DNA from: a virus
Strand: one strand, 5' to 3'
IMG/VR virus record: IMGVR_UViG_3300005289_000003
Span: 22,445 to 86,444 of that record
DNA length: 64,000 nt
Shown: piece by piece, positions 1 through 64,000 of the stretch
Layout: the number at the start of each line of letters is the position of its first letter
Position numbering within the stretch: position 1 is the first letter of the stretch
Program-made: the position numbers and the translations under genes
Notes under the pieces: model-generated
Database searches by the model: none
Seen by the model: the letters and a program-made list of their open reading frames with translations, nothing else
What the model was told of the DNA's origin: nothing

Positions 1-254
1 TGGCTTCCCTGGGGGCTGGTAAGCCGAGCATGAAGGTAATGAATGGAAAGCACTAGACGGGCAGTGGGCGCGATAGCTGCCAACCTAGTAAGTAAGCCGC
101 CCCCCGGCTTTCACTGAACGGTGAACCAAAACGCGCTAAGGGAACCTAGTCCGTTTACGGTATGGGAGCGGGCCACGTCCTAGGTGAGGGTTTAGAGGAC
201 ATTCCCCGTGGGGTCTGTTTGCAGGCTTAAAACCACAAACCCACGGGGCTTCAT

Positions 255-326
255 GCGGTCATAGCTCAATTGGCAGAGCGCCAGACTTCCAATCTGGTGA
301 CCGGGGTTCAATTCCCCGTGGCCGTT
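255..326 (+). tRNA. tRNA-Gly(TCC)
   Basis: Cloverleaf; acceptor GCGGTCA/TGGCCGT, anticodon arm CCAGA-CT-TCC-AA-TCTGG, T loop TTCAATT; no encoded CCA. Confidence 0.95.
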
Positions 327-578
327 CTGTTCCCCATAGGTCCGGCAGACTAAAGGGGAACCGTCTATCCACCTTAGACGTTAAATATGCGTGGTTTATC
401 CCTGCCAATTGGTTAGGGGTACGTCTTTCTCCTCTGACGTTAAACGAGGATGACGGCCGATGGTACGGCGGTTTGCATTGCTGTCTGGGAGTGGGTACCC
501 AGATGGAACCGACACGAGTTAAACCCATATAGGGAGTGGTCGGACCGTACCACCATAAGCTTCAAAGGAGGAGTATAG

Positions 579-809
579 ATGGTTACCATTTACTTCCCTG
601 CCTACACAGCTAAGTTCAAGCTTCAGGATCGGGTTTACCTGACCAACAAGATTTCATCAGGTCTGGGGACTGTAGTCGGCATCCACGCTCCATGGTCGAT
701 TGGCTTTGTAAGCGTTGGCGTTCGATACTCCGTCTCCTGGGATCGGAACAGGAAGACTCTCAACGGTCCGGCCATGGAATCCGAAGAGGAATTGTCTAAG
801 GTGATCTGA
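579..809 (+). CDS. hypothetical protein
   Basis: Strong SD AAGGAGGAG before ATG; TGATG coupling to next ORF. Confidence 0.75.
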   Translation: MVTIYFPAYTAKFKLQDRVYLTNKISSGLGTVVGIHAPWSIGFVSVGVRYSVSWDRNRKTLNGPAMESEEELSKVI

Positions 810-1030
810 TGCCCAGAGCTAAGGCGACTCATCCTTTCCACCTGGTTCAGGTCGGTATTCCTTCGTACAACCCGCTAGAAGAGAAGCCTGTCTTGCGCAT
901 CACTGCGATAGACGAAAAAGACGGCAGGTTATTGGAGGGAGACTTCACCCCAGAGGAATTTAGAGTCTGGGCAGCCTCCTTGAACAAGTGGGCTGATCTA
1001 TACGACGATATGGTTAGTCGCAAGAAGTAA
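809..1030 (+). CDS. hypothetical protein
   Basis: Stop/start overlap with upstream ORF. Confidence 0.7.
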   Translation: MPRAKATHPFHLVQVGIPSYNPLEEKPVLRITAIDEKDGRLLEGDFTPEEFRVWAASLNKWADLYDDMVSRKK

Positions 1031-1095
1031 TACTTGTGGTCCCGATGAAAATAGCCACTAGTGCCACGGTCAAGGTTCGGGATAGCCGTTGGTAT

Positions 1096-1168
1096 GGGGT
1101 CATAGCTCAGATGGAAGAGCGGAGCACTGAAAATGCTCAGGTCCGTGGTTCGATTCCACGTGTCCCCA
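1096..1168 (+). tRNA. tRNA-Phe(GAA)
   Basis: Anticodon arm GAGCA-CT-GAA-AA-TGCTC, T loop TTCGATT. Confidence 0.93.
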
Positions 1169-1218
1169 CGGGAGGCCCTGAGAGGGCTCCTAACAAGATC
1201 ACCTTTGAAGGGGGTGTC

Positions 1219-1629
1219 ATGGCAGCGTCAGCAACCCCTCGGGTCCGTACGGCCCGTTCAGGGGCTTCCAAGAAGGCAGCTACACCAGTAGCCGACCCCA
1301 TGGTTGTGGAGATGGACTTCAAGCCAAGTTCCGGGGCACGCTTCGTCTACGATCCGGAAGACATTCCGAAGATTGTGATGGCCTTTGAGGGGCTACACGC
1401 GATCCTCTCGGCTGAATTCCTGGCAGAGGCCAAGACTCCGGATATCGTCAAGGTTCTGGTAGACAACGGCTATACCCTGTCGACCACCAGTGACCCGAAG
1501 TATGGGGCACTGTATGAAGGCCCGTTCATCACCTTGACCTACAAGAAGACTCTTCTTCGTCTGTCCGTGGTGGTTACCAAGGACAGCATCAAGGCAGACT
1601 TCCGGACCTATTACGAGACCAGAGGATAA
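1219..1629 (+). CDS. hypothetical protein
   Basis: ORF 1036-1629; start moved to ATG 1219 (GAAGGGGG SD) to avoid overlap with tRNA-Phe. Confidence 0.7.
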   Translation: MAASATPRVRTARSGASKKAATPVADPMVVEMDFKPSSGARFVYDPEDIPKIVMAFEGLHAILSAEFLAEAKTPDIVKVLVDNGYTLSTTSDPKYGALYEGPFITLTYKKTLLRLSVVVTKDSIKADFRTYYETRG

Positions 1630-1811
1630 GTTTCCTTCAGGGAATTGATGCCCCAGGATTTGCGCCATGCGTCCTGGGAGTCCCTGAAGGAGCGGCAGGG
1701 AAGGAAGCGCGGGCAATCCCCCACACGTGCCCGTGAGACTCTGGCTCCCCGTGGTTCCCTGATTGGACGACAGGGTTAATCTTCGTGGTAGCTTCCTTCC
1801 CTGTCAGTTAG

Positions 1812-1887
1812 GCCCCTGTAGCCAAGTTCGGGGAAGGCATCCGTCTTATACGCGGAAGATACGTTGGTTCAAATCCAACCAGGGGTA
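1812..1887 (+). tRNA. tRNA-Ile(TAT)
   Basis: Acceptor GCCCCTG/CAGGGGT, anticodon arm TCCGT-CT-TAT-AC-GCGGA, T loop TTCAAAT. Confidence 0.88.
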
Positions 1888-1926
1888 CTGTTTTTGACCT
1901 ATCCACTTACCCTAGGGAATCATTTA

Positions 1927-2046
1927 GTGAAGCACACGCACACGTGCCAGAATGCAGACTGTAAGAAAGTGTTCTACTGTACTGGCACGGGAGAACACCA
2001 GAGTGAATGCACGCATTGTGGAAACAAATATACCTTCACAAGCTAG
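1927..2046 (+). CDS. small Cys/His zinc-ribbon protein (39 aa)
   Basis: MKHTHTCQNADCKKVFYC...CTHCG; paralogous to the adjacent ORF. Confidence 0.65.
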   Translation: MKHTHTCQNADCKKVFYCTGTGEHQSECTHCGNKYTFTS

Positions 2047-2056
2047 GGGTTAATGG

Positions 2057-2188
2057 GTGGCTTCTCACTCGCACACATGTCAGAACACGTCATGTGGCAA
2101 GACGTTCCAATGCAATAAGGTAGGACCCCACACGTTGGCGTGTCCTGATTGTGGTTCCGATACATCAGGCCACACGCACGCTCACTAA
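2057..2188 (+). CDS. small Cys/His zinc-ribbon protein (43 aa, not in ORF track)
   Basis: MASHSHTCQNTSCGKTFQC...CPDCG; shares HxHTCQNxxCxKxFxC...HxxxCxxCG with the previous ORF. Confidence 0.65.
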   Translation: MASHSHTCQNTSCGKTFQCNKVGPHTLACPDCGSDTSGHTHAH

Positions 2189-2196
2189 TTTCATAA

Positions 2197-2269
2197 TCCC
2201 CTGTGGTCTAATCTGGCAAGACATCGGATTTTGGTTCCGATCATCTAGGTTCAAATCCTGGCAGGGGAG
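2197..2269 (+). tRNA. tRNA-Gln(TTG)
   Basis: Acceptor TCCCCTG/CAGGGGA, anticodon arm TCGGA-TT-TTG-GT-TCCGA. Confidence 0.93.
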
Positions 2270-2294
2270 CGGCATTGCGAAAGGAGGATTGCGA

Positions 2295-2891
2295 ATGCCG
2301 GGTTTCAACCCTGATGGCTCTTATAGAGTCTTTGATTCTGAAGCGGAAAGACTAGAAAACCAAGAGGCTGTAAGAAGAATCATTCAGGGTTTGCACACCA
2401 AGTATCCTGACCCGAGGGTAAGCCCACGTCCGGGTAATCCTGAAAAATGGGTTGGGAGTCTGAAGATGCCCAAAAAGATAGAGTTCAAAGATGGTGTGTT
2501 CCAATACGTGGGACCGCCAACCAAATCGGAAGGTACTGAAAACAAAATGGCGCGTGACAGTGGTATGGACGTCAAGAGCTACAGCCCGTCGGACCCCAAG
2601 TTCGCCAGTGACGAGACTCCTTTCGAAGTCGGCCAGATCATCTCCATCGTGGGTCGCCACGGCGAGAGCGGTACCCACCTGCTGATCACGGACGTTCAGG
2701 CAGACACGGAGGTTCGTCACGAGGGTTCACCGGTCGGTGGCACCTACTACACCGGCTACGCTTCCAACGATTACGACCGTTCCACCCAGGTCATCAAGGT
2801 GGAGAACGGCACGGCCGTGACCGTGTGGACCGAGTACGACGTTCCGGTTACCCCGAAGGGTCTCCAGTCGCTTTCCTTCCCGAAGCGGTGA
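2295..2891 (+). CDS. hypothetical protein (possible internal start at 2547)
   Basis: SD AAGGAGG before ATG 2295; the part from ATG 2547 is strongly biased to C/G-ending codons. Confidence 0.7.
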   Translation: MPGFNPDGSYRVFDSEAERLENQEAVRRIIQGLHTKYPDPRVSPRPGNPEKWVGSLKMPKKIEFKDGVFQYVGPPTKSEGTENKMARDSGMDVKSYSPSDPKFASDETPFEVGQIISIVGRHGESGTHLLITDVQADTEVRHEGSPVGGTYYTGYASNDYDRSTQVIKVENGTAVTVWTEYDVPVTPKGLQSLSFPKR

Positions 2892-2980
2892 CCCTGACCT
2901 GATACCCAGGTCTAGATAAGCTCCTACCGGTCGACAGACGACATAAGCCCTGTTACGGCAACGTCGGGCCGGTAGGTCTA

Positions 2981-3052
2981 GCCTCTATAGCTCAACGGAT
3001 AGAGCACCGTGCTACGAACGCGGGTGTCCAGGTTCGATTCCTGGTAGAGGTA
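2981..3052 (+). tRNA. tRNA-Arg(ACG)
   Basis: Anticodon arm CCGTG-CT-ACG-AA-CGCGG. Confidence 0.93.
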
Positions 3053-3218
3053 CGCAATAAAACTTCCAGCAATGGCTATAGGGTCGATCCGGACGTCTCC
3101 CGGTAGGTTGCTGGTTGGCTTGTATGACACGGGTGAGCAATTGCTATTGTGGAACTTGCCTCCACAAAGAACCAACCCTCCCAAGGCATGGGCTCAGAAT
3201 GGTTGGCCGTGTCATTAT

Positions 3219-3292
3219 TCCCCGTTAGCTCAACTAGGCAGAGCAACGCACTGTTAATGCGTCGGTTGAATGTTCGAATCATTCACGGGGAG
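3219..3292 (+). tRNA. tRNA-Asn(GTT)
   Basis: Acceptor TCCCCGT/ACGGGGA, anticodon arm ACGCA-CT-GTT-AA-TGCGT. Confidence 0.93.
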
Positions 3293-3295
3293 CCT

Positions 3296-3442
3296 AGTCC
3301 CCAATGCGTCAAACTGATTGCCGATATTTGTAAGGTCGTGGTATCGCAGCATGAGGCAAGGTAGGTTGTAGCTATGTTTTCGCACCTTGGACATAGTTAT
3401 ACGGTGCTCCTAACCAATAGACCTTCCTGCGCATTGGGGACT
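3296..3442 (+). ncRNA. putative structured ncRNA closed by a 13-bp stem
   Basis: AGTCCCCAATGCG (3296-3308) pairs with CGCATTGGGGACT (3430-3442); internal hairpin; no plausible ORF. Confidence 0.45.
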
Positions 3443-3477
3443 TCAAAGCATCCTGACGTCAGTCAGGAGCGAAGCAT

Positions 3478-3724
3478 CCTAGGGAGAGTGATACGCCAAC
3501 ACCACTAATACGTGTCCCGTGAGCCCTAGGTAAGTCGGGACGTTGGCAGATTGGGTAAAAGGGCAAGCTTCCGTTTAGGTGGTGACAGCCGAGAGAAGAA
3601 GCCTGGGCACCCTAGGGTTAGATGAGGCAATATAGCGTTGACCTGACCCGTAGGACTGTCACCCTGTAGCGCGATGGAAGAATACGCATGCGCGATAGTC
3701 GTACTTCTAGGGTGCCACCCAATC
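3478..3724 (+). ncRNA. putative multi-pseudoknot ncRNA
   Basis: Six complementary segment pairs of 6-10 bp, several crossing (see findings). Confidence 0.45.
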
Positions 3725-3741
3725 GTTACATTGGAGACTAA

Positions 3742-4074
3742 ATGATAAAGTTTGGTGTCTTTGCTAAGACATTGGAAGAAGCCTGGTTCAAGGCTCACAA
3801 CGAAGCAAAGCTCTTCTTCGGTGAGTCCAGGGTTCATAGCGTCAGGTTTCTGGGTGGCACCAAAGAAGATGATGACGCCTATTACTGCACCTTTGCCGCA
3901 GACTTGGTAAATGATGCGGATGCGGTTTCTGAGTACTACCCAACGGGTCGGCCATCTTCTCCGCCACCTTTCGAACCTCTGACTACTCCTCTGCCACTCT
4001 TGGAGGCCACGGCGATAATCGGGCCTACCACAGAGGAAAGAGAAGTCCTCAGAGTCAGCTATACAACCGAATAG
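3742..4074 (+). CDS. hypothetical protein
   Basis: GGAG SD and ORF. Confidence 0.65.
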   Translation: MIKFGVFAKTLEEAWFKAHNEAKLFFGESRVHSVRFLGGTKEDDDAYYCTFAADLVNDADAVSEYYPTGRPSSPPPFEPLTTPLPLLEATAIIGPTTEEREVLRVSYTTE

Positions 4075-4081
4075 ATGGCTT

Positions 4082-4166
4082 GCCATGGATGCACGCATGG
4101 GACGTGCGCCAGTCTGTAGAACTGGTGTCTAACAAGGCTAAGTAGGTTCGATTCCTACCCGTGGCA
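4082..4166 (+). tRNA. tRNA-Tyr(GTA), atypical D arm
   Basis: Anticodon arm CCAGT-CT-GTA-GA-ACTGG, long variable arm, 5-bp D stem GCACG/CGTGC, A at position 8. Confidence 0.85.
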
Positions 4167-4168
4167 CT

Positions 4169-4275
4169 GGAGACAATGAGGATAGAGCAGAGTCCCTAAC
4201 CCGTAAGGGTGGGACGGTTTCCATAGCTGGCCACCGGCGAAACTCTGCTTTCACGGTTCAATTCCGGAGTCTCCT
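4169..4275 (+). ncRNA. tRNA-like element A (acceptor and T arm; long helix in place of D/anticodon arms)
   Basis: GGAGAC/GTCTCC; TCACGG-TTCAATT-CCGGA; related to element B at 6042. Confidence 0.6.
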
Positions 4276-4301
4276 CTATTCAAAAACTATAAGGAGTATT
4301 T

Positions 4302-4511
4302 GTGGGCAGAGCTACACACACGACAACCACGATTAGGCGAATCATTGTTGGTCAAGAGTTCTATCTCTCTATCGACGGAGTCACCGCTTACAAGCTCCTG
4401 ACCAAGTCAGACATTGGTGGAGCAAGCTACAACGTCACCTTCAAGCGTGCAGACAATGAAGGTGAAACCGAGCATGGAGACTGGCCGTACAACACCAAGG
4501 TCTACATCTGA
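4302..4511 (+). CDS. hypothetical small protein
   Basis: AAGGAG SD before GTG. Confidence 0.7.
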   Translation: MGRATHTTTTIRRIIVGQEFYLSIDGVTAYKLLTKSDIGGASYNVTFKRADNEGETEHGDWPYNTKVYI

Positions 4512-4816
4512 CGGGGTCATGCCTGTTGGCCCGTTGCTGGTGAGCCTGTAGGCGAGCGGAGCACACCAGCCCAAAGAGGCTCACCTTTGCAGGGGTAGAG
4601 CCTCAATAGGTGGCCCCCGTGACGGTACCCAGAAGCCACGTGGTAGGGCTCTGGTGAGCTACCGGGGGCAGAGGCCCTAGGTTGTGTTCCAGCCCTTCCT
4701 AGGGCCTCTCAGACGTCTCTGTGGGAGCTTCCCTGTCCCCCCGTCAGGGCCACAGAGACAGGGGGAACCCTGGTGGGTTCCACTCCCCCCGGAATTCCTA
4801 GGGTTCCCCCGTTCAA

Positions 4817-4889
4817 GCGTCGTTAGCTTAATTGGTAGAGCTACGGTCTCCAAAACCGTCAGGTGAGGGTTCGAATCCCTTGCGGCGTG
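4817..4889 (+). tRNA. tRNA-Trp(CCA)
   Basis: Anticodon arm ACGGT-CT-CCA-AA-ACCGT. Confidence 0.92.
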
Positions 4890-4908
4890 CTCCAAAGGAG
4901 GAAACTAT

Positions 4909-5034
4909 ATGAGCAAAAATATATCTGGTATGGAGTGTGGCTGCATGCTGGTTATTGAGTACGGTAAAGCGCCGTACATCATCAGGCACGCTAATTGCAA
5001 GAAGGCCCACGGCACACCAGAGAAGAAGAATTGA
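4909..5034 (+). CDS. small CGC...CxxxH protein (41 aa, not in ORF track)
   Basis: AAGGAGG SD; MSKNISGMECGCMLVIEYGKAPYIIRHANCKKAH; paralog at 6843. Confidence 0.7.
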   Translation: MSKNISGMECGCMLVIEYGKAPYIIRHANCKKAHGTPEKKN

Positions 5035-5035
5035 C

Positions 5036-5539
5036 ATGACCATGTCAGATGCCGATCACATGCACCCGCATGTGGCTAGGGCTCTTCACGATGCTTTGAA
5101 GAGTGGGGACTACAAGCAAGGTCACAACTTCCTTCACAAGGTAATGAAGGACATAGGTGATCTTTACTGCTGCTTGGGTGTCCTTTGCCGGCTAGCCATT
5201 AACGCTGGCGTAGTGGTTCCTCAGGAAGAGTTCAATCTAGGGAACGGCAATCAGGTAGTCATCAAGTATGAAGGTGATGACGGGTGGCTTGGCCTGATAG
5301 TCAGTGAGTGGGCCGGAAAGCACGCTACTCCTTCTTATAGGCTTCCTCTCTGGTACGACGAAGAGAAGAAGATTCCTTTTGCTGGGGACCTTGACGAAGA
5401 AATGGACCGTATTACTCTGGCCATCTTGAATGATGGAGATAGCAATAGGTTCCATGGTCTGACATTCTCTCAAATAGCCGACATCGTTTTGTTCATGTGG
5501 GGATACGGCGATGAAGACGAAGTATCGGCTAACGATTAG
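5036..5539 (+). CDS. conserved phage hypothetical protein (YCCLGVLC motif)
   Basis: LKSGDYKQG...YCCLGVLC...LND...TFSQIAD pattern recalled from phage hypotheticals. Confidence 0.75.
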   Translation: MTMSDADHMHPHVARALHDALKSGDYKQGHNFLHKVMKDIGDLYCCLGVLCRLAINAGVVVPQEEFNLGNGNQVVIKYEGDDGWLGLIVSEWAGKHATPSYRLPLWYDEEKKIPFAGDLDEEMDRITLAILNDGDSNRFHGLTFSQIADIVLFMWGYGDEDEVSAND

Positions 5540-5670
5540 ACGGAGTAACGGAAGACTCGTTCGCGAATACGGCAACCTGAGCAAGTACGCGGCTAAAGTC
5601 CGTAGAGATGAACTAGAAGACAAATACGATTCCGGCTATTACGTCGAATTGACACCCGATAGGAAACCCA

Positions 5671-5958
5671 ATGCTGAATAATCCAGGTCTCGTCTACGTC
5701 TGCTACATGGTCAGTGGGGACCAGGAGCCACGGCCCATCAAGGTGGGTCTGACGTATGACGAAGCCTTGAAGGAAGTCAACGCGAATAAGAGGGCTGTCA
5801 AAACCGTACTCAGGTTCGCGTGGATCGCTGGCCTGTTCAGTAAGGAAGCGCGCAAGAACATGCAAACCCTGAAGGGTGTGAAGTACTACATCACGGGGTA
5901 CCGGCCCACGGCGGTCAACAACCTTGCCACGGTGGATGAGGAGTGGGCAGAACAATAA
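5671..5958 (+). CDS. hypothetical protein
   Basis: ORF with phage-like codon usage. Confidence 0.65.
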   Translation: MLNNPGLVYVCYMVSGDQEPRPIKVGLTYDEALKEVNANKRAVKTVLRFAWIAGLFSKEARKNMQTLKGVKYYITGYRPTAVNNLATVDEEWAEQ

Positions 5959-5966
5959 GGAAATAA

Positions 5967-6039
5967 GCCCCATTAGCTCAGTGGACAGAGCGACACCCTT
6001 CTAAGGTGAAGGCCGTAGGTTCGACTCCTACATGGGGTA
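5967..6039 (+). tRNA. tRNA-Arg(TCT)
   Basis: Acceptor GCCCCAT/ATGGGGT, anticodon loop CT-TCT-AA. Confidence 0.92.
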
Positions 6040-6041
6040 CG

Positions 6042-6140
6042 GGGGCACGATGTGGAAACGCGGGGAAGTAGGAAACAGTTTCTTCCTCCTTTATGTTTCC
6101 TATGATGACCGTTGTCACGGTTCGATTCCGGGGTGCCCCT
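6042..6140 (+). ncRNA. tRNA-like element B
   Basis: GGGGCAC/GTGCCCC; TCACGG-TTCGATT-CCGGG; followed by TCTATTCA as in element A. Confidence 0.6.
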
Positions 6141-6516
6141 CTATTCACTCTGAAGAGTGACCTGTAAGCACACCTATAAGTAGACTCTCCCTTCTGTCTG
6201 GCAGGATAAGAGCCACGGCTAGCATGCTGTCTGTGGTGACTGAAACTGCCCCGTACGCGGAGAATGGCAAAGGGAGCGCATGTCACGCCACTGTGGATGA
6301 GTCATAGCCCTACCGAGTGCGCCGGTTCTAAGGGGTTAGGCGTTCGTCCGGAAGAGCGCTGGAACGAATGAGGGCCTACTAGGTGGAGTCGATTGGACTA
6401 CTCGGGTCAGGTTGTCTAGGGTCTTAGAGCTGACGCAACCTGATGCAAAAGGGACGGGTAGGAGACTGAGAAGCCGATAATGTAGGCCCTCATTTGTTTT
6501 GTCCAAAGGAGGAAAA

Positions 6517-6843
6517 ATGACAGATTTCATTATTGGCTGGATTCTTCCACCATTGATGGTTATCGTGCTAGTAATCATGAATGTGTGTGGATACATGACA
6601 AAGAAGGGATACGATAAATACGTATGCCTGTCATGGGGAATAATGGCTATTTATTCTCTCGTCAAGGTTGATATCGGCGGGATAATCATCTACCTTACTT
6701 TTTCTCTTTATCACGGTTACAAGTGGTGGAAGAACCGCAAGGATGACGACTGGACCGACAAGGGTAACAAGCCAAAGCGGAAGCGTTCCCGTAACTGGGT
6801 TCCGAAGCTAAAGAACCCTGAACCAACAAAGTCGGTGGTGTAG
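6517..6843 (+). CDS. membrane protein
   Basis: AAGGAGG SD; hydrophobic segments and a basic tail. Confidence 0.75.
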   Translation: MTDFIIGWILPPLMVIVLVIMNVCGYMTKKGYDKYVCLSWGIMAIYSLVKVDIGGIIIYLTFSLYHGYKWWKNRKDDDWTDKGNKPKRKRSRNWVPKLKNPEPTKSVV

Positions 6844-6944
6844 TGGCGACCGAGAAGCGTCCGCTAAGTTGCGGTTGTGTCCTGGTATTCGTGGATGGCA
6901 AGTTTTCACATCAGGACGTTAAGAACTGCAACAGAGGGCATTAG
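6843..6944 (+). CDS. small CGC...CxxxH protein (33 aa, not in ORF track)
   Basis: TAGTG coupling; MATEKRPLSCGCVLVFVDGKFSHQDVKNCNRGH. Confidence 0.65.
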   Translation: MATEKRPLSCGCVLVFVDGKFSHQDVKNCNRGH

Positions 6945-7038
6945 TTATTAATGGGTGGGCGAGGAAGACACCGCGCGTGGTCGGTGCTTGGAAACCGCCC
7001 TATGCCTCTGCACCAGATAGCCAGAGGTAGCCACGCAT

Positions 7039-7125
7039 GGGGAGTTGGCAGAGTGGCCGAATGCACTAGTCTTGAAAACTAGAGGGGCCTTAAAACCCCC
7101 AAGGGTTCAAATCCCTTACTCCCTT
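7039..7125 (+). tRNA. tRNA-Ser(TGA)
   Basis: Anticodon arm CTAGT-CT-TGA-AA-ACTAG, long variable arm. Confidence 0.92.
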
Positions 7126-7126
7126 C

Positions 7127-7237
7127 GTGATACAAGAAGATGGTTGTACCTGCTGCGAGGATGGCGGGTTTACCGAGGGATATGGTAATAGCCATCGGTG
7201 CGGCAATTGTGGACACACTGAAGGAGCCCATAAGTAA
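7127..7237 (+). CDS. CxCC micro zinc-finger paralog 1 (36 aa)
   Basis: MIQEDGCTCCEDGGFTEGYGNSHRCGNCGHTEGAHK. Confidence 0.7.
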   Translation: MIQEDGCTCCEDGGFTEGYGNSHRCGNCGHTEGAHK

Positions 7238-7377
7238 TGGCCGAATGTACCTGTTGCACAAATGGTGCCTTTGTTGAAGGACTCAACCCGAACCTGTGTA
7301 ACAACTGCTTTCACCTGAAGTCGCTTCACTCCATCGTGGTGAGCTTCTTCAAGTTCTGGAATAGGATTAGCTTCTGA
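7237..7377 (+). CDS. CxCC micro zinc-finger paralog 2 (46 aa)
   Basis: TAATG coupling, AAGGAG SD; MAECTCCTNGAFVEGLNPNLCNNCFHLKSLH... Confidence 0.8.
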   Translation: MAECTCCTNGAFVEGLNPNLCNNCFHLKSLHSIVVSFFKFWNRISF

Positions 7378-7490
7378 TGGGTGTCTGTATCTGCTGCCTC
7401 TTTGGTGACTTCAAGGGTGGTGGCGAAAAGGACATCAAGGATATATGCGGGTGTGGCCATCACAGGAAAGACCACCAGAAGAGGTTTTAA
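7377..7490 (+). CDS. CxCC micro zinc-finger paralog 3 (37 aa)
   Basis: TGATG coupling; MGVCICCLFGDFKGGGEKDIKDICGCGHHRKDH. Confidence 0.8.
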   Translation: MGVCICCLFGDFKGGGEKDIKDICGCGHHRKDHQKRF

Positions 7491-7603
7491 TGTTCTTCTT
7501 TCTCTTCGGAGCATGTAGTTGCTGCTTGGCAGGCTCCTTCTCTGAGGGTGGCAACGACGGTAAGTGCTCCCTCTGCAATCACACGTACGGAGCACACACC
7601 TAG
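7490..7603 (+). CDS. CxCC micro zinc-finger paralog 4 (37 aa)
   Basis: TAATG coupling; MFFFLFGACSCCLAGSFSEGGNDGKCSLCNHTYGAHT. Confidence 0.8.
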   Translation: MFFFLFGACSCCLAGSFSEGGNDGKCSLCNHTYGAHT

Positions 7604-7608
7604 AAATA

Positions 7609-7697
7609 GGTAGGGTGGCAGAGTGGCCTATTGCGCGTCCCTGCTAAGGACGTAAGGGAACAACACACCTTCCAGGGTTCGAATCCCTGCCCTACCG
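7609..7697 (+). tRNA. tRNA-Ser(GCT)
   Basis: Anticodon arm CGTCC-CT-GCT-AA-GGACG, long variable arm. Confidence 0.93.
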
Positions 7698-7725
7698 CGC
7701 ACCATTAAAAAGGAGGAAATAAAGG

Positions 7726-7842
7726 ATGCTTTGGTACCTATTTGCAGGTTGCTACTGTTGCTTCATCGGTGACTTCATCGAGAGTGATAGCGACCGGAAA
7801 ACCTGCAAGAGATGTACGCATGTGAGGGGTGCTCATTCTTAA
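7726..7842 (+). CDS. CxCC micro zinc-finger paralog 5 (38 aa)
   Basis: AAGGAGG SD; MLWYLFAGCYCCFIGDFIESDSDRKTCKRCTHVRGAHS. Confidence 0.8.
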   Translation: MLWYLFAGCYCCFIGDFIESDSDRKTCKRCTHVRGAHS

Positions 7843-7988
7843 TGGGCTCTTGCTCATGCTGTAACTCTGGTGGATTCGAAGCTAGCGCTACAGCCCTCAT
7901 TTGCAAACATTGTCTTCATGTCAGGTCTGCTCACTCTGGCTACTTCCACTACATGGCTTCCTTCCTCCGCTACATGACAGGAAGGTAA
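7842..7988 (+). CDS. CxCC micro zinc-finger paralog 6 (48 aa)
   Basis: TAATG coupling; MGSCSCCNSGGFEASATALICKHCLHVRSAH... Confidence 0.8.
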   Translation: MGSCSCCNSGGFEASATALICKHCLHVRSAHSGYFHYMASFLRYMTGR

Positions 7989-8065
7989 ATAGCGTGGAGT
8001 ATGACGGGCCTCCACGGTGGTGAACGTGCGGCCGTAGGTAGCCACCGAAACAAATCCCGTCAAAT

Positions 8066-8141
8066 GCCCCCGTAGCTTAGCCGGGTTTAAAGCGCCACCC
8101 TGTCAAGGTGGAGACCGAGGGTTCAAATCCCTTCGGGGGCG
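8066..8141 (+). tRNA. tRNA-Asp(GTC)
   Basis: Anticodon arm CCACC-CT-GTC-AA-GGTGG. Confidence 0.94.
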
Positions 8142-8288
8142 CGTGCTACGTAATGGCAATTGCGTAGAGTCTGTGGTCAGCAACCGCCAATTGCTCCGCG
8201 CGACAGACACGCATTACGTGTGGCCGAGTGACCGGCAATGCTTTGGTGGTGGAGATGGTCACGCTGCCTACCAGAGAGCCACACGGAA

Positions 8289-8362
8289 CGGGTCATAGCT
8301 CAATTTGGTGGAGCGCTTGGTTTGGGACCAAGAGGTTACAGGTTCAAATCCTGTTGGCCCGA
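8289..8362 (+). tRNA. tRNA-Pro(TGG)
   Basis: Acceptor CGGGTCA/TGGCCCG, anticodon arm CTTGG-TT-TGG-GA-CCAAG. Confidence 0.93.
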
Positions 8363-8458
8363 CGCGAAAGGAGGAATGATGCGTAGATTCCTGGAAGAGC
8401 TTCTAGAGAGAATCGCGGACATGAACGACAACGACACGAGAGAGCTTGGCAAGGATCG

Positions 8459-8647
8459 GTGAGTATAGCCACCTTTGGAATCTTTTGTTTCCTCTGGTTG
8501 GCCGCTGCTTACTCGCTCTGTATTTACTTGATAAAGACAGTTCGGGACGACACGTTTAACCTTAGGGTCACAATTGCTTGCTTCTCTGTCCTGATACCTG
8601 TGGGCATCCTGCTACTGGTGGTGTCCTTTGTGTCAGTGGTGACTTAG
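8459..8647 (+). CDS. small membrane protein
   Basis: Two hydrophobic helices. Confidence 0.6.
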   Translation: MSIATFGIFCFLWLAAAYSLCIYLIKTVRDDTFNLRVTIACFSVLIPVGILLLVVSFVSVVT

Positions 8648-8670
8648 CAAGATTTGAAGGAGGAATTGAG

Positions 8671-8838
8671 ATGGGTTTCGCGATAGCCATAGTCGTCATG
8701 CTCGTTGCCCTGGTGGTTGTGATGTCTGCTCTACTGGCGGTTGACCAGCACATCCGGAACAGGCCACCCTTGGCCCCCACCATCAAGCAAGACATTGCTG
8801 AAGCGGTGGAGCGTTACCGGACGGAGCTTTACCAGTGA
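8671..8838 (+). CDS. small membrane protein
   Basis: AAGGAGG SD before ATG 8671; N-terminal hydrophobic helix. Confidence 0.65.
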   Translation: MGFAIAIVVMLVALVVVMSALLAVDQHIRNRPPLAPTIKQDIAEAVERYRTELYQ

Positions 8839-9128
8839 GCTTGGTTGAAGCGATATACGAAACCGCGCTACTAGACATCCTGGTTGCCCTGGAAGCGGGA
8901 CACCCTGAAGAAGCCGCCAGGATGGCCCGTAAGGCTCTGGGAGTACCTGACCCATCCAAGGACACCCAGGACGGTTCAGAGGCTGTCAGCGTGGCTCCTG
9001 GGGGCCTTCATGGGCTCAGTGGGCTTGAGACCTTGCCGGTACTTGTCAGGGACTCAGGGGGTATGCCCGTCAGGGGTAACGGGCTACCTCCAATCAATTG
9101 GCGTCGTCCGTGGATGAGGAAACGGTGA
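8835..9128 (+). CDS. hypothetical protein
   Basis: GTGA overlap with upstream ORF. Confidence 0.55.
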   Translation: MSLVEAIYETALLDILVALEAGHPEEAARMARKALGVPDPSKDTQDGSEAVSVAPGGLHGLSGLETLPVLVRDSGGMPVRGNGLPPINWRRPWMRKR

Positions 9129-9364
9129 GCTTCTTCCGCCGTAGATTTTGGATCCGAAGTCCAGAGCAAAAAGCTTTCGCCAGGATCGTTGCCCTTGGGT
9201 GTGAGCTTCTTCAGGAAGAGTTTCCTGAACTCTCAAAGAGGGAGTTCGACGTAATAGCGGTGACGATCCTGGAAGAGCTAATGGAGTCGGATCCGGATAC
9301 TCTCATTAGTCCCTCTTCGCTCGTGTGGCGCGTGAGAGAACGGGTCAGGTCTTCTAGGCTCTGA
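9125..9364 (+). CDS. hypothetical protein
   Basis: GTGA overlap; GAGG SD. Confidence 0.6.
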   Translation: MSFFRRRFWIRSPEQKAFARIVALGCELLQEEFPELSKREFDVIAVTILEELMESDPDTLISPSSLVWRVRERVRSSRL

Positions 9365-9480
9365 TTTCGTGTGGTCTGCCTGAGGGACACTGAAGAGGGC
9401 AGGGTAACGATGGACACATAAGAGCGTGGCTCTCTAAAAGCACGTCGCTGCCCAACCATCGCCGCACCAATGGATAAGGT

Positions 9481-9810
9481 ATGGACGAAGTAGACACTGT
9501 TAAAAGAGAAGTGTCAATAAAAGGTCAGTGGGTTGACCGGATTGTTAAAGACCCAGACTTGTCGGAAAGAGAGAAACTTCTCCTTCTGGTTATTAGTAAC
9601 TTCATGAATAGATCAGGTATAGCTTTTGTCAATAGGATGAATGTTGCTGCCTATAGTGGCATTAGCTCTGCTAAGATCAAAAGCATGGTAGAAAGTCTAG
9701 CCGAAAGACATTACCTATCCGTTAGATTCACACTCCCTGGTACAAACACAAAGAACAGTCCAAATTATAGGAAGTTTGAAGTTCACGGATTGATAGAAGC
9801 GGATGGGTGA
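9481..9810 (+). CDS. winged helix-turn-helix DNA-binding protein
   Basis: DLSEREKLLLLVI...RMNVAAYSGISSAKIKSMVESLAERHYL, typical phage HTH pattern. Confidence 0.65.
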   Translation: MDEVDTVKREVSIKGQWVDRIVKDPDLSEREKLLLLVISNFMNRSGIAFVNRMNVAAYSGISSAKIKSMVESLAERHYLSVRFTLPGTNTKNSPNYRKFEVHGLIEADG

Positions 9811-10002
9811 AGCATGAAGGCTGGACACATCAACGTAGGCAATGGCTTTAAGTGGACACCAGACGATGATGATTGCGTCTGTGTGGGCAGAGAAGACGAA
9901 CCAGATGAGACCAGGATTCGCATCATCTGGCGCTATAAGGACAGTCAGAGCAATTACACCACTTCGGTATCAAGAGAAGACACGCTTTATTAAGGAATAA
10001 CT

Positions 10003-10242
10003 ATGGGTTTCAAGTTGCGTACTTACTCCAGTGTCGCACTGTTGGTAGCGCTTATCCTGACTGCTGCTATCCTGGCGAGTTGCAAGCCTGCCGGTAGCCT
10101 TTCGGGGCCTCCCCTGGGTGTCTGCAAGTACAAGGCAAATGCCGTGGTCCTGAAGGATGACGGTAAGTGGAAGTGCTACAGCACCAAGAAGCAGAATGGC
10201 GTCACGGTCCTGGTCCGTCAGAAGACTTGGGACAAGAAGTAA
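10003..10242 (+). CDS. putative lipoprotein
   Basis: Signal peptide with lipobox LASC. Confidence 0.65.
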   Translation: MGFKLRTYSSVALLVALILTAAILASCKPAGSLSGPPLGVCKYKANAVVLKDDGKWKCYSTKKQNGVTVLVRQKTWDKK

Positions 10243-10455
10243 ATGGGGTTTTGGAGCAACGACGCTCCGAAGCAGAAGTATGGAACCCTAGGAGTGCGTT
10301 CGGAATTCAAGTTCAGCCCTAGTGGATATACCTGTATCGTCACTGGGGTATCCAATGGTGCATACGGCAAACTAGTCATCACCTATAAGATAAAGGGTGG
10401 TGATGGTGGTACCGCCAGTATGGATGTCTACCCAACCGAGAGTTGTTACCTATGA
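10243..10455 (+). CDS. hypothetical small protein
   Basis: Abuts upstream ORF. Confidence 0.6.
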   Translation: MGFWSNDAPKQKYGTLGVRSEFKFSPSGYTCIVTGVSNGAYGKLVITYKIKGGDGGTASMDVYPTESCYL

Positions 10456-10631
10456 CTCCTGATGAACTGGCGGAATTTGCCGGTAGGTTTATGTTCCTGC
10501 TAGACAAAGACTGGGTTTACCGCGCTCCTGAGACGTTCATCAAGCCTGCCCGTATCTGGTGGGCTCTAGCGAATAAGAATTGGGAGATGGCAAACCGGTT
10601 GCTATCGGAGCTTGAATCCGATAGCGTCTAA
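10452..10631 (+). CDS. hypothetical protein
   Basis: ATGA overlap. Confidence 0.6.
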   Translation: MTPDELAEFAGRFMFLLDKDWVYRAPETFIKPARIWWALANKNWEMANRLLSELESDSV

Positions 10632-10645
10632 ACAACTGAATACAT

Positions 10646-10718
10646 GGTGTCTGTGGCAGAGTGGCTATGCACTGGATTGTGGGTCCAGACCACGTGGGTT
10701 CAAATCCCACCAGACACA
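10646..10718 (+). tRNA. tRNA-His(GTG)
   Basis: G-1 encoded; acceptor GTGTCTG/CAGACAC; anticodon arm CTGGA-TT-GTG-GG-TCCAG. Confidence 0.9.
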
Positions 10719-10719
10719 C

Positions 10720-10863
10720 GAGGTACCGAAGCGAAGAAGACGGATACTTCAATGGATAAACCGTAGGTCGTTGGTTCAAATCCAACCCTCCCAACCATTG
10801 GGAGGTAGCTCAGTGGTTAGAGCAACGGTGAAAAGACTGTCTTCGATTATTTCTCGGTACCTC
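10720..10863 (+). ncRNA. Y RNA unit 1, YrlA-type (circularly permuted tRNA module)
   Basis: Terminal stem GAGGTACCGA/TCGGTACCTC, GAAGCG motif; T arm, acceptor closed by ACCAT loop, then D arm; upstream of Ro60. Confidence 0.85.
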
Positions 10864-10869
10864 CCAGTT

Positions 10870-11009
10870 TGGCACTGAAGCGGAAGGTAAGGGTTACTCC
10901 TAATATGAATAGGGTAGACCAGGTTCGAATCCTGGCCGCTCCACAATAAGGGGCGGTAGTGTAATGGCAGCACACTAAAAATACCCAAACCTAATATTTC
11001 TCAGTGCCA
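10870..11009 (+). ncRNA. Y RNA unit 2, YrlA-type (circularly permuted tRNA module)
   Basis: TGGCACTGA/TCAGTGCCA; CCAGG-TTCGAAT-CCTGG, CCGCTCC/GGGGCGG, GTGT-AATGGCA-GCAC. Confidence 0.85.
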
Positions 11010-11017
11010 CCCAGTTT

Positions 11018-11140
11018 GACCCGAAGCGTAGTAACTGGTTACTTCTCTCCGCCAGGGCCTAGCCCGGAGGGCACCTACTTCCAAGCTTTTAAACTTGGTT
11101 TCGTAGGAACCTGTGTGCCAATTACGATATTTCTCGGGTC
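11018..11140 (+). ncRNA. Y-RNA-like unit 3
   Basis: GACCCGA/TCGGGTC; GAAGCG...TACTTC...TATTTCTC scaffold; two cargo hairpins. Confidence 0.75.
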
Positions 11141-11148
11141 GCCTAGAC

Positions 11149-11314
11149 GGCTTCAGAAGCGAAGAGAGAAGATACTTCTACAGAGAAAGAAAGTCCGTCC
11201 GACCAACGGCGCGCTACCTACTCCACACGTCATTGAGTAGGAGCAAGGGTGTAATTACCAGATGTTGTGATTTGTTAATACCACCCGTCTTTTCTCAAGT
11301 ATTACTCTGAAGTC
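11149..11314 (+). ncRNA. Y-RNA-like unit 4
   Basis: GGCTTCAGA/TCTGAAGTC; same scaffold; three cargo hairpins. Confidence 0.75.
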
Positions 11315-11321
11315 TCCTTGT

Positions 11322-11414
11322 TGGGTCAGAAGCGGACGGATAGGTTACTTCACAAACACCACTATTAATGGTGTCTCTAAGAGACAAACTTATTCGAATT
11401 ATTTCTCTGACCCA
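11322..11414 (+). ncRNA. Y-RNA-like unit 5
   Basis: TGGGTCAGA/TCTGACCCA; same scaffold; short cargo. Confidence 0.75.
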
Positions 11415-11418
11415 CCCT

Positions 11419-11505
11419 AAAGCAAGAGGCACCGAAGCGGAGAATACGGTTACTTCTTTCGGCTGATAGATCCGTATTCGTTTATTACTCGGTGCTCCTT
11501 GCTTT
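11419..11505 (+). ncRNA. Y-RNA-like unit 6 (minimal)
   Basis: Extended terminal stem ending GCACCGA/TCGGTGC; GAATACGG/CCGTATTC; same scaffold. Confidence 0.75.
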
Positions 11506-11532
11506 TATTACTCTCCCGAAAGGAGAAGCGGC
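11506..11532 (+). promoter_or_regulatory. putative translational operator: permuted Y-RNA scaffold covering the Ro60 SD
   Basis: TATTAC-TCTCC-cgaaa-GGAGA-AGCGG-c-ATG. Confidence 0.55.
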
Positions 11533-13140
11533 ATGGGAAAGCTAGGTAAGCAAAGCGCAAAGCTTCAGGTGGAAAGTGCGAACAAGAAGGCTGGACTGAT
11601 TCGCACCAGCGGGGGAAAGACCACCACTCATGAAGGTGGAACCGGGCACCTACGCGATACCAAGTCGGAACTATTCCTTCTTGGTGTTACCAACATGGTG
11701 TCTGAGCAAACCTTCTATGAGCGCGGTTCGGATCGTGACAAGCGCTTTATGGGTCTGCTCATCACGGTGACCCATCAGGATGCCGATTGGGTATCTCGGT
11801 TCCTACCGTGGCTACGCGGACCAGGCAACATGAGAACCGCTTCTATCGTCGGTGCGGCTGTCTATGCCCGCACCGTCCTGTCCATGGCTCCTGAGGCACG
11901 TGAGGCTCTTTACAGGGCTTTCCCTGGGGCCACGGTCCGGAAGGTTGTGGCGTCCGTCCTACAGCGTCCCGACGAACCAGCAGAGTTCATCTCCTACTGG
12001 CTTCAGGGAAGTGACACCAAGACGCTTCCTGGTGGCGTGCAGCGTGGTCTAGCCGACGCGGTAAAGCGTCTGTACACGGAACGGAACTCCCTGAAGTACG
12101 ACGGACAGAACCAGCCATGGCGTATGTCTGACGTGATTCAGTTGGTTCACCCGGACCCTGATACTGAGGTTCAGTCTCTTCTTTTCGATTACCTTGCCAA
12201 GAAGCGCTTCAGCGGAAGCGAAGCGGTAATCCCAGACGAACTCTTGATGCTTCAGGCAAACAGGAAGCTCTACGAAATCCCTCAGGAGCTACGTCGGGAG
12301 CGTCTGGCAGCAGACCCGAAGTCAATGGCTACCATTCTCCGGAGTGGTGGCATGACCTGGGAATCACTAGCAACGTGGCTAGGTGGTCCTCTGGGTAAGG
12401 AAGGTTGGGAGGCAATTGCTCCTAGCCTGGGAATCTTCGCTCTGGTCCGGAACCTTCGGAACATCAGTGAAGCTGGAGTGAGCAACGAGGTTCAGGAAGC
12501 CCTAGCGGCAAAGATTTCTGACCCTCAGGTAATTGCCAACTCTCGTATGTTCCCTCTTCGCTTCTACACGGCGTATCGGGAAGCCACGAACGTCATATGG
12601 AGCTACCCCCTTGAGAAGGCCCTGATGGCTTCTCTGGGGAACATTCCGAAGTTGGACGGCCGAACGCTGGTACTGATCGACCAATCAGGTTCGATGAATT
12701 TTTCTATGTCGAACAAGTCCACCGTGCGACTCTCGGAACAGGCTGCCTTGTTCGGTATCGCTCTGGGCATGGCTGCCGACAATGCGGATGTCTACGTCTA
12801 CGGGAATTCTCACAAGGAAATCCCGCTACCCAAGGGTGGTTCAATCCTGCCGCTTGTCGCTAAGTACGGTCAGGCTGATATGGGTGGAACCCAGACATGG
12901 ACCACTGCCAGATCCCTTTACCGGGGTCATGACAGAATCGTTATCGTGACGGATGAGCAGAGCCACGATAGCGCGTACGGAATTCCGGATATCCCCATCG
13001 TGACCTTCAACGTTGAGGGCTACAAGGCTGCCCACACGGAATCCTCAAAGAAGAGAATCACCGTGGGTGGTCTGTCGGATGGTGGGTTCAGCCTGATTCA
13101 GGCCATGGACTCCGCCGGTAAGGGTGAGTGGCCTTTCTGA
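11533..13140 (+). CDS. rsr: Ro60/TROVE-domain RNA-binding protein with C-terminal vWA domain
   Basis: THEGGTG...KSELFLL...FYE N-terminus, MTWE, ALVRNLRN, RMFPLRFYTAY, MIDAS DQSGSM, VIVTDEQ. Confidence 0.93.
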   Translation: MGKLGKQSAKLQVESANKKAGLIRTSGGKTTTHEGGTGHLRDTKSELFLLGVTNMVSEQTFYERGSDRDKRFMGLLITVTHQDADWVSRFLPWLRGPGNMRTASIVGAAVYARTVLSMAPEAREALYRAFPGATVRKVVASVLQRPDEPAEFISYWLQGSDTKTLPGGVQRGLADAVKRLYTERNSLKYDGQNQPWRMSDVIQLVHPDPDTEVQSLLFDYLAKKRFSGSEAVIPDELLMLQANRKLYEIPQELRRERLAADPKSMATILRSGGMTWESLATWLGGPLGKEGWEAIAPSLGIFALVRNLRNISEAGVSNEVQEALAAKISDPQVIANSRMFPLRFYTAYREATNVIWSYPLEKALMASLGNIPKLDGRTLVLIDQSGSMNFSMSNKSTVRLSEQAALFGIALGMAADNADVYVYGNSHKEIPLPKGGSILPLVAKYGQADMGGTQTWTTARSLYRGHDRIVIVTDEQSHDSAYGIPDIPIVTFNVEGYKAAHTESSKKRITVGGLSDGGFSLIQAMDSAGKGEWPF

Positions 13141-13343
13141 TGAAAGTAACCATTGGGGAACTAATGGATACCATCAACAAGGTTCTAAATGACCCTGACA
13201 ACCCATTCGACATGGGGCCTGATACGGAAGTGGTGGTGAGTCGCGGTATCTTTCATCCGGACTCACCAGAAGGGAAATTCCAGGTACTAATGGTTGCCCC
13301 TTATCAGGGTAAACTTCATCTGGTAGTTTCCAAGCTTCACTGA
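13140..13343 (+). CDS. hypothetical protein coupled to Ro60
   Basis: TGATG overlap. Confidence 0.65.
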   Translation: MKVTIGELMDTINKVLNDPDNPFDMGPDTEVVVSRGIFHPDSPEGKFQVLMVAPYQGKLHLVVSKLH

Positions 13344-13432
13344 ATGATGTGGTCTAGCACCTAGGTAAGACTCTGTACTAAGGCGCCTTAGGTGTTTGCG
13401 TCGATAGATCGGGTAGTGCAGAGCACCACTAT

Positions 13433-13506
13433 GGATCGCTAGCTCAATTGGTCAGAGCAATGCGCTCTTAACGCATAGGTTCAGGGTTCGAGTCCCTGGC
13501 GATCCA
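13433..13506 (+). tRNA. tRNA-Lys(CTT)
   Basis: Anticodon arm ATGCG-CT-CTT-AA-CGCAT. Confidence 0.94.
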
Positions 13507-13534
13507 CTTAATAGTCCTGTGGTAGAGTGCAGTT

Positions 13535-13957
13535 ATGCCTATTTGCCATGTCTGCTCAAAAGAAGTCGATAGATACGCCAACAACAAGCGTTGCCGAGAA
13601 TGCTATAACGAATATATGCGCGAATATATGAAAAAGCGCTTTCACCAAAAGCGTGCAGAAATGATAGCCATTCTTGGTGGCGTTTGTGTTCATTGTGGAA
13701 CTACAGAAAAGCTGGAATTCGACCACATATTTGAGAATACCAAATCATGGGATATAGGTAAGATTTGGGGACACCGTAAAGTAATAGCTGAATTGAAGAA
13801 GATTCAGTTGCTATGCAATAGCTGCCACAAAAAGAAGTCAGCTAGATATATGAGTGTTGACCATGGTGGCGGTCTATCTGGTAAAGATGGTTGCAAATGT
13901 ACAAAGTGCAAAGCACGCAAAGCAGAATATATGAAGAAATACAATAAGCCCCGTTAG
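13535..13957 (+). CDS. HNH endonuclease (probable free-standing homing endonuclease)
   Basis: CVHCG...LEFDHI...QLLCNSCHKKKS; AT-rich; between two tRNA-Lys genes. Confidence 0.88.
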   Translation: MPICHVCSKEVDRYANNKRCRECYNEYMREYMKKRFHQKRAEMIAILGGVCVHCGTTEKLEFDHIFENTKSWDIGKIWGHRKVIAELKKIQLLCNSCHKKKSARYMSVDHGGGLSGKDGCKCTKCKARKAEYMKKYNKPR

Positions 13958-14021
13958 CCCAACCTGGTAGGGCAATCGGCTTTTAACCGATAGATTGTAG
14001 GTTCAAATCCTACACGGGGCA
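13948..14021 (+). tRNA. tRNA-Lys(TTT)
   Basis: Anticodon arm ATCGG-CT-TTT-AA-CCGAT. Confidence 0.93.
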
Positions 14022-14022
14022 C

Positions 14023-14256
14023 ATGGACATTTACGACGTATTCAGGTCAGTAGCGGATGCCATTCCCAATGGAGGTAATTCACGAAAGAGAATGAGGAGA
14101 CGTGTCAAGGCTTACCGTATGGCTGACAGCATCATGGACCCGAAGTCATTCCTTCGTTCTCAGACCTACTGTCGGATGGGTAAGCACCAGCCTGTAGGCA
14201 AAATGTATTGCATCATCTGCGAGCATTGCCGCAAAGTCCTAGGAAACAACTATTAG
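14023..14256 (+). CDS. hypothetical protein with C-terminal Cys/His motif
   Basis: CRMGKH...CEHC; ATG immediately after tRNA-Lys. Confidence 0.6.
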   Translation: MDIYDVFRSVADAIPNGGNSRKRMRRRVKAYRMADSIMDPKSFLRSQTYCRMGKHQPVGKMYCIICEHCRKVLGNNY

Positions 14257-14328
14257 GGGCCTTAGCTCAGTTGGTAGAGCACTTGCCTTGCAAGCAAGGG
14301 GTGGGGGGTTCGATTCCCCTAGGCTCCA
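14256..14328 (+). tRNA. tRNA-Ala(TGC)
   Basis: GGGGCCT/AGGCTCC with G3:U70; anticodon loop CT-TGC-AA. Confidence 0.94.
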
Positions 14329-14329
14329 C

Positions 14330-14533
14330 ATGAACAATCAAAAGTTGGTAGTAGGTTTCTGTGATGGCAGCATGGAAATCCACGATTGGCAGCGTGGTTA
14401 TAGCTTGACCACGGATGTCGGTACTGGAGAGATGCTTTGGATCTATAAGAAAGAAGGTGCCAAATATGTAAAGATTGGTAGCCTGGAAGATATCGACTGG
14501 TTTACCATCAGTGGCAAGATAACAATCAAGTAA
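14330..14533 (+). CDS. hypothetical protein
   Basis: ATG immediately after tRNA-Ala. Confidence 0.55.
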   Translation: MNNQKLVVGFCDGSMEIHDWQRGYSLTTDVGTGEMLWIYKKEGAKYVKIGSLEDIDWFTISGKITIK

Positions 14534-14541
14534 TGGTTTAA

Positions 14542-14615
14542 GGGTGTGTAGCTCAGTTGGTTAGAGCATTCGGCCGATAACCGAAAGGTCGGGGGTTCAA
14601 TTCCTCCCACACCTA
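14542..14615 (+). tRNA. tRNA-Ile(GAT)
   Basis: Anticodon arm TTCGG-CC-GAT-AA-CCGAA (C33). Confidence 0.9.
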
Positions 14616-14617
14616 CG

Positions 14618-14760
14618 CTGTCATTCCGGGGTTTCCTCAGCCGGAATATTAAGTCACATGTACTCTTCCGGAAATGGTTTTGGCTTAGCACCATACTAGA
14701 CCGGAACGGTTGGGCAAAGGCAGAGAGCTAAGCCGATCGCCTTTCAAGCATGTGAGACAG
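14618..14760 (+). ncRNA. putative kissing-loop ncRNA
   Basis: Nested stems plus loop-loop complement GGCTTAGC/GCTAAGCC. Confidence 0.5.
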
Positions 14761-14764
14761 TTAA

Positions 14765-14836
14765 GGCCCTATCTTCCAGCGGTTAGGAAGCGAGGTTTTC
14801 ACCCTCGTAACCGGGGTTCGACTCCCCGTAGGGTCA
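14765..14836 (+). tRNA. tRNA-Glu(TTC)
   Basis: Anticodon arm CGAGG-TT-TTC-AC-CCTCG. Confidence 0.92.
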
Positions 14837-15008
14837 CGAGTCGCAAAGAGGCATGATGCCTAGAGAGATTCTAGGATGGGTTCGATGGTGTCTTACCTTG
14901 TGAAACAAACTCTTTGTGGCTCTCTTCTAGATGGTGACTAGAAGAAGCGGCACCTTCGGGTCTGGCTAGGGGTGCAAGAAGCCCCAGGGGTTGCCGCCCC
15001 TGGGGTGA

Positions 15009-15082
15009 GCCCACATATCCCAATTGGTAGAGGAGACGGATTCAAACTCCGTATGTTGTCAGTTCAAATCTGACTGTGGGTA
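15009..15082 (+). tRNA. tRNA-Leu(CAA), short variable arm
   Basis: Anticodon arm ACGGA-TT-CAA-AC-TCCGT; resembles the short actinobacterial Leu(CAA). Confidence 0.88.
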
Positions 15083-15110
15083 CGTCGTCTCTGACTGTGG
15101 GTACGTCGTC
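15069..15110 (+). repeat. 21-bp tandem direct repeat of the tRNA-Leu 3' end
   Basis: TCTGACTGTGGGTACGTCGTC twice. Confidence 0.9.
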
Positions 15111-15232
15111 ATGGTGGCCATACTGCTTCACCCGAATAACCAGCGCTGGTGTCGCTTGTCGGTACCGGCTGGACTTGTCCAGTTCACAAGCGGCAGGGTG
15201 TGTAAGGCGGAGCAACCACCATGACGTCTTAT

Positions 15233-15303
15233 GGCTACGTACGCAATTGGTTAGCGAGACGTCTGCAAAACGTCGTAAGCCGGTTCGATTCCGGCCGTAG
15301 CTT
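15233..15303 (+). tRNA. tRNA-Cys(GCA)
   Basis: Anticodon arm GACGT-CT-GCA-AA-ACGTC, U73. Confidence 0.92.
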
Positions 15304-15470
15304 CGTGGGGTATAGCTTAAGTAATTGACATTGCCTGCCAGCAATCGAGATGAAATGGCTAGACGTTGGCAGACGTTCCGATGCCTCAGAAACATCGGTG
15401 CCCCGTTAAACTCCTGTTGGACCCAGGAGAGCAAGAAGCCCCATAGGAGTTCCAGCCCCTATGGGGTCAC

Positions 15471-15553
15471 GCCCGTGTGGTGGAATTTGGTATACACGCT
15501 AGCCTTAGGAGCTAGTGCCGAAAGGTTTGCAGGTTCGAATCCTGTCACGGGTA
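15471..15553 (+). tRNA. tRNA-Leu(TAG)
   Basis: Anticodon arm CTAGC-CT-TAG-GA-GCTAG, long variable arm. Confidence 0.94.
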
Positions 15554-15604
15554 CTTCCGCCAGAGTGCGGATATAGGGAACTAGATAAGAAAGGAGGAAA
15601 AAAT

Positions 15605-15874
15605 ATGGGTGCCAAGAAGCGCATCAACAAGTCACACCCTTCGCATGATCGCAGGTCCCGAAGCATCGCCCGTGGGCTGGTTCGGAAGAAGGCCCGTAGT
15701 GAGGCTCAGAAGGCCGCAGAGCGACGCAACAGGGCACGTGGCTACTCGGCATGGGATGTGGCCAAGGCACGGCGTACGGCCCGTCTAGGGCGCATCCTGA
15801 CACCAGAGCAACGGAAGATGCTCACAGACCAGGGTTACAGCGCAGAGACAGGCAAGAAGACAACTTCAAAGTAA
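15605..15874 (+). CDS. small, highly basic protein
   Basis: AAGGAGG SD; R/K-rich. Confidence 0.7.
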   Translation: MGAKKRINKSHPSHDRRSRSIARGLVRKKARSEAQKAAERRNRARGYSAWDVAKARRTARLGRILTPEQRKMLTDQGYSAETGKKTTSK

Positions 15875-15884
15875 GGACCACACG

Positions 15885-15930
15885 AAGAAGCCGGTAGCCC
15901 ATGGGGAGCTACCGGCTTTCTTTGTTCTTT
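15885..15930 (+). terminator. intrinsic terminator ending the tRNA region
   Basis: AAGCCGGTAGC...GCTACCGGCTT followed by a T-rich tail. Confidence 0.75.
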
Positions 15931-15953
15931 GAGAATTGAGGAATTGAAAAAGA

Positions 15954-16958
15954 ATGATTAGCAAGGTTGAGTTCAAGACAGGGGATATGGGCCGCCCGGT
16001 GTTCCCCGTACCCATCTTCGGAGAGTACGACGAAGACAACGTGCGGACCATCAAGATGGAGATCACACCTTCCATCGCTCGTATCCTGCTGACAAAGAAC
16101 ATCGGCAACAGGAACGTTTCGGAAGACTACATCAACGAGTACGCCGGACGTATCTCGCGTGGTGAGTGGTGGTTGAACGGTGCAGCCATCAAGATTGCTT
16201 GGAATGGCAGATTGTTGGACGGGCAGACCCGTCTAGAGGCTGTCATCAAGGCTGGTCTTCCCATCACCACCATGGTTACCTACGGACTCCACCCGGAATC
16301 CCAGATGACCATGGACATGGGCAAGAAGCGTTCTCAGGCAGACGTCCTGAGGATGCACGGTTTCACGGACACCATTCGGTTGGCCGCTCTCATCAACATT
16401 GTCATGCGGTACAAGGATGGCAAGTTGATTCCGGGGCACCGTGCCGCGCGGTACTCGGAAGGTCAGATCCTGGACTTTGCCAACCAGAACAAGACCCTTC
16501 TGTACAACGCGCTTTCCCACTCATGGACCTTCAACAGTAAGGTTCCCATGGCCATCGTTTCCGCTGCTGCTGCGGCGTGGTACATCATGGCCGAGAAGAA
16601 CATGCAAGACCTGGATTCCTTCTGGACCAGACTCATCACAGGTGAACACCAGATTGACCGTGATCCGGTTTGGGTCCTACGGGAGCGGATTGCCAAGGGT
16701 GCCAAGCTTGCGGGTGGAGGCAAGGGAAAGCTCCCCTCCTACCTTCAGGTGGCGCTCACCCTCAAGGCTTTCAGGTATCACATCATCGGCCGTCCGATTT
16801 CCTACCTCAGGTGGGATCCGGAAACGGAACCCTTCCCCGAAGTCACCGTGTCCGTGGGAGATGACGACGGTTTCGACAGTGCGGAAGACCAGACGAACGC
16901 GGTCATTCTGAACGAGACTGACGAATTCGACATTCCCGACGACACACCTAGGGACTAA
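15954..16958 (+). CDS. ParB/Srx-like N-terminal domain protein
   Basis: NRNVS...YAGRISRGEW...GRLLDGQTRLEAV. Confidence 0.75.
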   Translation: MISKVEFKTGDMGRPVFPVPIFGEYDEDNVRTIKMEITPSIARILLTKNIGNRNVSEDYINEYAGRISRGEWWLNGAAIKIAWNGRLLDGQTRLEAVIKAGLPITTMVTYGLHPESQMTMDMGKKRSQADVLRMHGFTDTIRLAALINIVMRYKDGKLIPGHRAARYSEGQILDFANQNKTLLYNALSHSWTFNSKVPMAIVSAAAAAWYIMAEKNMQDLDSFWTRLITGEHQIDRDPVWVLRERIAKGAKLAGGGKGKLPSYLQVALTLKAFRYHIIGRPISYLRWDPETEPFPEVTVSVGDDDGFDSAEDQTNAVILNETDEFDIPDDTPRD

Positions 16959-16961
16959 TAC

Positions 16962-17318
16962 ATGCCACAACACCAATACGTTATTGACCCACGTACCGGT
17001 GAAGTGGACATGGCTGCATACGAAGCAGAAGGCCACAAAGGCTCACTCTGCTTCGTGTGTGGCGCCCACGTCTGTGCAGCCTCCTGCACGTCTCACAGAG
17101 GCAGGCTGATACCGCTAGACGTAGCCCAGTGTCGTGGGGCGGAAACTACCTTCTTTGTCGTCTACGAAGCTTCTACCTACACGTCTCTTTCTTTCCACCT
17201 TTCGAAGGTAGGGGCGCAGAGCTACGTTTCAAAGCGGCTAGAGAAGGATCGTTCTAGCGGTAAGGTTCACCAATACGTAGACCCCTACCCGATCGTAGAG
17301 GAGCCGCTATGTCTCTAG
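16962..17318 (+). CDS. hypothetical protein
   Basis: ORF in a tight gene run; Cys/His motif. Confidence 0.6.
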   Translation: MPQHQYVIDPRTGEVDMAAYEAEGHKGSLCFVCGAHVCAASCTSHRGRLIPLDVAQCRGAETTFFVVYEASTYTSLSFHLSKVGAQSYVSKRLEKDRSSGKVHQYVDPYPIVEEPLCL

Positions 17319-17506
17319 GTTCGACAGGGGTCGGTTATAAGATCCTGTTGTTTGTTGTCAGGGCTAACTTCCTGATGACTGATCTATATGACAACATTAT
17401 GCGTATCCTCTTCGGTACAGAAGCTTTTGATGACGCGCAAATGAGGGTTTACAATGAGCGCGTCAAGAGAGAGCAAGAGGAAGAAGGGGAGGATGCCACG
17501 GGGTAA
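17309..17506 (+). CDS. hypothetical protein
   Basis: GAGGAG SD. Confidence 0.55.
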   Translation: MSLGSTGVGYKILLFVVRANFLMTDLYDNIMRILFGTEAFDDAQMRVYNERVKREQEEEGEDATG

Positions 17507-17738
17507 GGGCAAGCAGGGTCGGGAGGGCCGTAGGCTTAAAGCTGAGAGCCTGAGAGTCCTTAGGGAGTCCCGTAGCCTAGGTGAGCAACTGGATTTGCTA
17601 GACGCTCGCCTAGGGCCTAACAGAGGGGCATCACGGGAGCGCCAGCGTCTCCTATATGAGTCGGCAGCTAGGAACAATGACCGTGCTCAACAAGAGGCAA
17701 AGGACTTTTCGATGATTGGCCGGAAGAGACGAAAGTAG
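17493..17738 (+). CDS. basic hypothetical protein
   Basis: Purine-rich SD region before ATG 17493. Confidence 0.6.
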   Translation: MPRGKGKQGREGRRLKAESLRVLRESRSLGEQLDLLDARLGPNRGASRERQRLLYESAARNNDRAQQEAKDFSMIGRKRRK

Positions 17739-17745
17739 GTTCTCG

Positions 17746-18054
17746 ATGGATAGAGAGCAGGTTTCATTTTTTCTGGATTCGCAAGCATTGAGAAATTATG
17801 AACCGCTCTCTATCCAGAGAGTAGTAACTGATATTCTTTGTGGCGACTTTGACAATCAACTAGATCTAATAACGGCCACCATTGCGAGACGCAAACACAT
17901 TCTTTTGATTGCACCTAAAATGCGCCGTATCGTCCTACGGCGGGCAGTTGTACTGAAGAGAACCGGTAGGAAGGTTAACGGGGTTGAGGCTGGTAAGAAC
18001 CCAGAAGGCACAACAGCGGCAACAAATCGCACTAGAACTTTCACAAATACGTGA
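17746..18054 (+). CDS. hypothetical protein
   Basis: ORF in gene run; start uncertain. Confidence 0.5.
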   Translation: MDREQVSFFLDSQALRNYEPLSIQRVVTDILCGDFDNQLDLITATIARRKHILLIAPKMRRIVLRRAVVLKRTGRKVNGVEAGKNPEGTTAATNRTRTFTNT

Positions 18055-18448
18055 CCAAATTGCAGACCTGAAGAAGCAAGAAGCAGAGCTTCAAGCTTCA
18101 TTGTTGTCAATGACGGGGCCTGAGGAAGTCATTGCCCTAAGCCCTACCCGTTCTCTTCTTCGTGTGGATCCTGAAGCCAAAGACGAAATTGATGACTCAA
18201 CCCTTAAGCACTTGGTAGATGATAAGACTTGGGAAGCTATCACTATCAGGGTGCTTGACCACAAAGCGCTTTCCCTTGCAATCCGGACAGGGGTTGTACA
18301 ACCGGGTATAGTCGCGGAAGCCACGGTCAAAAAGGAACCGAAGGCTTCCCACTTCCGGGCGGTACGACATGATGAAACTAAGGATTCAGGGGAAGGTAAA
18401 GAGGGAAAGACAACACAGAGAAAAAGAACTAGAGCGCTATCTAATTGA
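17984..18448 (+). CDS. hypothetical coiled-coil protein
   Basis: N-terminal heptad pattern. Confidence 0.65.
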   Translation: MRLVRTQKAQQRQQIALELSQIRDQIADLKKQEAELQASLLSMTGPEEVIALSPTRSLLRVDPEAKDEIDDSTLKHLVDDKTWEAITIRVLDHKALSLAIRTGVVQPGIVAEATVKKEPKASHFRAVRHDETKDSGEGKEGKTTQRKRTRALSN

Positions 18449-18510
18449 GCGGTTTCCGGGTTATACTCTTGAAACAATTCATATTGTGATGAGGAAAGCT
18501 AGGGAGACGT

Positions 18511-18702
18511 ATGCGCTTGGACTATAGTTACACAGCGGAAAAAGGCTTCACGGTTGCCGAACTAAGGGAATTCGTGAACGCTCTTGATGGGCTCCCTGGT
18601 GACTACATTATCCGTGGGGAAAAGGAACTCAAGTTCGATTTCAATGCGGCGGGTGGCCGTATAGTTAGATTGACTGCTGTTCCACCACCCAAGCCTGTAT
18701 GA
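18511..18702 (+). CDS. hypothetical protein
   Basis: GGGAG SD. Confidence 0.6.
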   Translation: MRLDYSYTAEKGFTVAELREFVNALDGLPGDYIIRGEKELKFDFNAAGGRIVRLTAVPPPKPV

Positions 18703-18792
18703 TATGCCTTTGCTATTGTTGCCTCTTTGACATTGCCAAGCCAAAGAGACGTGTGATTAGACCTAAAGTCAAGCAAAGGAAGAAGTGACTGA

Positions 18793-19461
18793 GTGGCAAT
18801 CAGGGCCGGTATCCTTGGGTCAAAACAAGCCGTAAAGAAAGCTGCCGCAAAAGGCGGTGGTGGGGATTTCGCGCAAATCCTTAAAGGCGATGGCGACACT
18901 TGGAAGGTTCGATTCCTGATCGAACCTGAAAATTGGCTTGAATACTTTGAGCACTACTACGATGGCAAATACGTTGTGTGTGATGATGAAGTCTGCCCGG
19001 CTTGTGACGATGGCGTACGGCGTAGCCAACGCTTCCTAGTCCCTGTCTTGATGGTGGACGACAGTAAGGTTGCTTGCATCAAGCTTGCCAAGACTGCCTA
19101 TTCAGCCTTGGAGCGCAAGTACCAGCGATACGACACCATGACCGATCGGGATTATGAAATCACCCGACACGGCACGGGACAGAATGACACAGAATACGAA
19201 GTAGAACCGGGTGACCCCATTAAGGTCAACCTCTCTCGGTTCAAGCCTCCTTCTCCTCACAAGACGTGGGAGGCTTACGTATTCTCCTTTATCAAGGCCA
19301 TGGTTGATTCAGCGGCCAATGCGGACATTGATGATGACGATGATGAAGAAGATGAGGAAACACCAGCAGTAAAGAAGCGGCCGGTTGCTGCCAAGGCCAC
19401 AGTAAAAAAGACGATTGCAGCAAAGAAGCCAAGCACCAACGTCATTCGTCGCTCACGCTGA
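18793..19461 (+). CDS. single-stranded DNA-binding protein (gp32-like)
   Basis: KVRFL...YFEH...CDDEVCPAC zinc motif, RDYEITRHGTGQNDTEY, acidic tail; upstream of polymerase. Confidence 0.75.
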   Translation: MAIRAGILGSKQAVKKAAAKGGGGDFAQILKGDGDTWKVRFLIEPENWLEYFEHYYDGKYVVCDDEVCPACDDGVRRSQRFLVPVLMVDDSKVACIKLAKTAYSALERKYQRYDTMTDRDYEITRHGTGQNDTEYEVEPGDPIKVNLSRFKPPSPHKTWEAYVFSFIKAMVDSAANADIDDDDDEEDEETPAVKKRPVAAKATVKKTIAAKKPSTNVIRRSR

Positions 19462-19473
19462 AAGGCTCTCTGA

Positions 19474-20208
19474 ATGCCTAAGGGTCCGAAGTCAGAAGTT
19501 TCTAGTACTGGTGCGGTTCTTCTAGAGGCTTTGAGAGCCTATATTGAAGAGGAGTTCGGAGAGGAAAGCGACGAAACCGGTAAGGTCATTGACGGGGTTT
19601 CTTCGGAGAAGCTTGGCTTTGAACAACTCAAGGCGCTTTCTCTGGTAGAGCTACGGGCATGGGCCAAGGAAGCCGGATTCACCGCTAGTAATAAGAAAGC
19701 GGATATCCTCAACTGGGCACAGCAACAGGAGACTTCTTCTGATGAGGAAGAGTCTGATGAGGATGTAGACGAAGACGAGGATGACGAGGAAGACACCGAA
19801 GAAGACGACTCTGACGACGAAGACGAAACTTCGGAGGAAGAGACCGAACTACGGGAAGAGCTAGAAGAGCTTGGCCCGGTAGACCTACGCAAGCGGGCAC
19901 GGGAGAACGACAAGTCTCTCAAGCTTGCAGAGCTAAAGGAAAAGAGCAATGAAGAGCTAATCGAACTGATTGTCAGTCAGGAGATTAGTTCTGAAGAAGA
20001 AGACGAAGATGACGAAGAGTCGGACGATGAAGACGACGACGATTCAGGCATCGATCCCAAGGAAATGATGGACAAGAAGATTTGGCCGATGCCACGTCTT
20101 CACAAGTTCGCAGAAGAGAACGGTGTAGCGATTCCGGCCAAGGTGAAAAACAACCGGTCGGCAATCGTAGAGCTTCTGACTGAAGCTCTAGGGGAAGATG
20201 ACGAGTAG
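19474..20208 (+). CDS. very acidic protein with repeated SAP/Rho-N-like helical modules
   Basis: Three ELRxxAxExG-like modules separated by D/E tracts. Confidence 0.65.
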   Translation: MPKGPKSEVSSTGAVLLEALRAYIEEEFGEESDETGKVIDGVSSEKLGFEQLKALSLVELRAWAKEAGFTASNKKADILNWAQQQETSSDEEESDEDVDEDEDDEEDTEEDDSDDEDETSEEETELREELEELGPVDLRKRARENDKSLKLAELKEKSNEELIELIVSQEISSEEEDEDDEESDDEDDDDSGIDPKEMMDKKIWPMPRLHKFAEENGVAIPAKVKNNRSAIVELLTEALGEDDE

Positions 20209-20219
20209 CCAGACATAGA

Positions 20220-20260
20220 GAAGGGGCCACGGTTCTTTGCCGTGGCCCCTTTTCGTGTTT
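20220..20260 (+). terminator. intrinsic terminator (GGGCCACGG family)
   Basis: AAGGGGCCACGG...CCGTGGCCCCTTTT. Confidence 0.75.
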
Positions 20261-20271
20261 GTGGAGAACCT

Positions 20272-23040
20272 ATGACCAACTCCTATTTCTCAGTCCACAC
20301 ACATTCTTCCTTTTCGTGTCTTGACGGCATGTCCGAAGTCAGGCACTTGGTAACCAAAGCGGCCAAACTTGGTCACCCTGCCATGGCCCTTACCGACCAT
20401 GGCCACATGGCTGGAACCGTGCAGCTATATAAAGCCTGTAAAGACCAAGGGATCCTTCCCTACCCTGCCGTAGAGGCTTACCTAGTCCCAGAGCATGAGG
20501 AGTGGGACGGTAAGGCTTCTCGGTACCACCTGGGGCTTATCGCGCTAAGCCTGAAGGGCTACAGGGCTCTTATCAAGCTTGTGTCACGGAGCTACACCCG
20601 ACCACAGTTCAACCGGTTTCCTCGGATCGACTGGAACGATCTAGCCCTGTTGTCCCAGGAAGCGCGAGACGATATAGCCCTGACTACCGGTTGCTATTTC
20701 GGTCTGCCTATTCAAACGCTGGTAACCGAAACAGTGGATCCGGTCAAGGGCCTGAACTTTGGGAAGCTGAGTAACCGGAACAAGGCAAGGTCTGTTGTCC
20801 AGACCTACGCCCGACTCTTCCCCAATACCTATGTGGAACTCCAGAACCACTACACCCCGCACCCAGACAACTGGACTGACGAGCAAATCTGTACGGAAAT
20901 GTTCGGTATAGCTCAGGAGCTAGGGCTACCTGTGGTGGTCACCCAGGACACCCACTATTTGGATGTCCGGCACTCATCAGCCCACACGCTGATGAAGAGA
21001 TCCACCTACGGCGGTATGGAAGATGGATTCCCTGGGGACTCCTACCACTTCGCTTCCACCAGATTCATCAAGAACCACCACCAGGCAGAACACTGGGAAG
21101 CGGCGCAAGAAGGTTTCACAGATCTACTGGACCGACACCGGGTGTCCCTCCCTGCCCTGGACACCTTCCGCGCGCACATCCCAGAAGTCACCACAGACCC
21201 GCTGAAGGGTGTCACCCAGCTAGTTACCCGCCGACTCCAGGATCTTGCCTCTACGGGCCTCCTAGCCCCCTCTAAGGGCCGATCAGGGAAGCCAGCAGAG
21301 ACGCTAGCCCGGTACCAGGAGCGGCTAGACCACGAACTAGAAGTCATCGAGTATCTAAACATTGCGGGTTATTTTGCACTTGTTAGACAGATCGTTCTGT
21401 GGTGTCAGCGTAACGGTGTCTTTGTGGAAGCGAGAGGTTCGGCCAACGGTTCCCTTGTCTGCTTTCTTCTTGGTATCACGCAAGTCGATCCGCTTAGATG
21501 GGGAACTTCCTTTGAGCGGTTTTTGTCTAAAGATAGAAAGAAGCCACCGGACGTAGACCTAGACGTTTCCTATACCGAACGCAAGCGTCTATTGGAATAC
21601 ATCTCCTCACACTTCCCGACTCAACAAATTGGGACCTTCCAGCAACTAGGTACCAATGATGAGGGTCAAGGCTCTGTCATGGTCACCTATAAGGCTGGAA
21701 TTAGGAAACAACTAGGTGACGACACCAAGGCCCTGAACGACGTCAAGACGGTAGAAGACGTTAAGTGGTTTCGACCCCAGGATTACCAGGCTCTCAAATA
21801 CCTTTCAGAAATGGAAGTCAAGAGATCCTATGGCGTCCATGCCGCTGGACTTCTTATCAGCGCTCCATCTCTCAAGATGGAAGATTATGTTCCGACCATG
21901 CTGGTTGCTTCGTCCAACACGAAGGTAACTCAGTTCGTCGGTAATGACCTGGAAGAGTTCGGCTTCTGCAAGATTGACATCCTTGGCCAGATCACGCTAA
22001 CCGCGATGATGAAGTGTCAAGAACTAATCGGTGGCGAGCATGCCGAGAAGACAGACGACTTCTCTTGGATTCCTTTTGATGACAAGAAGACCATGGCCAC
22101 GATTGGGCAGGGTCGGCTAGACACGGGGATCTTCCACTTCGATAAGTTCACCAAGGCCCGTGGTGCCCGTGACATGCAACCCAGGAACACGATGGAGCTA
22201 TGTCTAGCTCAGGGCCTGTTCCTACCAGGGGCCATGGATACTGGGCAGACTGCGGCCTACCTGAAGCGTCGGAAGATGACCAGGGAAGAGCGGCAAGCCG
22301 ATATTGAGTACATACACCCTGCCTGGGAGCACGCCCTAGCCAAGACGTACGGGACTGTCATTTTTCAGGAACAAGTTATTGACATCCTCCGTGAACTTGG
22401 TATGAGCATTGAGGCCATCAACATCTTCTTCAAGTTGGTGAAGGACTCCGCTTCAGGTTCCCTCGGTCGTAACGCGGAACGTATGAAGGTAGTCAAGGCA
22501 GAGTTCGATAAGGCTTGCCACCGGAACGGTATTGAAGATGCTGATGCCGCTTACCACTCCTTTGCCGGTTTGATTGCCTATGCCTTCAACTTCAATCACG
22601 CGGTTGGTTATGGCATCAGGGCTTATCGGACGGCGTACCTAAAGACTCACTATCCGCTTGAATATATGACTGCACTTCTGAACTATGCTGGTAGTGAGAT
22701 GGAACCCAAGTACGTGGTGGAGTGCCGACGTATCGGTATCCGGATCCTTCCCCCAGACATCAACTTGTCTGGTGCGTCCTGGTCCATGGATAAGGGCCGT
22801 AACGCCATCCGTAGGGGCCTAGGAGCGGTCAAGGGCATTGGACCCAAGGCAGCTACCGACCTGGTCAGCAACCAGCCCTTCAAGTCCGTCAAGGACGTCT
22901 ATCTGAGATGTGGCCGATCAGTGACCGGTGGAGACGAATACATGAAGACAAAGAATCCACAAGACCTGATCGGCACCATGAAGGTTCTGTTGGATTCAGG
23001 AGCCTTTGAGTCTTCCTTCGGTATCTCCCGTTATAGCTAA
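20272..23040 (+). CDS. dnaE: DNA polymerase III alpha subunit, C-terminally truncated phage type
   Basis: PHP HTHSSFSCLDG, TDHG, RGSANGS, FERFL, PDVDLD, HAAG, KIDILG, FNFNHA, YLKTHYP, HhH GIGPK. Confidence 0.95.
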   Translation: MTNSYFSVHTHSSFSCLDGMSEVRHLVTKAAKLGHPAMALTDHGHMAGTVQLYKACKDQGILPYPAVEAYLVPEHEEWDGKASRYHLGLIALSLKGYRALIKLVSRSYTRPQFNRFPRIDWNDLALLSQEARDDIALTTGCYFGLPIQTLVTETVDPVKGLNFGKLSNRNKARSVVQTYARLFPNTYVELQNHYTPHPDNWTDEQICTEMFGIAQELGLPVVVTQDTHYLDVRHSSAHTLMKRSTYGGMEDGFPGDSYHFASTRFIKNHHQAEHWEAAQEGFTDLLDRHRVSLPALDTFRAHIPEVTTDPLKGVTQLVTRRLQDLASTGLLAPSKGRSGKPAETLARYQERLDHELEVIEYLNIAGYFALVRQIVLWCQRNGVFVEARGSANGSLVCFLLGITQVDPLRWGTSFERFLSKDRKKPPDVDLDVSYTERKRLLEYISSHFPTQQIGTFQQLGTNDEGQGSVMVTYKAGIRKQLGDDTKALNDVKTVEDVKWFRPQDYQALKYLSEMEVKRSYGVHAAGLLISAPSLKMEDYVPTMLVASSNTKVTQFVGNDLEEFGFCKIDILGQITLTAMMKCQELIGGEHAEKTDDFSWIPFDDKKTMATIGQGRLDTGIFHFDKFTKARGARDMQPRNTMELCLAQGLFLPGAMDTGQTAAYLKRRKMTREERQADIEYIHPAWEHALAKTYGTVIFQEQVIDILRELGMSIEAINIFFKLVKDSASGSLGRNAERMKVVKAEFDKACHRNGIEDADAAYHSFAGLIAYAFNFNHAVGYGIRAYRTAYLKTHYPLEYMTALLNYAGSEMEPKYVVECRRIGIRILPPDINLSGASWSMDKGRNAIRRGLGAVKGIGPKAATDLVSNQPFKSVKDVYLRCGRSVTGGDEYMKTKNPQDLIGTMKVLLDSGAFESSFGISRYS

Positions 23041-23048
23041 GGACAATT

Positions 23049-23585
23049 ATGAATCTGGTTAGCCCAGAAGAAGTCATCAAGGTCTATCGTCAGTGTGTGG
23101 AAGAGGTAATCCGCAAGTACGGCATGCAGCCTGAGAGCTACCAAACCGATTTTGCGGATGAAGCGGAAGTCTCTCCGGTCATGACTTCGGTTATGGCTAC
23201 CTGGGACATTGCCGGTAGACGAGCATTCATCATGGTCTACTACCAGTCAATCTCTGGGAACTACACACTGAACTTCCACGGGTTTGGTGATGGTCGGTTG
23301 TTGTCCCTGACAGAGATAGTCACCAAGGACAACATCTCTGACAATGACTTCTACTTCCCCATGACACTGGTTGGTCTGGGAGATATGAACTACCTACTCC
23401 CAGAGCTAGCAGAGTTGCCAGAGGTTCCGGAAGGTAGCGGAATCTTTATGGGTGAGATAGTCGGGGCATCCTACGATGATTTCAAGAAGCTTCTAGACGT
23501 AGCCGGTCAAGAAGGCTTCACGATCATTGGCCCGGATTTCGTGGCGACTGTTGGGCACGAAGAGGAAGAGCCTACCCAGGAGTAA
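23049..23585 (+). CDS. hypothetical acidic protein
   Basis: AAGGA SD and ORF. Confidence 0.7.
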   Translation: MNLVSPEEVIKVYRQCVEEVIRKYGMQPESYQTDFADEAEVSPVMTSVMATWDIAGRRAFIMVYYQSISGNYTLNFHGFGDGRLLSLTEIVTKDNISDNDFYFPMTLVGLGDMNYLLPELAELPEVPEGSGIFMGEIVGASYDDFKKLLDVAGQEGFTIIGPDFVATVGHEEEEPTQE

Positions 23586-23606
23586 CCCTTTACTCATGGA
23601 GTAAAG

Positions 23607-24014
23607 ATGACTTCAGATTGGACGGTAGAAACTCTCCGCGAACATTACAATGAAGTCCTACAACAGATGGACCTTAGGTACCAACAGAGATATGACGCAC
23701 AAAACAAAGCTCTAGACGCTGCACTTCTTGCCGCTAAAGAAGCCGTACAGACTGCCCTGTTGGCGGCCAAGGAAGCGGTCATCAAGGCAGAGGTAGCCAC
23801 CGAGAATCGGCTAACTCTTCTGAACGAACTACGCGCGGGTGTTGCTACCAGGGAACAGATAGACGGACTGACGGAAAGACAGAGTGACCTGAAGGAACGG
23901 CTAGACCGAATAGAAGGCAAAAATTCTGGCATCGGTTCGTCCTGGTCAATACTGATTGGTGCTATTAGTGTTATTGCCACAGTAATTATAGTAATCGTCA
24001 CTCTGACATCATGA
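23607..24014 (+). CDS. coiled-coil protein with C-terminal transmembrane helix
   Basis: Heptad repeats and hydrophobic C-terminus. Confidence 0.7.
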   Translation: MTSDWTVETLREHYNEVLQQMDLRYQQRYDAQNKALDAALLAAKEAVQTALLAAKEAVIKAEVATENRLTLLNELRAGVATREQIDGLTERQSDLKERLDRIEGKNSGIGSSWSILIGAISVIATVIIVIVTLTS

Positions 24015-24017
24015 AGA

Positions 24018-25184
24018 TTGGCGTCTGTGTCGACTGCTCAGGACTTGATGCGGCATGTGAATCAGTTCATGGGTTCACAAGTCGTGTCATTGGGAGATGA
24101 CCCCAAATACAAAGTTAAGAACTTGCCCAGTGGAATAGTTCCCATTGACTATCTGATGCACGGTGGCTTTCCGCGCGGACGATGCACGGAGCTATACGGA
24201 ACGTTCTCGTCTCTGAAGACTTTCATTGGTTTGAACGCCATTGCCCAGACGCAACGTGATGGGGGCACAGCGGCACTTATCGATACTGAACGGGTCTATG
24301 ACTCCGATTGGGCGCAGAGGCTAGGCGTAGACACCAGCGCGCTTATCCTGCTCCAACCTGAGAACGGAGAAACCGCGATCGATGCAGCGGAGGTACTTGT
24401 CAGGAAAAATCTGGACATTCTAGTCTTTGACTCCGTGGCAGCCACCCTGCCCAAAGCGGAACAAGAGACGAAAATTTCGGACAAAGTACCCCAGATGGCG
24501 AGACTTGCCGCTTTGATGTCATTGGGACTCCGGAAGCTCACGGCAGCCAATGACCACACGGCAATCATCTGGATTAACCAGACCAGACAGAACGTGGGCA
24601 TTACCTTCGGGAACCCAGAGAATCCGACCGGAGGTAAGGCACTCGGTTACTACGCTTCGTGGCGCATCAACGTACGGCGGGCAGGACAAGTCACCAAGGA
24701 AAAGAAGATATTTGATGGTGAGAAGTTCCGTTCCGCTAAGTCCGTTGAGAAGGTCCGTATCTGCGCCACGGTAGAAAAGTCGAAACTAGCCAAACCCTTT
24801 GAGGTTATCTACTTCGACTATGACCTAGCTTCCGCCACAGTTGATGACGTTGGCTTCCTGATCTCACTTGGCCTTGAGTCCGGAGTCATCAAACAGGATG
24901 GTCAAATGTGGACACTCCAAAATGGAAGCAAGGTAAGGGGCAAGGACAAGTTCCGGGAAACAGTGGACGTGGAAGCCCTCAGAGCCCTTCTGAGCCTTCC
25001 TGGCGGGCACGTACCCCCCAAGACACCGGCCGCGCGGTTGAGGCTGCCAGCGTCCAAGCTAGGGGCCTCCACGGGCACCCCAGGTCCGGGGCAGGGAAAA
25101 TCAAGTACGACGCTTCGGACCAAGAAGCTATCTACGAAATCAAGTCTGCCCAACGATCCTTCAGACTGGGATACATACTTGTAA
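24018..25184 (+). CDS. recA: RecA-family recombinase
   Basis: GGFPRGRCTELYGTFSSLKT, IDTE, DSVAA, INQTR, GNPENPTGGKALGYYASWRI. Confidence 0.93.
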   Translation: MASVSTAQDLMRHVNQFMGSQVVSLGDDPKYKVKNLPSGIVPIDYLMHGGFPRGRCTELYGTFSSLKTFIGLNAIAQTQRDGGTAALIDTERVYDSDWAQRLGVDTSALILLQPENGETAIDAAEVLVRKNLDILVFDSVAATLPKAEQETKISDKVPQMARLAALMSLGLRKLTAANDHTAIIWINQTRQNVGITFGNPENPTGGKALGYYASWRINVRRAGQVTKEKKIFDGEKFRSAKSVEKVRICATVEKSKLAKPFEVIYFDYDLASATVDDVGFLISLGLESGVIKQDGQMWTLQNGSKVRGKDKFRETVDVEALRALLSLPGGHVPPKTPAARLRLPASKLGASTGTPGPGQGKSSTTLRTKKLSTKSSLPNDPSDWDTYL

Positions 25185-25282
25185 GAGATCTCTTCAGGTA
25201 TGCAACCAGGCAAGGGAAGAAACCAGTAATACTAATTTACTTTCCAGAATATGTGGTGGAATGTGAGATTAAGAGAAGGTAA
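24908..25282 (+). CDS. PD-(D/E)XK nuclease / Holliday junction resolvase-like
   Basis: HPRSGAGKIKYDA...YEIKS...GKKPVILIYF; start uncertain, overlaps recA. Confidence 0.7.
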   Translation: MDTPKWKQGKGQGQVPGNSGRGSPQSPSEPSWRARTPQDTGRAVEAASVQARGLHGHPRSGAGKIKYDASDQEAIYEIKSAQRSFRLGYILVRDLFRYATRQGKKPVILIYFPEYVVECEIKRR

Positions 25283-25285
25283 AAG

Positions 25286-25648
25286 TTGGCTTTTTATGAT
25301 GACATAGACAGAGAGAAAAGGGCAACTAGATCTGTATACATTGAATCTGAAGAGCATCGTTATAAACTAGATCTTTGTGAAGAAAACTATACCACTATAA
25401 TTTTCCCGCTTTTGAAAGCAGCTACGAAAGTAGCGCAGCCCAAAAGCACAAATATTAAAGTTAAACCAAATAAGGATGATCAACCTAAGAGTCCAACTTA
25501 CCCATGGAGCACAAATGAAGTCAGAATAGCAAAAATCTATTTTAGAAATAAAGGTGAAAAGGTTCCGCAAGCTTTGTTGAAAAAAGAAAAAATGCAAGAA
25601 TGGGAACGTGCCGGTAGACCTCATGAAATACTAAAAGAAGGAATGTGA
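25286..25648 (+). CDS. divergent Lsr2-like protein
   Basis: FYDDID...YKLDLCEENY resembles the Lsr2 dimerisation domain (LVDDxD...YEIDLSxxN). Confidence 0.55.
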   Translation: MAFYDDIDREKRATRSVYIESEEHRYKLDLCEENYTTIIFPLLKAATKVAQPKSTNIKVKPNKDDQPKSPTYPWSTNEVRIAKIYFRNKGEKVPQALLKKEKMQEWERAGRPHEILKEGM

Positions 25649-25663
25649 GGTAAAAAGAAGGTA

Positions 25664-25936
25664 ATGGCAGAGTTCGGAAGTAAGCTTGGAGATAATGAAC
25701 CACCCAACTTTTGCACGATAGAAGAGTGCGAAAACGACTCAGAGACTGCTATAGAACTAGTAATATTTCAAACTCCAACCACACATATGGTTACTACCAT
25801 TATGGTTTGCTACGAATGCAAACACAAGTATGAAGACTATAAGAATATGCAAGGTAACCAAATAGACAGTACCAAAAGATACGAAGAAAACACTAGACAT
25901 ATTGAGCAAGGCTACGAAGAAGGTTCAATAACCTAG
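25664..25936 (+). CDS. hypothetical zinc-binding protein
   Basis: CxxxxC...CxxC; GAGG/AAGG SD. Confidence 0.6.
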   Translation: MAEFGSKLGDNEPPNFCTIEECENDSETAIELVIFQTPTTHMVTTIMVCYECKHKYEDYKNMQGNQIDSTKRYEENTRHIEQGYEEGSIT

Positions 25937-26310
25937 TGATTAGTCGTCGTGCCAAATATATATTGGTGGGCTCTGCTGGAATAATCCTGTTTGCCAGTTG
26001 TGTTGCTGCTCTTAGCTCACCATCAGCAGACACGAGGAAGGACAGGATCACACCAGTAGTAACCACAACGACAGCTAGCCCGGTAACATCAACAAGTTCT
26101 ATTACAGAACCTATTGAGACTACAGAACCTCCGGTACAAACCACGCAAGCGCCGGAACCTGTAGTCATAGAAACTACAAATAAGCCAAGTCAAATTTATT
26201 ACGGTAGTTGCTCCGAAGTCAGGCAAGCGGGTGCCGCTCCACTCAGTCAGGGTGAACCTGGTTACCGCGCTGGTCTGGACAGAGATAGCGACGGAATGGC
26301 ATGTGAATAA
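25936..26310 (+). CDS. Excalibur calcium-binding domain membrane protein
   Basis: YYGSCSEVRQAGAAPL...GYRAGLDRDSDGMACE. Confidence 0.9.
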   Translation: MISRRAKYILVGSAGIILFASCVAALSSPSADTRKDRITPVVTTTTASPVTSTSSITEPIETTEPPVQTTQAPEPVVIETTNKPSQIYYGSCSEVRQAGAAPLSQGEPGYRAGLDRDSDGMACE

Positions 26311-26312
26311 CA

Positions 26313-26726
26313 ATGAGTAAGTTTTTGAAGGTCCTTCTTGGAATCATCGTCGTGATCGTCCTGATTCTGGTCATAGCCGCATCTTGTGGGACAAATTCGG
26401 ACAAGTCCGGACATGCCCCGGATCGGCAGAAGCCAGGGACAGAAGATGTTACAATCAGTAATTGCAATCTTTCGGAAGACTTGCCAGGAACCTTCAAACT
26501 GTCAGTAGACGTCAGCATTGAGAACCACTCAAGCAAGCCGAGCAACTACCTAGTTACCACCGGTTTTGAGAACGAAGAAGGGGACCAACTAGGTACCGGT
26601 ACCGCTGCTGTAGTTCACCTGAACCCAGGTCAGAAGTCCAAGCAACCGGCTATTAGTTTGCTTCAGGCTACTAAGCCAAAGGAACTTCACTGCACGATAG
26701 CGGACATTACCCGGTACGCCGCTTGA
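26313..26726 (+). CDS. membrane/lipoprotein with Ig-like (FxLYD-like) domain
   Basis: Hydrophobic helix, then IENHSSKPSNYLVTTGF...LNPGQ. Confidence 0.7.
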   Translation: MSKFLKVLLGIIVVIVLILVIAASCGTNSDKSGHAPDRQKPGTEDVTISNCNLSEDLPGTFKLSVDVSIENHSSKPSNYLVTTGFENEEGDQLGTGTAAVVHLNPGQKSKQPAISLLQATKPKELHCTIADITRYAA

Positions 26727-26826
26727 GAAAAGGCGATTGGTTCGTACTGATTGGCGGAGTGCTGGGAACTCTCGCGCTCCTATGGTTTCTTTCTAATGTG
26801 GTTTGGGCCTAGAAAGGGTCTGAGCA

Positions 26827-27360
26827 ATGGAAGTAGAAATAGGTAAGGACGAGACCGAGGATGGTCCGTCCGGCCCGGACAAGTCCGTAAAGGGACGTCG
26901 CGTCAACCGTCCTGGTGTACGGGGTCGGTTCACCCGTCGGCGTGTGGCCGTCCTGGTGGCTCTCATGGGCCTTGCCGGAACGTTGTTCGGAGTTGGTGTA
27001 GCTCAGGCTGATCTACCTACAGCCTGGACACAGACCATTACGACTCCTGCCAATGGGTCGGCTAATGGTCTTCTTATCACTGGTCCGACTTCTGGCCTGG
27101 TCAACCTCTTTGAAATCAAGGACGGTTTCGATCAGCCCATTGCGGCAGTTGGTAATGATGGTGGCCTGAAGGTCTTTGGTGATGACCTGGGGGTTTACGG
27201 TGCCCGTGGTGGAGTCTTCCTCCCTGAGGTTTACTTCACCCCTGACACCATCACAGCGGGTGCAGCCTGCCCGCTAGCGAACCAAGTAGCCATCTCTGGT
27301 CAAGACGGTAGCTTCTGGCGTTGCCACGCAACGCTTCTGAAGTGGAACAGAATTCTGTAA
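26827..27360 (+). CDS. secreted protein
   Basis: Basic region, hydrophobic helix, AQA cleavage site. Confidence 0.65.
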   Translation: MEVEIGKDETEDGPSGPDKSVKGRRVNRPGVRGRFTRRRVAVLVALMGLAGTLFGVGVAQADLPTAWTQTITTPANGSANGLLITGPTSGLVNLFEIKDGFDQPIAAVGNDGGLKVFGDDLGVYGARGGVFLPEVYFTPDTITAGAACPLANQVAISGQDGSFWRCHATLLKWNRIL

Positions 27361-27594
27361 GTGGCATGGCAGATTTCCAGGAATCACCCCTGGGGAGATG
27401 TAATAGTCTGGCTTCCCACTGAATATGGTTGGGGGTTCTCTCCTGACTATCAGGACAGGGAAGCCAGACTAGAAGCTGTGTTGAATGCTTATGCGGAATA
27501 CCATCAGCAACAGGAAAGGGGCACCACTGGATAACTCCGGTGTGTGCCCCTTTTTTAGTCTAAGGAGATTGATACGAAACTTCCGAAAGATCTA

Positions 27595-28434
27595 ATGGAA
27601 GAATTGAGGAACATAAAGAACGCGAACTTGATAGTCACGCCATACTTTGAGAACTGGCTTTTGACCCACCTTGATGATTCCCTTTCGGAAGAAATAATCT
27701 CCATCATTGTTCAGGAGTTCCGCAAGCCTCCCTATGATGACAAGCGACGTCTAGGGGGAAGCTCTGCCGGAACCTGCCTACGTAAGCAAGTCTTGTCTTA
27801 TCTCGGGACCACTCCCACCAGTCTGCCCAACAACCACCTACGCCGAATCTTCCACGATGGAAACTGGCGGCATCTCCGGTGGCAAGCTGCACTTCTCTCC
27901 GCTGGAATAGTTAGCGAAATAGAAGTCACTGTTGAGGATCCGGAAACGAAGGTAAGAGGGAAGATTGACGCGGTTGGTTTCGTACATGAAGACCACCCGA
28001 ACAAGCTCTTCCGTGGCAAAAAGTTTGCTTTTGAATTGAAAGGCGCACACGACTACGCTTACCGTTCTTACGGTAAGGAGGGTTGGCGCCAATACGGCGA
28101 CCAAATGGTTAGGTATTTGAATGCCGACCCGACTATTGAGCTTTATGTCTTGGTGGTAGAGAACAAGAACACCAACGACTACAAAGAGTGGGTCATCCGG
28201 CGGGAAGACCTGGGGGCAGCCATTGCGCGGGAGCACTCGGAACTAGAGGCCCTGAACCAGGCCATAGACACGCGGACGCTACCGCCCATGCTCACCCAGT
28301 GCGCGGCCGGTAAGGGCACCCTATGGACGCGCTGTAAGTTCGGTGGAGATACTGGCCAATGTGTGCAGCTAACCGAATGGCCAGTCAAGAAGCGAGTGAT
28401 TAGGCCAAAGAATGGCGCCACGAATAAGGGTTAA
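27595..28434 (+). CDS. Cas4-like PD-(D/E)XK exonuclease
   Basis: GSSAGTCLRK, RGKIDA, FELKG, C-terminal Cys cluster. Confidence 0.85.
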   Translation: MEELRNIKNANLIVTPYFENWLLTHLDDSLSEEIISIIVQEFRKPPYDDKRRLGGSSAGTCLRKQVLSYLGTTPTSLPNNHLRRIFHDGNWRHLRWQAALLSAGIVSEIEVTVEDPETKVRGKIDAVGFVHEDHPNKLFRGKKFAFELKGAHDYAYRSYGKEGWRQYGDQMVRYLNADPTIELYVLVVENKNTNDYKEWVIRREDLGAAIAREHSELEALNQAIDTRTLPPMLTQCAAGKGTLWTRCKFGGDTGQCVQLTEWPVKKRVIRPKNGATNKG

Positions 28435-28813
28435 CTCCCTAGCCCGTAAGACTCTGGCAATCAAAGTCCCCTATGGTCTCCTCTCGGTTAAAGACCTTGA
28501 GAAGGAAATAGACGAAATGGCTAGCGTCCTTCTCGGCCACACGCCACCACCCATCGATACCGGTATATCCACCATGATGGAAGTGGCAGAAGGCTACTAC
28601 GCCCGATGTGCAGAGCTAACCCGTCTTATCCTTCGGGAAGAGAGCAATGGGACGATAGTCAAGGGAAGCCCCTACTACAAGCTTCGTACCGGTGAGCTAC
28701 GGCTAATGCTGGAACTTTGTTCCCGACTAGCTAACCTTGGCAGCAGACGAATAACAGCCGATGAATTGAGATTTAAGAAGACAACCTATGGCCGAGAATC
28801 CTACCGTTCGTAA
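28412..28813 (+). CDS. hypothetical helical protein
   Basis: ORF in recombination cluster. Confidence 0.7.
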   Translation: MAPRIRVNSLARKTLAIKVPYGLLSVKDLEKEIDEMASVLLGHTPPPIDTGISTMMEVAEGYYARCAELTRLILREESNGTIVKGSPYYKLRTGELRLMLELCSRLANLGSRRITADELRFKKTTYGRESYRS

Positions 28814-29072
28814 GCTAGCCTTTGCTGGTGCTGGTGCGTCTTGGTTGTCTCATGCTGGCGTACCGGTAAAGGCAATTGTCTGCCTTGAGTGCGGAACAGT
28901 AATAGACATCACCATTGCTCCGCCAAATGTCCAACCTGACTTTTACTTGGACCAACACCAATTCAGAACAGCACGTGATTTGATTGTGGACTTTTGGAGG
29001 CTTAACAGAACCTTCCGAGGGAAGCTAGATACCGGTGTCGAAAAGGTACAAGCATACGACGATTGCCATTGA
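28788..29072 (+). CDS. hypothetical protein
   Basis: CxxC; fills the gene run. Confidence 0.55.
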   Translation: MAENPTVRKLAFAGAGASWLSHAGVPVKAIVCLECGTVIDITIAPPNVQPDFYLDQHQFRTARDLIVDFWRLNRTFRGKLDTGVEKVQAYDDCH

Positions 29073-29559
29073 CCCTAGCTCCGTCCGGTTGGCATTCGCG
29101 GTGACGGGGCCACGTGGCGAGAAGTTCTATCTTTTTGACCTACCTAAAGATAAGGTCGAAGCATGTGGCTACGCCTACCGGTACACCAGAGACGTAATTT
29201 CTGAATTCTCTTTCTTCGGGTGTCGTCCGGTCGTCTTCTGTGAGCGTCAGGTAGGAAGCCCCAGAGGGGGCTACAACGCGCTCATACCTCAGGCCCATGT
29301 CTCGGGTGCCATCATGGCCGCTACGGTCACTGCGGCCACCCCAGCACCCTTCGTGCCCGTGCAGGTGGGCACATGGAAGAAGACAGTGATAGGGGTCGGG
29401 AGTGCCGGCAAGGATCTGGTAGCCGCACGCATCAAAGTCATGTGGCCGTCCGCATGGGAAGTTGCCCAACAACACCCAAAGACTAAGGGACGGCAAGACA
29501 TCATTGATGCTGCGGCTATGAACCTCTGGGGTCGCATGTACCAGAATGGCAAAATTTAA
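29035..29559 (+). CDS. RuvC-like Holliday junction resolvase
   Basis: IAIDPSS, VFCER, WKKTVIGVGSAGKD, DIIDAAA. Confidence 0.85.
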   Translation: MSKRYKHTTIAIDPSSVRLAFAVTGPRGEKFYLFDLPKDKVEACGYAYRYTRDVISEFSFFGCRPVVFCERQVGSPRGGYNALIPQAHVSGAIMAATVTAATPAPFVPVQVGTWKKTVIGVGSAGKDLVAARIKVMWPSAWEVAQQHPKTKGRQDIIDAAAMNLWGRMYQNGKI

Positions 29560-29934
29560 ATGACATTTGAAGAGGCTAAGCACATACTTAGTCAGATAAC
29601 GTATAAGCCTGGTTGGAAATTCATTTTAAGTCCAGCCTATATGGATAATACGGCAGTCATTCATATTGATTATGAAGCCGATGAAGCAAGACTTCATCGA
29701 GCAAGATATATGCCAAAGACACACATAGTTTCCAGCCACATGATTTCTTTGGGATCTTTGGAGACTTCATACTTCCTTAGTCAAGTGTGGCGAGCAATCC
29801 TGGAAGCAGAGACTCACGAAATGCTAGAGTTCTTCAAAGTAAACGGTGAGATCTATTGTGATCCACACGAGCGAGAGAACTACCGATACGGTAGCCCACC
29901 GAAGATGCCAGACTTCACTAAGTCCATAAACTAG
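29560..29934 (+). CDS. hypothetical protein, paralog of 31854-32240
   Basis: ITYKPGWKF...ETHEMLEFF...DPH. Confidence 0.75.
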   Translation: MTFEEAKHILSQITYKPGWKFILSPAYMDNTAVIHIDYEADEARLHRARYMPKTHIVSSHMISLGSLETSYFLSQVWRAILEAETHEMLEFFKVNGEIYCDPHERENYRYGSPPKMPDFTKSIN

Positions 29935-29968
29935 AGAAGGGCCGTGGCTTTTGCCACGGCCCTTTCTC
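29934..29968. terminator. bidirectional terminator between convergent operons
   Basis: AAGGGCCGTGGC-TTTT-GCCACGGCCCTT. Confidence 0.8.
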
Positions 29969-29978
29969 ACGTCCTGGG

Positions 29979-30248
29979 TTAGTTCTTGTCTAGCTGTTCT
30001 GCCCTGAGATAGATATCTACCCCGTCTAGCCGAACATGAATGTTGGGGTAGTTCACTCTGGTGTATTGCAGGAGTGACGAGTAGAGGCTACGAACGGTCG
30101 TCGTCCTGCCTCTCCAGTTGAGAAAGCTCTGTGGAACTCTCCAGGGCTTCTCACCACCAGCACGCTTGAACTCCGTGATGACTTCGCTAGACCTGGATAC
30201 CTGGATCTTACGGGGTGATCCGTCCCTATTAGTTGTAGTCACGTTCAT
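29979..30248 (-). CDS. hypothetical protein
   Basis: ORF in minus-strand run. Confidence 0.6.
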   Translation of the reverse strand: MNVTTTNRDGSPRKIQVSRSSEVITEFKRAGGEKPWRVPQSFLNWRGRTTTVRSLYSSLLQYTRVNYPNIHVRLDGVDIYLRAEQLDKN

Positions 30249-30726
30249 TGCCTTCTACTCGTTGCGGTCCGAATGCTGACGTAAGTTGCTCTTTTACTGC
30301 GGCGACGAAATCAGGGTTCTCTAGGGGAAGGTCTGTTCCTTCTCCATTAGTCAGCATCTCTATCTCGGCGTAAGCCTTCAGAACTTTACTGGCTTCCAGA
30401 GACAAAGTGCTGACTTCTACATCAGGCCAAAGCCTGAGCATCTTCCACATGAACTCAGTTGCGTTGACGGCATTAGGAATGCTCGCCGCATTTCTCGGTA
30501 TTCCGAACTCTTCCATCATTGCTTTATAAAGCAGAGTCCGAAGCTTGAACCGAACCTCTACAGCCGTCAGTATTTCTCCGTCATCCCAGTCACCAACTAT
30601 TTGGTTGATGATGTTGGCTGGTTCGGTACCGGGCCACAGGTTCACTATCTCCTGATAGACCATGTAGGCGTAATTCCTAATGTTGCCTAGCAGGAATTCC
30701 ATGTCTTCTATATCTTTTTGTTCCAC
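30229..30726 (-). CDS. hypothetical protein
   Basis: ORF in minus-strand run. Confidence 0.7.
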   Translation of the reverse strand: MEQKDIEDMEFLLGNIRNYAYMVYQEIVNLWPGTEPANIINQIVGDWDDGEILTAVEVRFKLRTLLYKAMMEEFGIPRNAASIPNAVNATEFMWKMLRLWPDVEVSTLSLEASKVLKAYAEIEMLTNGEGTDLPLENPDFVAAVKEQLTSAFGPQRVEGNERDYN

Positions 30727-31003
30727 TCCTAAAGCCTCTCAAACTGCCGTAGGGGACCTGAGGCAGCCTCCCGGGGTGTTCGTACCGGGCAGACGTTCTC
30801 AGGTCCCCTACGGGGCTTCTAGGCCCCTTCCTGGGGCCTCACTGAACCAGGGTGGTCACTACGTCCCTGATCACTTGCTTGCGATTCCAGTGCTTGCCCG
30901 TACCCGTCTTCAGGTCCATGGACATCAGGCCCAATTGCACGGACAGATCGTGCAGCGCTTGAGCAAGCTCTAGGTCTTCATCCGTTGGCTTCCGGCTACC
31001 CAT

Positions 31004-31561
31004 TCAGACCAGCCCTTCCAGTTCCTGAGGCTTCCCGAAGTGAGAGAACAGCATCGGACGTAGCTTCCGCCATTCCTCTATCGGGTCATGCTGGGTGTCG
31101 TCCGGTGCATCGTCGTCAAGTATTTCATTCAACCACTGAACGATGATGCCGCGTACGTGCATCGCGTGCTCATGCCAGACGACGAAGGAAGCGATTTGGA
31201 TTACCTCGAAGAATTCCATTGGGTCCATACTCACGGCCCAAAAGTCGGTGGCCAGCAGAGCCAGCGAACCGGTACGCGGTTCCTCGTTGTTCCGATCGGG
31301 AAGCAGAGCTTCCAGGATCCTCCGATCGTTCTGGAGAACTACCTCGTACCGTTCGGCCCACTCCTCCGGAATATCTCCGGTCGACATCTTGTCAAAAAGA
31401 TCCCATACAGCACTCACGTTAATTACCTCCCTATAGTTGCCTCTTCCGATGAAGAGGCTACGTGCCTTTCCCTGGTTTCGCACCATAAGCCGCTTTCCGA
31501 AGAAAGCACTTGGGTAAGGCCACCTTGGTTTAACCGTTAGTGAACTTGACCACCGGGGCAT
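31004..31561 (-). CDS. hypothetical protein (start uncertain)
   Basis: Good codon usage in the 3' two-thirds. Confidence 0.6.
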   Translation of the reverse strand: MPRWSSSLTVKPRWPYPSAFFGKRLMVRNQGKARSLFIGRGNYREVINVSAVWDLFDKMSTGDIPEEWAERYEVVLQNDRRILEALLPDRNNEEPRTGSLALLATDFWAVSMDPMEFFEVIQIASFVVWHEHAMHVRGIIVQWLNEILDDDAPDDTQHDPIEEWRKLRPMLFSHFGKPQELEGLV

Positions 31562-31841
31562 CTCCCCAGTCTGGATCCTTTTCCATTAGGTCCCAACGGT
31601 AATCAGACCTTCTGGGGAGATCCACTTCAAAACCGGTAGGGACGCGAGTAACCAGCATCTCTACGGTTCCGCCAGGAATCTTGTTCGGGGTGTGGCTGGT
31701 CTTTACCCACATGTCCCTATTGGCATCAGCCCACATGGCCCATGGGACCACATAGGCGGATTGACCAATCTTTAGGTCTGCCAATGTGCGCCGTTCCAAC
31801 CGCTTCGGAAGTTTGGGCCGCTTCCAGAAACTCACTGCCAT
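31530..31841 (-). CDS. hypothetical protein
   Basis: AGGAG SD. Confidence 0.7.
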   Translation of the reverse strand: MAVSFWKRPKLPKRLERRTLADLKIGQSAYVVPWAMWADANRDMWVKTSHTPNKIPGGTVEMLVTRVPTGFEVDLPRRSDYRWDLMEKDPDWGDAPVVKFTNG

Positions 31842-31853
31842 TTCCCACTTCTC

Positions 31854-32240
31854 CTAGACGATGCCGAACTTCAGGTCATCCACCATCGTTCCGAATCGCT
31901 TCATGCCCGCGATCGTGTGGGGGTGGAATGGCGCGTCCATGTCCGGTGAGGTACGGAAGTACTCGCGTGCCTCATGCATCTCGATATCAAAGATGACTTC
32001 CAGGACACGACGGAGAAGGCTGTAGTGGTCGCAATCGGCCACCACCAGGGGGAAGGAAGCGTAGGTCTTGATTTCCTCCGGATACTCGGGAGCCTGGTCC
32101 TGATTGGTGTTCCGGGCCGGATAGTCAATCCGGACCTTGATAGCTCCCTCAAACCGGTTGGTGTGCTCCTCCGCCGTGAAGGTCCAACCAGGCTTGTAGA
32201 TGATGGCGTTCACCAGATTGACAGCCTCAACCGGTCGCAT
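31854..32240 (-). CDS. hypothetical protein, paralog of 29560-29934
   Basis: AAGGAGG SD; IIYKPGWTF...EMHEAREYF...HPH. Confidence 0.8.
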   Translation of the reverse strand: MRPVEAVNLVNAIIYKPGWTFTAEEHTNRFEGAIKVRIDYPARNTNQDQAPEYPEEIKTYASFPLVVADCDHYSLLRRVLEVIFDIEMHEAREYFRTSPDMDAPFHPHTIAGMKRFGTMVDDLKFGIV

Positions 32241-32269
32241 TTCATTTCCTCCTTTTGTTTGATGAAGCC

Positions 32270-32509
32270 TTAGCGGACAGGGTTGGGAAGTTCGTTGATG
32301 ACCACGCGACCGTAACCGAACTTGTCGGTAAGCCGCGCGTAGTACTCATCCGGGGTCTGGCCATTGTGTACGTACTCGCCATCAATGGCCGTGATGTGGC
32401 CCTTGAAGACTTCCAGGATGCCGGCCAGGGACCAAGGAACCTCACTGATGTCTGTGTCCTGGTAGACCATGACGGCGAGGTTGGTCCGCTTTGGCTTGAT
32501 ACCCAACAT
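32270..32509 (-). CDS. hypothetical protein
   Basis: AAGGAGG SD. Confidence 0.7.
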   Translation of the reverse strand: MLGIKPKRTNLAVMVYQDTDISEVPWSLAGILEVFKGHITAIDGEYVHNGQTPDEYYARLTDKFGYGRVVINELPNPVR

Positions 32510-32546
32510 TTCCCTTTTCCTCCTTCTATTGGTTGTCGTGCTTACT

Positions 32547-32597
32547 GCGCTCCCCTACCTGGGATCAAACCCGCAAGCTCTAAGGCTAGGAAGGGGA
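32547..32597 (-). ncRNA. mini-tRNA-like spacer M4
   Basis: TCCCCT/AGGGGA stem, small hairpin, GGG-TTTGAT-CCC T-like arm, GCG tail. Confidence 0.4.
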
Positions 32598-32604
32598 TCC
32601 GGCC

Positions 32605-32847
32605 CTAAAGCCGGGATAGGTCTTCCTTGACGTCGTGGCCGATGTGCTGGACATCAACGCTGACGTGGTGAATGTAGTGGCCGAAACCGTGAAGACCACC
32701 CATGGTGGTAATGCTGGCGTGGACGGCAGGTTCCGCGTGAATCACCAGGGCCATGAACTCCACCGCCAGGATGAAGAGGAAGAACAGCAGAGACGATCCA
32801 CTGTCGATCCGGTAGAAGGCAAGCTTGTCACGGGTGGCCTGAACCAT
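32605..32847 (-). CDS. His-rich membrane/secreted protein
   Basis: AAGGAGG SD; hydrophobic helix. Confidence 0.65.
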   Translation of the reverse strand: MVQATRDKLAFYRIDSGSSLLFFLFILAVEFMALVIHAEPAVHASITTMGGLHGFGHYIHHVSVDVQHIGHDVKEDLSRL

Positions 32848-32880
32848 TTTCTTTCCTCCTTGTTTGTTGAACTTGCATTG

Positions 32881-32931
32881 CGCGCCCTATTCGCCATCAA
32901 AGGCCACGGTGTCACTGCTGACCCGTAGGGC
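32881..32931 (-). ncRNA. mini-tRNA-like spacer M3
   Basis: GCCCTA/TAGGGC stem, hairpin, GCC-TTTGAT-GGC, GCG tail. Confidence 0.4.
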
Positions 32932-33101
32932 TTGTGTTCACTCCTTCTCGGTGAACTTAAACGCTGGTGGGAAATCTACTATCTGCCCGTCAGGAAGTTC
33001 CAACTTGGTCCACATGACCCACTGAGTTGGTATTACTATCCTTCCGACTATTTCGAAAGCAGAAGTCCCATACACGGTTTCCACTGAAACTTTGTAGGTC
33101 A

Positions 33102-33323
33102 TCACGGTATGTTCCCTCTTACTACATTGAACTTCTCGTCTCTAGCTGTAACCCAGAGACGTTCCGTTAGCGTGCTGGTGTCTATTGCCGTGAAGCCAAC
33201 ATCATCGATAAACAACCCTGGGGTTATCTCTATCTGAGTGTCAGTGTCTATCTCCTTAACTACCCAGTAGGTTTTATCAGAGAGGAAGACATCACCTTTC
33301 ATCAACTGGTGAGCCTCTTTCAC
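33102..33323 (-). CDS. hypothetical protein
   Basis: GTGA overlap, GGAGG SD. Confidence 0.6.
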   Translation of the reverse strand: MKEAHQLMKGDVFLSDKTYWVVKEIDTDTQIEITPGLFIDDVGFTAIDTSTLTERLWVTARDEKFNVVRGNIP

Positions 33324-33532
33324 TGCTCCTCCACGATCTTCCAGAACGACGCGCGGTAGTTTCCGGAGGGAAGGTCACCGGAGTGGACCTTCACACGGAG
33401 TTCATAGAACCCCTTGACCGTGTTGTAACCGTAGCCGTTGATGGTTCCGAAGATGGGCACATTCCCCATCTGGAAGGTGAATCGAACCTTCTTGCCGATT
33501 GCGTATTCAACCGGCTTGATTACCTTTGGCAT
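33320..33532 (-). CDS. hypothetical protein
   Basis: AAGGAGG SD. Confidence 0.7.
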   Translation of the reverse strand: MPKVIKPVEYAIGKKVRFTFQMGNVPIFGTINGYGYNTVKGFYELRVKVHSGDLPSGNYRASFWKIVEEQ

Positions 33533-33561
33533 TTCCTTCCCTCCTTTGTTTTGCCTTGTTA

Positions 33562-33613
33562 CGTGGGTTTGCTGGATTCGAACCAGGCCATCCGCTCCAT
33601 CTAGCGCTAACCC
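33562..33613 (-). ncRNA. mini-tRNA-like spacer M2 (no anticodon arm)
   Basis: GGGTT/AACCC, CGCT-AGATGG-AGCG, CTGG-TTCGAAT-CCAG, ACG tail. Confidence 0.6.
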
Positions 33614-33619
33614 TGGGGC

Positions 33620-33817
33620 TTACCAGCCCCTTGCCTTCTTGTACTCTCGTTGACTCTTGCGGCTACTGAAGTAACGCCCGACCTTTTCGAACTGGTTACC
33701 GACCATGATGATCAGAATATGCAGCCAAAAAACAATGGCAATCAATGCCAAGACTGCAAGGACTGCACAAATTGGCGCAAAGAAACCGATTAGGAAAGCG
33801 TTCGCTGATTGGTCCAT
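33620..33817 (-). CDS. small membrane protein
   Basis: Long hydrophobic segment. Confidence 0.55.
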   Translation of the reverse strand: MDQSANAFLIGFFAPICAVLAVLALIAIVFWLHILIIMVGNQFEKVGRYFSSRKSQREYKKARGW

Positions 33818-33957
33818 GGTCAGTCCATTTCCGCAAGCTTGCCGATCAGGCTAAAGATGAAGTAGAACAAAGCGAAAGCGCCTAGTCCCCCGAAGATTCC
33901 AAGGATTGGCGCCAGGATCTCCATCATTTGACTTCCTCCTTTTAGTTGATTTCCTTA

Positions 33958-34008
33958 CGTGGGTGCCGCCGGATTTGAACCGGTTAACGCTCCATCTAGC
34001 GCGGTCCC
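33958..34008 (-). ncRNA. mini-tRNA-like spacer M1 (no anticodon arm)
   Basis: GGGACCG/CGGCACCC, CGCT-AGATGG-AGCG, CCGG-TTCAAAT-CCGG, ACG tail. Confidence 0.6.
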
Positions 34009-34018
34009 TGCCTGTTAC

Positions 34019-35065
34019 TTAGAACGCCCGTGCCACGTCCCATGCCTTGTCCAGCGCGCTGGTAAGCGCGGGAACCGACTCCAGGACACGGCGCGCGTTG
34101 GCCTCTGCCCTGGTCTCGCCAGAGCGCGTCTGCACGCGCCCCGGAAGGTGCTGGGTGACTTCCACCGTGGCGTTCAACCACCCTGCCGCCGTGCCGCTAA
34201 TGTCCGCCGTAGTGGCCGAACGGAGGGCACCGAAAAGGGCCTCCCGCTGCTTCTCCATCACGGTCTGGCCACGCTTGGAGTCCTTCTCTCCCCACCCGTA
34301 AAGGTCGGTCCACGCGGCCAAAGCCTGATCGGCCGTGACCCGAGTGTTGAGAAGTTCCCGATAGTCCGCGATCCACTTCTCAAGGTCAGCGTCACCCTTG
34401 GCAAGGATCTTCTGAACCGTCGCGTCAATCTTCGACGGAGCTAGGGCACTGTGCTTGATGCTCACAGCACCCATGACCTTGGAAGAAGTCATCAGGTTCG
34501 CGCACACCCGCCGGATCCCCCGAAGAGAAACCCTCAGGGCCGTCTTGCCGTTGTTGCCAAGGTCCAGTTGCCACCGGAAAGCGATAACCTCCCGGCTTTC
34601 AACCTGACGCTTGGCCACATCCGAATACGCCGTAGTCGTGAAGTCCGCTGACTTGTGTTCGAACACCAACCGGGTAACCGGCCCTGGAACGATGCTCATC
34701 AGTGGGTGACCCGTGGCGGTAATAGCGTCCACCAGGGGAACAACCTCTTCCGGAAGGATGAAGTTGAAGCCCTCCGAAGCCTGCCCGAACCGAACCGATT
34801 CCCGATCCGGCCCGAAGTTGTGGACGATGATTGCCGCTTCGGACGCTGGCGCCATGTGGATGTTTCCGCGTGAGTCCATCGCGCTCTGGGGAGCGGTTTC
34901 CGCTTCCCACCCGAAAAGACCCGCGTCGTTCATGGCCTGGTTCGCGTTCTCCATGTTGCCCTGAACCGTCGACAGAAGCTCAAACGGGTCAAGAACCCCG
35001 TTAGCAGCAACGGCGAATTCCTGGCGGTCCAGACCAGCGGAGAAGATTTCCATTTCGCGAGACAT
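34019..35065 (-). CDS. DUF932-family protein
   Basis: AGLFGW, RRVCANL, SIKHS, SGTAAGWLNATVEVTQH motifs; strong SD. Confidence 0.75.
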   Translation of the reverse strand: MSREMEIFSAGLDRQEFAVAANGVLDPFELLSTVQGNMENANQAMNDAGLFGWEAETAPQSAMDSRGNIHMAPASEAAIIVHNFGPDRESVRFGQASEGFNFILPEEVVPLVDAITATGHPLMSIVPGPVTRLVFEHKSADFTTTAYSDVAKRQVESREVIAFRWQLDLGNNGKTALRVSLRGIRRVCANLMTSSKVMGAVSIKHSALAPSKIDATVQKILAKGDADLEKWIADYRELLNTRVTADQALAAWTDLYGWGEKDSKRGQTVMEKQREALFGALRSATTADISGTAAGWLNATVEVTQHLPGRVQTRSGETRAEANARRVLESVPALTSALDKAWDVARAF

Positions 35066-35100
35066 TCCATTTCCTCCTTATAGTGTTGCATTACCTTGCG

Positions 35101-35173
35101 CGCTCCAAAGGGGAATCCAACCCCTGTCTTCTGGTTGAGAGCCAGAGATCCTAAGCAATTGAACGATTGGAGC
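35101..35173 (-). tRNA. tRNA-Glu(CTC), atypical T loop
   Basis: GCTCCAA/TTGGAGC; TCTGG-CT-CTC-AA-CCAGA; T loop TTGGATT. Confidence 0.75.
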
Positions 35174-35346
35174 TAGGAGGATTTAGTCACTCACTATTTA
35201 GTTAGCGGATTGGGGTCACTGCCCGTCCGTCCGGAATTCCGGCTTCCACCCGCCCCGTAGCACCCGCGCGTCCTGGTTCGAACCTTCGGGCTATTGCGTC
35301 CGGCCGTTGGTGGCTTTTTTGTTTTCGTGTTCCCCGTGCAACACCA

Positions 35347-35397
35347 ACTATGGGGGACGGACACCCCGCCAGTCAAGAACTTTCTTCAAGATTTTTT
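35347..35397 (-). promoter_or_regulatory. sigma70-type early promoter
   Basis: AAAAAATCTTG..AAAGTTC-TTGACT-18 nt-CATAGT. Confidence 0.65.
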
Positions 35398-35607
35398 ATA
35401 AACCTGTGACCTGGGGTTTTTGGTAATCAGCAACCAGGACGGGCAACCGGACGGCCCGGAACCTGCCTCCCAGGTGGAGGGACGCGCGCCTACGCGCGTA
35501 CGTGCGTGCGCGTACGTGGGAGGGCCTGAGAGCCACCAGGAGCACTGAACCTGCCCCCGGACATGCCAAAGGCCCGGACCGTTGGGGTCCGGGCCTCTCT
35601 GTGGCTC

Positions 35608-36051
35608 TCAGGCTGATCGGAGTGGCATGTATTGGGACAGATCCCCCGGATAGGGGAAGAACACCCCGACGTCTGCCCTGTCATAGAAGTAGGCGCCGAT
35701 GAAGTCGGGAGACCTACCGGCGGACATCATGGTTTCCCCGTTTACCGTGCTGTAGGCGTGACGAATAGTCCGGCCGCTGGAAATGAAATCATCGACAAAA
35801 AGCCACGTCTCGCCTATTTCTCCTTCAATGATGTTTCCACTGTTCCGGCTTTCACCCTCCTTGCGAACGATCGCCCATTTCTTGCCGAGAATTTCAGCGG
35901 CACGGGGAATGACCAGGGCACCAGAGAGACCAACGCCAACCATGGTGTCGAACTCTTCGGTTACCTTTTCCGCTATGTCATCCGCGAACCACTGGCCGGA
36001 ACGATTGAAAGCCTTACGCAACCAGATAGCGTGATCCGAATAGGTGTTCAT
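35608..36051 (-). CDS. type I phosphoribosyltransferase-like protein
   Basis: VGVGLSG, IVRK, PRPP-binding FVDDFISSGRT; AAGGAGG SD before ATG 36051. Confidence 0.85.
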   Translation of the reverse strand: MNTYSDHAIWLRKAFNRSGQWFADDIAEKVTEEFDTMVGVGLSGALVIPRAAEILGKKWAIVRKEGESRNSGNIIEGEIGETWLFVDDFISSGRTIRHAYSTVNGETMMSAGRSPDFIGAYFYDRADVGVFFPYPGDLSQYMPLRSA

Positions 36052-36080
36052 CTTAAGGCCCTCCTTATAAGACTTACCAA

Positions 36081-36497
36081 TTAGAGCAAGAAGCCGTACT
36101 TCTCGGCCAACCGGGAGACTCCCACGTGGTAGCAGACATCTACCTTCGGTGTTCCGTCGACCTTGACACCAGGCACGGCCCGAAAGCGGAAGACACCATG
36201 AGGGCACGTGCATTGACCCTTGATGGAGGCCAGATAGTTTCTGTCCCCCTTCTTGGAACGCACCTTGTAGATACCAGGGAAGACAGTCTTCTGTATCGCT
36301 CCATCTTCAATAACGTCTATGGCATTATCCAGTTGACCGACGTACATACTGTGAGGGTTGTTACTGATAAGTTTTTCCAGATAGGAGACAGCCTTATCCC
36401 TACGTTCGGCTATCTCTTTTACGGCGCACTCACGACCGTAACCACGGGCTATAGACGGACCAGCCTTTAGGAGATGGCCGCAACGCTTGCACTTCAT
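36081..36497 (-). CDS. DUF6011-like zinc finger plus SWIM zinc finger protein
   Basis: CKRCGHLL...SIARGYGREC and CTCP...CYH. Confidence 0.75.
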   Translation of the reverse strand: MKCKRCGHLLKAGPSIARGYGRECAVKEIAERRDKAVSYLEKLISNNPHSMYVGQLDNAIDVIEDGAIQKTVFPGIYKVRSKKGDRNYLASIKGQCTCPHGVFRFRAVPGVKVDGTPKVDVCYHVGVSRLAEKYGFLL

Positions 36498-36540
36498 ATA
36501 GGTGTCTCCCGGTTTGGAGCTTGACGGACGTGGGGGCCAC

Positions 36541-36592
36541 AGTCTTACCTACCTCCCGTCAGTCTGTCAAGAACTTCTTACCAAGATTTTTT
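36541..36592 (-). promoter_or_regulatory. sigma70-type early promoter
   Basis: AAAAAATCTTG..AGAAGTTC-TTGACA-18 nt-AAGACT; upstream element shared with the 35347 promoter. Confidence 0.65.
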
Positions 36593-36803
36593 CTCCCTCG
36601 GTTGCCTACCTGACATCTCCCCCGATGTCCCCATATATCCGGGCGATTGGGGCAAATCGGACAAACCGTTGACGATCGGGCAAATAGGCTGGTAAGCTCC
36701 GAACACCGGACAAGACGGGCCTTTTTGCCGAATCGGGTCATAGCGTGTAATGTCCGATAGGTACAACCACAAATAGTTTTCACATTGGGAGCAAAAAACA
36801 ACT

Positions 36804-37400
36804 ATGGCAGTATCAGCAGCAAAGCTACGTAAGCTTGACAGTGAGAACGTTAAGAGTCTGAATGGCGAGAGCCTATGGGTTACTATCATTCTGGAAGATT
36901 CCACTGAGCTACAAGGATTCTTCCGTCACGATGCTGTAGCCGACACGGTGTCTGTTAAGGTTCCCGGACGTCGCGGACGCTTGAAGGCTTACCCGTTGAC
37001 CGATGTTAATGACATCGAGATCACGGAAGCTCCTAAGGACGTAGTTTCCAACCTGCAAGCGGTACGGACTGTCAACACCCCTACTCGCCAGGGACGTCGG
37101 ACCGTTACCAGCATTCCGGACGACGGTAGGGCAGAGAAGCTAGGCGCGGCAGCCAAGCAATTGGTAGCTCCCGCTGGTGTTCTTTGCTACCTAACCGGCC
37201 AGAAGACAGATCCCCGTAAGGATGTTGCTGTCTGGTACGAAGGAAACAAGTACTTCATCACTAAGGAAGCTTTCGCTCCTGTCCTGAAGGCTTTGGGCCT
37301 GATGGAAGAGGATGCGACAGAGGAAGCCCCGGTAGCCAAGCGTCGTCCGGGCCGTCCGGCTGGATCAAAGAACACCACGGTACGGCGTGCCAAGAAGTGA
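36804..37400 (+). CDS. hypothetical protein with AT-hook-like C-terminus
   Basis: KRRPGRPAGSK; GGGAG SD. Confidence 0.75.
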   Translation: MAVSAAKLRKLDSENVKSLNGESLWVTIILEDSTELQGFFRHDAVADTVSVKVPGRRGRLKAYPLTDVNDIEITEAPKDVVSNLQAVRTVNTPTRQGRRTVTSIPDDGRAEKLGAAAKQLVAPAGVLCYLTGQKTDPRKDVAVWYEGNKYFITKEAFAPVLKALGLMEEDATEEAPVAKRRPGRPAGSKNTTVRRAKK

Positions 37401-37407
37401 ATGATCG

Positions 37408-37447
37408 GAAGGGGCCACGGTGAAGATTACCGTGGCCCTTTTCGTTT
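37408..37447 (+). terminator. intrinsic terminator (GGGCCACGG family)
   Basis: AAGGGGCCACGGT...ACCGTGGCCCTTTT. Confidence 0.7.
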
Positions 37448-37520
37448 GCCTCCTTAGTTCAGTGGCCTAGAACCTCTGCCTTGTAAGCAGATAACGAGAG
37501 TTCAAATCTCTCAGGAGGCT
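37448..37520 (+). tRNA. tRNA-Thr(TGT)
   Basis: GCCTCCT/AGGAGGC; TCTGC-CT-TGT-AA-GCAGA. Confidence 0.92.
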
Positions 37521-37554
37521 CTTTCCCTAACCGGAAACTTGATTATGAGGAAGT

Positions 37555-38049
37555 ATGCCTAAGCCACCTACAGCAAAAGCAGTTCATATCATCTTCGCAA
37601 TTGGTCCGGATGATGAATCCACAATAGACCAATTTGTGGAAGGCATAAAACTAGCTGTCAGTCACGCCTATATGGGTAAAGTGCTGGCAACCATGCTTTA
37701 TGGTGAATACCAGCATGACGGTAAAAGATATAAGCAACTGGATTGGGAACGTTGGGATGGTGATCCAAGTAAGAAACCACAGGATCGCTACACCAATGAA
37801 CCACGCGCCGTGGCTATCCACCAGACAGTCAGGGATAAGCCCCTAACTTCTGCCGACGTCAAGAAGGCCCTTGACGTCCACAGAGAGGCCCTAGGACTAC
37901 CACCCCGCCCATTGCCCCCAGAGGCTCATGACAGGCCCGTAGAATCGCTCTCAGGCCCTCTGGCGGGGTGGCCCCGTCTAGAGGGTTGGGAACCAGACCC
38001 TTGGCCACGTGTAAGCCACAAGAAAAGATTGATACGTCGCAATAAGTAG
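37555..38049 (+). CDS. hypothetical protein
   Basis: GAGG SD. Confidence 0.7.
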   Translation: MPKPPTAKAVHIIFAIGPDDESTIDQFVEGIKLAVSHAYMGKVLATMLYGEYQHDGKRYKQLDWERWDGDPSKKPQDRYTNEPRAVAIHQTVRDKPLTSADVKKALDVHREALGLPPRPLPPEAHDRPVESLSGPLAGWPRLEGWEPDPWPRVSHKKRLIRRNK

Positions 38050-38056
38050 GTTCTAA

Positions 38057-38368
38057 ATGAATATGCCCTTGGTGGATCCACACGAATGGATAAATGATAA
38101 GAATCATCAAATACATATAGGTGACATGGTTGACCGAAATACCATCGCTACTCGTCTGAAAGTCTCCAGGCAAGCCATAGGAAATTGGGCTATCCAGAGA
38201 AGTAGGACAGGATTTCCCGAACCTATCTTTGGGAATGACGGAGTACGCGGAAGATCCAGAGGCAACGCAACATGTATTTATTATTGGCCGGATGTTTCCT
38301 CTTGGTTTGAGAAGTGGCAAAAGGTCAAGCCTCTAGGCGGTATCAAATACCATAAGGATCGGTCATGA
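38057..38368 (+). CDS. excisionase/AlpA-like HTH protein
   Basis: IATRLKVSRQAIGNW...GFPEP...YYWPDVSSW. Confidence 0.7.
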   Translation: MNMPLVDPHEWINDKNHQIHIGDMVDRNTIATRLKVSRQAIGNWAIQRSRTGFPEPIFGNDGVRGRSRGNATCIYYWPDVSSWFEKWQKVKPLGGIKYHKDRS

Positions 38369-38952
38369 AAATTATAAATAAGGCCAAGGTTCTTGCAGAC
38401 ACAAGAGCAGAGTACGAAGAAGTTCCAGTTCTCCAGTTCTTGAAGAATAAAGCTAAGCAATACGTTCCGGGCAACGGTCCCTTTAACGCTTCTGTGGCCA
38501 TCCTGGGGGAAGCTCCCGGGGGCACAGAGGATGACCTAGGCCAACCCTTTGTTGGTCCGGCCGGACGTGTTCTGAACAAACTTCTCAAAGAGAACGATGT
38601 TGACCGAGACTCCATCTGGGTGACAAACATCGTGAAGTACCGGCCACCACAGAACAGGCCACCCACTCCGGAGGAGATAGAGGCTTCACGGCCCTTCCTT
38701 CTGAGAGAGCTATCTACCCTGAAGATTAAGAACGTAATTGTTCTGGGGCGGTCCGCCATGTCGGCTATGGGCATTGCCAACCCGGTGGTAAGTCAGCTAC
38801 ACGGAACAAGCAAGGTAAGAGAGTTCGACGGTAGGGAAATCAGACTGTTTATGACCTACCATCCTGCTGCCGCTCTCAGAGATCCAACCAATATGGTGAC
38901 ACTTCGGGAAGACTTTGGTGCCATCTTTAAGGAGATAAACCGTGGCAGTTGA
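38365..38952 (+). CDS. uracil-DNA glycosylase family 4-like
   Basis: GEAPG, PFVGPAG, TNIVKYRPPQNRPP, TYHPAA. Confidence 0.9.
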   Translation: MKIINKAKVLADTRAEYEEVPVLQFLKNKAKQYVPGNGPFNASVAILGEAPGGTEDDLGQPFVGPAGRVLNKLLKENDVDRDSIWVTNIVKYRPPQNRPPTPEEIEASRPFLLRELSTLKIKNVIVLGRSAMSAMGIANPVVSQLHGTSKVREFDGREIRLFMTYHPAAALRDPTNMVTLREDFGAIFKEINRGS

Positions 38953-39090
38953 ACAGGATCTTGACGCGCTAACTGAACGTGTAGCCCAGCTAGAGAACCT
39001 AGTTATTGCGATCATTTCTTTCATGGGTATCTCACGGCAAATCCTCACACAAAACTACGGCGTAGTAATCCCAAGTAGGAATGAATAAAA

Positions 39091-39125
39091 GAAAGGCCCC
39101 CAGGAAGAATCCTGGGGGCCTTTCG
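39091..39125. terminator. bidirectional terminator
   Basis: AAAGGCCCCCAGGA-AGAA-TCCTGGGGGCCTTT. Confidence 0.8.
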
Positions 39126-39133
39126 CATGCCCA

Positions 39134-40234
39134 CTATCGGGCAACGAATCTTTCTATTGGGCGTTGCTGGTAGAAGCCATCTTCATACAGGGTGAACAAG
39201 TGATCAAAATAATCCTGATACTGCCATTGAATCGTGTTCATGGAGAACCGCTTAATGGCGTAGTCCCTGATTGCCTGTCTGTCTAGAGAGGGAGCACGCT
39301 TGGCACCCTCCACAAATTCAGCCATGCTGCGACATCTGAAACCAGTAACGCCGTGAATGTTGACTTCCGGGCAGGAACCCCAATCTGTTGTCAGTACTGG
39401 AGTTCCACAGAACATGGCTTCAATCTGGACAGCGCCAAAAGGTTCTAGATATAGGGAAGGCATGAAGCTAAATTGAGCCTTAGAGAAAAGTTCCGCTCTC
39501 TCTTCAGGTCCAACGACACCGACGTACTCACCATATATCGGGGGGGCACCCTCACCAGCGACGATAAGACGTATTCCCAACATTTTGCAAACATCAGCCG
39601 CAATGTGGTAACCCTTGCGGTCTATAAGTCTGCCCATGAAGAGCGCATAGTCAGAGCGCTGGTCACTTGGGACGAAGGGGAAATAATCATCTTCGAAGAA
39701 GTTAGGGATTACGCAATCGTAGAAGTTACCGTTAGCGTTGTTTGCACCCTGTTGTTGTCCGTAAAGGGTATGCATCCACGCATACGATTCGAATACCCGG
39801 AATCTTGAGTACGTACCTTCGTACCCAACTCCCCATTCGACAACAATGTTTTCCGGGAATTCATCTGTTACCGGCTTCTGACAGGCCCCGGCAATGACAC
39901 AGATGATGTCCCGTGGCTGGATTCTCTTTCTGATCTCTGCGATGCAGTTGTCATTAAAGAGTTTCCAGTAGGGCATTTCCGTGTTGTACGCACCCTTGAG
40001 AATATCCTTGGGTCCGTTTAGTCCGTACTCCGCTTGTTGTGCTCTGGTGATGCAAGGAATGTTTTCGGTGTACTCCGCGTCTTCGCTCTCGTCACCGTGG
40101 TAAAGGTAAACCTCATTCCCTACCGCCATCATCATCTTAGTGAATTTGGCAACCTTCATGGTGTACGCGCACATACTGTACTGATAAGAGCATTGAGTGT
40201 GCGGAAGACCTAGCACATGCAAGCGGTACTTCAT
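39134..40234 (-). CDS. GT4 (GT-B) glycosyltransferase
   Basis: MGRLIDRKG, EPFGAVQIEAMFCGTPV. Confidence 0.9.
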   Translation of the reverse strand: MKYRLHVLGLPHTQCSYQYSMCAYTMKVAKFTKMMMAVGNEVYLYHGDESEDAEYTENIPCITRAQQAEYGLNGPKDILKGAYNTEMPYWKLFNDNCIAEIRKRIQPRDIICVIAGACQKPVTDEFPENIVVEWGVGYEGTYSRFRVFESYAWMHTLYGQQQGANNANGNFYDCVIPNFFEDDYFPFVPSDQRSDYALFMGRLIDRKGYHIAADVCKMLGIRLIVAGEGAPPIYGEYVGVVGPEERAELFSKAQFSFMPSLYLEPFGAVQIEAMFCGTPVLTTDWGSCPEVNIHGVTGFRCRSMAEFVEGAKRAPSLDRQAIRDYAIKRFSMNTIQWQYQDYFDHLFTLYEDGFYQQRPIERFVAR

Positions 40235-40406
40235 TTTTCTAGTCCGTCCATTCTGAACTTTAGCTCTTTGTATTCTTCGAAAATCCTTAGGACCGTATCG
40301 GCTGTTCTTTCCTCATGCCGATAGAAGCTAGGGAAATCCGCTTTGATGACACGTCGTACTTGCTTTACTTGCTCATACCAAGATGGATCCGTGATTGGTT
40401 TTGTCA

Positions 40407-40604
40407 TTAGGCAAATCCAAACTTCTTCCGGAAGACCAGGTATTCCCCGCTAGGCAGGAAGATACCTGGTTCCTCCGTCTCTTCGTCACTGACCATGTAG
40501 TGCGTACCAGAGTGAGGCATTGGTTCATCTTCTTCAGATGAGCTTGAAAGCTCTATGCAGTAATTAGGCTCATCTGGCCAAAGCAATGGAGCGTACAGAC
40601 TCAT
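40407..40604 (-). CDS. hypothetical protein
   Basis: GAGG SD. Confidence 0.5.
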   Translation of the reverse strand: MSLYAPLLWPDEPNYCIELSSSSEEDEPMPHSGTHYMVSDEETEEPGIFLPSGEYLVFRKKFGFA

Positions 40605-40611
40605 CTTTACC

Positions 40612-41262
40612 TCACGTGATGATAATCCTAGGACGGAAGGAAGTGATAGCCGCCCCGTCGTTCACGGTTAGGTCATCCCACGTGAAGGTACACGTGGAGT
40701 TAACCCCTGGCAATCCTGCCAATCCGACATAGCCTGCCGCAGTGACATCAGAGTCAGTTACTTCTGAATCCCATGAGGCAGGCTCACCCGAACCATCATT
40801 CCAAATCTTAGCCTTGATAGCTGTGCCTACAGCTACCAGCCTGATTTGAATAGCGGTACCAGCGGTAAAAGTCTTACTGATGGTGTCCATAAGAGTGTAA
40901 GCCTGAGCTACACCTTTACGAAAAGTATAAGAGTTGTTGTTCAAATCGATATCAAGAAAATAGCCAGTGTCCGGGTAGAAACCAGTACCAGTAAAAGTGT
41001 TACACCGAACGGCAGCCAAACAATATTCGGTCTTCTTCGGGTTATCAAATGCACACTTAACAGTTATGTCGTAATCAACTACTGGTGTCTCTCCTGATGC
41101 CCTTGCCTCCACGTCTGTAGTGAAGGCAGTAACACCCGTCCGCATTCTTCCCGCGTTGCTCTGAATATCTGTACTGGAACCAGTACCACCAGTTTTCACC
41201 CATCGTGCGTTCCAGGCTGCACCGTTGGTACCCGTGAAGTTGTCAGACCACAAGACAGTCAT
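40612..41262 (-). CDS. minor tail / lectin-like beta-sandwich protein
   Basis: WSDNFTG start, KAKIWNDGSGEP motif; position in tail module. Confidence 0.7.
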   Translation of the reverse strand: MTVLWSDNFTGTNGAAWNARWVKTGGTGSSTDIQSNAGRMRTGVTAFTTDVEARASGETPVVDYDITVKCAFDNPKKTEYCLAAVRCNTFTGTGFYPDTGYFLDIDLNNNSYTFRKGVAQAYTLMDTISKTFTAGTAIQIRLVAVGTAIKAKIWNDGSGEPASWDSEVTDSDVTAAGYVGLAGLPGVNSTCTFTWDDLTVNDGAAITSFRPRIIIT

Positions 41263-41268
41263 TAATTA

Positions 41269-45486
<4,218 letters not shown>

Positions 45487-45509
45487 ACCGCCACCCTTCT
45501 AATTGCCCC

Positions 45510-46049
45510 TCAGTTGACCTTTAGATGACAGACAAGTAGAGAACTCTTGGTAGCCGTTACTTCCGTATTCAAAGCTCCACCAGACTGTTGGGTACCCACA
45601 AGTTGGATGTAGTCGCCAACAACTCCAGTGATGAACCCAAATGACTGCACACAAGTTGGCTCACCAGATTGCGTCACGGCATTGACATTTACCCGATATG
45701 GAACGGTGAGAATGCTTCCGTTCTTGTACAGGTCTGCCCGACGCTCACCCGTGTTATTAGCCGCAGCAGCATAGATACCGGCGGCAAAGTAATAACCATC
45801 TGTCTGCAAGGTATACCGAGAAGTATTCAGTGACGTACTGTGCCCGCCATCAATGTCGATTACTTCAGCATCTAGGTTGATGGGGCTAGGCGTGTTGTTG
45901 CTGACAGACTGCGCAACCGTTTGGTAGCCAATGAAGAAGCCTCCAAGCTTTCCTGACGTAAAGGAAAGCATTGCGGAGATTTCATCCATTTTGGCATCGG
46001 TTAGGAATTCGCCGTATAGCCAGTCCCGAATACTAGGGATTGTGGCCAT
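45510..46049 (-). CDS. minor tail protein
   Basis: IDIDGGHS...SRYT...GYY...GDYIQL C1q-like fold pattern; position. Confidence 0.7.
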   Translation of the reverse strand: MATIPSIRDWLYGEFLTDAKMDEISAMLSFTSGKLGGFFIGYQTVAQSVSNNTPSPINLDAEVIDIDGGHSTSLNTSRYTLQTDGYYFAAGIYAAAANNTGERRADLYKNGSILTVPYRVNVNAVTQSGEPTCVQSFGFITGVVGDYIQLVGTQQSGGALNTEVTATKSSLLVCHLKVN

Positions 46050-46057
46050 TGAACCTC

Positions 46058-49033
46058 CTAGTATCCAAGGACACAGTATTGACTGTTCAATTGCCCATAA
46101 ACTTCATCATTCAATCGGGCAAAGAACCTGTATTGCTTCACAGGTGAAACCTGTAGTTGCCATGTGTACCTGCCGTTCTGCTCCCGTTTCTCTTCAATCT
46201 TCTCTACGAAGACATCAAGGTAGTTGGAAGCAGTTGGGTAGATATTCATGTCGTCTACGATTGCGCGGGTTGTGTCTGATTCTGTACCAAAGTGTCCGGC
46301 ACGCACATAAAGACGTACGGCCGTTGCATCCACATTGGAACTGGTGATGGAAAAAGTAGTCCAATCCAACCCATTTGACGAGTACTCGTAATAGATAACG
46401 TTTGAGTCTTCACGTAGGCGTAGGTAGACATGAACCAAAGGATCGTAGGTGTCTACCCGCAATTGAGTGAAGTTGCTGTAATCCACCAAGTACAGAGAAT
46501 AAATGTTGCCATTAGAAATGACGAACATGTGTTGATTCTCTAGCGACTCATCAGAAATCAAAAGTGGGAAGAACTGATAGGTGACAATGTCCTGATCACC
46601 AACATCAATGACACGCACACCGTAAGAACTGTTCTTAATGTTGTACGGGCGTTGCGTAAACAAAGTCTGAAAAGAGACAGAGCCAGTAAGAGTGGTTATT
46701 TCCAGCCGACCACCTGTGAACAGGATTTGCGCCGGATAGTCCCGACCCCATTTATTGGCGTCAAAAGTGCTGAAGTCTTCTGTAATTGAATAATCAGGAG
46801 TGACGATGGGCAGGTTACCTACCCTGATCTTCTCTCCTTCTTGAAGCCTCAGGCAGTCATCCCACTGGATTTCGCTTTGGTCAGGATCCAGCAGAACAGA
46901 GTCAAGACGTGTCTGTGTATCGGCATAGTCAGAAACCAACAACTGAGCTAGCGAGAAGAGATCAGAGGCATACCGGAGTTCCACTTCCTTGGGTGCCGCT
47001 ACGTACTCGCCGTTCTCAAGGATGGAAGTTTCGTCTCTAGCAACAACCGCCGTGCCGTTTGGTTGCTGGACAATGGCCACATTGGCAAAGTTCGCATCAT
47101 CTGTAGAAGGTGCGTATCCCTGCCAAAGGACAGACTTGATTCCATCGAAGGTAGCCAATAGTGGAGTATTGGTACGGGAGTTTCTATTCCGATAAGTGAG
47201 CTTCCCGTCTACTCCACAGAACAGGTGACCGGCTGCAAATCCTGTGGTCTTTTGCATGAGGGATAGCGCGCTGGTTGCTGACCAGTTCCTGTCTGCCAGG
47301 GTGACTAGACCAGCGTCTATCTGTCTCTTCCACTCTGGGACACCAGCGAAGTTAGCTAGGCCACCAAGCCTGTTACCTTCGTTCTCGATATACCCGCCGT
47401 AGATACCAACAATGAAGTGCGCGTTAACTCTGTCGCTAGTCAGGTAGTGGTCATAGAAAGCTAGGTGTCCACCACGACCGACATACCAGGAAACAGAAGC
47501 ATCAACGAAAGAGTCGATGTAACCACCGAATCCCGCGCGGGTAGGCGGTCCCAGCGCATGGAAAGGACTAGCCGAAAGCTCTAGTCCAAAGCCTGCAATA
47601 TTAGACCCGTTGATGTAGATATCAACTGTTCCATAAGTTCCACCGGGCCGATAATTGAAAACAAGGTGAGTAGCTGTCGTTACCCGGTAGTTCTCAGTGG
47701 TACCACCTAGAAGGCCAGCACCAGAATAGAAATCAAGTGAACCGAATACATTTTGCTTAATCATGAAGCCGGATACTTCATCGTGACCAGCGTTACCAGG
47801 TATTGCCGTGGCAAAGATTGTCTCTTCAATTGCTGGTGATTCGGTTCCAGGAATTAGCCACATCTCAACGGCCCAACCGTTGACATCAGGCACCATGCCG
47901 GGAACTTCCACATCAGTAAAGATGAAGTTCCTTACCGTGCCATTCAAAGCATTGGGGTTGAAGTCAACACAAGTGGAGTTGTCATCCGCTGTGTCGTCAC
48001 CGAAGATTTCTCGTTCAACTTCAGGAAGCATTTTGTCTGCACCAAACTTGGTGCCAGAATCCCCGTACTTACCTGTATGAAGCTCAATGGTTCCACCAGT
48101 ACCAGATATGTTTCCGGCCACCAATGTTTCTGAGCCTTCATTCATTGGGAAGTAAGCATTGGGATTGTCGTAAAGAACTTCCTGTTGGTACGGCGGTTGC
48201 AGTTGGAAGTTAGAGAGGAAGCGGAACATGTCCACGCATTCCAGTGACACTGTCGCGTACCTGGAACCAGGGAAGGATTGTTCCCAACGTGAGCTATATC
48301 CAGACCACCGAGGGTAAAGACAACCATCTTTCACCAAGAAATACTTAACGCTTCTCTTGACTTTGATGTTGTCTTGGTATGGGAAACCAGATCCCTTGCC
48401 GTTAGGAGTCAATAGACCATCTTCGTTCTTTAGGACGAAGGTAGCCGTGCCTGCCTCATATTCGTCACGCTCATAGTTACGGCCCATGCTGGTCTGGACT
48501 GTCTGAATCCGTGGCCCAATGTCTTGCCCGATGTATTCAAAAGTCTCGTCATCAGTCCAGTGTGTCTCATCTGCATCAACACCTAGAACACGTCTCTTAA
48601 TGAAGACATGATCAGTGTTATTTGGAGTCGTCACCACAAAGGAAATCTTTACCCAACCATCCGACCTTACAAATCCTTCGTCTTCCATTTGTAGGTAAAC
48701 ACTGCTACCTACTGGCAATTCGTCTTCTGACCTGTAGAAGACTGTGATCTCTACACGTCTGGCGTCACCACTTGGCAAGAAGTGTGATGTATATAGATAC
48801 CGAGCATTTGACCGAACTGTGCCGACATACCCACCAGTGTTCACACTGATAGATCCTGCTGCCGTACTAGTCATTTCGATGCCGGTATAGCCAGCGTAAA
48901 TACGTGCCGGATTATAGATAAAAAAGGCGCTCGTATTGTCGTCTGCAAAGGTGTTGCTAGACGAAGCAATGCCGTCCATCTCAAAGACATCAGCATCAAA
49001 AGCGACATTCAAAGACAGTCTGACTCTGCTCAT
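46058..49033 (-). CDS. minor tail/baseplate protein with LamG-like domain
   Basis: GRNYERD..AGTATFVLKNEDG, PNAYFPMNE, LAFYDHYLTSDRVNAH. Confidence 0.8.
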   Translation of the reverse strand: MSRVRLSLNVAFDADVFEMDGIASSSNTFADDNTSAFFIYNPARIYAGYTGIEMTSTAAGSISVNTGGYVGTVRSNARYLYTSHFLPSGDARRVEITVFYRSEDELPVGSSVYLQMEDEGFVRSDGWVKISFVVTTPNNTDHVFIKRRVLGVDADETHWTDDETFEYIGQDIGPRIQTVQTSMGRNYERDEYEAGTATFVLKNEDGLLTPNGKGSGFPYQDNIKVKRSVKYFLVKDGCLYPRWSGYSSRWEQSFPGSRYATVSLECVDMFRFLSNFQLQPPYQQEVLYDNPNAYFPMNEGSETLVAGNISGTGGTIELHTGKYGDSGTKFGADKMLPEVEREIFGDDTADDNSTCVDFNPNALNGTVRNFIFTDVEVPGMVPDVNGWAVEMWLIPGTESPAIEETIFATAIPGNAGHDEVSGFMIKQNVFGSLDFYSGAGLLGGTTENYRVTTATHLVFNYRPGGTYGTVDIYINGSNIAGFGLELSASPFHALGPPTRAGFGGYIDSFVDASVSWYVGRGGHLAFYDHYLTSDRVNAHFIVGIYGGYIENEGNRLGGLANFAGVPEWKRQIDAGLVTLADRNWSATSALSLMQKTTGFAAGHLFCGVDGKLTYRNRNSRTNTPLLATFDGIKSVLWQGYAPSTDDANFANVAIVQQPNGTAVVARDETSILENGEYVAAPKEVELRYASDLFSLAQLLVSDYADTQTRLDSVLLDPDQSEIQWDDCLRLQEGEKIRVGNLPIVTPDYSITEDFSTFDANKWGRDYPAQILFTGGRLEITTLTGSVSFQTLFTQRPYNIKNSSYGVRVIDVGDQDIVTYQFFPLLISDESLENQHMFVISNGNIYSLYLVDYSNFTQLRVDTYDPLVHVYLRLREDSNVIYYEYSSNGLDWTTFSITSSNVDATAVRLYVRAGHFGTESDTTRAIVDDMNIYPTASNYLDVFVEKIEEKREQNGRYTWQLQVSPVKQYRFFARLNDEVYGQLNSQYCVLGY

Positions 49034-49043
49034 CTCACCACCT

Positions 49044-50810
49044 TTAATTCTGGATTAGTTCCATATGGCTATGAATTTCTGGCGTAGTGGACATAGCAAC
49101 TCTGTCCATTAGATAGAAGTAAGGACCACCAAAGGTGATACCGAAGTTTCCAAAGGCAACACCACCAGAACCGGTGTTTATGTTCGCTGCCGTTACATGC
49201 TCGGTAAGAACCGTCGTCTTTGGAGAGTTAAAGATGTAAGCATCTAGTTGCCCGTCTGAAGCGCCAATGGTGAGGGTTATTCCAATACGTATCCACTTGT
49301 CTGTAGGTAGTACAGACGAAGAGGTTGCTTGAACCGTAAAGTTTTTGTCGGACAGAGTTAGATGCCCGTCAGCATCCATGCCGACATAACCACAAGCATT
49401 GAAAACATTTGTCTCAGAGAATGCGGCAAAGAGCCCACGACCATCTACGTAATAGCTAGGTAGCCGCACATACATTCTGGCGTAGAGAATATCCAGTGGC
49501 GTTAGCACAAGAGGCCCGGTTAGGACCTTATAAGCAACCTGAGCAAAACCATCGCTAGCAAAAGAGTTCACCGCGATACATGGTGTGTAATCCAGACCAG
49601 CACCGCTATAAACCAAAACACCATTACTGGTGAAAACATTGAAGAATTCATCACCAGAGAAGTTTGTATTGCTGGTGGTGACGTCATCTCCAATAGGCGC
49701 ATACAGCAAAGTATTTGCCTTGTACATGTTCCCCGAATCGATAGGAGTCGGGGGAATAGGTGTTGTCGTTCCTGTTGGCCCTGTCGGTCCGGTTGGTCCT
49801 GAAGGCCCCGTAGGACCCGTGGGGCCTGTCGGTCCAGTTGGCCCCGTGATGGGGCCTGTAGGCCCTGTAGAGCCTGTGGGACCGCTACCGGGTGGTGGTG
49901 TGACCTGAGACCACAGTTCGATGTATTTGGCCGTAGAAACCGGGCTGTTTCCATTGAATAGATCTGAGTTCACATTGCTAGCGTCAATGGGGTCAGCGAA
50001 GTATTGCTCAAACCCCATGTGCCCCGTGGAGTTCGCGTCTAGAAAGACGTTGAACATTCCTTGGATGTAAGCGGCACCGTGGACATCTCCACCAGCCTGA
50101 GCAAATCCGGTGGCAATACCCCACTCAGGAACAATCAAGCGCTTGCCATGTTGGCGGGCCAAATCAAGGAACCAACGAATACAGTCAGGTCTAACCGCTT
50201 CAGATTCAAAATCTGGGTTAGAGAAATACATATCGTAATAGTCAACGCCGATGTAATCCACCACGTCATCACCTGGGTAAATCTCGGTGGAGACGCTGAT
50301 CAGTGGATAACTGGCGTGACCGTTCATTGTCCAGGCAGTTGCCGCACCCGGATAAGTAGTCCTGATGTTCTGGACAATACGACGGTATCCATTGATGTAT
50401 TCCTGTGCTGAGTGGTATTGGCCTTGGCCTCCTCCACCACCCCATGGCATGAAGTCACCATTGGCTTCCCAAGCAATGGAGAAGACAGGCTTAGCAAATC
50501 CTTGCGCTTCTCTTGCAGCCCAGTTAGAACCAAATTGTTGCCATTCCGCATCGTAAGCACCATTAGCCAGAGCTACATAAGTACCACCGATATTTTCAGG
50601 GTATGGCGGTAGTTGAACAATGAGGGGCATTGACTTGTCAGACCAGGCACCCGGTTGACCGGAAGTGGTGCTCCAAAGGTTTCCCCAACCAGCGTCACGA
50701 GTTGGGTAAGTAAGAGCACACGTGCAGGCAGAACCGCGTGACGCTCCCCATTGCTCACTAGCACCCTGAAAGTTTGTGTCTCTACTTCCACCAGAGCGCC
50801 AGGAAGGCAT
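49044..50810 (-). CDS. tail-associated GH26 glycoside hydrolase with collagen linker and beta-sandwich domain
   Basis: [33 protein letters not shown]; GPT repeats. Confidence 0.85.
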
Positions 50811-50818
50811 GAGAACTC

Positions 50819-53035
50819 CTAGTACAAGTTGTAAGTGTTGTTTTTACCAGCGTTACTGAACCGCTGGCGCATTACCGGTTCTACCTGATTCACCAGTCTC
50901 TTGATGCCTGAAGAGTCGGCATACACCGGACCAGAGAAAACAACCTGAGTAGTACCAGCACCAACACGGGACATGCCCAAAGAACCGTTACTCATTGTTG
51001 AAGCGAAGGAAGGTGAGGCAGCCATATTCATACCCGTCAGCACACTGTTTAGCGCGTTGTGTGCTGAATCTCCACCAGACAAAATACCCTTTGCAAAACC
51101 TTCCATAAGAGCTTGACCGGAATAAAGTGTCCAGCCCTTACCCGAGAAGGGACCTTCCTTCGCAGGTGAGAAGGGGAGTAGGTCTCTTGCCGATTTCACA
51201 ATTCCACCAACGGCATCTTTCACCGCGCCAGCCATTGAACCAATACCCTTAATCAAACCTTCAATGATTGACTTACCCGCGTTGAATAGCCATGATGCCG
51301 CATCTTTGAAGAAACCAACTACGGTGTCTTTAATTCCAGTAATGGTGGTAACGATTGCACCAACCGCTGTAGTAACGGCTGTCTTCAAACCATCTACCGC
51401 TAGCTTAATTCCGGTAATGAAAGTATCAATGATTGTCTTGATGAATCCCCACGCTGTAGACGTGGCTGTCTTAATGAAATCCCAAGCAGTACCAATTATT
51501 AGCTTGATGAAATCAAGGGCAGTACTGATTACCGTCTTGATTGCGTCAAACACAGTCATAATGATTGTCTTATAAATGTTGAAATAAGTGGTGACAATCG
51601 TAACGATTATTCCAAGGACAGTTTCAAAAACGGTCTTAATTCCATTCCAAACAGTTTGGATAAATGAAAGTACCGCATTAAATCCAGTGGTCACAATCAT
51701 TATGATGAAATCAATAGCTGCTGAAATGAAAGCCTTGATTTGATCCCAATAAGTAATGATGAGCATAACGACAGCAACCATCGGGCCACCGATAATGGAA
51801 ACAATTAGTTTCCAGTGGTCAGTGATCCAATCGACTACAGCGTTAATAACTCCCATTACAAAATCACGTACGGTGTTCCACAAGAATACCCAAAAATCGA
51901 TAAACTTATTAAAGGCAAGAACAGCGTAGTCAACAATGTGACCCCAAACCATTACACAGAAATCAGCAATGTATCCCCAAATTTTGATCGTCCATTCCTT
52001 AACCTTGTCCCAGTTAAGGATGATCAGGACGACAATTGCAATTACAGCAGCAGCAATCCAGCCAATCGGGCCAAGAGCAATGAACCATGCGGCAGCCATT
52101 CGCACCGCGTTAGCCATTGCGATTACTTGCATACGAATCCAGTTAGCAACCCAGAGCGCTGCAAAAACTTCTAGGATTTGAGCGACAACAGGAGCGTTGT
52201 TACCAATAAAGTTGAATACCTCAGTAAGAATTGGCACAAGAGCTTTCACGACTGGTACTAGTTGAGAAAGGAAAATGCCACCAATCTTGCTAATGGCCCC
52301 AACTAGAGAACCAAGAGTTGGCAGCAGCAATCCAATAATTGTCATCAATTCTTGCCAATAAGTAACTCCGTCACCGACTGACGTGTTTAGATTTCTTACG
52401 AATCCAACCAGACCATTGATGATTTCACCAAGGCCACTGAATAGCGCCTTGATGGTCGGCAACAAGGTGTTGAAGACAGGAACAATGTTCTTTGCTACAA
52501 CATCGAAACCTTTTGCAATCTTTGGTCCTAGCGCTTCAACACCAGGGGTAATCATGGTGAAGATGTGGACCAATTGCGGGATTAGCTTCTGGAAACCTTC
52601 ACTGATGGGGCGGATGAGAGCATCACCCATCCGCTTCAGGTTCGGTGCCATAGCTGCAAAAGAAGTCTCAAGGAGTGGAGCCATGGTGTCGAACTGACGT
52701 CTTAGCTCACCACCCCAACCAATAAGAACATTGGCAATAGGTCCCGAGATGGATTGCATGGTCTTGCCGACGTGTTCTTTCAAACCGGAGAATTCTTTTT
52801 GTACGTCTTCTCGTCCGGCTGCTGCCATGATGCCCAAACCTGCTAGGGCAAAAGCCGCGCCACCAATAGCCGTGACAATGGCTGCACCCGCAACCACATA
52901 AGCCGCACCAATTCCACCAGCGGCAGCCATAGAAGCCATAGCGAATTTCCGAACCATGGCCATTGAGCTATCTAGTGCTTTATTAAAGTCATCATTGTTC
53001 ATACGAAGAAAAGCCCAAAGGGTACCTACGGTCAT
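50819..53035 (-). CDS. tape measure protein
   Basis: Long amphipathic helix with W/F periodicity; [10 protein letters not shown]; follows tail chaperones. Confidence 0.92.
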
Positions 53036-53739
53036 TTAACCTCCCTTCTCTGTAGGAGGCCCTTCCTGCTTAGGTGGTCCCAAGTATCTTCCAGTCAATG
53101 CGGCAATTTGGTCTGGCGTACTTACCTTCTTTGGCTCTCTGTTCACCGCGTCCCAGAATCGGCACTCAGAAGAGAAACCAATAACGGACGCGGTGAACTC
53201 CCAAACCCCCATACCTTCGTCTAGCCGATCCATTACATTTTCGCCTTTGTATTCCCGTTTCCAATCTGCGAAGAGTAGCCCCCAGAACTTGATGCATTTC
53301 TGCAAGAAGAAGTCCGTGCTCATGCCCGGGTTTGCATTCTTCTTTTTCTGGGGGTCATTCAGTTTCCCGAAACGTTCTTTCCTGGTACAGAGTTAGCTTT
53401 TGACTTCGCAATATTCTTTGCAGCCTTGTCCATGTAGATCTTCTGAACCTGCTCAATTACCTCTGGCAGTTGGTCAATACCAACACCAGATTCAAGGATC
53501 TTTTCTTTGTTCTCCTCACCAAAGATGAGGGACATCATTTCAACGAACATCACGGGGTCTACTTCATCAGTGGCTTTCTTGCCTCTAGTTGCTTTAGTGA
53601 TGTAGAGGACAAGCTTTGCCGGAATCACTGCTGGAAGTAGGTAAGTCTCACCCTTAAGCCGAATCTTTGGCCGAGTAACTATCCGATCAGCCCATGCGGC
53701 GTCAAAGTCGAAATCTACTTCTTCTTCATCAAATGCCAT
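53036..53739 (-). CDS. tail assembly chaperone pair (53359-53739 plus -1 frameshift extension to 53036)
   Basis: Slippery G-GGA-AAC (53368-53362) just before the TGA; the -1 frame is open into ORF 53036-53323. Confidence 0.85.
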
Positions 53740-53762
53740 TGCGTTCCCCTAGCTATCAAGAA

Positions 53763-54203
53763 TCAAACGACAGATTCTGTGGACTCTGCACCAGACTTCG
53801 TGAAGGTTGCTGACCAACCGGTTAGGTCGGTGTTTCCTCCGCCAACTTCACCAAGGGTTACGTAGGCGGTCCATACTCTCCAGTTGGCTTCCGAAGTGTG
53901 TCTCCACCGGATAGACCCCAGAGAAGCCGTGCCTACCGCTTTGCCCAGAACGTCAATACGGGCCTGAGCGGTACTACGCGCACCAGAGGCTAGCGAATAG
54001 AAACCGGTTAGTTGAAGAGTCGCACCACGCTGAATTGCACGTCCGGCGTAAACGCCGTCATCAGCAAAAGTGGTGGCGTCCACTTCTTCGTTGTTCGCTG
54101 ACGGGTCATAACTGAATTCGTTTACTTCGTCGATCGTGTACCACAGATCAGGAGTGGAACTTTCGACTTCAAAGATCCAGTCATAAGAAGAAATACTTGC
54201 CAT
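53763..54203 (-). CDS. major tail (tube) protein
   Basis: EVDATTFADDG, GEVGGGNTDLTGWSATFTKSG; position. Confidence 0.85.
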   Translation of the reverse strand: MASISSYDWIFEVESSTPDLWYTIDEVNEFSYDPSANNEEVDATTFADDGVYAGRAIQRGATLQLTGFYSLASGARSTAQARIDVLGKAVGTASLGSIRWRHTSEANWRVWTAYVTLGEVGGGNTDLTGWSATFTKSGAESTESVV

Positions 54204-54297
54204 CCGGCAAGCTCCTTTCTAACGGCTCTCAGAGCCACACAGGCAAACGAAGAGAGCCCTACCTAGGAATGACACCACCAGGGCAGGAACGTTGCTC

Positions 54298-54570
54298 TCA
54301 GGCCCTCTGAGGGGCTTCCAGGGGGTACCGAGCAATGGAGGCATTAGCCCACATCATGGTTTCCTCTAGCTTCGTGATCGCTAGTGACTTCTCCCGACCA
54401 TCAGGAAGAAGTTCATTAAGAACCCCAGCTAGTTCCAGGCAGTGAGATCTAATCGATTGATGCGCCAATTGCTTATCGGCAGTGTTGGCAGGATGAAAAG
54501 AGAATCTGTTGTAAAGGTCTTCTTCAGGAGTCACAATATTCCTAACGGGCGGAACGGGCGGAAGGAGCAT
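54298..54570 (-). CDS. Acb2/Tad1-like helical hairpin protein
   Basis: RFSFH...PDGREKSLAITKLEETMMWANASIAR; start uncertain. Confidence 0.65.
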   Translation of the reverse strand: MLLPPVPPVRNIVTPEEDLYNRFSFHPANTADKQLAHQSIRSHCLELAGVLNELLPDGREKSLAITKLEETMMWANASIARYPLEAPQRA

Positions 54571-54721
54571 GCTTTCTTTCAGGTAGCCGCTTGTAGCTTC
54601 CTGCCTGGTGCGCGTTCTCTCTGGCGAACTTACGTAGCTTTTTATTAGCGAAGAAGTAACGCCGATAACCACTGTGCCTTTGACACGAATCCGTGTGGGA
54701 GTCCTTCTCTATTTGGCACAG

Positions 54722-55144
54722 TTAATCATCACCTCCCAAATAGTCCATGGCTTTTGATAGCCAATCGTGGTCTTCCAATGCATTAAGTCTGGTGTTACAA
54801 GAAATACAAAGGAGACCACGAACTTTGCCGGTTGAGTGACAATGGTCAACCGCTATGTCTCTGCTTCGCTTACCAGTTCTTTCCTGATCATAGTATTGCT
54901 CAGGGTAGGCAAGCTCTTTGTAGCAGATAGCGCAGTTACCATCTTGGTATTCATATAGTTCAATAAGATCTTTGTGGCTTATTCCATACCTACGTATAAG
55001 AGCGCTAGCCCATTTGTTTGGAGCACATTCTTTGCAATACCTTTGTCTACTACTATTTGGAAGATACGAAGAACTACACCAATCACATTCACGCGGTTTC
55101 TTGCTTACAAAGCCATGTGGCAAACCTTCGTGATGTCCAGCCAC
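54722..55144 (-). CDS. endonuclease VII-type HNH (probable homing endonuclease)
   Basis: QDGNCAIC...VDHCHSTGKVRGLLCISCN. Confidence 0.9.
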   Translation of the reverse strand: MAGHHEGLPHGFVSKKPRECDWCSSSYLPNSSRQRYCKECAPNKWASALIRRYGISHKDLIELYEYQDGNCAICYKELAYPEQYYDQERTGKRSRDIAVDHCHSTGKVRGLLCISCNTRLNALEDHDWLSKAMDYLGGDD

Positions 55145-55162
55145 GTAATACCACCACCTTTC

Positions 55163-55522
55163 TTAGCGATAGTGATACTCGATAGCTCTACCCATTTCCT
55201 TGAGAATGTCTTTCCGGTACATGGAACCCTTGATTACCTTCTCAAAGAACTTGGCTCCACCAACTACGTGTTCCGCTTCCAAATCTTCGTGAACATAAAC
55301 CGCATAATCGGCAGTGTTGTAAAGCCTGCCCATGGTTCTTGTTTCACGTGCTGTTCCTGTTGCCGCTCTCAATGCCCCCGTTCGATAAGGGGTGAGACCG
55401 TTAGCCAAATACTTCATTACTTCTAGGCCAGCATCAATTGCGTCATCTACAGCCGCTTGCGTAATTAGCTCAAGCCGACTGATATTAATATTTCCTCTAA
55501 TAGTTATCTCACTGCCTGCCAT
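55163..55522 (-). CDS. neck / HK97 gp10-like protein
   Basis: TPYRTGALR, YAVYVHE, AKFFE. Confidence 0.8.
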   Translation of the reverse strand: MAGSEITIRGNINISRLELITQAAVDDAIDAGLEVMKYLANGLTPYRTGALRAATGTARETRTMGRLYNTADYAVYVHEDLEAEHVVGGAKFFEKVIKGSMYRKDILKEMGRAIEYHYR

Positions 55523-55530
55523 GGCCTCCC

Positions 55531-55980
55531 CTAAGTAATTGGTACTTCTCGGTGAGGAGTCACATTGATGACGTTTACGCGGACATTGACTGTGAACTCC
55601 GGACGCTGGTTGTCATCAGTGCCGATGTAGTTAGCGCCGGATTGTTCACAGACAGCCACAATGACGTAGGTGCCATCCGCAAGAGTTGTTGCCGTGAGGT
55701 TGTGCATTTGGTCATAGATATCTTGAGCGAGAGAAGACACCGCAACGACGTCTAGGTCACCCCTGATGCGTATCTGCACCGAGGGAGCGTCATAGCTAAG
55801 ACGTGGTGACGATTGCTCGCCCGTACTCAGGTAAAGCCCTACAGCCTTGTCACGGTCATAAGGCAACCGGTACAGATACAGACCGATGTCGTCACCGGTA
55901 TACGCGGCAGTAGGGTTCCAAACCAGATCATCAATATTGTCAGCTAGATAATCAGCTATCCCAGCTAGAAGGTTTGTCAT
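55531..55980 (-). CDS. tail terminator
   Basis: PSVQIRIRG, IGTDDNQRPEFTVN. Confidence 0.8.
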   Translation of the reverse strand: MTNLLAGIADYLADNIDDLVWNPTAAYTGDDIGLYLYRLPYDRDKAVGLYLSTGEQSSPRLSYDAPSVQIRIRGDLDVVAVSSLAQDIYDQMHNLTATTLADGTYVIVAVCEQSGANYIGTDDNQRPEFTVNVRVNVINVTPHREVPIT

Positions 55981-55983
55981 ACC

Positions 55984-56313
55984 TCACCCACTAGCCAAAG
56001 GAACACACTTAAGCACTTGGTGATCTGGAGTAGGTAGCCCTGGTGCAGAGTGTTTATCTACACCGATAACTGTGTACTTCAGGCCATTCCAGGTAACCAG
56101 AGAACGCGCGGGTATGTCCGGTGGAAAGTTAACAAATACTTGTGTGTCTGCTGTTATTTCTTCTGCGCCAACGTTGATACTCGTTGGTCTGCCGGATACC
56201 ACGTGAGCCCTTTTAACGATGGTCTCGCCGTAGACAATTCCAGTTCCACTACTACCCGAGTACAACTGAATAGTTACCTTGTGGCGCAAATACATATTTG
56301 GAATCTTTGCCAT
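55984..56313 (-). CDS. head-to-tail stopper
   Basis: LRHKVTIQLYSG...YG, PGLPTPDH; position. Confidence 0.75.
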   Translation of the reverse strand: MAKIPNMYLRHKVTIQLYSGSSGTGIVYGETIVKRAHVVSGRPTSINVGAEEITADTQVFVNFPPDIPARSLVTWNGLKYTVIGVDKHSAPGLPTPDHQVLKCVPLASG

Positions 56314-56732
56314 CAGCCCACCCCGTACGGGAAGGCTGGCAACAGGCCAGCAACCATCAGGGCAGAGACAGCCCTAGGCGCCAGGAAGACACCGTTGTTG
56401 GCTCCTGACGTGGTAGCCGATCGACCACCGGAAAGGCTCACGTCTCCAATAGTCACGGTGTTGTATTTCATCGAAACACCCTGAATATCTCCTGTTTCCA
56501 GGAGGAAGGAGACGTGAGCGCAAGCCGCTTTCTTGAAAGCAGAAATCACATTTGCTTCAGTTGGATTACCGTTGGCATCTGTCGAATACCAACAACCTAT
56601 GGTCGCGACGTCAATATCGTCACTGGCCAGATTGAGCAAACGCTGTGCTTCTGAATTGGTGGTCTCGTATGGCAAAGGTCCCATGTAATCGATTAGTTCT
56701 GCAACCGTTGCATAAGCCATTGCCAACCACAC
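56313..56732 (-). CDS. head-to-tail adaptor
   Basis: YATVAEL, RLLNLASDDID, KAACAHV, VTIGDVS. Confidence 0.8.
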   Translation of the reverse strand: MWLAMAYATVAELIDYMGPLPYETTNSEAQRLLNLASDDIDVATIGCWYSTDANGNPTEANVISAFKKAACAHVSFLLETGDIQGVSMKYNTVTIGDVSLSGGRSATTSGANNGVFLAPRAVSALMVAGLLPAFPYGVG

Positions 56733-56735
56733 TCC

Positions 56736-57005
56736 TTACCGAAGGTTTGCAATATCCTTCGGAGTTGCACGCGGCTTGATAACCCGACGTGCTACTTCAT
56801 CCGGAGTGGCATCGTCGTCATCTAGTTCGTGAACGACAATCATTCTCTTAGAAACTAGATAATCCATGTTGCGCTTGTGACGTGGGTTCCACGGGAAATC
56901 AACGATAGAAGCCGCGCCGTTCTCGCCCACTACCTTGACTTGCGTAGGTTGCTGAATTTCATCAAGTAGCATTTCTGCCTCCAGATACAAAGAAGGCCCC
57001 ATCAA
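56736..57005 (-). CDS. hypothetical protein
   Basis: ORF in head module. Confidence 0.55.
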   Translation of the reverse strand: MMGPSLYLEAEMLLDEIQQPTQVKVVGENGAASIVDFPWNPRHKRNMDYLVSKRMIVVHELDDDDATPDEVARRVIKPRATPKDIANLR

Positions 57006-57047
57006 TCTTCGAAGTTGATGGGGCCATTCCTTTATTGCTTAAATGAA

Positions 57048-57413
57048 TCAAACCGCCATGTTCAGGACGGTTGCCGTTCCGGTAGCTGCCGCACCAGCGA
57101 AGTCAATATTCACGGTGCCGTCAGCCTGTAGGAAACGGGCTGATTCATAAATGCGGATGTAGCGGGTTTGGTTGTATCCAGTCAGTGTCAGGTCACCTAG
57201 TCCGGCTGTCACGGAAGGTGGATTAGCACCAGCCTTAACAGTCACGGTTCCAGTGGCGCCAGTGAAAGCAATAGCAATCAGCAGACGATCCGGAACACCG
57301 GCACCCGCCGCTACGTAATACCCAGAACCACCAACGGCTAGCGTGGTTCCAGTACCAGCAGTAGAAGCACCGTTCTTTACTAGGGGTTCCTGACCTAGGA
57401 CAGTTCTAGCCAT
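57048..57413 (-). CDS. putative virion/decoration protein
   Basis: Follows capsid; MART..., ESARFLQADG. Confidence 0.6.
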   Translation of the reverse strand: MARTVLGQEPLVKNGASTAGTGTTLAVGGSGYYVAAGAGVPDRLLIAIAFTGATGTVTVKAGANPPSVTAGLGDLTLTGYNQTRYIRIYESARFLQADGTVNIDFAGAAATGTATVLNMAV

Positions 57414-57460
57414 AACTTAGTGGCCTTCCTGTAGTGAAGAAATGAATGACCGAAAAGAAC

Positions 57461-58288
57461 TCAGGTGATGGAGGCAACACCGTAGGCAAGCGCGCCAGGG
57501 TGAACAACCTTCGCACCGTAGATCATCAGGCCACGCACGTAGTCACCGAAGGAAGCTTGGTGCCGGCCAGCCTCAATGGTTAGCAATTGCTCCGCGTAGG
57601 TGATTGCCTGGTTCGATCCGGCAAGGATTGTCCAGTCGTCACCAGTGGTGTTAGTCAGGTTGTTGGAAACGTAGATTTCGAATCCAAGCGCACGACCAAC
57701 ACGACCGTTGTACAGAGGCTCTAGCGAATTAGATGCCGAGTAGTCCACGAACTTGTCATTAGTTAGAAGAAGTCCGTGGAACCAAGGAGTGACAACAGCC
57801 CAACGAACCGCACGCGATGCATTCGACTGGTCAAGCTTCACCATTAGATCTTTCAGCATGGTGTAAGCCTTGTCGCCATCCGTCACAGCGGTAGTGCTGA
57901 TGACGTTGGCCGCTGCTGCCTGGGTGTAAAGAGACGCTAGATACAGGTCAGCGTCATCACGCATTGCGTAAGAAGCTTCTTGCATGGCCATGGGAACGAA
58001 GTCACCGGCCGCTTGCTTCTTATCAACGTCGTCAACCTTGAACGCAAAGTAGTTCTTTTGGTCAAGGAAGAGGATTTGCTGTGCATCGTTCAGTTCTTCA
58101 TAAGTCACGGACCCCGCGTAGTCGTTCACGGTGGGACGTGAAATAGAAGTGATGCGGACAGATTGACCGGCAGCCTGAACTAGACCTTCATAGTTCCGGT
58201 TAGCCACTGAAGCAAGAACGTGGTCTTTCTTCAGAGACTCTAGGAGGTTAGCCGCCCAAATTTCCGGGCGGAAGTTGATTACTGCCAT
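57461..58288 (-). CDS. major capsid protein
   Basis: FRPEIWAANLL, NRNYEG, GRALGFEIYVSN, VRGLMIYGAKV. Confidence 0.92.
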   Translation of the reverse strand: MAVINFRPEIWAANLLESLKKDHVLASVANRNYEGLVQAAGQSVRITSISRPTVNDYAGSVTYEELNDAQQILFLDQKNYFAFKVDDVDKKQAAGDFVPMAMQEASYAMRDDADLYLASLYTQAAAANVISTTAVTDGDKAYTMLKDLMVKLDQSNASRAVRWAVVTPWFHGLLLTNDKFVDYSASNSLEPLYNGRVGRALGFEIYVSNNLTNTTGDDWTILAGSNQAITYAEQLLTIEAGRHQASFGDYVRGLMIYGAKVVHPGALAYGVASIT

Positions 58289-58366
58289 GCCTGATTCCCT
58301 TTCGGGTCAACGTGTAATTAAACATTGACCCTCCCGGGGTCTCGTCATTTGGCTCCTGGCCTGAAA

Positions 58367-59053
58367 TCAGAATCCTAGGTGCTTAAGCTTACCGGCTTTC
58401 TGAGCATCAACGATTTCCTTTGTGGACATCGTTGCTAGCTTGTCTTCCGTAATAAGCATTTCACCATCGGACCCGCGTACCTCTGTGGTAGCCGCAGAAG
58501 AAGCGGGAGACTTTGGCTTTGCTGTGAAATGCTGACCACTGTCTAGAGCTTCTTTGATAAGAGAGTCTAGAGAGCTTCCGAACTTCTTGTCATCAGGGTC
58601 AAGGCCAACAACTTTGTTCATGAATGAATTGGAGTCAAGAAGCAAATCAGGGTCGGCACCAGCCTTAGAAGCGCGCTTGTGAACTTCATATTGGCGCCGC
58701 GTGTGCTGGTGAGAAGTAACTATCTTCCCATAATCATCAGCAAAAGACTTGGGGTCAAAAGAGTTTTCGTCTTCGATCCCAAAACTTTCTAGAAGCATAT
58801 CATATTTGGCTGCTCTTGTCGCGTGTGCATCACGTTCTGACTCAGCATTCCTGAGGTTCGTACGGTGCTTCTGAGCCTCCCGACGGGCAGAGGCTGTCTC
58901 ACGCTTCCAATAGCTAATGTCGCCATCTGTGTCACTGGCAACCGTCGTCTTTGGTTGCTTAGGTCTGGCAGTTGTTCTAGGAGCTTCTACTACTTCAGGT
59001 TCGTCTGTCTCAACCTCAGGGTTGTCATTCTCTAGGATGTCGTCGTCTTCCAT
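58367..59053 (-). CDS. scaffolding protein
   Basis: Acidic N-terminus, REAQKHR coiled coil, LLDSNSF; precedes capsid. Confidence 0.8.
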   Translation of the reverse strand: MEDDDILENDNPEVETDEPEVVEAPRTTARPKQPKTTVASDTDGDISYWKRETASARREAQKHRTNLRNAESERDAHATRAAKYDMLLESFGIEDENSFDPKSFADDYGKIVTSHQHTRRQYEVHKRASKAGADPDLLLDSNSFMNKVVGLDPDDKKFGSSLDSLIKEALDSGQHFTAKPKSPASSAATTEVRGSDGEMLITEDKLATMSTKEIVDAQKAGKLKHLGF

Positions 59054-59096
59054 ACCTAACTAAATCCCTTCTAGGGTTCTCAAGGAAAGCCTGAGA

Positions 59097-60665
59097 TTAA
59101 GCGTAAGACTCTGTTGTCCCGTCCTGGGGTGAAGAGCTAGGGACGGGTGCCCCGGTGGCTCCTGGTGGCTCTGAGGGGCTTGTAGCGCCAAAGGGGCTAG
59201 CCTTCTCTGGTTGCATGTCCTGGATCTTCTGAACCTCTTCATCAACCATGTCGTCGGACCACTCTGGGTGGAGCATCCGGACCTTAGTTTCCGTAGAGGC
59301 TGCCTTGGCATCCTCAATGGTCTTGACCACAGTTGCCAGAGACATTGGGTTCTCTTTGACCGAGGGAGGAAAGATAACCTTTGGCTTCTCTGGTACTACC
59401 TTGGCACCGAACATCTCATTGGCAATGGTGAGCAGAGCGAAGATGATTTGTCTTAGACTGTCCTGCCAATAACGAATCTTCTTGTCACGGGTTACCTCCG
59501 TCAGTTGCACGCGGGCATTGACTTCGGTAGCCGTGGGTAGTGCGCTGATGCCTTCTCCGAACGTCTGTGGAGAAAACCCAGAGGTACGGAGGATCTGCCG
59601 AATCATGGCGTTGAGGGAAGCTTCGTGCTCCTCCACCCTGATATCAAACTGCGAAGAGGTAATTGATTCCTTCTCGTCAGCAATGATGTTCAGGGGCTGG
59701 TAAACCTCACGCTCATAGTCGAACTGGGAGCCTTGCCCCTTACCCGCACTTTGCAGGTAGGAAGAGGGAACCATAATTCTTGATTTACCAAGACGGATAT
59801 CCCTCATCCATGACGACATGGTTTCGTCTACAGCGGAGAAGAGTTGTTCCACACCCGAATAGTCGGAACGTCCCAGGGGAGCTATCCGAGGATCCTTACG
59901 CCAAATACGGGAAGGTGCCATGTTGGGCACATAGTCAATGGCTAGTAGATCCTTGGGTAGCTTCTCTACTTCGGGAAGGTCCGGGTAGTAAGCCGAAAGA
60001 GGAACCCTGTTGCCTAGGTTCTTCTTCTTACCCAGATATACAGCGTTGAGGATGAACCCTGGTTCGTACCGAGTGAGCAGACGTACATAGACGTCCTTCT
60101 CATCATCCTCTGAAAGACACTGCCAGATGGTAGCCGCTACTAGCTTGCTCCATTTGAACTCAGGAACAACAGTATCCGGACTAGCCGTGGCAATAAACGG
60201 GGTGTCTTTATAGATGGTCTTGTCCCAGGTGACATACAGGTACGCACCCGTTAGAGCAGAGGCAGTCTCAGCAGCAGACAACAAGCATGTGTCTAGCTCT
60301 GATTCAATCCTGAATTCCTCAAAGTGTTCTGTGGTCCGGTCATCCTCAAAGAGGTATTGCGGAGGTTCCGCAAACAGCATGTCAGCAGATGACATAGCAA
60401 TATCTGCGGCTACAGGCACGTGTATTTTCAGGTTGTTCTGACCTGGTGTTGCTGGTTCATTCCAGAAGTTACGAATCTTACCTGTTGAAAACAATTCATC
60501 GTCAAAGGTATCTTGCCGTGGCTCTGCCCTACGTGTCCCGAAGGAAGGCAGGGTGACCAGCCTATTGGGATCTCCTCCGTACCACGTGTCCCATATAGCT
60601 ATTTGCTGATATACGGGAGACATGTACGGGGGCGGCCACGGCGTGCCGTCTTCAGGTAGGGCCAC
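59097..60665 (-). CDS. portal protein (SPP1/A118-like)
   Basis: HVPVAADIA, GRSDY, DETMSSWMRDIRLGK, FDIRVEEH, TATEV. Confidence 0.9.
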   Translation of the reverse strand: MALPEDGTPWPPPYMSPVYQQIAIWDTWYGGDPNRLVTLPSFGTRRAEPRQDTFDDELFSTGKIRNFWNEPATPGQNNLKIHVPVAADIAMSSADMLFAEPPQYLFEDDRTTEHFEEFRIESELDTCLLSAAETASALTGAYLYVTWDKTIYKDTPFIATASPDTVVPEFKWSKLVAATIWQCLSEDDEKDVYVRLLTRYEPGFILNAVYLGKKKNLGNRVPLSAYYPDLPEVEKLPKDLLAIDYVPNMAPSRIWRKDPRIAPLGRSDYSGVEQLFSAVDETMSSWMRDIRLGKSRIMVPSSYLQSAGKGQGSQFDYEREVYQPLNIIADEKESITSSQFDIRVEEHEASLNAMIRQILRTSGFSPQTFGEGISALPTATEVNARVQLTEVTRDKKIRYWQDSLRQIIFALLTIANEMFGAKVVPEKPKVIFPPSVKENPMSLATVVKTIEDAKAASTETKVRMLHPEWSDDMVDEEVQKIQDMQPEKASPFGATSPSEPPGATGAPVPSSSPQDGTTESYA

Positions 60666-60841
60666 TCAGTTATCCCTTCTGACAAAGACAGTGCCCATGG
60701 GCAGGGGGTTCCAAAAGAAGTGCAGAGCCCAGAAGGCAAAGCCTAGGATCATCAGGTCAACACTGTCAGAATCGACACCTAGGGCACGAAGGAAAAACAG
60801 AATAGCTGCAACCAGAGCGAACATGGCTTTACCTCCCGATG

Positions 60842-62140
60842 TTAGGCAGCAGTTTGGTAGAACGAGTAGTCAACCACTTGTGACTTCCACAACATACGGG
60901 TGGTGTAGATGGCATAGCGCAAAGCATCACAAGCGTGGTCGTGAATCTTAAGTGGAACGTCCTGCCCTTTAAGAGCGGCGTTGTTGTCCCATGAATAGGT
61001 AGCCAATTCCTTAATCAAGTGCTCACAACTGCTGTGAATGAAGAGTTGCTTATTAGCCAGCAGTGAAGCCACACATCTAATACCGTCAATGACAGAGTTG
61101 TTTGCCTTGGTGGGAGTAAAGATACCAGCCATCAAGGATTCAACAATGAAGGACCTAGCTGAGGGGTCGATACATACAAAGCGGGGATTAGAAAAGCTCC
61201 CATAGTCCTTCTGAATCTTAGGACCCCCCAGCCAACTGACTATGTCCTGCAAATACTCAGAGTCTGTCTTCTGCTTTTTTTCTTTCTTGGAGTCGTATCG
61301 GAACTCTGATGTCACGTACATCTTTCCATCAGAGAGACCTAGAGCTACGGCGTCAAAAGGGTTAACAGTTCCGTAGTCGACTCCAACAGCGATGAAGTCC
61401 ATGTCTCCTGGTATCTCATCTACCACATGAATGTCAGGGTCAAACATGTCATAGATGGCACCTTCTGCCAGTACCCAGAGACCTTCAATGAATCTCTTGT
61501 ACCAGAGTCCGGTGTATTCACGTTTAATGCTATCGATGTAATCAACAGGAAGATAAGGGTTGTCTTCAAGACGAAAGGAAAACCTAGCCAGATCCAATTG
61601 GCCTGGGATCTCCTTTATGGAACCATCTCCCTGGATCCACAAAGATGCATTCTCAAGGAACTCCGTGTACAACCAGTGCATCATGGAGTCCGGGTTAGTG
61701 GTCGCAAAGAGCTTAGCGTTTTCCAAACGTAGACGAGAAAGAAGCATGGTTGCAAAGGATTGGGGATAGGTACTCAATTCGTCGCAATAGGCCCCACGGA
61801 GTGAGAGGCCACGAATCTTCTCCTGTGCTAGTTCGTCATTAGCACCACAGACATAGATCTTCCTGCCCATGATGTGAACTTCACCAGCACCAACTTTTAG
61901 CTTAACACGGTCTGACCCCAGTAGTTCCATGATGGGGTCAATCACGTTGCGCTTCAAGGTTCGTTCTGTCTTGCCAGCCATCAGGAGTGGCCCTGGTTCA
62001 GCCTTGACCACAAAGTCAATCCAACGAAGAAGACTGGAGACTGTCTTCCCGGAAGACACTGAGCCTTCCCAGATATTAATCCTTCGATCAGAAAGATGGT
62101 AAGCAGTCCTAGCCTTACCAATCAGGGGGCTAACTTCCAT
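60842..62140 (-). CDS. terL: terminase large subunit (PBSX-like)
   Basis: EGSVSSGKT, CDE, TTNP, GVDYG, DPSA, DHACDALRY. Confidence 0.93.
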   Translation of the reverse strand: MEVSPLIGKARTAYHLSDRRINIWEGSVSSGKTVSSLLRWIDFVVKAEPGPLLMAGKTERTLKRNVIDPIMELLGSDRVKLKVGAGEVHIMGRKIYVCGANDELAQEKIRGLSLRGAYCDELSTYPQSFATMLLSRLRLENAKLFATTNPDSMMHWLYTEFLENASLWIQGDGSIKEIPGQLDLARFSFRLEDNPYLPVDYIDSIKREYTGLWYKRFIEGLWVLAEGAIYDMFDPDIHVVDEIPGDMDFIAVGVDYGTVNPFDAVALGLSDGKMYVTSEFRYDSKKEKKQKTDSEYLQDIVSWLGGPKIQKDYGSFSNPRFVCIDPSARSFIVESLMAGIFTPTKANNSVIDGIRCVASLLANKQLFIHSSCEHLIKELATYSWDNNAALKGQDVPLKIHDHACDALRYAIYTTRMLWKSQVVDYSFYQTAA

Positions 62141-62143
62141 TGG

Positions 62144-62911
62144 TTAGAATTCCTCGTCTTCTTCTCTTTCTTTAATCTTCTTCATGTTCAGTTCATGACC
62201 ATAAGAGTTCCAATCGTTCTCACCGGTCATGGCCTTCAACCAGTCATCAATGGTGGAGGACTCATTACGTTCCTTCTCACGCTCATAGGCGTCAAGTCTC
62301 TCCACCACGAACATGAGATTCCTAGCGGCTGTAGACAAGTCCCTAGCCTCACCACCAGGAACTACCGGAACCTCTTCCACCATGATGCGGGTAGCCCCGG
62401 TAGCTACCAGGGTGTACGTGGGCTCCATCAACCTTCTGACAAACTTCTCCGTAACAGCTAGCAAGTCATGCTTAATCCGTTGCTTTCTTTCTTCATTGAC
62501 TCTTCTCAGAACCATAGCGTTGTACTCAGGGATACGACCATCCCAGACCAACCCCATAGCCTGAGAAACCTTGGTAACCGTACCTATAGAGATATCAAGT
62601 TGTTTGGCTGTTCTATTGGCAGACATTCCAGCCAAGTTGCATTCCTTTATTTGCTCCCCATACTTTTCAATAGAGGCACCCATAGTCTTACCCGTGCCCG
62701 TGTGATTACCATTGTTTCTACCAATGTGAAAGACACCAGTCTGTGTGTTCACATAAGGGACTACTTTCTTTACTGCTGCTCTTTCCTCTTTCAAAGAAGT
62801 AGTGCCATCAATCAAGACGTCATGTTTGATGTTCGCCTTGGGAACAATCTTGAGTCTTGTTTTGGCCAATGTTGCTCTCCCAAATATATATACCAGCACG
62901 TGAGGCACCAT
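62144..62911 (-). CDS. probable terminase small subunit (HTH)
   Basis: MSANRTAKQLDISIGTVTKV HTH; immediately upstream of terL; start uncertain. Confidence 0.65.
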   Translation of the reverse strand: MVPHVLVYIFGRATLAKTRLKIVPKANIKHDVLIDGTTSLKEERAAVKKVVPYVNTQTGVFHIGRNNGNHTGTGKTMGASIEKYGEQIKECNLAGMSANRTAKQLDISIGTVTKVSQAMGLVWDGRIPEYNAMVLRRVNEERKQRIKHDLLAVTEKFVRRLMEPTYTLVATGATRIMVEEVPVVPGGEARDLSTAARNLMFVVERLDAYEREKERNESSTIDDWLKAMTGENDWNSYGHELNMKKIKEREEDEEF

Positions 62912-63663
62912 TAATAATTTTCAAAGTTGTCTCAGAAAATATTATTGTTCAGCCCAGTAATTTTCTGAGGTTGACTTTCAAAATATTGTAGGAGGTGCCC
63001 CAAACGATCTTCCTTTGTCAAGGGGGGTGCCCCCCTAACTTTCTGTTACCGCTCACGCAAAGTAATTAATTACCCAGCGTCATGATTTTTTATCGTGACG
63101 AAGAGTAACTTTTTCTCGGTAACTTTGCGTAACTATTTCTTCGTCACTCTCTGTTTCATTTTATTTCTGAACGAAGAGAATAGATGGATGAATGGAATGG
63201 TGAATGGTTTAGTTCGTGCTGCTCTCATGTCTTGTAGAACTCTGTCCGAACTTACCCACATTCTTTCCTCTCGTGTCTCACCCACACACGCACAACTTCC
63301 ATCACAACTCTCTGACCTGCACATACACACCACCTATGTACAACACTGAAGGATACAACAATAGATACCAATGGTAAATGGTAGATGGCAATGCACCAGA
63401 AAGAATGGCTTTGCTACTTCGCAGCAATGGCTAATAGAACGTACCCGGATACACATCTTCTACCAGGACACACACGCTGATTCCTGTAGAAGTAAATGCC
63501 CTTTTTGGGGAAGGCCCTCAGAAAGCCCTAGGCAAATCGTACAGGCCATCTGGGGTGAAGACACCCACCAGGCAGCAACAGGCCCTTAGCTTTGACTACA
63601 GGGCCTTCTGTAGGCATAGCAAAAGAGGCCCCCTTTCAGGGGCCTCTCAGGTCTTGCAGGAAC

Positions 63664-63846
63664 CTAGCTCAGGCAGGAGAAGAAGTCTTCCATTTCCTTC
63701 TCGGCAGCTTCCAGAGCTTCCGGGCTAGGAGTCCCGTAGGTCTCCAGGAAACGGGCCTCCATCTGGCGGTCAAGCTCTGCCCGGTACTCCAGAACCTCAG
63801 AGAGCTTGGCAACCCGGCCAGCACCGAGGAAAACGATGGTGTCCAT
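63664..63846 (-). CDS. hypothetical early protein
   Basis: GAGGAG SD; downstream of promoter. Confidence 0.65.
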   Translation of the reverse strand: MDTIVFLGAGRVAKLSEVLEYRAELDRQMEARFLETYGTPSPEALEAAEKEMEDFFSCLS

Positions 63847-63887
63847 TTTGGCTCCTCTTTTTAGTTAAGTTCTTGCGGTGTGTCTTA

Positions 63888-63925
63888 AGTATGAAGGAGC
63901 GGCAAGCGGAAGTCAAGAAAAAGTT
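63888..63925 (-). promoter_or_regulatory. sigma70-type promoter
   Basis: TTTTTC-TTGACT-17 nt-CATACT. Confidence 0.65.
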
Positions 63926-64000
63926 TTGAGGGGAAATATCCGGCGACAGGGGAAATATCGGGATATGTCCTAGCTTGTCCTGAAATGTCCGATTCGGGAC

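Follow-up and report, generated by a model that had tools for sequence, protein, structure and literature searches.

Six short Cys/His-rich ORFs form a tandem array between the tRNA genes of an uncultured siphovirus

Background

Small zinc-finger proteins are already a known kind. The C(P)XCG micro-proteins of the archaeon Haloferax volcanii are stand-alone proteins of <70 aa with little beyond one Cys-based site; they come as many paralogues that differ in their surfaces and whose partners are mostly unknown, and they work as small binders or regulators (PMC11241148, PMC10716476, PMC6562870). TraR and lambda Orf73 are phage or plasmid proteins of ~70 aa or less with one Cys4 zinc site, and they bind host RNA polymerase (PMC9239242). 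At the level of a single motif, the COG0523 GTPase metallochaperones (ZigA, YjiA) are also close: their C-x-C-C is an established Zn(II)-binding site of high affinity (PMC11052692, PMC2770081).

Here, we describe an array of six ORFs of 36-48 aa in a 64-kb stretch of phage DNA, referred to below as the window. An earlier note, made from the letters of the window, had listed these ORFs with a shared Cys/His motif, and all six were recovered on the plus strand where it had placed them. All six share the motif C-x-C-C-x2-G-x-F-x8-11-C-x1-2-C-x-H-x4-H. Like the Haloferax micro-proteins, they are small stand-alone paralogues; however, the archaeal genes are scattered on the chromosome and encode two C(P)XCG knuckles (Cys4), whereas the phage genes form a coupled tandem in a tRNA operon, encode C-x-C-C ... 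C-x2-C-x-H-x4-H (Cys5His2) and have no detectable sequence similarity to them. With regard to the C(P)XCG knuckle itself, a G follows the Cys pair only in ORF1 and ORF3, and the pair of ORF3 is C-x-C. TraR and Orf73 differ in having a DksA-like coiled coil plus C4 finger fold, in being single-copy and in not being linked to tRNAs, and a Pfam scan revealed no likeness between them and the array proteins. In COG0523 proteins, C-x-C-C is a loop within a GTPase of 300-400 aa; the array proteins have no G3E GTPase domain and share only C-x-C-C with them, which is a motif-level likeness without homology. We did not find the sequence family, its ligand pattern or a six-fold coupled array between tRNAs described.

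Results

The array and its genomic setting

The phage record is complete (86,444 bp with direct terminal repeats), and the window corresponds to its bases 22445-86444. The genome encodes a terminase, a portal, a tape measure protein, collagen-like tail fibres, a DnaE-type polymerase, a UvsX/RecA-like recombinase and a Ro60-like protein. It also carries 24 tRNA genes, 22 of which form a single plus-strand run from 255 to 15554 of the window (ARAGORN). The portal is <40% identical to the portals of Streptomyces and Gordonia phages, while DnaE is 42-44% identical to that of Gordonia phage GMA6 and its relatives. The phage is thus an uncultured siphovirus with no close isolate and, judging by the nearest ones, its host is probably an actinobacterium. 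Searches of IMG/VR with Ro60 or DnaE as the query revealed no close phage relative. The features of the array region are as follows.

7039..7126, plus strand: tRNA-Ser(UGA) (ARAGORN; Rfam tRNA, 57.7 bits), 3' end abutting the GTG of ORF1
7127..7237, plus strand: ORF1, 36 aa, GTG start without a Shine-Dalgarno site, acidic (pI 4.9), full motif
7237..7377, plus strand: ORF2, 46 aa, TAATG overlap with ORF1, AAGGAG upstream, hydrophobic/amphipathic C-tail
7377..7490, plus strand: ORF3, 37 aa, TGATG overlap with ORF2, basic, second knuckle C-x-C
7490..7603, plus strand: ORF4, 37 aa, TAATG overlap with ORF3, AGAGG 5 nt upstream, hydrophobic N-terminus
7609..7698, plus strand: tRNA-Ser(GCU) (ARAGORN, Rfam), dividing the four-gene block from the two-gene block
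7710..7716, plus strand: AAGGAGG Shine-Dalgarno site, 9 nt before the ATG of ORF5
7726..7842, plus strand: ORF5, 38 aa, hydrophobic N-terminus
7842..7988, plus strand: ORF6, 48 aa, TAATG overlap with ORF5, aromatic/basic C-tail predicted to be helical
8003..8060, plus strand: stem-loop within the 77 nt that separate the ORF6 stop codon from tRNA-Asp (minimum free energy fold of 7699-8065, z -2.44)
8066..8142, plus strand: tRNA-Asp (ARAGORN, Rfam), closing the second block

The arrangement that had been proposed, with four ORFs chained in 7127-7603 and two more after tRNA-Ser(GCT), is borne out by the tRNA positions and by the overlaps, in which the stop codon and the ATG share one base at the ORF1/2, 2/3, 3/4 and 5/6 junctions (TAATG, TGATG, TAATG and TAATG). 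Purine-rich Shine-Dalgarno sites lie 5-12 nt upstream of ORFs 2-6 (AAGGAG, AGGA, AGAGG, AAGGAGG and GAGGGG, respectively). For ORF1, the GTG at 7127 is the sole possible start; it follows the C after the tRNA discriminator, which leaves no room for a ribosome-binding site. The starts of two ORFs are uncertain, with alternative in-frame ATGs at 7445 (ORF4, 52 aa) and 7812 (ORF6, 58 aa). We prefer the coupled starts in both cases because the other junctions show the same overlap pattern and because ORF2, ORF3, ORF6 and one of the metagenomic relatives described below (P0008) all have their start three residues ahead of the first Cys. Within the tRNA operon, no convincing promoter or terminator was found. 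The 3' ends of four tRNAs in the operon are directly abutted by start codons (7127, 8143, 14023 and 14330), and those at 8143, 14023 and 14330 open 51, 77 and 67 codons; the ORF at 8143 is doubtful, as it extends into tRNA-Pro.

Copies of the locus were found in other sequence data. A JGI metagenome contig of 2,741 bp is 99.93% identical over 7008-9748 and carries an identical array, since its two differences (8747 and 9125) both lie outside it. A soil metagenome run contains the entire stretch, of which it is probably the source. In one aquatic and one wastewater run, the contigs span chiefly the tRNAs, along with two short near-identical pieces; one difference was counted in the aquatic run and eight (~95% identical) in the wastewater run. 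No RNA datasets were listed among the sequencing runs carrying the array.

A shared Cys/His skeleton with variable ends

The motif, written as a regular expression, matched the six frames of the 64 kb six times, only in these ORFs, and a profile of the six run against the full 86,444-bp genome likewise returned only these six (E 3.6e-18 to 2.9e-14). By a rough estimate from residue frequencies, ~1e-7 chance matches are expected per window; therefore, six copies in a row are not due to chance. Across the six, the residues C, C, C, G, F, C, H and H are invariant, and so is the fourth Cys, although MAFFT shifts it out of line in ORF3. Each protein contains exactly five Cys, all at motif positions. 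The conserved residues are classic metal ligands, in agreement with the earlier suggestion of a diversified family of putative metal-binding paralogues.

Inspection also revealed C-x2-C pairs at both ends of the domain, one made by the first and third Cys and the other by the fourth and fifth. Such paired knuckles could make up a Cys4 set like that of rubredoxins or zinc ribbons, leaving one Cys and two His to spare. Seven ligands are a poor fit to one or two ordinary tetrahedral sites. They suggest two metals with a bridging ligand or, alternatively, an eighth ligand supplied from elsewhere.

Outside this skeleton, the paralogues differ considerably. Their pI values are 4.9, 7.7, 8.4, 5.9, 7.6 and 8.8 from ORF1 to ORF6. 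As the earlier note had observed, two of the proteins, ORF4 and ORF5, have hydrophobic N-termini, of eight residues each, and ORF2 and ORF6 have aromatic C-tails of 15-17 residues. The amphipathic character ascribed to two of the C-tails was found to be moderate in ORF2 (muH 0.46), but in ORF6 it is only weak (0.26).

Are the ORFs coding?

These data raise a key question: are the six ORFs genuine genes, or are they chance ORFs or a repeated DNA or RNA element that happens to be open? As DNA, the paralogues are 43-54% identical in a protein-guided alignment. In the eight invariant columns, however, identity is 100% at codon positions 1 and 2 but 48% at position 3, the latter value being random for two-fold codons. 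Selection on the proteins, as had been claimed, is further indicated by a mean pN of 0.45 vs a saturated mean pS of 0.80, figures that come from the six paralogues rather than from orthologues, the only other copy of the array being 99.93% identical. The ORFs are spread over three reading frames, all of them open, with start signals for ORFs 2-6, and codon-periodic conservation of this kind across three frames appears to have no non-coding explanation. In addition, the RNA of 7127-7608 folds no more stably than shuffled sequence (z -0.85), so this segment is not a structured RNA, and Rfam found only tRNAs at the locus.

One test gave the opposite result. A likelihood model of codon usage, trained on 21 genes of the phage, identified the correct frame in 221 of 231 forty-codon test segments but did not favour the micro-ORF frames; in total for all six, the +2 and antisense models scored 28 and 34 nats better. 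The composition of the micro-ORFs is unlike that of normal proteins, being rich in TGY, CAY, TTY and GGN codons, with a GC1 of 0.43 vs 0.55. We attribute the failure to this extreme Cys/His/Gly/Phe composition; nonetheless, it counts against coding. Similarly, ORF2 is the sole member of the array ever called as a gene, and five of the six are absent from all protein collections; gene finders never called them. Weighed against these points are the conservation at the protein level only, with its third-position wobble, the three open frames with their start signals, the lack of unusual RNA structure and the presence of homologous domains in other metagenomes, which together make a non-genic origin extremely improbable. 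Thus, the wobble pattern, pN < pS, the Shine-Dalgarno sites, the overlaps and the occurrence of the domain in longer proteins argue that the six ORFs are protein-coding.

Relatives and rarity of the family

Another important question is how widely the domain is distributed. The earlier note had proposed a profile search, which produced two metagenomic relatives but no match among the phage genomes searched. Among 1.84 billion representative proteins, the profile of the six matched only ORF2 itself and two JGI metagenome proteins. One of these, P0008 (90 aa), carries the domain at residues 1-32, with 59% identity to ORF2 over 32 residues. The other, P0007 (163 aa), carries it at residues 74-102, with 66% identity to ORF2 over 29 residues, and its N-terminal half contains a second, permuted ligand set. 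G-L-N-P-N-L-C is common to P0007, P0008 and ORF2, the array member nearest to both. A word-indexed search of 5.8 billion proteins returned the same three proteins and nothing else, and matches in the ESM Atlas, with scores of 0.85 or less, are leads only.

Nucleotide data gave a similar picture. Two pattern scans of IMG/VR yielded 9 loci, none of which is an open frame carrying the motif. With the ORF2/P0007/P0008 alignment as the query, viral contigs and GTDB genomes yielded no match, and the sole match among metagenome contigs was the piece of this phage that is 99.93% identical. When GTDB genomes were scanned for the pattern, at least 120 loci were returned, dominated by an out-of-frame Collinsella match; among the matches listed, three were in frame, all lacking the first Cys. 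Neither a tblastn search of 50,697 phage records with ORF2 and ORF5 nor the profile of the six against the nearest isolates by DnaE (GMA6, ChisanaKitsune and Cantare) gave a match. Judging from these searches, the family appears to be extremely rare in current data, consisting of one phage and two metagenomic proteins, and we did not find it described.

Comparison with known families and folds

Scans of the six ORFs and of P0007 and P0008 against Pfam, PHROGs and NCBIfam gave sub-threshold noise only. The best of these matches were FtrD-like (E 0.015, ORF6), Zn_ribbon_10 (E 0.04, ORF6), phrog_30950 (E 0.03) and, for P0008, the DnaJ Cys-rich region (E 0.06). No zinc-ribbon family of Pfam reached the cut-off, that of E 0.04 being the best, and fold searches stayed at Z < 3. 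A profile search of PDB sequences gave no real match. No existing family that covers the six ORFs emerged from searches of Pfam, PHROGs, NCBIfam, PDB (by sequence and by fold) and BFVD. The resemblance of ORF2 to PEAK1/MPRIP that had been suggested found no counterpart, as nothing similar emerged from Pfam, NCBIfam and PDB (library searches, as distinct from a direct pairwise comparison).

SWIM deserves separate consideration. It is a short unit of beta-strands plus a helix, like the topology predicted for the array proteins, and the SWIM (PF04434) signature C-x-C-xn-C-x-H is contained in the motif of all six, although a four-residue signature is weak evidence. SWIM differs from the array motif in lacking its third and fourth Cys and second His, and it is usually found in large proteins. 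In Pfam searches reported at E <= 10, for which HMMER filters drop most matches above E ~0.1, the SWIM profile matched neither the six-frame genome nor the six proteins, while it matched 14/14 control genomes; the metallothionein, CDGSH, CSL and WhiB-like profiles matched none of the six ORFs or P0007/P0008; and the FAM221 profile (PF14753) gave no match either, its 196 positions set against a 30-residue domain being compatible with a very distant link.

AlphaFold models were built with the eight-sequence alignment of the six ORFs, P0007 and P0008. The predicted structures of ORF2 (pLDDT 66) and ORF6 (pLDDT 64) share one topology at moderate confidence. In the modelled order, C-x-C-C forms a helical turn, and a beta-hairpin that extends from the Phe as far as the fourth Cys leads to the C-x2-C knuckle; the two His then sit on a short helix, and the C-tail is again helical. 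Foldseek found no match to these models in PDB or BFVD, and the best hit of a wide fold search with VIA-align (Z 2.9) is not meaningful. A complex prediction for ORF5 and ORF6 with 2 Zn scored 0.02, a value that counts neither for nor against a complex.

Discussion

We consider it likely that the six ORFs are genuine genes for a metal-binding mini-domain of ~30 residues (Cys5His2), present as six tandem-duplicated binder variants and expressed from two mRNAs bounded by tRNAs. The five Cys and two His, together with the Gly and Phe, would hold a small fold in place on a metal centre, for which one or two Zn(II) are the likeliest. Old tandem duplications would have produced six versions, in which the metal skeleton was kept while the remainder diverged. 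The constancy of this skeleton against varying pI, N-termini and C-tails suggests a set of different binders, that is, six small proteins with one partner each, which may be a host protein, a membrane or RNA. A binder function is our guess from the architecture alone.

With regard to expression, we infer that RNase P and a 3' processing enzyme excise the flanking tRNAs from the operon transcript. Excision would leave a four-gene mRNA (~7127-7608) and a two-gene mRNA (~7699-8065), and the overlapping stop and start codons would couple translation within each. For ORF1, with its GTG directly after the tRNA end, the mRNA would be leaderless or nearly so, a type that the ribosomes of actinobacteria translate well. 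Mycobacteria translate an mRNA efficiently when its 5' end is simply an ATG or GTG (PMC4633059), which makes a leaderless ORF1 mRNA created by processing a reasonable idea. At the 5' end of the two-gene mRNA there would be a strong Shine-Dalgarno site, and a stable hairpin (~8003-8060) would lie at the 3' end of this bicistronic message, possibly protecting it.

Other readings of the same proteins have to be weighed against this one. The Cys/His set might serve an Fe-S cluster, in redox or NO sensing as by the WhiB-like proteins that actinobacteria and their phages encode, or a metallothionein-like sequestration of Cu or Zn. Five Cys and two His within 30 residues would suit such roles, C-x-C-C triplets are characteristic of metallothioneins and metal chaperones (PMC11052692, PMC2770081), seven ligands are an odd number that does not suit simple Zn sites, and the weak FtrD-like match of ORF6 (E 0.015, below the cut-off) is to a membrane iron-sulfur family. 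However, Pfam gave no match to WhiB, CDGSH, metallothionein or ferredoxin families at E <= 10, and the conserved Gly and Phe and the predicted hairpin-plus-helix resemble the core of a zinc knuckle or treble clef; on balance, we regard an Fe-S or sequestration role as unlikely. We assign a similarly small probability to the six being subunits of one hetero-oligomer, with the stoichiometry set by translational coupling. The one-base overlaps at four junctions fit such an arrangement, and the hydrophobic N-termini of ORF4 and ORF5 and the C-tails of ORF2 and ORF6 could pack together. A partner chain might supply the eighth ligand that seven per chain leave wanting, and the permuted second set in P0007 points the same way. 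Nevertheless, phage operons commonly show coupling without encoding a complex, and P0007 and P0008 look like single-copy forms.

Two further explanations would give the short ORFs a different purpose, and both appear very improbable. As regulatory leader peptides, Cys-rich ORFs would sense the supply of Cys-tRNA and tune the expression or processing of downstream RNA. Candidate Cys-rich attenuator uORFs that are leaderless have been described in mycobacteria (PMC4633059), consecutive Cys codons stand near each ORF start, and the start of ORF1 is of the leaderless type. An attenuator, however, needs the Cys run alone, whereas here the Gly, the Phe, two distal Cys and two His, at fixed spacing, are also invariant although divergence has reached saturation; moreover, the domain also occurs inside proteins of 90 and 163 aa, and tRNA genes rather than biosynthetic genes lie downstream of the blocks. 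RiPP precursors come to mind since the array consists of tandem, short, Cys-rich and diverged peptides, and multiple tandem precursors are typical of RiPP clusters. The phage genome contains no radical-SAM gene, though, and no maturation enzyme was found among the 20 neighbouring ORFs scanned, while conservation extends along the whole peptide instead of being confined to a leader that precedes a variable core.

Genes of <50 codons are routinely missed. The six described here form a family that has no described relative and is clearly constrained at the protein level, and they sit in a phage lineage without a cultured member. If binding of both metal and host targets proves true, a compact new scaffold would be added to the known small phage effectors. 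Their placement between tRNAs also allows the idea of bacterial mRNAs delimited by tRNA processing, possibly including a leaderless mRNA, to be tested. Against this weigh the tiny size of the family and the fact that nothing points to a specific function.

A more far-reaching version of the preferred reading, in which the array is a new kind of phage module, tRNA processing itself excises and activates the mRNAs (the first cistron being leaderless), each of the six microproteins obstructs or redirects a different host factor and the domain is a new binuclear Cys5His2 fold, seems to us a long shot. The neighbourhood of the array, which comprises tRNAs, the Ro60 gene and small ORFs without a family, gives a hint of RNA biology, though no more than a hint. 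Examples of targets for this version are paralogous defence proteins, sigma or anti-sigma factors and tRNA- or RNA-repair proteins, with which the neighbouring Ro60 and tRNA genes would fit.

Start codons at the 3′ ends of tRNA genes

The 3′ ends of 23 tRNA genes of the window were inspected, with the single minus-strand gene left out. A C follows the discriminator in all 23 genes, while the full CCA is encoded by none of them. In four cases, tRNA-Ser(UGA), tRNA-Asp, tRNA-Lys(UUU) and tRNA-Ala, a GTG or ATG codon begins at the base right after this last C:

7127, start codon abutting tRNA-Ser(UGA), opening 36 codons (ORF1 of the Cys/His microprotein array)
8143, start codon abutting tRNA-Asp, opening 51 codons; a doubtful ORF that extends into tRNA-Pro
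14023, start codon abutting tRNA-Lys(UUU), opening 77 codons
14330, start codon abutting tRNA-Ala, opening 67 codons

There is no space for a Shine-Dalgarno site before any of these starts. According to a rough calculation, ~0.1 such starts would be expected by chance among the 23 tRNA genes versus the four observed, and this excess suggests that tRNA 3′ processing may create the 5′ ends of mRNAs that open at the abutting codons.

Surroundings of the array

The stretch between tRNA-Ser(GCU) and tRNA-Asp (7699-8065), which carries ORF5 and ORF6, folds more stably than 100 of 100 shuffled sequences (z = -2.44). It includes the following element, for which no family was found in Rfam:

8003-8060, stable stem-loop occupying most of the 77-nt spacer from the ORF6 stop to tRNA-Asp

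Four further ORFs flank the array or lie antisense to it:

6499-6843, small flanking ORF, 114 aa
8459-8647, small flanking ORF, 62 aa
7326-7595, minus strand, antisense ORF over the array, 89 aa
7090-7329, minus strand, antisense ORF over the array, 79 aa

Both flanking ORFs have long hydrophobic runs and by eye resemble membrane proteins; no Pfam family was found for either. The antisense ORFs span several plus-strand array genes in one frame, and one of the two overlaps the tRNA. In our view, these frames stand open as a side effect of the many Cys and Gly codons on the sense strand.

Related sequences

In P0007, a 163-aa metagenomic protein with an array-type Cys/His domain, a second ligand set in reversed order was noticed upstream of the canonical domain, at residues ~20-50: C-x5-H-x-H, followed ~10 residues on by C-x-C-C-G. 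This set could represent a permuted or degenerate second domain copy and might inform how two domains pair.

In a wastewater run that carries an RNA-Seq label but may be DNA, a 152-nt contig matches positions 7955-8105 with 8 differences, which indicates that a slightly diverged relative of the phage occurs outside soil. The differences listed are at 8001 and 8030-8034, 3′ of the ORF6 stop.

What the first reader, a model, noticed from the sequence alone, without database searches (positions are those of the whole stretch)
10720..13140. Ro60 gene preceded by a tandem array of six Y-RNA-like units: one conserved scaffold, six different cargo modules
Seen: six consecutive units (10720-10863, 10870-11009, 11018-11140, 11149-11314, 11322-11414, 11419-11505) share the layout stem1-GA-AGCG-NA-stem2-TACTYC-[cargo]-stem2'-TATTWC-TC-stem1'. 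The stems differ in sequence in every unit but stay complementary, while the unpaired motifs are kept, which is covariation within one genome. Cargo runs from about 15 to about 110 nt. The array begins 2 nt after tRNA-His and ends at the Ro60 RBS. Established: bacterial Ro60 (Rsr) binds Y RNAs through a terminal stem with a GNCGAA-like 5' strand; Y RNA genes lie next to rsr, usually one or two (Salmonella YrlA/YrlB), and some phages carry them. Inference: this phage builds a set of at least six Ro60 RNPs with interchangeable effector domains, for example to tether different enzymes or to act as decoys against tRNA-targeting defences. I know of no description of an array this large, but could not search. 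No RtcB gene is visible in this window.
Basis: partly seen in the sequence, partly recalled or inferred. Interest (0 to 1): 0.93.

Follow-up and report, generated by a model that had tools for sequence, protein, structure and literature searches.

The report
Six-gene Y RNA array beside phage Ro60
An 86-kb soil phage carries six back-to-back small RNA genes that share one Ro60-docking stem but differ in their inner parts, just upstream of its Ro60 gene. This is an enlarged version of the known bacterial Ro60/Y RNA pair, and I found arrays of 5-7 units in at least ten other phage genomes, apparently undescribed in print.

Summary
Six tandem units (10720-11505, + strand) lie between tRNA-His and a 535-aa Ro60/TROVE gene. 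All six share the layout stem1 / AGCG-NA loop / stem2 / TACTYC / cargo / stem2' / TATTWC loop / stem1'. The stems differ between units but each stays complementary to its own partner.

A covariance model built from two of the units plus six units from other loci recovers all six. It finds nothing else in the 64 kb on either strand. The same scaffold sits upstream of Ro60, always on the Ro60 strand, in about 190 phage, metagenome and Streptomyces/Pseudofrankia loci. The terminal stem covaries strongly across 77 units (96% paired).

Cargo 1 and 2 are circularly permuted tRNA mimics of the YrlA type. Unit 6 resembles the short YrlB-like class. Cargo 3-5 match nothing I could find.

These are therefore Y RNA genes of the known Ro60 system, here expanded to six. 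The array is not the largest: three uncultured contigs have 7, Arthrobacter phage Atuin has 6 and Streptomyces phage Alone3 has 5, none annotated as Y RNA genes. Bacterial loci gave 1-3 model hits.

I found no paper describing such arrays; published cases have two. This scan has flagged similar arrays before on other DNA. Binding, processing and cargo function remain untested.

The parts
10647..10719 (+). tRNA-His(GTG), the last tRNA before the array. Unit 1 starts 0-2 nt after it.
   Evidence: ARAGORN; Rfam tRNA 60.2 bits
10720..10863 (+). Y RNA unit 1 (144 nt), YrlA type. The scaffold carries a circularly permuted tRNA mimic: T arm, 7-bp acceptor stem closed by the loop ACCAT, then D arm.
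   Evidence: R1 39.6 bits, E 4e-9, not in the training set; Rfam YrlA 38.3 bits, E 1.2e-6, below the cut-off of 69; ARAGORN calls the re-permuted cargo a cloverleaf tRNA
10870..11009 (+). Y RNA unit 2 (140 nt), YrlA type. It carries a permuted tRNA mimic whose acceptor stem has G3-U70 followed by A73.
   Evidence: R1 34.6 bits, E 1.1e-7, not in the training set; Rfam YrlA 21.8 bits, E 0.068; ARAGORN on the re-permuted cargo
11018..11140 (+). Y RNA unit 3 (123 nt). Same scaffold with a 71-nt cargo of two hairpins that is not tRNA-like.
   Evidence: R1 32.6 bits, E 4.4e-7, not in the training set; fold; cargo has no significant similarity elsewhere (only 13-nt chance-level matches, E 0.55)
11149..11314 (+). 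Y RNA unit 4 (166 nt). Same scaffold with a 109-nt cargo of three hairpins that is not tRNA-like.
   Evidence: R1 17.8 bits, E 6e-4, filters off only; R2 28.7 bits, E 5e-5, not in its training set; fold
11322..11414 (+). Y RNA unit 5 (93 nt). Same scaffold with a 37-nt cargo of two small hairpins.
   Evidence: R1 66.4 bits, but it was in the training set; fold
11419..11505 (+). Y RNA unit 6 (core 11428-11497). It belongs to the short, YrlB-like class with a pyrimidine-rich 22-nt loop. An extra outer helix, 11419-11426 with 11498-11505, encloses it.
   Evidence: R1 52.3 bits, but it was in the training set; compared with 112 short units from other loci
11506..11532 (+). Ro60 leader. It reads TATTACTC, a small hairpin (TCC-CGAAA-GGA) whose 3' arm lies within the Shine-Dalgarno AGGAG, then GAAGCGG. 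This is both strands of the Y scaffold loop in swapped order. It could be an operator or a remnant of a seventh unit.
   Evidence: Sequence. Related GGUGCG-loop leader hairpins occur in a few other loci. There is no general enrichment across 173 loci.
11533..13140 (+). Ro60 (TROVE plus vWA) gene, 535 aa. The MIDAS-type motif DQSGS is intact.
   Evidence: Pfam TROVE E 6.8e-12; solved phage phiLo Ro60 9KOP E 2.9e-29; 4018 homologues, all 120 listed carrying Pfam TROVE (PF05731); the named ones are Frankia/Streptomyces TROVE or RNA-binding proteins at 44-52% identity; D383, S385 and S387 invariant in alignment A2

Best explanation
The region encodes six Y RNAs that are paralogues of each other, the RNA partners of the phage's own Ro60 protein.

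**Transcription and processing (inferred).** The six are transcribed together with the surrounding tRNA genes and the Ro60 mRNA as one long precursor. Host tRNA and RNA processing nucleases then cut the precursor into RNAs of about 70-165 nt. This follows the case of M. smegmatis YrlA and YrlB, which are processed from a single precursor.

**Docking (inferred by homology).** Each RNA closes its 5' and 3' ends into a 7-10 bp stem. Next to that stem is a conserved asymmetric internal loop, AGCG-NA opposite (N)TATTWC. This module corresponds to the Ro60-binding stem of known Y RNAs, so all six should dock on the same site of the Ro60 ring.

**Variable parts.** These differ between units. Two are sealed, circularly permuted tRNA look-alikes (YrlA type). 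One is a short hairpin with a pyrimidine-rich loop (YrlB-like). Three are unique to this phage.

**Most likely role (inferred).** The variable parts act as adaptors or decoys. They would tether Ro60 to different host proteins, such as PNPase or other exoribonucleases and tRNA-handling enzymes, or gate the access of substrates to the ring. The locus lies inside the phage's tRNA island, which points to control or protection of tRNA and other structured RNA during infection.

**Shown here:** the anatomy, the homology of the scaffold, covariation, and synteny with Ro60.
**Not shown here:** expression as discrete RNAs, binding to Ro60, and any function of the cargo.
For: 1. All six units have the same parsed layout and each folds into it.
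2. Covariance models recover units they were not trained on, and find nothing else in the window or in the whole 86-kb genome.
3. Model R1 gave 175 + 48 + 93 + 24 + 28 hits at E <= 0.01 over about 215 fetched loci (viral, metagenome, isolate-phage and bacterial). Every hit in the Ro60-anchored loci is on the Ro60 strand and nearly all lie within about 2.3 kb upstream of Ro60. Model R2 gave 67 hits and none on the opposite strand.
4. Across 77 units from 25 loci the terminal stem is 96.4% paired, and 6 of its 8 pairs show changes on both sides. The covariation score is 0.573, against 0.18 for shuffles and 0.10-0.19 for slid partners. Pairing is specific to each unit: mean run 7.6 with the own partner against 4.1 with others for stem1, and 6.8 against 5.2 for stem2.
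5. Rfam YrlA hits units 1 and 2 at E 1.2e-6 and 0.068. ARAGORN reads both cargos, once re-permuted, as cloverleaf tRNAs.
6. The protein is a Ro60: Pfam TROVE, phiLo Ro60 structure at E 2.9e-29, and an intact MIDAS motif.
7. No promoter-like or terminator-like site lies on the + strand within the array or between it and the Ro60 start, which fits one transcript.
8. Published relatives. M. smegmatis YrlA and YrlB lie upstream of rsr, come from one precursor and co-precipitate with Rsr (PMC4201824). Thermus phage phiLo Ro60 binds two upstream Y-like RNAs and host PNPase (PMC12135203). A Ro60-like protein of phage Bas63 counters the ppl defence system (bioRxiv 10.1101/2024.10.10.617714).
9. Weak hint only: runs labelled metagenomic RNA-Seq hold short contigs, at least 99% identical, that lie on parts of the array.
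Against: - There is no direct evidence for discrete RNAs, for their ends or for binding to Ro60.
- No unit reaches the Rfam YrlA curated score. Neither did any unit of 18 other loci tested, which included Streptomyces.
- The published motif GNCGAA(N)G is matched only loosely. All six units have GCG-N-A, but only units 1 and 4 have CGAA.
- Stem2 pairs only 60% in the model-made alignment, because its register varies between units.
- Cargo 3-5 have no detectable relatives, so they cannot be tested by covariation.
- The RNA-labelled contigs cross unit borders, and the tool flags two of the three runs as probably DNA.
Confidence: 0.8

Rival explanations
1. The six units are not separate RNAs. They form one long structured 5' leader of the Ro60 mRNA, and act in cis, for example as a sponge or sensor that sets Ro60 translation or mRNA stability.
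For: - No promoter or terminator lies between the units and the ORF.
- Spacers between units are only 4-8 nt.
- The leader right before the start codon repeats both loop motifs of the scaffold around the Shine-Dalgarno.
- RNA-labelled contigs cross unit borders and the border between unit 6 and the ORF.
Against: - In Arthrobacter phage Atuin, units lie on both sides of Ro60 and between tRNA genes, so they cannot all be its leader.
- In M. smegmatis the homologous RNAs are cut from one precursor into discrete Rsr-bound RNAs (PMC4201824).
- tRNAs in the same cluster must be cut out in any case.
Confidence: 0.07
2. Only units 1 and 2 (YrlA type), and perhaps unit 6, are functional. Units 3-5 are decaying duplicates that lost their tRNA-like part and have no role.
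For: - Cargo 3-5 have no relatives in about 200 loci or elsewhere in the genome.
- The spacers before units 2 and 3 share CCAGTT(T), which points to recent duplication.
Against: - Units 3-5 keep perfectly complementary stem1 and stem2 with different sequences, and keep every unpaired motif. This is the pattern of selection, not decay.
- Units with non-tRNA cargo make up a large share of arrays in other phages as well.
Confidence: 0.08
3. The units work without Ro60. They would be tRNA-like decoys or processing signals of the tRNA operon, and the link with Ro60 reflects shared regulation only.
For: - The array sits inside a cluster of 22 same-strand tRNA genes.
- The tRNA mimics could engage RNase P, the CCA-adding enzyme or aminoacyl-tRNA synthetases on their own (PMC4201824).
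Against: - The scaffold is found next to Ro60 in about 190 loci, including bacterial loci without tRNA clusters.
- It is not found elsewhere in this phage's tRNA cluster.
Confidence: 0.05

Closest known systems
Bacterial Rsr (Ro60) with YrlA and YrlB Y RNAs (Salmonella Typhimurium, Mycobacterium smegmatis; Chen et al. 2014, PMC4201824; Rfam RF02553)
   Same: - The RNAs are encoded just upstream of Ro60 on the same strand.
- A terminal stem made by the 5' and 3' ends carries a GCGAA-like motif on its 5' strand.
- One RNA class carries a permuted tRNA mimic (T arm, acceptor stem, D arm).
- A second class is a long hairpin with a pyrimidine-rich loop.
- Several RNAs are cut from one precursor.
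   Different: - There are six RNAs here instead of two.
- Three cargo modules belong to neither published class.
- The locus is embedded in a phage tRNA island.
- There is no RtcB/RtcA operon.
- The units score below the Rfam YrlA cut-off (38.3 against 69 bits).
Thermus phage phiLo Ro60 with Yrl1 and Yrl2 (NAR 2025, PMC12135203; PDB 9KOP, 9L5Y)
   Same: - A phage-encoded Ro60 with Y-like RNAs directly upstream.
- The proteins are related (E 2.9e-29).
- Both have a stem, internal loop and stem layout with a CGAA-type motif.
   Different: - phiLo has two RNAs, not six.
- In phiLo, binding to Ro60 and to host PNPase was shown in vitro. Nothing has been tested here.
Deinococcus radiodurans Rsr with Yrn1 and Yrn2 (plus small RNAs a-d upstream of rsr) and the Ro60-Y RNA-PNPase machine
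   Same: - Several small RNAs are encoded upstream of rsr.
- The Y RNA acts as a tether between Ro60 and an exoribonuclease, which is the working model adopted here.
   Different: - It is a different Y RNA lineage, in which both strands of the Ro-binding helix resemble the metazoan type.
- RNAs a, b and d bind Rsr weakly and their status as Y RNAs is uncertain.
Vertebrate Y RNAs (two to four distinct Y RNAs per species; PMC4201824)
   Same: A small family of paralogues shares a conserved Ro60-binding stem and differs in its loops. The loops are thought to recruit different partners.
   Different: - They are separate RNA polymerase III genes, not a co-transcribed tandem array.
- They have no tRNA-like module.
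- There are at most four.
Ro60-like gp130 of coliphage Bas63 (PhageMaP preprint, 10.1101/2024.10.10.617714)
   Same: - A phage Ro60-like gene sits next to the phage's tRNA genes.
- A genetic role in countering a host defence system (ppl) gives a precedent for an anti-defence reading.
   Different: - It is a very distant protein, recognised by structure only.
- Its partner RNAs were only guessed at in that paper.

Membership tests
Ro60 / TROVE proteins | TROVE (HEAT-repeat ring) domain | tested here: met
   Pfam PF05731 at E 6.8e-12, 45.7 bits against a cut-off of 23. All 120 listed homologues carry Pfam TROVE (PF05731); the named ones are called TROVE domain-containing or RNA-binding protein.
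Ro60 / TROVE proteins | C-terminal von Willebrand A domain with a MIDAS motif (DxSxS) | tested here: met
   DQSGS is present in the translated ORF (sequence). D383, S385 and S387 are invariant in the ten-protein alignment A2. The match to solved phiLo Ro60 covers residues 258-528.
Bacterial/phage Y RNAs (YrlA/YrlB type) | Encoded within about 4 kb of Ro60, on the same strand | tested here: met
   The units occupy 10720-11505 and the Ro60 ORF starts at 11533, both on the + strand.
Bacterial/phage Y RNAs (YrlA/YrlB type) | The 5' and 3' ends pair into a long stem next to an internal loop | tested here: met
   RNAfold of all six units. Stem1 is 96.4% paired, with changes on both sides in 6 of 8 pairs across 77 homologous units.
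Bacterial/phage Y RNAs (YrlA/YrlB type) | GNCGAA(N0-1)G motif on the 5' strand (Chen 2014) | tested here: inconclusive
   All six units have GAAGCG-N-A. Only units 1 and 4 read GCGAAG. The family consensus across loci is G-R-N-G-Y-G-N-A-G. This is close to the published motif but not identical.
Bacterial/phage Y RNAs (YrlA/YrlB type) | At least one RNA carries a tRNA-like module (T arm, acceptor stem, D arm) | tested here: met
   Units 1 and 2: alignment to Rfam YrlA, and ARAGORN on the re-permuted cargo gives a 7-bp acceptor stem, a D arm and a T arm.
Bacterial/phage Y RNAs (YrlA/YrlB type) | Reaches the Rfam RF02553 gathering score | tested here: not met
   38.3 and 21.8 bits against 69. None of 18 related loci, including Streptomyces and cultured phages, reaches it either. 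The Rfam model seems not to cover this actinobacterial and phage branch.
Bacterial/phage Y RNAs (YrlA/YrlB type) | Stable discrete RNA that is physically bound by Ro60 | not testable with these tools
   The only data are short contigs from runs labelled RNA-Seq lying on the array. They do not show ends, strand or binding.

The most novel reading that the evidence does not exclude
Phages have turned the two-RNA Ro60/Y RNA pair into a plug-in adaptor set. One docking handle is copied 5-7 times, and each copy carries a different module that recruits or decoys a different host factor, such as tRNA-handling enzymes, exoribonucleases or RNA-targeting defence nucleases. Cargo 3-5 of this phage would then be new protein-binding RNA modules. 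In addition, Ro60 would limit its own synthesis by binding the swapped-order copy of the handle that covers its Shine-Dalgarno.
Probability: 0.3. Interest if true: 0.75.

Novelty: new variant of a known kind. Interest (0 to 1): 0.55.

Why it matters
What the variable parts of Y RNAs do is a long-standing open question. Published bacterial and phage systems offer only two RNAs each.

Arrays of 5-7 Y RNAs share one handle and differ in their modules. They occur in cultured, harmless actinobacteriophages: Arthrobacter phage Atuin, and Streptomyces phages Alone3 and BRock. That gives a natural series in which single modules can be deleted, swapped and pulled down.

The arrays also show that GenBank phage annotations miss these genes or mislabel them. 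In GiJojo and Alone3 the tRNA-like part is annotated as a tRNA. In Neville small ORFs are called over the units.

Tried and rejected
**Searches that found nothing**
- Megablast of 10600-13200 against the phage collection: no match.
- The search for related loci with the single Ro60 protein in viral contigs: no match. The alignment query worked.
- A published M. smegmatis YrlA probe (27 nt, PMC4201824) searched in genome contigs: no match. I therefore could not test my models on the experimentally validated RNAs.
- A scaffold pattern scan of viral contigs gave 18 more loci, but none is a close relative that keeps cargo 3-5.

**Tools or papers not available**
I could not fetch the contigs of the two closest Ro60 relatives, P0002 (71% identity) and P0003 (67%, on an 84-kb contig). 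They would have allowed covariation tests on cargo 3-5.
- The reviews PMC10870794 and PMC6542706 are not held. I could not check whether they mention larger arrays.

**Expression data**
- No RNA holder is listed for the stretch apart from three runs with a small share of its words.
- When those runs were laid on the stretch, no contig covered the Ro60 ORF beyond 11591. A part without cover counts neither for nor against expression.

**Other negatives**
- Cargo 3-6 against about 200 loci and the phage's own genome by short-word BLAST: nothing beyond chance.
- Rfam at E <= 10 over the array: only chance-level hits on units 3-6.
- RtcB and a CCA-adding enzyme (PolyA_pol): both absent from the complete genome.
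- The ten neighbouring small ORFs have no informative Pfam family.
- My first loose motif scanner was too noisy, with 96 hits on the plus strand against 89 on the minus strand, so I replaced it.
- A Y-handle motif in Ro60 leaders as a general feature: rejected, with 13 of 173 loci observed against 13.5 expected.

**Considered and rejected**
- A coding reading of the ORFs that overlap the array (78, 65, 88 and 70 aa). The conservation pattern is paired stems with invariant loops.
Full report
**What is there.** The window is bases 22445-86444 of an 86,444-bp virus record with direct terminal repeats, which CheckV estimates as complete. Its source appears to be a soil metagenome. GC content is 50.8%. 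The finding lies inside a cluster of 22 tRNA genes on the + strand, spanning 255-15554.

tRNA-His ends at 10718 or 10719. Six units follow, with spacers of 4-8 nt between them. After a 27-nt leader comes a 535-aa ORF at 11533-13140.

The ORF is a Ro60:
- Pfam TROVE at E 6.8e-12.
- The solved Ro60 of Thermus phage phiLo (9KOP) at E 2.9e-29.
- 4018 homologues. All 120 listed carry Pfam TROVE (PF05731). The nearest named ones are Frankia, Parafrankia and Pseudofrankia proteins at 49-52% identity, followed by Streptomyces at 44-46%.
- An intact MIDAS-type DQSGS motif, invariant in a ten-protein alignment.

**Checking the observation.** Every unit parses as stem1, AGCG-NA, stem2, TACTYC, cargo, stem2', a 3' loop ending TATTWC, then stem1'. 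RNAfold folds each unit that way. Cargo runs from 15 to 109 nt. The stems have different sequences in the six units, but each pairs with its own partner. Stem1 pairs 8 of 8 with its own partner. Across units the run is mostly 2-5, except between units 1 and 6, whose inner strands are nearly the same.

I built covariance model R1 from eight short-cargo units: units 5 and 6 of the window and six from other loci.
- It found units 1, 2 and 3, which it had never seen, at E 4e-9 to 4e-7.
- It found unit 4 at 17.8 bits once the speed filters were off.
- It found nothing else in the 64-kb window on either strand and nothing else in the whole genome.

A second model, R2, was built from 77 units and did not include unit 4. 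It scores unit 4 at 28.7 bits, E 5e-5.

**Relatives.** I therefore gathered Ro60 loci in three ways:
- back-translated searches of viral, metagenome and genome collections;
- tblastn of the isolate-phage collection;
- a scaffold pattern scan.

R1 gave 175, 48, 93, 24 and 28 hits at E <= 0.01 on these sets. In the loci oriented by their Ro60 gene, every hit is on the Ro60 strand, and nearly all lie within about 2.3 kb upstream of the gene.

In an alignment of 77 units from 25 loci, the terminal stem is 96.4% paired. Six of its eight pairs change on both sides. The covariation score is 0.573, against 0.18 for shuffled partners and 0.10-0.19 for slid partners. Stem2 pairs only 60% there because its register differs between units. 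A register-free test still shows unit-specific pairing: runs of 8 or more occur in 44% of own pairs against 6% of foreign pairs.

The family consensus is stem1, G-R-N-G-Y-G-N-A-G, stem2, (N)UACUUC, cargo, stem2', G(A/U)UCUC, stem1'. The window's GAAGCG / UAUUWCUC is a local version of this.

**What the units are.** Cargo 1 and 2 each hold a T arm, a 7-bp acceptor stem closed by a loop, and a D arm. This is the circularly permuted tRNA mimic that defines YrlA.
- Rfam YrlA aligns to both, at 38.3 bits (E 1.2e-6) and 21.8 bits (E 0.068), below the cut-off of 69.
- When I re-permuted the cargo in a script, ARAGORN called both as cloverleaf tRNAs.
- None of 18 related loci, including Streptomyces, reaches the Rfam cut-off. 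The curated model seems not to cover this branch, so the miss says little about these particular units.

Unit 6 matches the short class of about 70 nt that is the best-conserved unit upstream of Streptomyces Ro60 genes. [quoted passage not shown] 2014. Cargo 3, 4 and 5 are hairpin sets with no detectable similarity to any of about 200 loci, to the rest of the genome, or to any Rfam family.

**How it most likely works.** No sigma-70-like promoter or intrinsic terminator lies on the + strand within the array or between it and the Ro60 start. The units are 4-8 nt apart and abut a tRNA. I therefore infer one precursor that is cut into tRNAs, Y RNAs and the Ro60 message. This is what Chen et al. 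showed for M. smegmatis YrlA and YrlB (PMC4201824).

By homology, the shared stem and internal loop form the Ro60 docking site, and the variable modules are free to bind other factors. Published precedents are:
- Y RNA tethering of Ro60 to PNPase in Deinococcus and Salmonella;
- phiLo Ro60 with Yrl RNAs binding host PNPase (PMC12135203);
- tRNA enzymes acting on YrlA (PMC4201824);
- a Ro60-like phage protein that counters the ppl defence system (bioRxiv 10.1101/2024.10.10.617714).

Ro60 sits inside the tRNA island in this phage and in BRock, GiJojo, Alone3 and Atuin. This points to a role in the handling of tRNA or structured RNA during infection. The genome has no RtcB and no CCA-adding enzyme, so any processing relies on the host. 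All functional steps are inferences.

The only expression data are short contigs, at least 99% identical, from three wastewater runs labelled metagenomic RNA-Seq. They lie on 10642-10749, 10814-10964, 11103-11317 and 11447-11591. The tool flags two of these runs as probably DNA, and contigs cannot show ends or strand, so this is a weak hint at most.

**How unusual is six?** With R2 and filters off:

| Locus | Units |
|---|---|
| This window | 6 |
| Viral contigs L060, L083, L227 | 7 each |
| Viral contigs L088, L226, L221, L098 | 6 each |
| Arthrobacter phage Atuin (OK040794) | 6 |
| Viral contig L099 | 5 |
| Streptomyces phage Alone3 (OR725492) | 5 |

In Atuin the units lie on both sides of Ro60 and between tRNA genes. 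With R1, BRock and GiJojo have 4, Gordonia phage Neville 3 and Satis 2. My own motif-plus-stem scanner has a minus-strand background of about 0.4-0.5 hit per locus. Over 174 distinct loci it gives a mode of 2-3 units, with 5 or more in 10 of 92 viral or metagenome loci (the window included) and 1 of 80 bacterial loci. Bacterial loci gave 1-3 R1 hits. Six is therefore in the upper tail, but it is neither unique nor the maximum.

**Literature.** Chen et al. 2014 reported one best YrlA per genome in 254 bacteria and 22 phages, and two Y RNAs in each species they studied. [quoted passage not shown] The 2025 phiLo paper describes two. Iyer et al. 2021 mention TROVE proteins in jumbo phages with a tRNA-like partner. 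My five full-text searches found no description of arrays of three or more Y RNAs in phages. Two key reviews are not held.

In GenBank the arrays are not annotated as Y RNA genes, and parts are mislabelled. A tRNA-Arg(cct) in GiJojo and a tRNA-Ser(gct) in Alone3 fall inside YrlA-type units. In Neville, small CDSs gp88-90 overlap the units.

This scan has flagged similar many-RNA arrays beside Ro60-like genes on other DNA. I did not test those notes.

**The leader.** Between unit 6 and the start codon the sequence reads TATTACTC, TCC-CGAAA-GGA, GAAGCGG. These are the 3' and 5' loop motifs of the scaffold in swapped order, joined by a hairpin whose 3' arm lies within the Shine-Dalgarno. I noticed this independently.

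In one clade of viral contigs (L075, L079/L081, L119, L114) the Ro60 leader is a hairpin with a covarying stem, an invariant GGUGCG loop and the Shine-Dalgarno in its 3' arm. L099 has CCGAAGCGAGAGGAG. Across 173 loci the handle motif is not enriched in leaders: 13 observed against 13.5 expected. Autoregulation is therefore possible in some lineages. The element could equally be a remnant of a seventh unit.

**Verdict.** The units are Y RNA genes of the known Ro60 system, and the reading as Ro60 partners is well supported by comparative evidence. The functional reading of the cargo is untested. The claim of exceptional size does not hold.

The value of the finding is that it belongs to a widespread class of expanded, modular Y RNA arrays in phages that I could not find described in print, and that this class has cultured representatives ready for experiments. 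I rate it a new variant of a known kind, with interest 0.55.

Noticed in passing
window 11506-11532: The Ro60 leader holds both loop motifs of the Y scaffold in swapped order (TATTACTC ... GAAGCGG) around a hairpin whose 3' arm lies within the Shine-Dalgarno. Similar GGUGCG-loop Shine-Dalgarno hairpins with covarying stems occur in L075, L079/L081, L119 and L114, and L099 has CCGAAGCGAGAGGAG. The motif is not enriched in leaders overall (13 of 173 loci against 13.5 expected).
   Followed up: partly
window 10783-10812 and 10931-10962: The tRNA mimic of unit 1 has a 7-bp acceptor stem whose closing loop reads ACCA-T, which is a discriminator base plus CCA. The mimic of unit 2 has G3-U70 and A73, the identity set of tRNA-Ala. 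If RNase P opened these loops, as it does in M. smegmatis YrlA, acceptor ends would be exposed.
   Followed up: partly
L207 2667-2741 (Streptomyces phage GiJojo), L208 2675-2748 (Alone3), L209 2349-2759 (Gordonia phage Neville): GenBank annotates a tRNA-Arg(cct) and a tRNA-Ser(gct) inside units that my models call YrlA-type Y RNAs. In Neville three small hypothetical CDSs (gp88-90) overlap Y units. These are probably annotation errors.
   Followed up: partly
L088 2632-2808: A match to the Rfam manA RNA motif (RF01745, 57.4 bits, above its cut-off of 55.2) sits between two Y units of a six-unit array upstream of Ro60.
   Followed up: no
L125-L203 (Streptomyces Ro60 loci), about 2700-2800: The short Y unit of Streptomyces has an almost invariant stem1, CCUCCCGG ... 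CUCGGGAGG. It contains the anti-Shine-Dalgarno-like CCUCC and a Shine-Dalgarno-like GGGAGG. Many Ro60 leaders in the same group form an anti-SD/SD hairpin (CCTCCCCTC ... GAGGGG) just before the start codon.
   Followed up: no
window 10864-10869 and 11010-11017: The spacers before units 2 and 3 both read CCAGTT(T). This could be a shared processing signal or a trace of a recent duplication.
   Followed up: no
L218, L219, L224: The same scaffold (R1 at 38-42 bits) occurs in viral contigs where the units have 30-36% GC. In L218 it lies near a Ro60 only 28% identical to this one. The handle therefore extends well beyond high-GC actinobacterial phages.
   Followed up: no
window 10642-11591: Wastewater runs of 2024-2025 hold short contigs at least 99% identical to parts of the array, although the window seems to come from a 2012 soil sample. 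The phage or a very close relative is thus present in a second habitat.
   Followed up: partly

What the first reader, a model, noticed from the sequence alone, without database searches (positions are those of the whole stretch)
11506..11535. Permuted copy of the Y-RNA scaffold covers the Ro60 Shine-Dalgarno: candidate autogenous operator
Seen: just before the Ro60 ATG lies TATTAC-TCTCC-cgaaa-GGAGA-AGCGG-c-ATG. TATTAC-TC is the 3'-strand motif and GA-AGCGG the 5'-strand motif of the six units, here in reverse order and joined by a hairpin whose 3' arm is the SD (AGGAG). The local TC/GA junction is therefore the same as in the Y units. Inference: free Ro60 binds its own leader and blocks translation, so Ro60 is matched to Y-RNA supply, as with ribosomal-protein operators. 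I am not aware of this being reported for Ro60. The stem is only 5 bp.
Basis: inference. Interest (0 to 1): 0.82.

Follow-up and report, generated by a model that had tools for sequence, protein, structure and literature searches.

The report
Swapped-strand Y-RNA mimic on Ro60 start
The ribosome-binding site of this soil phage's Ro60 gene sits in a tiny hairpin flanked, in swapped order, by the two conserved boxes of the phage's six neighbouring Y RNAs, so spare Ro60 may shut off its own synthesis. This is untested, and only one other distant phage was found to share it.

Summary
TATTAC-TCTCC-cgaaa-GGAGA-AGCGG-c-ATG lies at 11506-11535, directly before a 535-aa TROVE (Ro60) ORF and 10 nt after the last of six tandem Y-RNA units.

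- **Match to the units.** The leader carries all 13 invariant bases of two of the units' three boxes (GAAGCG and TATTWCTC) in reverse order. A 5-bp stem joins them, and its 3' arm is the Shine-Dalgarno (SD).
- **Not chance.** No control window reached its score.
- **Not general.** A scan of 138 related Ro60 loci, each scored against its own Y units, found the layout in one other phage only (L050). That Ro60 lies in a different clade. Its leader follows its own 3' box (TGATCTC type), its stem differs by compensatory changes, and the SD comes just after the mimic.
- **What relatives have instead.** Frankia and Streptomyces phages BRock and LuckySocke have terminator-like or SD-hiding hairpins without the boxes. 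SD sequestration itself is family-wide.

Best reading (about 0.45): a low-affinity Ro60 operator that blocks translation. Main rival: a decayed array junction on a generic SD hairpin. No binding or regulation has been tested. This scan noted similar mimics before on other DNA, and I found no paper reporting it.

The parts
10720..11496 (+). Array of six tandem Y-RNA units (u1 10720-10863, u2 10870-11009, u3 11017-11141, u4 11149-11314, u5 11322-11414, u6 11428-11496). These are the presumed primary Ro60 ligands.
   Evidence: covarying 8-10 bp terminal stems and the boxes GAAGCG, TACTYC and TATTWCTC; weak YrlA (RF02553) matches in u1 and u2.
11497..11505 (+). 9-nt spacer between the unit 6 stem and the leader element.
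   Evidence: The equivalent spacer in L050 is 10 nt.
11506..11513 (+). Copy of the 3'-strand box TATTACTC, identical to units 4 and 6.
11512..11526 (+). 5-bp hairpin TCTCC / cgaaa / GGAGA. Its outer two pairs are the TC/GA junction of the Y units.
   Evidence: -5 to -6 kcal/mol. Probability that the SD is paired is 0.98.
11518..11526 (+). Shine-Dalgarno region (GAAAGGAGA): loop plus 3' arm, with GGAG 7 nt before the ATG.
   Evidence: The match to the actinobacterial 16S 3' end is from my own knowledge.
11525..11531 (+). Copy of the 5'-strand box GAAGCGG, identical to units 2, 5 and 6.
11533..13140 (+). Ro60 (TROVE/vWA) gene, 535 aa.

Best explanation
The leader element is a low-affinity, circularly permuted copy of the Ro60 docking module of the phage's own Y RNAs.

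**How the mimic is built.** In a Y unit the terminal stem ends in G-A / T-C and opens into a loop with AGCG on one strand and TATTWC on the other. In the leader the same two strands flank the same GA/TC pairs. Here the helix is closed by a loop on the side where a Y RNA has its free ends.

**Proposed mechanism (inferred).** The array and Ro60 are made as one transcript. Ro60 first fills the six full Y sites. Surplus Ro60 then binds the leader copy, holds the 5-bp stem shut and covers the SD and the AUG 1 nt downstream, so 30S subunits cannot load. This matches Ro60 output to Y-RNA supply.

**What is shown and what is not.** Shown: the sequence identity, the placement on the SD, and a second lineage with the same layout. 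Inferred: Ro60 binding, the direction of the effect (repression), and co-transcription.
For: 1. The leader holds all 13 invariant bases of the two docking boxes in the correct junction register, and the base next to the junction pairs (T-A) as in every unit.
2. It scores 11/11 on a measure derived only from the units, and 0 of 932 control windows reach that score.
3. L050 has the same order: 3' box, then a 5-bp stem TCGGT/GCCGA with a GCAA loop, then CGAAGCG, 12 nt before its GTG start. The SD follows immediately. It scores 10/11, and 0 of 1381 control windows reach that score.
4. L050's 3' box is its own lineage's type (TAATCTC against units' TGATCTC), not the window's. The inner stem pairs differ in a compensatory way. 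The spacing from the last unit is 9 against 10 nt.
5. The two Ro60 proteins lie in different well-supported clades whose other members lack the element. So the element was either gained twice or kept over a long divergence.
6. No promoter-like or terminator-like site separates the array from the gene.
7. The hairpin alone is weak (-5 kcal/mol), so a protein would be needed for strong repression.
8. SD sequestration is a family-wide trait of Ro60 leaders. Median probability that the SD is paired is 0.94 in 173 leaders against 0.55 in 400 control genes. This shows that Ro60 translation is generally held in check.
Against: - Only 2 of 138 loci with recognisable units show the element, and there is no general enrichment (10 of 138 at p<0.05, about 7 expected).
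- It is absent from the closest reachable relatives: Frankia and Pseudofrankia at 50-51% identity, and L002 at 49%. It is also absent from the syntenic Streptomyces phages BRock and LuckySocke.
- The element lacks the third conserved box TACTYC and the inner helix, which may be needed for Ro60 binding.
- CTCC/GGAG is what any anti-SD hairpin would contain, so only about 10 flanking bases are specifically Y-like.
- Streptomyces phage Quantum has a similar SD context (GGAGAAGCAGCA) although its Y units use a different 5' box.
- The stem is only 5 bp and is not more stable than shuffled sequence.
- In L050 an alternative pairing, TCTCG/CGAGA, competes with the mimic stem.
- There are no binding, expression or transcript-end data.
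Confidence: 0.45

Rival explanations
1. Decayed array junction on a generic SD hairpin. The tandem array grows and shrinks by unequal exchange. The leader is what remains of the 3' end of one lost unit and the 5' end of another, shortened until the anti-SD/SD hairpin common to Ro60 leaders was left. Ro60 does not bind it to any useful effect.
For: - Formally the element is a sixth 3'-box-to-5'-box junction like the five between units, with the shortest gap.
- TTTATTACTC is a 10-nt direct repeat of the end of unit 6, 23 nt upstream.
- Most relatives have SD-hiding hairpins with no Y boxes.
- The stem core CTCC/GGAG is explained by the SD alone.
- A GGAGAAGC-type SD context occurs in Quantum without any Y relation.
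Against: - It needs two separate truncations that leave self-complementary stubs.
- The same architecture, with the same spacing (9 against 10 nt after the last unit, 5-bp stem, 4-5 nt loop), occurs in a second lineage from another Ro60 clade.
- There the boxes match that lineage's own units, while the spacer, loop and inner stem have all changed. That is the pattern expected of selection on the boxes, not of neutral decay.
Confidence: 0.3
2. Ro60 does bind the element, but for another purpose. It might mark the boundary where the last Y RNA is cut from the mRNA, protect or expose the mRNA 5' end to PNPase-type decay, or open the stem and activate translation.
For: - The array and gene have no promoter or terminator between them, so the mRNA 5' end must be made by processing near 11497 (inference).
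- Published work says that Ro60 with Y RNA recruits PNPase, and that Xenopus Ro60 pries the Y helix apart (PMC12135203).
- In the window the SD is inside the stem, but in L050 it is outside. The common denominator is closeness to the start site, not SD pairing.
Against: Nothing in the sequence points to a cleavage site. A bulky ring protein within 1-12 nt of the SD or start would most simply block 30S binding in both lineages.
Confidence: 0.15
3. Pure coincidence: two short motifs that are common in this genome happen to flank an SD hairpin.
For: - GAAGCG is over-represented in the window: 70 copies against 27 expected.
- One exact box pair within 20 nt occurs by chance inside a coding region at 50196-50228 on the minus strand.
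- A very loose pattern gives 184 hits in 5 Mb of loci.
Against: The leader has both boxes exact, in junction register with a pairing stem, at the one place next to the array. None of 932 control windows reaches its score, and L050 repeats the layout.
Confidence: 0.04
4. Transcription attenuator or terminator of the Y array, as in many relatives where a GC-rich hairpin and a T run precede the Ro60 start.
For: Relatives such as L005, L291, BRock, VanLee and Quantum have terminator-like hairpins at this position.
Against: In the window the stem is 5 bp with 3 G-C pairs and is followed by AGCGGCATG, with no T run. The terminator scan finds nothing here.
Confidence: 0.03

Closest known systems
Autogenous translational operators that mimic the protein's main RNA ligand (E. 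coli thrS operator mimicking the tRNA-Thr anticodon arm; ribosomal-protein operators such as S8/spc, L1, L20, S15; MS2 coat protein hairpin on the replicase start). Recalled from my own knowledge.
   Same: A copy of the recognition determinants of the primary RNA target is placed on or next to the SD and start of the protein's own mRNA. The copy is a stripped-down version, which would be expected to bind more weakly than the true target.
   Different: The protein is Ro60, for which I found no report of such control. The mimic is circularly permuted: the helix is capped where the Y RNA has its ends and open where the Y RNA continues. Binding and repression are not shown.
Y RNAs / YrlA (Rfam RF02553), including phage Y-RNA-like RNAs upstream of Ro60 (PMC4201824; Thermus phage phiLo Yrl1 and Yrl2, PMC12135203).
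   Same: It shares the two boxes that flank the top of the terminal stem, and it lies in the same transcript region upstream of Ro60.
   Different: It is not a Y RNA. The strand order is swapped, the stem is 5 bp against 8-10, and there is no TACTYC box, no inner helix and no cargo or tRNA-like domain. It gives no Rfam match.
SD-sequestering or terminator-like hairpins found before most Ro60 genes of this actinobacterial and actinophage subfamily
   Same: The SD is the 3' arm of a hairpin directly before the start codon.
   Different: Those hairpins are longer, GC-rich, often followed by a T run, and lack the two Y boxes. The window's stem is minimal and carries the boxes on both sides.

Membership tests
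Autogenous translational operator by target mimicry | The element shares the recognition determinants of the protein's primary RNA ligand. | tested here: met
   At sequence level only. All 13 invariant bases of the GAAGCG and TATTWCTC boxes and the GA/TC junction are present. Which bases Ro60 actually contacts is not known for this phage.
Autogenous translational operator by target mimicry | The element overlaps or abuts the ribosome-binding site. | tested here: met
   GGAG at 11522-11525 is the 3' arm, and the ATG is 1 nt after the 5' box. In L050 the SD starts 1 nt after the mimic.
Autogenous translational operator by target mimicry | The protein binds the element. | not testable with these tools
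   Needs EMSA, filter binding or CLIP.
Autogenous translational operator by target mimicry | Binding lowers translation of the protein's own mRNA. | not testable with these tools
   Needs reporter fusions or toeprinting.
Autogenous translational operator by target mimicry | The element is conserved or co-varies with the ligand among relatives. | tested here: inconclusive
   It is present and tracks the lineage's own box in L050, but is absent from 136 of 138 scanned loci. The closest relatives (P0002, P0003) could not be fetched.
Y RNA (YrlA-type) | A terminal stem formed by the 5' and 3' ends of the RNA. | tested here: not met
   The strands are in reverse order and joined by a 5-nt loop.
Y RNA (YrlA-type) | A third box (TACTYC), an inner helix and a large loop or tRNA-like domain. 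| tested here: not met
   The ORF starts 1 nt after the 5' box. No Rfam match in the leader.
Intrinsic terminator / attenuator | A GC-rich stem followed by a T run. | tested here: not met
   One search finds none at 11500-11540. The stem is followed by AGCGGCATG.
Family-wide SD-sequestering leader hairpin of Ro60 genes | The SD is paired in a hairpin directly before the start. | tested here: met
   Probability that the SD is paired is 0.98, rank 5 of 42 genes in the window. The family median is 0.94 against 0.55 in controls.

The most novel reading that the evidence does not exclude
Ro60 measures its own free pool through a circularly permuted copy of the Y-RNA docking site on its ribosome-binding site. 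This device arose, or was kept, independently in two distant phage Ro60 clades. It would be the first known feedback loop coupling Ro60 dosage to Y-RNA supply, and a natural minimal Ro60-binding RNA of about 26 nt.
Probability: 0.4. Interest if true: 0.75.

Novelty: new member of a known kind. Interest (0 to 1): 0.6.

Why it matters
How cells and phages keep Ro60 and its Y RNAs in balance is not known. Y RNAs need Ro60 for stability and in turn gate Ro60's RNA-binding surfaces.

A leader mimic would give a simple, testable feedback loop. It would also define the smallest RNA that Ro60 recognises (helix top plus two loop strands, without cargo). This would help structural work and the design of Ro60 decoys. 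The family-wide hiding of the SD suggests that Ro60 translation is restrained in general, by different means in different lineages.

Tried and rejected
**Sequences I could not obtain or that gave nothing**
- The one metagenome scan, run with P0003, did not return them. Viral scans with the window protein and with P0003 did not either.
- No near match in the phage database.
It added only L189 and L260, and L189, the one whose leader I read, has no mimic.
- The tRNA-like module pattern found only L050's contig and an unrelated jumbo-phage tRNA cluster.

**Ideas tested and dropped**
- The Ro60 mRNA enclosed in a giant Y stem: there is no 3' box after the stop codon.
- GAAGC or G[GA][TA]GCG enrichment in 173 leaders: none. 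8 leaders carry GAAGC (about 8 expected, my rough estimate), and 10 observed against 20 expected.
- Shared 7-mers between leader and array were too noisy in GC-rich DNA.
- The flanking genes of window and L050 are unrelated apart from Ro60.

**Sequencing runs**
- No RNA holder is listed.
- Contigs from wastewater 'RNA-Seq' runs match parts of the array exactly. One 157-nt contig bridges unit 6, the leader and the ORF start, but these runs may be DNA and show no variation.

**Other**
- The first Python scan timed out.

Full report
**What is there.** The window is part of a complete 86,444-bp uncultured phage genome with terminal repeats. It comes from a soil metagenome.

Between tRNA-His (10647-10719) and a 535-aa ORF (11533-13140) lie six tandem structured units. 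The ORF is a TROVE-domain protein. It has thousands of actinobacterial Ro60 homologues, and its nearest solved structure is the Ro60 of Thermus phage phiLo.

A script located the units at 10720-10863, 10870-11009, 11017-11141, 11149-11314, 11322-11414 and 11428-11496. Each is closed by an 8-10 bp terminal stem whose sequence differs between units but always pairs. Each stem ends in G-A on the 5' strand and T-C on the 3' strand. Each unit has three invariant boxes:
- GAAGCG, whose first two bases are the stem top;
- TACTYC, about 10 nt further on;
- TATTWCTC, whose last two bases are the stem top.

Units 1 and 2 give weak YrlA matches. This is the layout described for bacterial and phage Y RNAs encoded upstream of Ro60 (PMC4201824; PMC12135203).

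**The observation.**
- TATTACTC equals the 3' box of units 4 and 6.
- GAAGCGG equals the 5' box of units 2, 5 and 6.
- The T after CTC pairs with the A before GAAGCG. In every unit the base after CTC pairs likewise with the base before GAAGCG.

The leader therefore holds all 13 invariant bases of two of the three boxes, in reverse order, around the same TC/GA junction. It lacks the TACTYC box and the inner helix, because the ORF begins 1 nt after the 5' box.

The 5-bp hairpin is predicted at -5 to -6 kcal/mol. It dominates the ensemble: the probability that the SD is paired is 0.98. Being so short, it is no more stable than shuffled sequence (z -0.7). GAAAGGAG (loop plus 3' arm) is a long match to the actinobacterial 16S 3' end; that match is from my own knowledge. 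The hairpin alone therefore looks like a weak barrier to the ribosome.

**Is it more than chance?** In the whole genome the pair TATTWCTC-N4-30-GAAGCG occurs seven times:
- five junctions between units, with gaps of 19-26 nt;
- the leader, with a gap of 11 nt;
- one hit inside a 588-aa ORF on the other strand (50196-50228). It has no pairing stem and I take it as chance.

A first-order random model expects 0.05 such pairs.

I also built a score from the units alone. It counts matches to a unit's 3' loop and 5' loop around a TC...G[GA] stem of at least 4 bp with a 3-9 nt loop. The leader scores 11 of 11, and none of 932 control windows of the same locus reaches that.

Part of the match (CTCC/GGAG) would occur in any anti-SD hairpin. 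About ten flanking bases are specifically Y-like.

I collected Ro60 loci from viral contigs, metagenomes, genomes and named phages. After defining starts by the conserved N-terminus, this gave 173 distinct leaders.

By eye and by script, most leaders have the following order: the last Y unit, about 10 nt, then a GC-rich hairpin whose 3' arm is the SD. This hairpin is often followed by a T run and then the start codon. BRock, LuckySocke, VanLee and Quantum have a terminator-like hairpin and then an SD. BRock and LuckySocke share the window's gene order of Ro60 followed by tRNA-Lys, tRNA-Lys and tRNA-Ala. They nevertheless have no mimic. Frankia and Pseudofrankia (50-51% identity, with the same MGKL-type N-terminus and CGAAGTG-type units) have an anti-SD hairpin without the boxes.

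**One clear second case.** L050 (a 60.9-kb viral contig, Ro60 40% identical) has five units with 5' box GAAGCG and 3' box TGATCTC. Ten nt after the last unit it has, in order: TAATCTC; the stem TCGGT/GCCGA with loop GCAA; GAAGCGA; the SD GAGGAG; and a GTG start at 2962.
- The stem is predicted at -5.4 kcal/mol. A competing pairing TCTCG/CGAGA exists.
- Scored against each locus's own units, only the window (11/11) and L050 (10/11) have a separate swapped-strand element in the leader. None of 1381 control windows reaches L050's score.
- The other low p-values reuse the last unit's own 3' strand.
- Across 138 loci there is no general enrichment: 10 at p<0.05.

The two leaders share the architecture and the spacing, but not the spacer, the loop, the inner stem pairs or the 3' box itself. 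Each 3' box follows its own lineage's units.

**Placement of the two cases.** A quick maximum-likelihood tree (SH-aLRT support only, careful search not finished) gives two separate placements:
- the window groups with P0002 and P0003, then P0005, P0004 plus Frankia, and L002;
- L050 is sister to L035, L038 and L075, inside another clade with support of 99 or more.

Those neighbours lack the element. The flanking genes of window and L050 are unrelated. The element was therefore either gained twice, kept over a deep divergence with many losses, or moved together with an array. The first two options argue for selection. None of the three is easily produced by neutral decay, which would need two truncations leaving complementary stubs, twice.

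**Family-wide context.** The SD core is predicted paired with a median probability of 0.94 in the 173 Ro60 leaders (67% above 0.8). In 400 other genes of the same loci the median is 0.55 (20% above 0.8). Within the window the Ro60 leader ranks 5th of 42 genes. The leaders are not independent samples. Even so, restraint of Ro60 translation by structure seems to be the rule, and the window's stem is the local, minimal form of it.

**Mechanism.** No promoter-like or terminator-like site lies between the array and the gene. I therefore infer one transcript from which the Y RNAs are cut. The most economical reading is an autogenous operator:
1. Ro60 fills the six complete sites.
2. Surplus protein binds the stripped-down copy.
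3. Binding clamps the stem and covers the SD and AUG.

In L050 the SD lies just outside the mimic. What the two cases share is a bulky protein next to the start site, which favours steric repression. Activation by helix opening, or a role in processing or decay, cannot be excluded. Published work says Xenopus Ro60 separates the Y helix and that Ro60 with Y RNA recruits PNPase.

**Comparison with what is known.** The logic is that of thrS, ribosomal-protein and MS2-type operators. It would be new for Ro60. Searches of the paper library for Ro60 or Rsr with autoregulation, autogenous control or own mRNA found nothing relevant.

The element is not a Y RNA, because its defining features are not met. 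It is not a terminator either.

Earlier notes of this scan report swapped-strand or cargo-less Y mimics at Ro60 start sites on at least eight other genomes. Several of them say the layout is widespread. In the subfamily tested here that is not so for a copy of both boxes (2 of 138). It holds only for SD-hiding hairpins.

**Verdict.** It is unproven and is not a general feature of related Ro60 genes.

My confidence figures:

| Reading | Confidence |
|---|---|
| Ro60-responsive translational operator | about 0.45 |
| Ro60 binds, but for another purpose | about 0.15 |
| Non-functional junction relic on a generic SD hairpin | about 0.30 |

Noticed in passing
L002-L090, L291-L302, L303-L382 (leaders just before each Ro60 start): Across 173 distinct Ro60 leaders of this actinobacterial and actinophage subfamily, the SD is predicted paired with median probability 0.94, against 0.55 in 400 control genes. 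Many leaders are GC-rich hairpins with the SD in the 3' arm, followed by a T run and then the start codon. They look like terminators of the Y array that also hide the ribosome-binding site.
   Followed up: partly
L028, L031/L032, L066, L070, L078 (about -25 to -15 before the start): In these leaders the Y 5'-strand string (C)CC-GGTGCG sits in the loop and 5' arm of the SD hairpin. It resembles the 5' half of a Y unit whose stem is CCTCCCGG. L031 also has a second GATCTC copy after its last unit. This may be a different kind of partial Y mimic.
   Followed up: partly
window 50196-50228, minus strand: An exact TATTTCTC-N19-GAAGCG pair lies inside a 588-aa ORF (49044-50810, minus strand). It has no pairing stem and I take it as chance. 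It shows that the two boxes alone are not unique to the array.
   Followed up: yes
window 13433-14329; L285 (BRock) and L287 (LuckySocke): Ro60 is followed by tRNA-Lys(ctt), tRNA-Lys(ttt) and tRNA-Ala(tgc). Streptomyces phages BRock and LuckySocke have the same trio after their Ro60 and a 4-5 unit Y array before it. Their boxes are different (GATGCG and TTTTTCTAG).
   Followed up: partly
L383:2340-2720 (IMG/VR contig of 527 kb): A jumbo-phage tRNA cluster holds several T-arm / acceptor / D-arm pieces in permuted order. One of them shares 22 nt with Y unit 2 of the window and unit 3 of L050. No Ro60 gene is in the locus.
   Followed up: no
L305-L382 (Streptomyces chromosomal Ro60 leaders): The SD GGGGG(A) lies between two GAATTC half-sites that can pair with each other. 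It is preceded by a conserved CCTCCCTCCGAAAC(G)GAA block. In L331 this block reads TCCG-AAA-CGGA-AGCG, which superficially resembles the window's element.
   Followed up: partly
window 11447-11591, 11103-11317, 10814-10964: Short contigs from wastewater metagenomic 'RNA-Seq' runs of 2024-2025 match these stretches with 0-1 differences. One contig bridges unit 6, the leader and the Ro60 start. A near-identical phage therefore occurs outside the source soil sample. Whether the reads are RNA is unknown.
   Followed up: partly
window units and L050 units: The spacing GAAGCG-N10-TTACTTC is fixed in units 3, 5 and 6 of the window and in three L050 units. Other lineages have G[GA][TA]GCG-N-AG in the same place, so GAAGCG and GGTGCG appear to be positional equivalents of one 5' box.
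   Followed up: partly

Follow-up and report, generated by a model that had tools for sequence, protein, structure and literature searches.

The operon described here lies on the minus strand of the complete 86-kb genome of an uncultured soil phage (IMGVR_UViG_3300005289_000003), which has direct terminal repeats and lacks a tyrosine integrase; coordinates are those of a window of 64,000 nt, positions 22,445 to 86,444 of that record. The operon spans 5.4 kb, its genes form translationally coupled blocks, and every long spacer is occupied by one of five elements, a tRNA-Glu and four Y-shaped elements designated M1 to M4 (Table 1). Within blocks, genes overlap or abut and their Shine-Dalgarno sequences (SDs) are weaker than those at element-led block starts. 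The junctions themselves are regular: elements of 48–49 nt (M1 to M4), preceded by an A at position −1 in all five cases and ending in an N-CG tail, are followed by a perfect AAGGAGG, with 36, 33, 32, 36 and 41 nt between discriminator and ATG for tRNA-Glu, M1, M2, M3 and M4, respectively. Each element starts 6–10 nt past a stop codon (10 nt for M1, 6 nt for M2 and for M3), except tRNA-Glu, which is placed after a leader. The distance from tail to AAGGAGG, given as roughly 15–25 nt in the first-pass annotation, was measured at 15–22 nt.

Table 1. Features of the operon, from its upstream boundary to its end, in coordinates of the 64,000-nt window.
Feature	Position	Strand	Basis or remark
Intrinsic terminator of the preceding unit, upstream of the promoter-like site	35568-35598		Appears as Thr_leader-like hairpin
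Sigma-70-type promoter-like site at operon head (TTGACT, 18 nt, CATAGT)	35347..35376	-	Consensus scan only
Anti-SD heptamer UCCUCCU, 1 nt upstream of tRNA-Glu	35175..35181	-	
tRNA-Glu(CUC), true tRNA in putative punctuation slot	35100..35173	-	ARAGORN; Rfam RF00005, 54 bits
Block 1: DUF932 gene, 348 aa	34019..35065	-	Pfam PF06067; homologues
M1, anticodon-less mini-tRNA	33958..34008	-	Stem, hairpin, T-arm and alignment analyses
Block 2: neighboring pair of small membrane-type ORFs (35 and 65 aa), separated by 2 nt	33620..33927	-	
Hairpin GGGGCU-GGUA-AGCCCC across stop codon, ending 1 nt before M2	33615..33630	-	
M2, paralogue of M1	33562..33613	-	Stem, hairpin, T-arm and alignment analyses
Block 3: three small ORFs (70, 73 and 55 aa) that overlap and are coupled in translation	32938..33532	-	
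M3, Y-shaped fold	32881..32931	-	MFE fold, hairpin count
Block 4: one 80-aa ORF	32605..32847	-	
M4, Y-shaped fold	32547..32597	-	MFE fold, hairpin count
Block 5: rest of operon, closely spaced genes, 79, 128, 103, 185 and 165 aa	30229..32509	-	
Intrinsic terminator-like hairpin, 12 bp, operon end	29937..29964	-	

A scan for promoters and terminators returned one promoter-like and one terminator-like site, with no promoter and no U-tract terminator between the elements. No promoter-like site coincides with any element, and an intrinsic terminator (a G+C-rich hairpin followed by a U tract) is absent from M1 to M4, the tails of which read ACGUAAGG, ACGUAACA, GCGCAAUG and GCGCAGUA. We infer that the blocks are co-transcribed. 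Among sequencing runs, the sequence occurs in DNA of the source soil sample only, with no RNA run listed, and two DNA runs of that sample contain no variants of it.

Anatomy and relatives of M1 and M2

M1 consists of an acceptor-like stem (GGG.CCG/CGG..CCC) enclosing a D-like hairpin (CGCU-AGAUGG-AGCG), a linker and a T arm (CCGG-UUCAAAU-CCGG), followed by A-CG. In M2 the acceptor-like stem is GGGUUAG/CAAACCC (with one A.A), the D-like hairpin is that of M1, and the T arm (CUGG-UUCGAAU-CCAG) is again followed by A-CG. The T arm (GGTTCAAATCC in M1, GGTTCGAATCC in M2) follows the D-like hairpin after only 4–6 nt, and the anticodon arm is absent. Both elements contain the exact 15-mer GCGCTAGATGGAGCG, which has no third exact copy in the window and near-matches at chance level only. 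The shared 15-mer, the T arms, the acceptor-like stem and the missing anticodon arm had been noticed in the first-pass annotation, and all the sequence facts it gave were verified on the minus strand. The local alignment of M1 with M2 has a z-score of 15, with none of 500 shuffles as good; the D-like hairpin, the T loop, the first three acceptor pairs, A73 and a CGUAA trailer are conserved, the linker has diverged, and compensatory C:G to U:A changes occur in both the acceptor and the T stem. Judged by their sequences, M1 and M2 are clearly homologous copies of a tRNA “top half,” of which the genome contains no further copies.

The residues that define a T arm (G53, U54-U55-C56-R57-A58, and C61) are found in M1 (GG-UUCAAAU-CC) as well as in M2 (GG-UUCGAAU-CC), and both display the motif GGTTCRANYCC of mitochondrial t-elements outside a canonical tRNA and within an acceptor-like closing stem. 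All other canonical T arms of the 86-kb genome belong to tRNAs or to tRNA-like RNAs of the plus-strand tRNA region. Beyond the T arm, M1 and M2 retain the acceptor/T-arm stack, the elbow-forming GG…UUC loop pair, the A at −1, the discriminator and the C-G trailer of the phage's own tRNAs. The stack counts 11 layers in M2 and, owing to a bulge, 11/12 in M1, compared with the 12 bp that RNase P and RNase Z measure, each element bearing a mismatch or bulge. Neither M1 and M2 nor M3 and M4 are called as canonical tRNAs by ARAGORN or match Rfam RF00005 even at E ≤ 10, and the tRNA-like folds of M1 and M2 lie 3–6 kcal/mol above the minimum free energy (MFE), with z-scores near 0.

The same architecture occurs in IMGVR_UViG_3300027987_000047, a phage that has almost no proteins in common with this one and that carries two analogous elements. 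The first, located 34 nt before an ATG, is very stable (z = −3.3), carries the D-hairpin sequence of M1 and M2 and a T arm identical to that of M2, stacks 11 layers and scores 32 bits with a model built from M1 and M2 only; the second, a Y element with a variant T loop, lies between the following genes. When M1, M2 and the first analogue are compared, 95% of cells pair vs. 32–44% in slid controls, three pairs are changed on both sides, and RNAalifold recovers the Y-shaped tRNA-like fold unaided. The third acceptor pair is G3:C70 in all three, and the alanine identity pair G3:U70 is absent.

A 24-base pattern retrieved only this one analogue from IMG/VR and nothing from 596 Gb of prokaryote genomes, the exact 15-mer had 20 matches across IMG/VR, as expected by chance, and looser sequence patterns returned mostly tmRNA and tRNA. 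BLAST of M1, M2 and the analogue against phages yielded ordinary tRNA T arms only. A generic descriptor for anticodon-less tRNA-like folds, run on 2.4 Mb of viral DNA, matched no more often than with a shifted 3′ strand, and thus gave no evidence for a wide family. At the level of the locus, neither the region nor DUF932 found a match among 50,697 phage records (megablast, blastn, and tblastn). DUF932 homologues with 84 and 75% identity occur in two close relatives, on an 84-kb Logan contig and a 14-kb NCBI contig, respectively, and the 75% homologue found no match as query in a genome-contig scan; IMG/VR scans with DUF932 and DnaE returned one distant locus only, and none of the seven DUF932 loci of a metagenome scan (46–52% identity) has a tRNA or mini-tRNA beside the gene. 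In the nearest cultured phages by DnaE (42–44%), namely Gordonia phages GMA6, DalanDe, ChisanaKitsune, and FlyingTortilla and Brevibacterium phage Cantare, T-arm motifs amount to three chance matches in coding DNA. Apart from tRNA-Glu and the Thr_leader-like hairpin, the region has no Rfam match at E ≤ 10. M1 and M2 are not YrlA-type Y RNA modules: their closing stem is the end of the element, flanked by stop codon and SD, with no joined Ro60-binding helix. No published description of such elements in phages was found.

The other occupants of the spacers

The tRNA-Glu before DUF932, pointed out earlier for its TTGGATT loop, is genuine. Its T loop UUGGAUU (G56) is matched by the D loop AAUUGCUUA (C19), i.e., the tertiary pair 19:56 is swapped to C:G, and its tail is G-CG. 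The N-CG ending common to tRNA-Glu and M1 to M4 bears out the earlier remark that they end in ACG or GCG like many of the CCA-less tRNAs of the phage: none of its 25 tRNAs encodes CCA, 24 have C74 and 15 have C74-G75. A phage-encoded CCA-adding enzyme was not found in the genome. The heptamer UCCUCCU adjoining tRNA-Glu occurs just once in the 5.4-kb operon RNA, and both MFE and centroid folds predict its pairing with the DUF932 SD (35073-35079).

M3 and M4 are less easily placed. M3 comprises a closing stem (GCCCUA/UAGGGC), a 7–8-bp hairpin and the hairpin GCC-UUUGAU-GGC, whereas M4 has the closing stem UCCCCUUCCU/AGGUAGGGGA around two 3-bp hairpins, one of which is GGG-UUUGAU-CCC; both end in G-CG. 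The TTTGAT loops reported at first reading are present, each closed by three G-C pairs, and are two of only five such hairpins in the genome. The MFE of each element is a three-way junction with a terminal closing stem (z = −2.2 and −1.7, respectively). Both have the closing stem only: they lack the GG/UUC elbow, and their 6-nt UUUGAU loops do not belong to canonical T arms. In alignments against shuffles, the similarity of M3 and M4 to each other or to M1 and M2 was not above chance, and paralogy of M3 and M4 was accordingly rejected as unproven. The Y shape of both is real, but they resemble tRNA, and one another, only weakly and are not demonstrably tRNA-like. In M4, the pyrimidine 5′ strand can alternatively pair with the SD of the next gene, a conformation predicted to be 2.9 kcal/mol better in context. 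At two slots, those of tRNA-Glu and M4, anti-SD stretches could keep the next ribosome site masked until cleavage. Hairpins at stop codons abut M2, M3, and M4; hairpins upstream of the elements are no more stable than those in background windows, and the one preceding M2 is a possible protector of the 3′ end of the upstream RNA after a cut.

Cleavage by tRNA-processing enzymes as the favored reading

We favor, at about an even chance of being correct, the reading that the five elements serve as tRNA-like punctuation at which RNase P and/or RNase Z cleave the message, in the manner of t-elements in plant mitochondria. M1 and M2 would be modules derived from tRNA by loss of the anticodon arm, of the variable loop and of nucleotides 8–9 that kept the features read by tRNA end-processing enzymes, i.e., the acceptor/T coaxial stack and the elbow of D and T loops as well as the discriminator and C-G trailer; together with the true tRNA-Glu and the more degenerate Y folds M3 and M4, they would serve in all long spacers of the operon. 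The likeliest cuts would be one by host RNase P at the 5′ edge of each element, one by RNase Z (or by an equivalent pathway at the 3′ side) after the discriminator, or both. Such cuts would split the polycistronic RNA so that every block of coupled genes has its own perfect SD and a defined leader of 32–41 nt, and at tRNA-Glu and M4 they would also free the next SD from its anti-SD stretch. The first-pass annotation had proposed tRNA-like processing signals for the whole series: the anatomy of M1 and M2 and the presence of a true tRNA in the same kind of slot agree with this proposal, but M3 and M4 do not demonstrably share in it. Its alternative suggestion, a release of decoy RNAs, found no specific support. 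Counting against the favored reading are the raised energies of the tRNA-like folds of M1 and M2, their shortened stacks, the weak tRNA likeness of M3 and M4, and the absence of RF00005 matches to any of the four.

In T7, intercistronic RNase III sites allow a host RNase to cut the polycistronic early RNA into defined mRNAs. The comparison with T7 made in the first-pass annotation stands for function only. The T7 sites, which RNase III reads as double-stranded RNA, are long hairpins of irregular structure, whereas the phage helices do not exceed 10 bp and form a three-way junction with tRNA motifs; a helix of the T7 type (~20 bp, nearly continuous) is absent from M1 to M4, the longest having 10 layers with a mismatch.

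Closer parallels exist. Plant mitochondrial t-elements with the motif GGTTCRANYCC direct RNase P and RNase Z cuts and receive non-templated C, CC, or CCA (Forner et al., 2007; PMC1920247). Like M1 and M2, they are tRNA-derived folds other than tRNAs, located between coding regions, and are taken to direct the cuts that make mRNA ends, as true tRNAs do at further junctions in the mitochondrial tRNA-punctuation model. Unlike these non-canonical cloverleaves, M1 and M2 lack the whole anticodon arm and sit in a phage operon of SD-led genes; the phage elements, known here from DNA sequence, measure 48–49 nt and keep a fixed distance to start codons. RNase P uses the elbow as the point from which it measures the acceptor/T stack (PMC4919913). 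It also cuts operon mRNAs of E. coli between cistrons and the C4 RNA precursor of phages P1 and P7 (Hartmann et al., 1995; Li and Altman, 2003; cited in PMC4919922), which are likewise non-tRNA sites of the bacterial enzyme in polycistronic or phage RNAs; in contrast to M1 and M2, they cannot be recognised as tRNA copies bearing canonical T arms, and they form no regular series of spacers. In the long RNAs MALAT1 and NEAT1, the tRNA-like folds mascRNA and MEN-beta are cut by RNase P and RNase Z, which sets the end of the long RNA and frees a small CCA-tailed RNA (PMC4919922; PMC8457004); these, however, occur once per transcript in eukaryotic nuclear lncRNAs and are cloverleaves with a reduced anticodon arm.

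Competing readings and implications

Unlikely, though the strongest of the alternatives, is a role as RNA structures in cis that involves no tRNA enzymes, whereby the elements would be 3′ or 5′ stabilisers, translation-unit insulators or SD-masking switches and their tRNA features mere ancestry. It would accommodate the fact that M1 to M4 are all closed three-way junctions placed just past stop codons, the competition of the M4 5′ strand for the next SD, the adjoining stop-codon hairpins and the tRNA signatures missing from M3 and M4. It leaves unexplained, however, why the T loop, GG loop, discriminator and C-G trailer are conserved in M1 and M2 and why a functional tRNA, certain to be excised, occupies the same kind of slot.

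Somewhat more doubtful is the view that the main role of the elements is to encode small RNAs that act in trans, mRNA cutting being only the route of production: M1 and M2 would be freed, CCA-tailed and accumulate as “top-half” decoys or sponges. Their targets could be SmpB, toxins that modify acceptor ends, the phage's own Ro60 system, or enzymes that add CCA or modify the T loop. For mycobacteriophage DS6A, titration of SmpB by a tRNA-like domain (TLD)-only RNA has been proposed (PMC4131195), and both this RNA and the tmRNA TLD resemble M1 and M2 in having an acceptor stem, a T arm and a D-loop analogue, no anticodon stem-loop, and, for the phage RNA, an actinophage origin. Yet M1 and M2 differ from them in having G3:C70 rather than G3:U70, so that they are no alanine-chargeable TLD mimics, in lacking an ARAGORN tmRNA call and in being present in two copies inside a protein-coding operon. 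The D-hairpin (15/15) and the T loop are conserved beyond structural need, the D-hairpin sequence recurs in an unrelated phage, and the phage invests heavily in other tRNA-like RNAs with T arms outside tRNAs, all of which would suit a small RNA. On the other hand, anticodon nucleases cannot be decoyed by RNAs devoid of an anticodon loop, just two copies exist, neither with a promoter of its own, and the occupation of equivalent slots by M3, M4, and a true tRNA having no common sequence points to a positional role in cis.

We regard as improbable that M1 and M2 are decaying tRNA pseudogenes and M3 and M4 chance folds, all devoid of function. Remnants would be expected in a phage with 25 tRNAs, and the stem mismatches and thermodynamically unremarkable fold would suit them; but against this stand the same clean deletion architecture in two copies with compensatory stem changes and a diverged linker, the regular placement, and the same architecture in an unrelated phage. 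Signals at the level of DNA (phage-specific promoters, mobile intergenic repeats, or attP cores that stem from the 3′ halves of tRNAs, which are common att cores) have in their favor the conserved boxes repeated in spacers upstream of genes. They are very improbable, however, given that the elements have no promoter-like sites, that compensatory changes are an RNA signature, that other copies are absent from the genome and that an attP was rejected on the missing tyrosine integrase and the direct terminal repeats.

If tRNA-derived stubs do recruit RNase P and RNase Z, tRNA punctuation, so far known from mitochondria and a few eukaryotic lncRNAs, would be a strategy of bacterial viruses too. 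It would account for unannotated spacers in operons of small early genes and provide compact, portable processing signals for synthetic operons. A bolder version of the punctuation reading, which we consider a long shot, would see three stages side by side in the operon (a working tRNA, tRNAs stripped down to what RNase P/Z and the CCA enzyme read, and bare Y-junctions), all unmasking ribosome-binding sites when cut, with the freed CCA-tailed mini-tRNAs acting in trans as sponges for binders of the acceptor end or elbow, e.g., defence toxins or SmpB. The predicted anti-SD/SD pairing across tRNA-Glu suggests a switch in which maturation of the tRNA would license translation of the next gene. 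Punctuation would also offer an explanation other than codon supply for the scatter of tRNA genes among phage ORFs. Since 8 of the 25 tRNAs of this phage are placed 16–51 nt upstream of an SD-led ORF, tRNA maturation must already cut its messages.

The operon and its regular slots

The virus record is complete (86,444 bp, direct terminal repeats, 51% G+C; the window covers bases 22445-86444) and holds 25 tRNA genes. Its host is probably an actinobacterium, since the phage DnaE shares 42-44% identity with its counterparts in Gordonia and Brevibacterium phages; two close relatives were detected at the protein level. Among sequencing runs, none from RNA was found to contain the sequence. The mini-tRNA elements M1 and M2, the Y-shaped folds M3 and M4 and a tRNA-Glu(CUC) lie within a minus-strand block of ~6.7 kb that has plus-strand blocks on either side. 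Given the terminator hairpin of the upstream unit, the promoter-like site and the closing terminator-like hairpin, 35,345 to 29,937 may be taken as a single 5.4-kb transcript.

Features of the operon and of contig IMGVR_UViG_3300027987_000047 (L139)
Feature	Position	Strand	Remark
Terminator hairpin of upstream unit	35568-35598		in minus-strand block
Sigma-70-like promoter	35376-35347	-	from a consensus scan; head of operon
UCCUCCU	35175-35181	-	1 nt upstream of tRNA-Glu 5′ end
tRNA-Glu(CUC)	35100-35173	-	36 nt from discriminator to ATG
DUF932 Shine-Dalgarno (SD)	35073-35079	-	
M1	33958-34008	-	33 nt to ATG
M2	33562-33613	-	32 nt to ATG
M3	32881-32931	-	36 nt to ATG
M4	32547-32597	-	41 nt to ATG
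12-bp terminator-like hairpin	29964-29937	-	closes operon
Canonical anticodon-less mini-tRNA	L139 846-900	-	before small gene
Second, degenerate Y-shaped element	L139 224-270	-	before small gene; z -2.1; two genes beyond the canonical element

The M elements begin 6-10 nt past a stop codon, and all five downstream ATGs are preceded by a perfect AAGGAGG; between elements, neighbouring genes overlap or directly adjoin one another, with weaker SDs. By this regular layout, the elements divide the operon into five blocks (DUF932; 35+65 aa; 70+73+55 aa; 80 aa; the rest). Position -1 is A and the stem is followed by N-CG in all five elements. CCA is encoded in none of the 25 phage tRNAs; C74 is present in 24 and is followed by G75 in 15. 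Eight of the 25 lie 16-51 nt upstream of an SD-led ORF, and tRNA excision must therefore already cut the messages of this phage. On the plus strand (2197-8363 and 37448-37521), tRNAs Gln, Trp, Ser-GCU, Pro, Thr, Phe and Leu-UAG stand 16-51 nt upstream of strong-SD ORFs, so that excision must define plus-strand mRNA ends too. The last 14 nt of tRNA-Leu(CAA), together with 4 trailer nt (CTGACTGTGGGTACGTCG), are directly repeated 3 nt downstream (15070-15108, +). The spacer between a TGA stop (30839-30841) and the operon's last gene bears, at 30746-30838 (-), a 17-nt hairpin and then a long irregular hairpin of ~71 nt (GCCCCGUAGGGGACCUGAG ... CUCAGGUCCCCUACGGC), an intercistronic structure of a different kind and possibly an RNase III-type site.

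Anatomy of the elements

The sequence statements of the first-pass annotation on these elements were all correct upon re-examination. M1 and M2 share an exact 15-mer that has no further exact copy within the window, both carry canonical T arms, and tRNA-Glu(CUC) is a genuine tRNA. The local alignment of M1 with M2 is far above chance (z=15, none of 500 shuffles equally good), a whole-genome search with a covariance model built from the pair returns these two copies only, and the remaining canonical T arms of the genome are all in tRNAs or in tRNA-like RNAs of the plus-strand region. The acceptor-like stem has seven layers, GGG.CCG/CGG..CCC with a 1x2 internal loop in M1 and GGGUUAG/CAAACCC with one A.A in M2. 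Nucleotides 8-9 are lacking, and the D-like hairpin (CGCU-AGAUGG-AGCG by RNAalifold; compare GCUC-AGAUGGAA-GAGC in the D arm of the phage tRNA-Phe) directly follows the acceptor-like strand. A linker of 4-6 nt leads to a 4-bp T stem with the loop UUCRAAU, and the 3′ end is a discriminator A followed by C-G; there is neither an anticodon arm nor a variable loop. What the two copies have in common is mainly the D-like hairpin (15/15), the T loop and the trailer ACGUAA, along with the first three acceptor pairs; the linkers are unrelated, and two stem positions are altered on both sides (C:G to U:A).

M3 and M4 have in common with M1 and M2 the slot and the topology, but not the tRNA signature. 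Their minimum free energy (MFE) folds are three-way junctions with a terminal closing stem (z -2.2 and -1.7), both end in G-CG, and their UUUGAU loops closed by three G-C pairs are two of only five such hairpins genome-wide. No significant similarity was found between them or to M1/M2, and the GG/UUC loop pair is absent.

In tRNA-Glu(CUC), the T loop UUGGAUU (G56) occurs together with the D loop AAUUGCUUA (G18, C19), the sole exception among the 25 phage tRNAs, which otherwise have GG and UUC throughout. Because G56 is accompanied by C19, the near-universal G19:C56 tertiary pair is swapped to C:G, and this compensated elbow change argues for a functional tRNA.

An analogue in an unrelated phage contig

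A pattern scan of IMG/VR found an analogue on IMGVR_UViG_3300027987_000047 (58% G+C), which has two weak protein matches only to the phage. A DUF932 gene, an NT5C gene and a ~400-nt leader precede the element, the ATG of a small gene follows 34 nt after it, and it reads GGGCGCG-GCGC-UAAGUUGGA-GCGC-CACUUG-CUGG-UUCGAAU-CCAG-CGUGCCC-A: a perfect 7-bp acceptor-like stem, a D-hairpin nearly that of M1/M2, no anticodon arm, and a T arm identical to that of M2. Its fold has an ensemble frequency of 89% (z -3.3), and it scores 32 bits on the covariance model from M1 and M2 alone. The pattern fixed only the T loop and part of the D strand, leaving acceptor closure, 5′ D strand and T stem free; by our estimate, the joint chance of these free parts matching is of the order of 1e-4 over the candidates seen. 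With the three elements aligned, 95% of cells pair (slid controls, 32-44%), and three pairs are altered on both sides. At 11 layers instead of 12, the acceptor/T stack of M2 and of the analogue does truly deviate from that of a tRNA. The degenerate element on the same contig has the 7-nt loop UGCAAGC, a T-loop variant; the second phage thus also has a canonical element, then a degenerate one. In every spacer of that contig, ACACCACACCAACAGGrGGTA recurs ahead of the start codon. When a 24-base pattern that fits M1, M2 and the analogue was searched, IMG/VR gave no further match and 596 Gb of prokaryote genomes gave none.

Proposed punctuation and its alternatives

It had been proposed earlier that host tRNA-processing enzymes cut the phage mRNA at these elements. 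RNase P clamps the tRNA elbow and measures the acceptor/T stack, on which RNase Z and the CCA enzyme also rely (PMC4919913); the features kept by M1/M2 are those named as recognition elements in established work. Plant mitochondrial t-elements, found by the same GGTTCRANYCC T-arm motif that M1/M2 bear, have ends coinciding with mapped mRNA termini and carry non-templated C/CC/CCA (PMC1920247), and bacterial RNase P cleaves mRNAs of operons as well as an RNA precursor of phage P1/P7, according to work cited in PMC4919922. Considering these retained parts and precedents, tRNA-like punctuation is the best reading, with about an even chance of being right. Cleavage could be on one side or on both, the stub could cap the upstream RNA at its 3′ end or the downstream RNA at its 5′ end, and a free stub may have a role of its own. 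The tRNA-like fold of M1 and M2 is not the MFE, lying 3.2 and 5.7 kcal/mol higher (z-scores ~0), which counts against this reading, although tertiary elbow contacts are left out of the computed energies. Alternatively, the elements could be trans-acting decoys, cis structures working independently of tRNA enzymes, dead tRNA relics or DNA-level signals.

Excision may also affect translation. UCCUCCU, the sole copy in the operon RNA, is predicted by MFE and centroid alike to pair with the DUF932 SD across the tRNA, a post-hoc finding (p ~1e-3). A cut at the tRNA-Glu 5′ end would free this SD, tRNA excision thereby unmasking the ribosome site. The M4 5′ strand would have the same potential to mask the next gene's SD, which it prefers in context (-41.3 vs. 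-38.4 kcal/mol for the Y fold).

A full-text literature search found no account of phage operons with anticodon-less tRNA-like spacers, the nearest published items being t-elements, mascRNA and the DS6A TLD-only RNA. Apart from three chance hits in coding DNA, T-arm motifs are absent from the five nearest cultured phages, and a descriptor search for anticodon-less tRNA-like elements failed its shifted control and does not point to a wide family. Other scanned contigs gave separate observations. Tandem canonical T arms 20 nt apart (GCAGGTTCGAATCCTGC ... GCCGGTTCGAATCCGGC) occur at ~2220-2300 (+) of IMGVR_UViG_2932604667_000002 (L265), where ARAGORN called no tRNA. A 16-bp perfect hairpin with a T-loop cap (TGGAGCGAGCGAAGGG-TTCGAAT-CCCTTCGCTCGCTCCA), resembling an over-long acceptor/T minihelix, lies at ~1795-1835 (-) of IMGVR_UViG_3300009553_000007 (L118). 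Contigs L227 (~10720-10790, +) and L249 (~590-640, -) hold tRNA-like sequences with normal D and T arms and, in place of the anticodon arm, a 4-bp stem with a GAAA or UUCG tetraloop.
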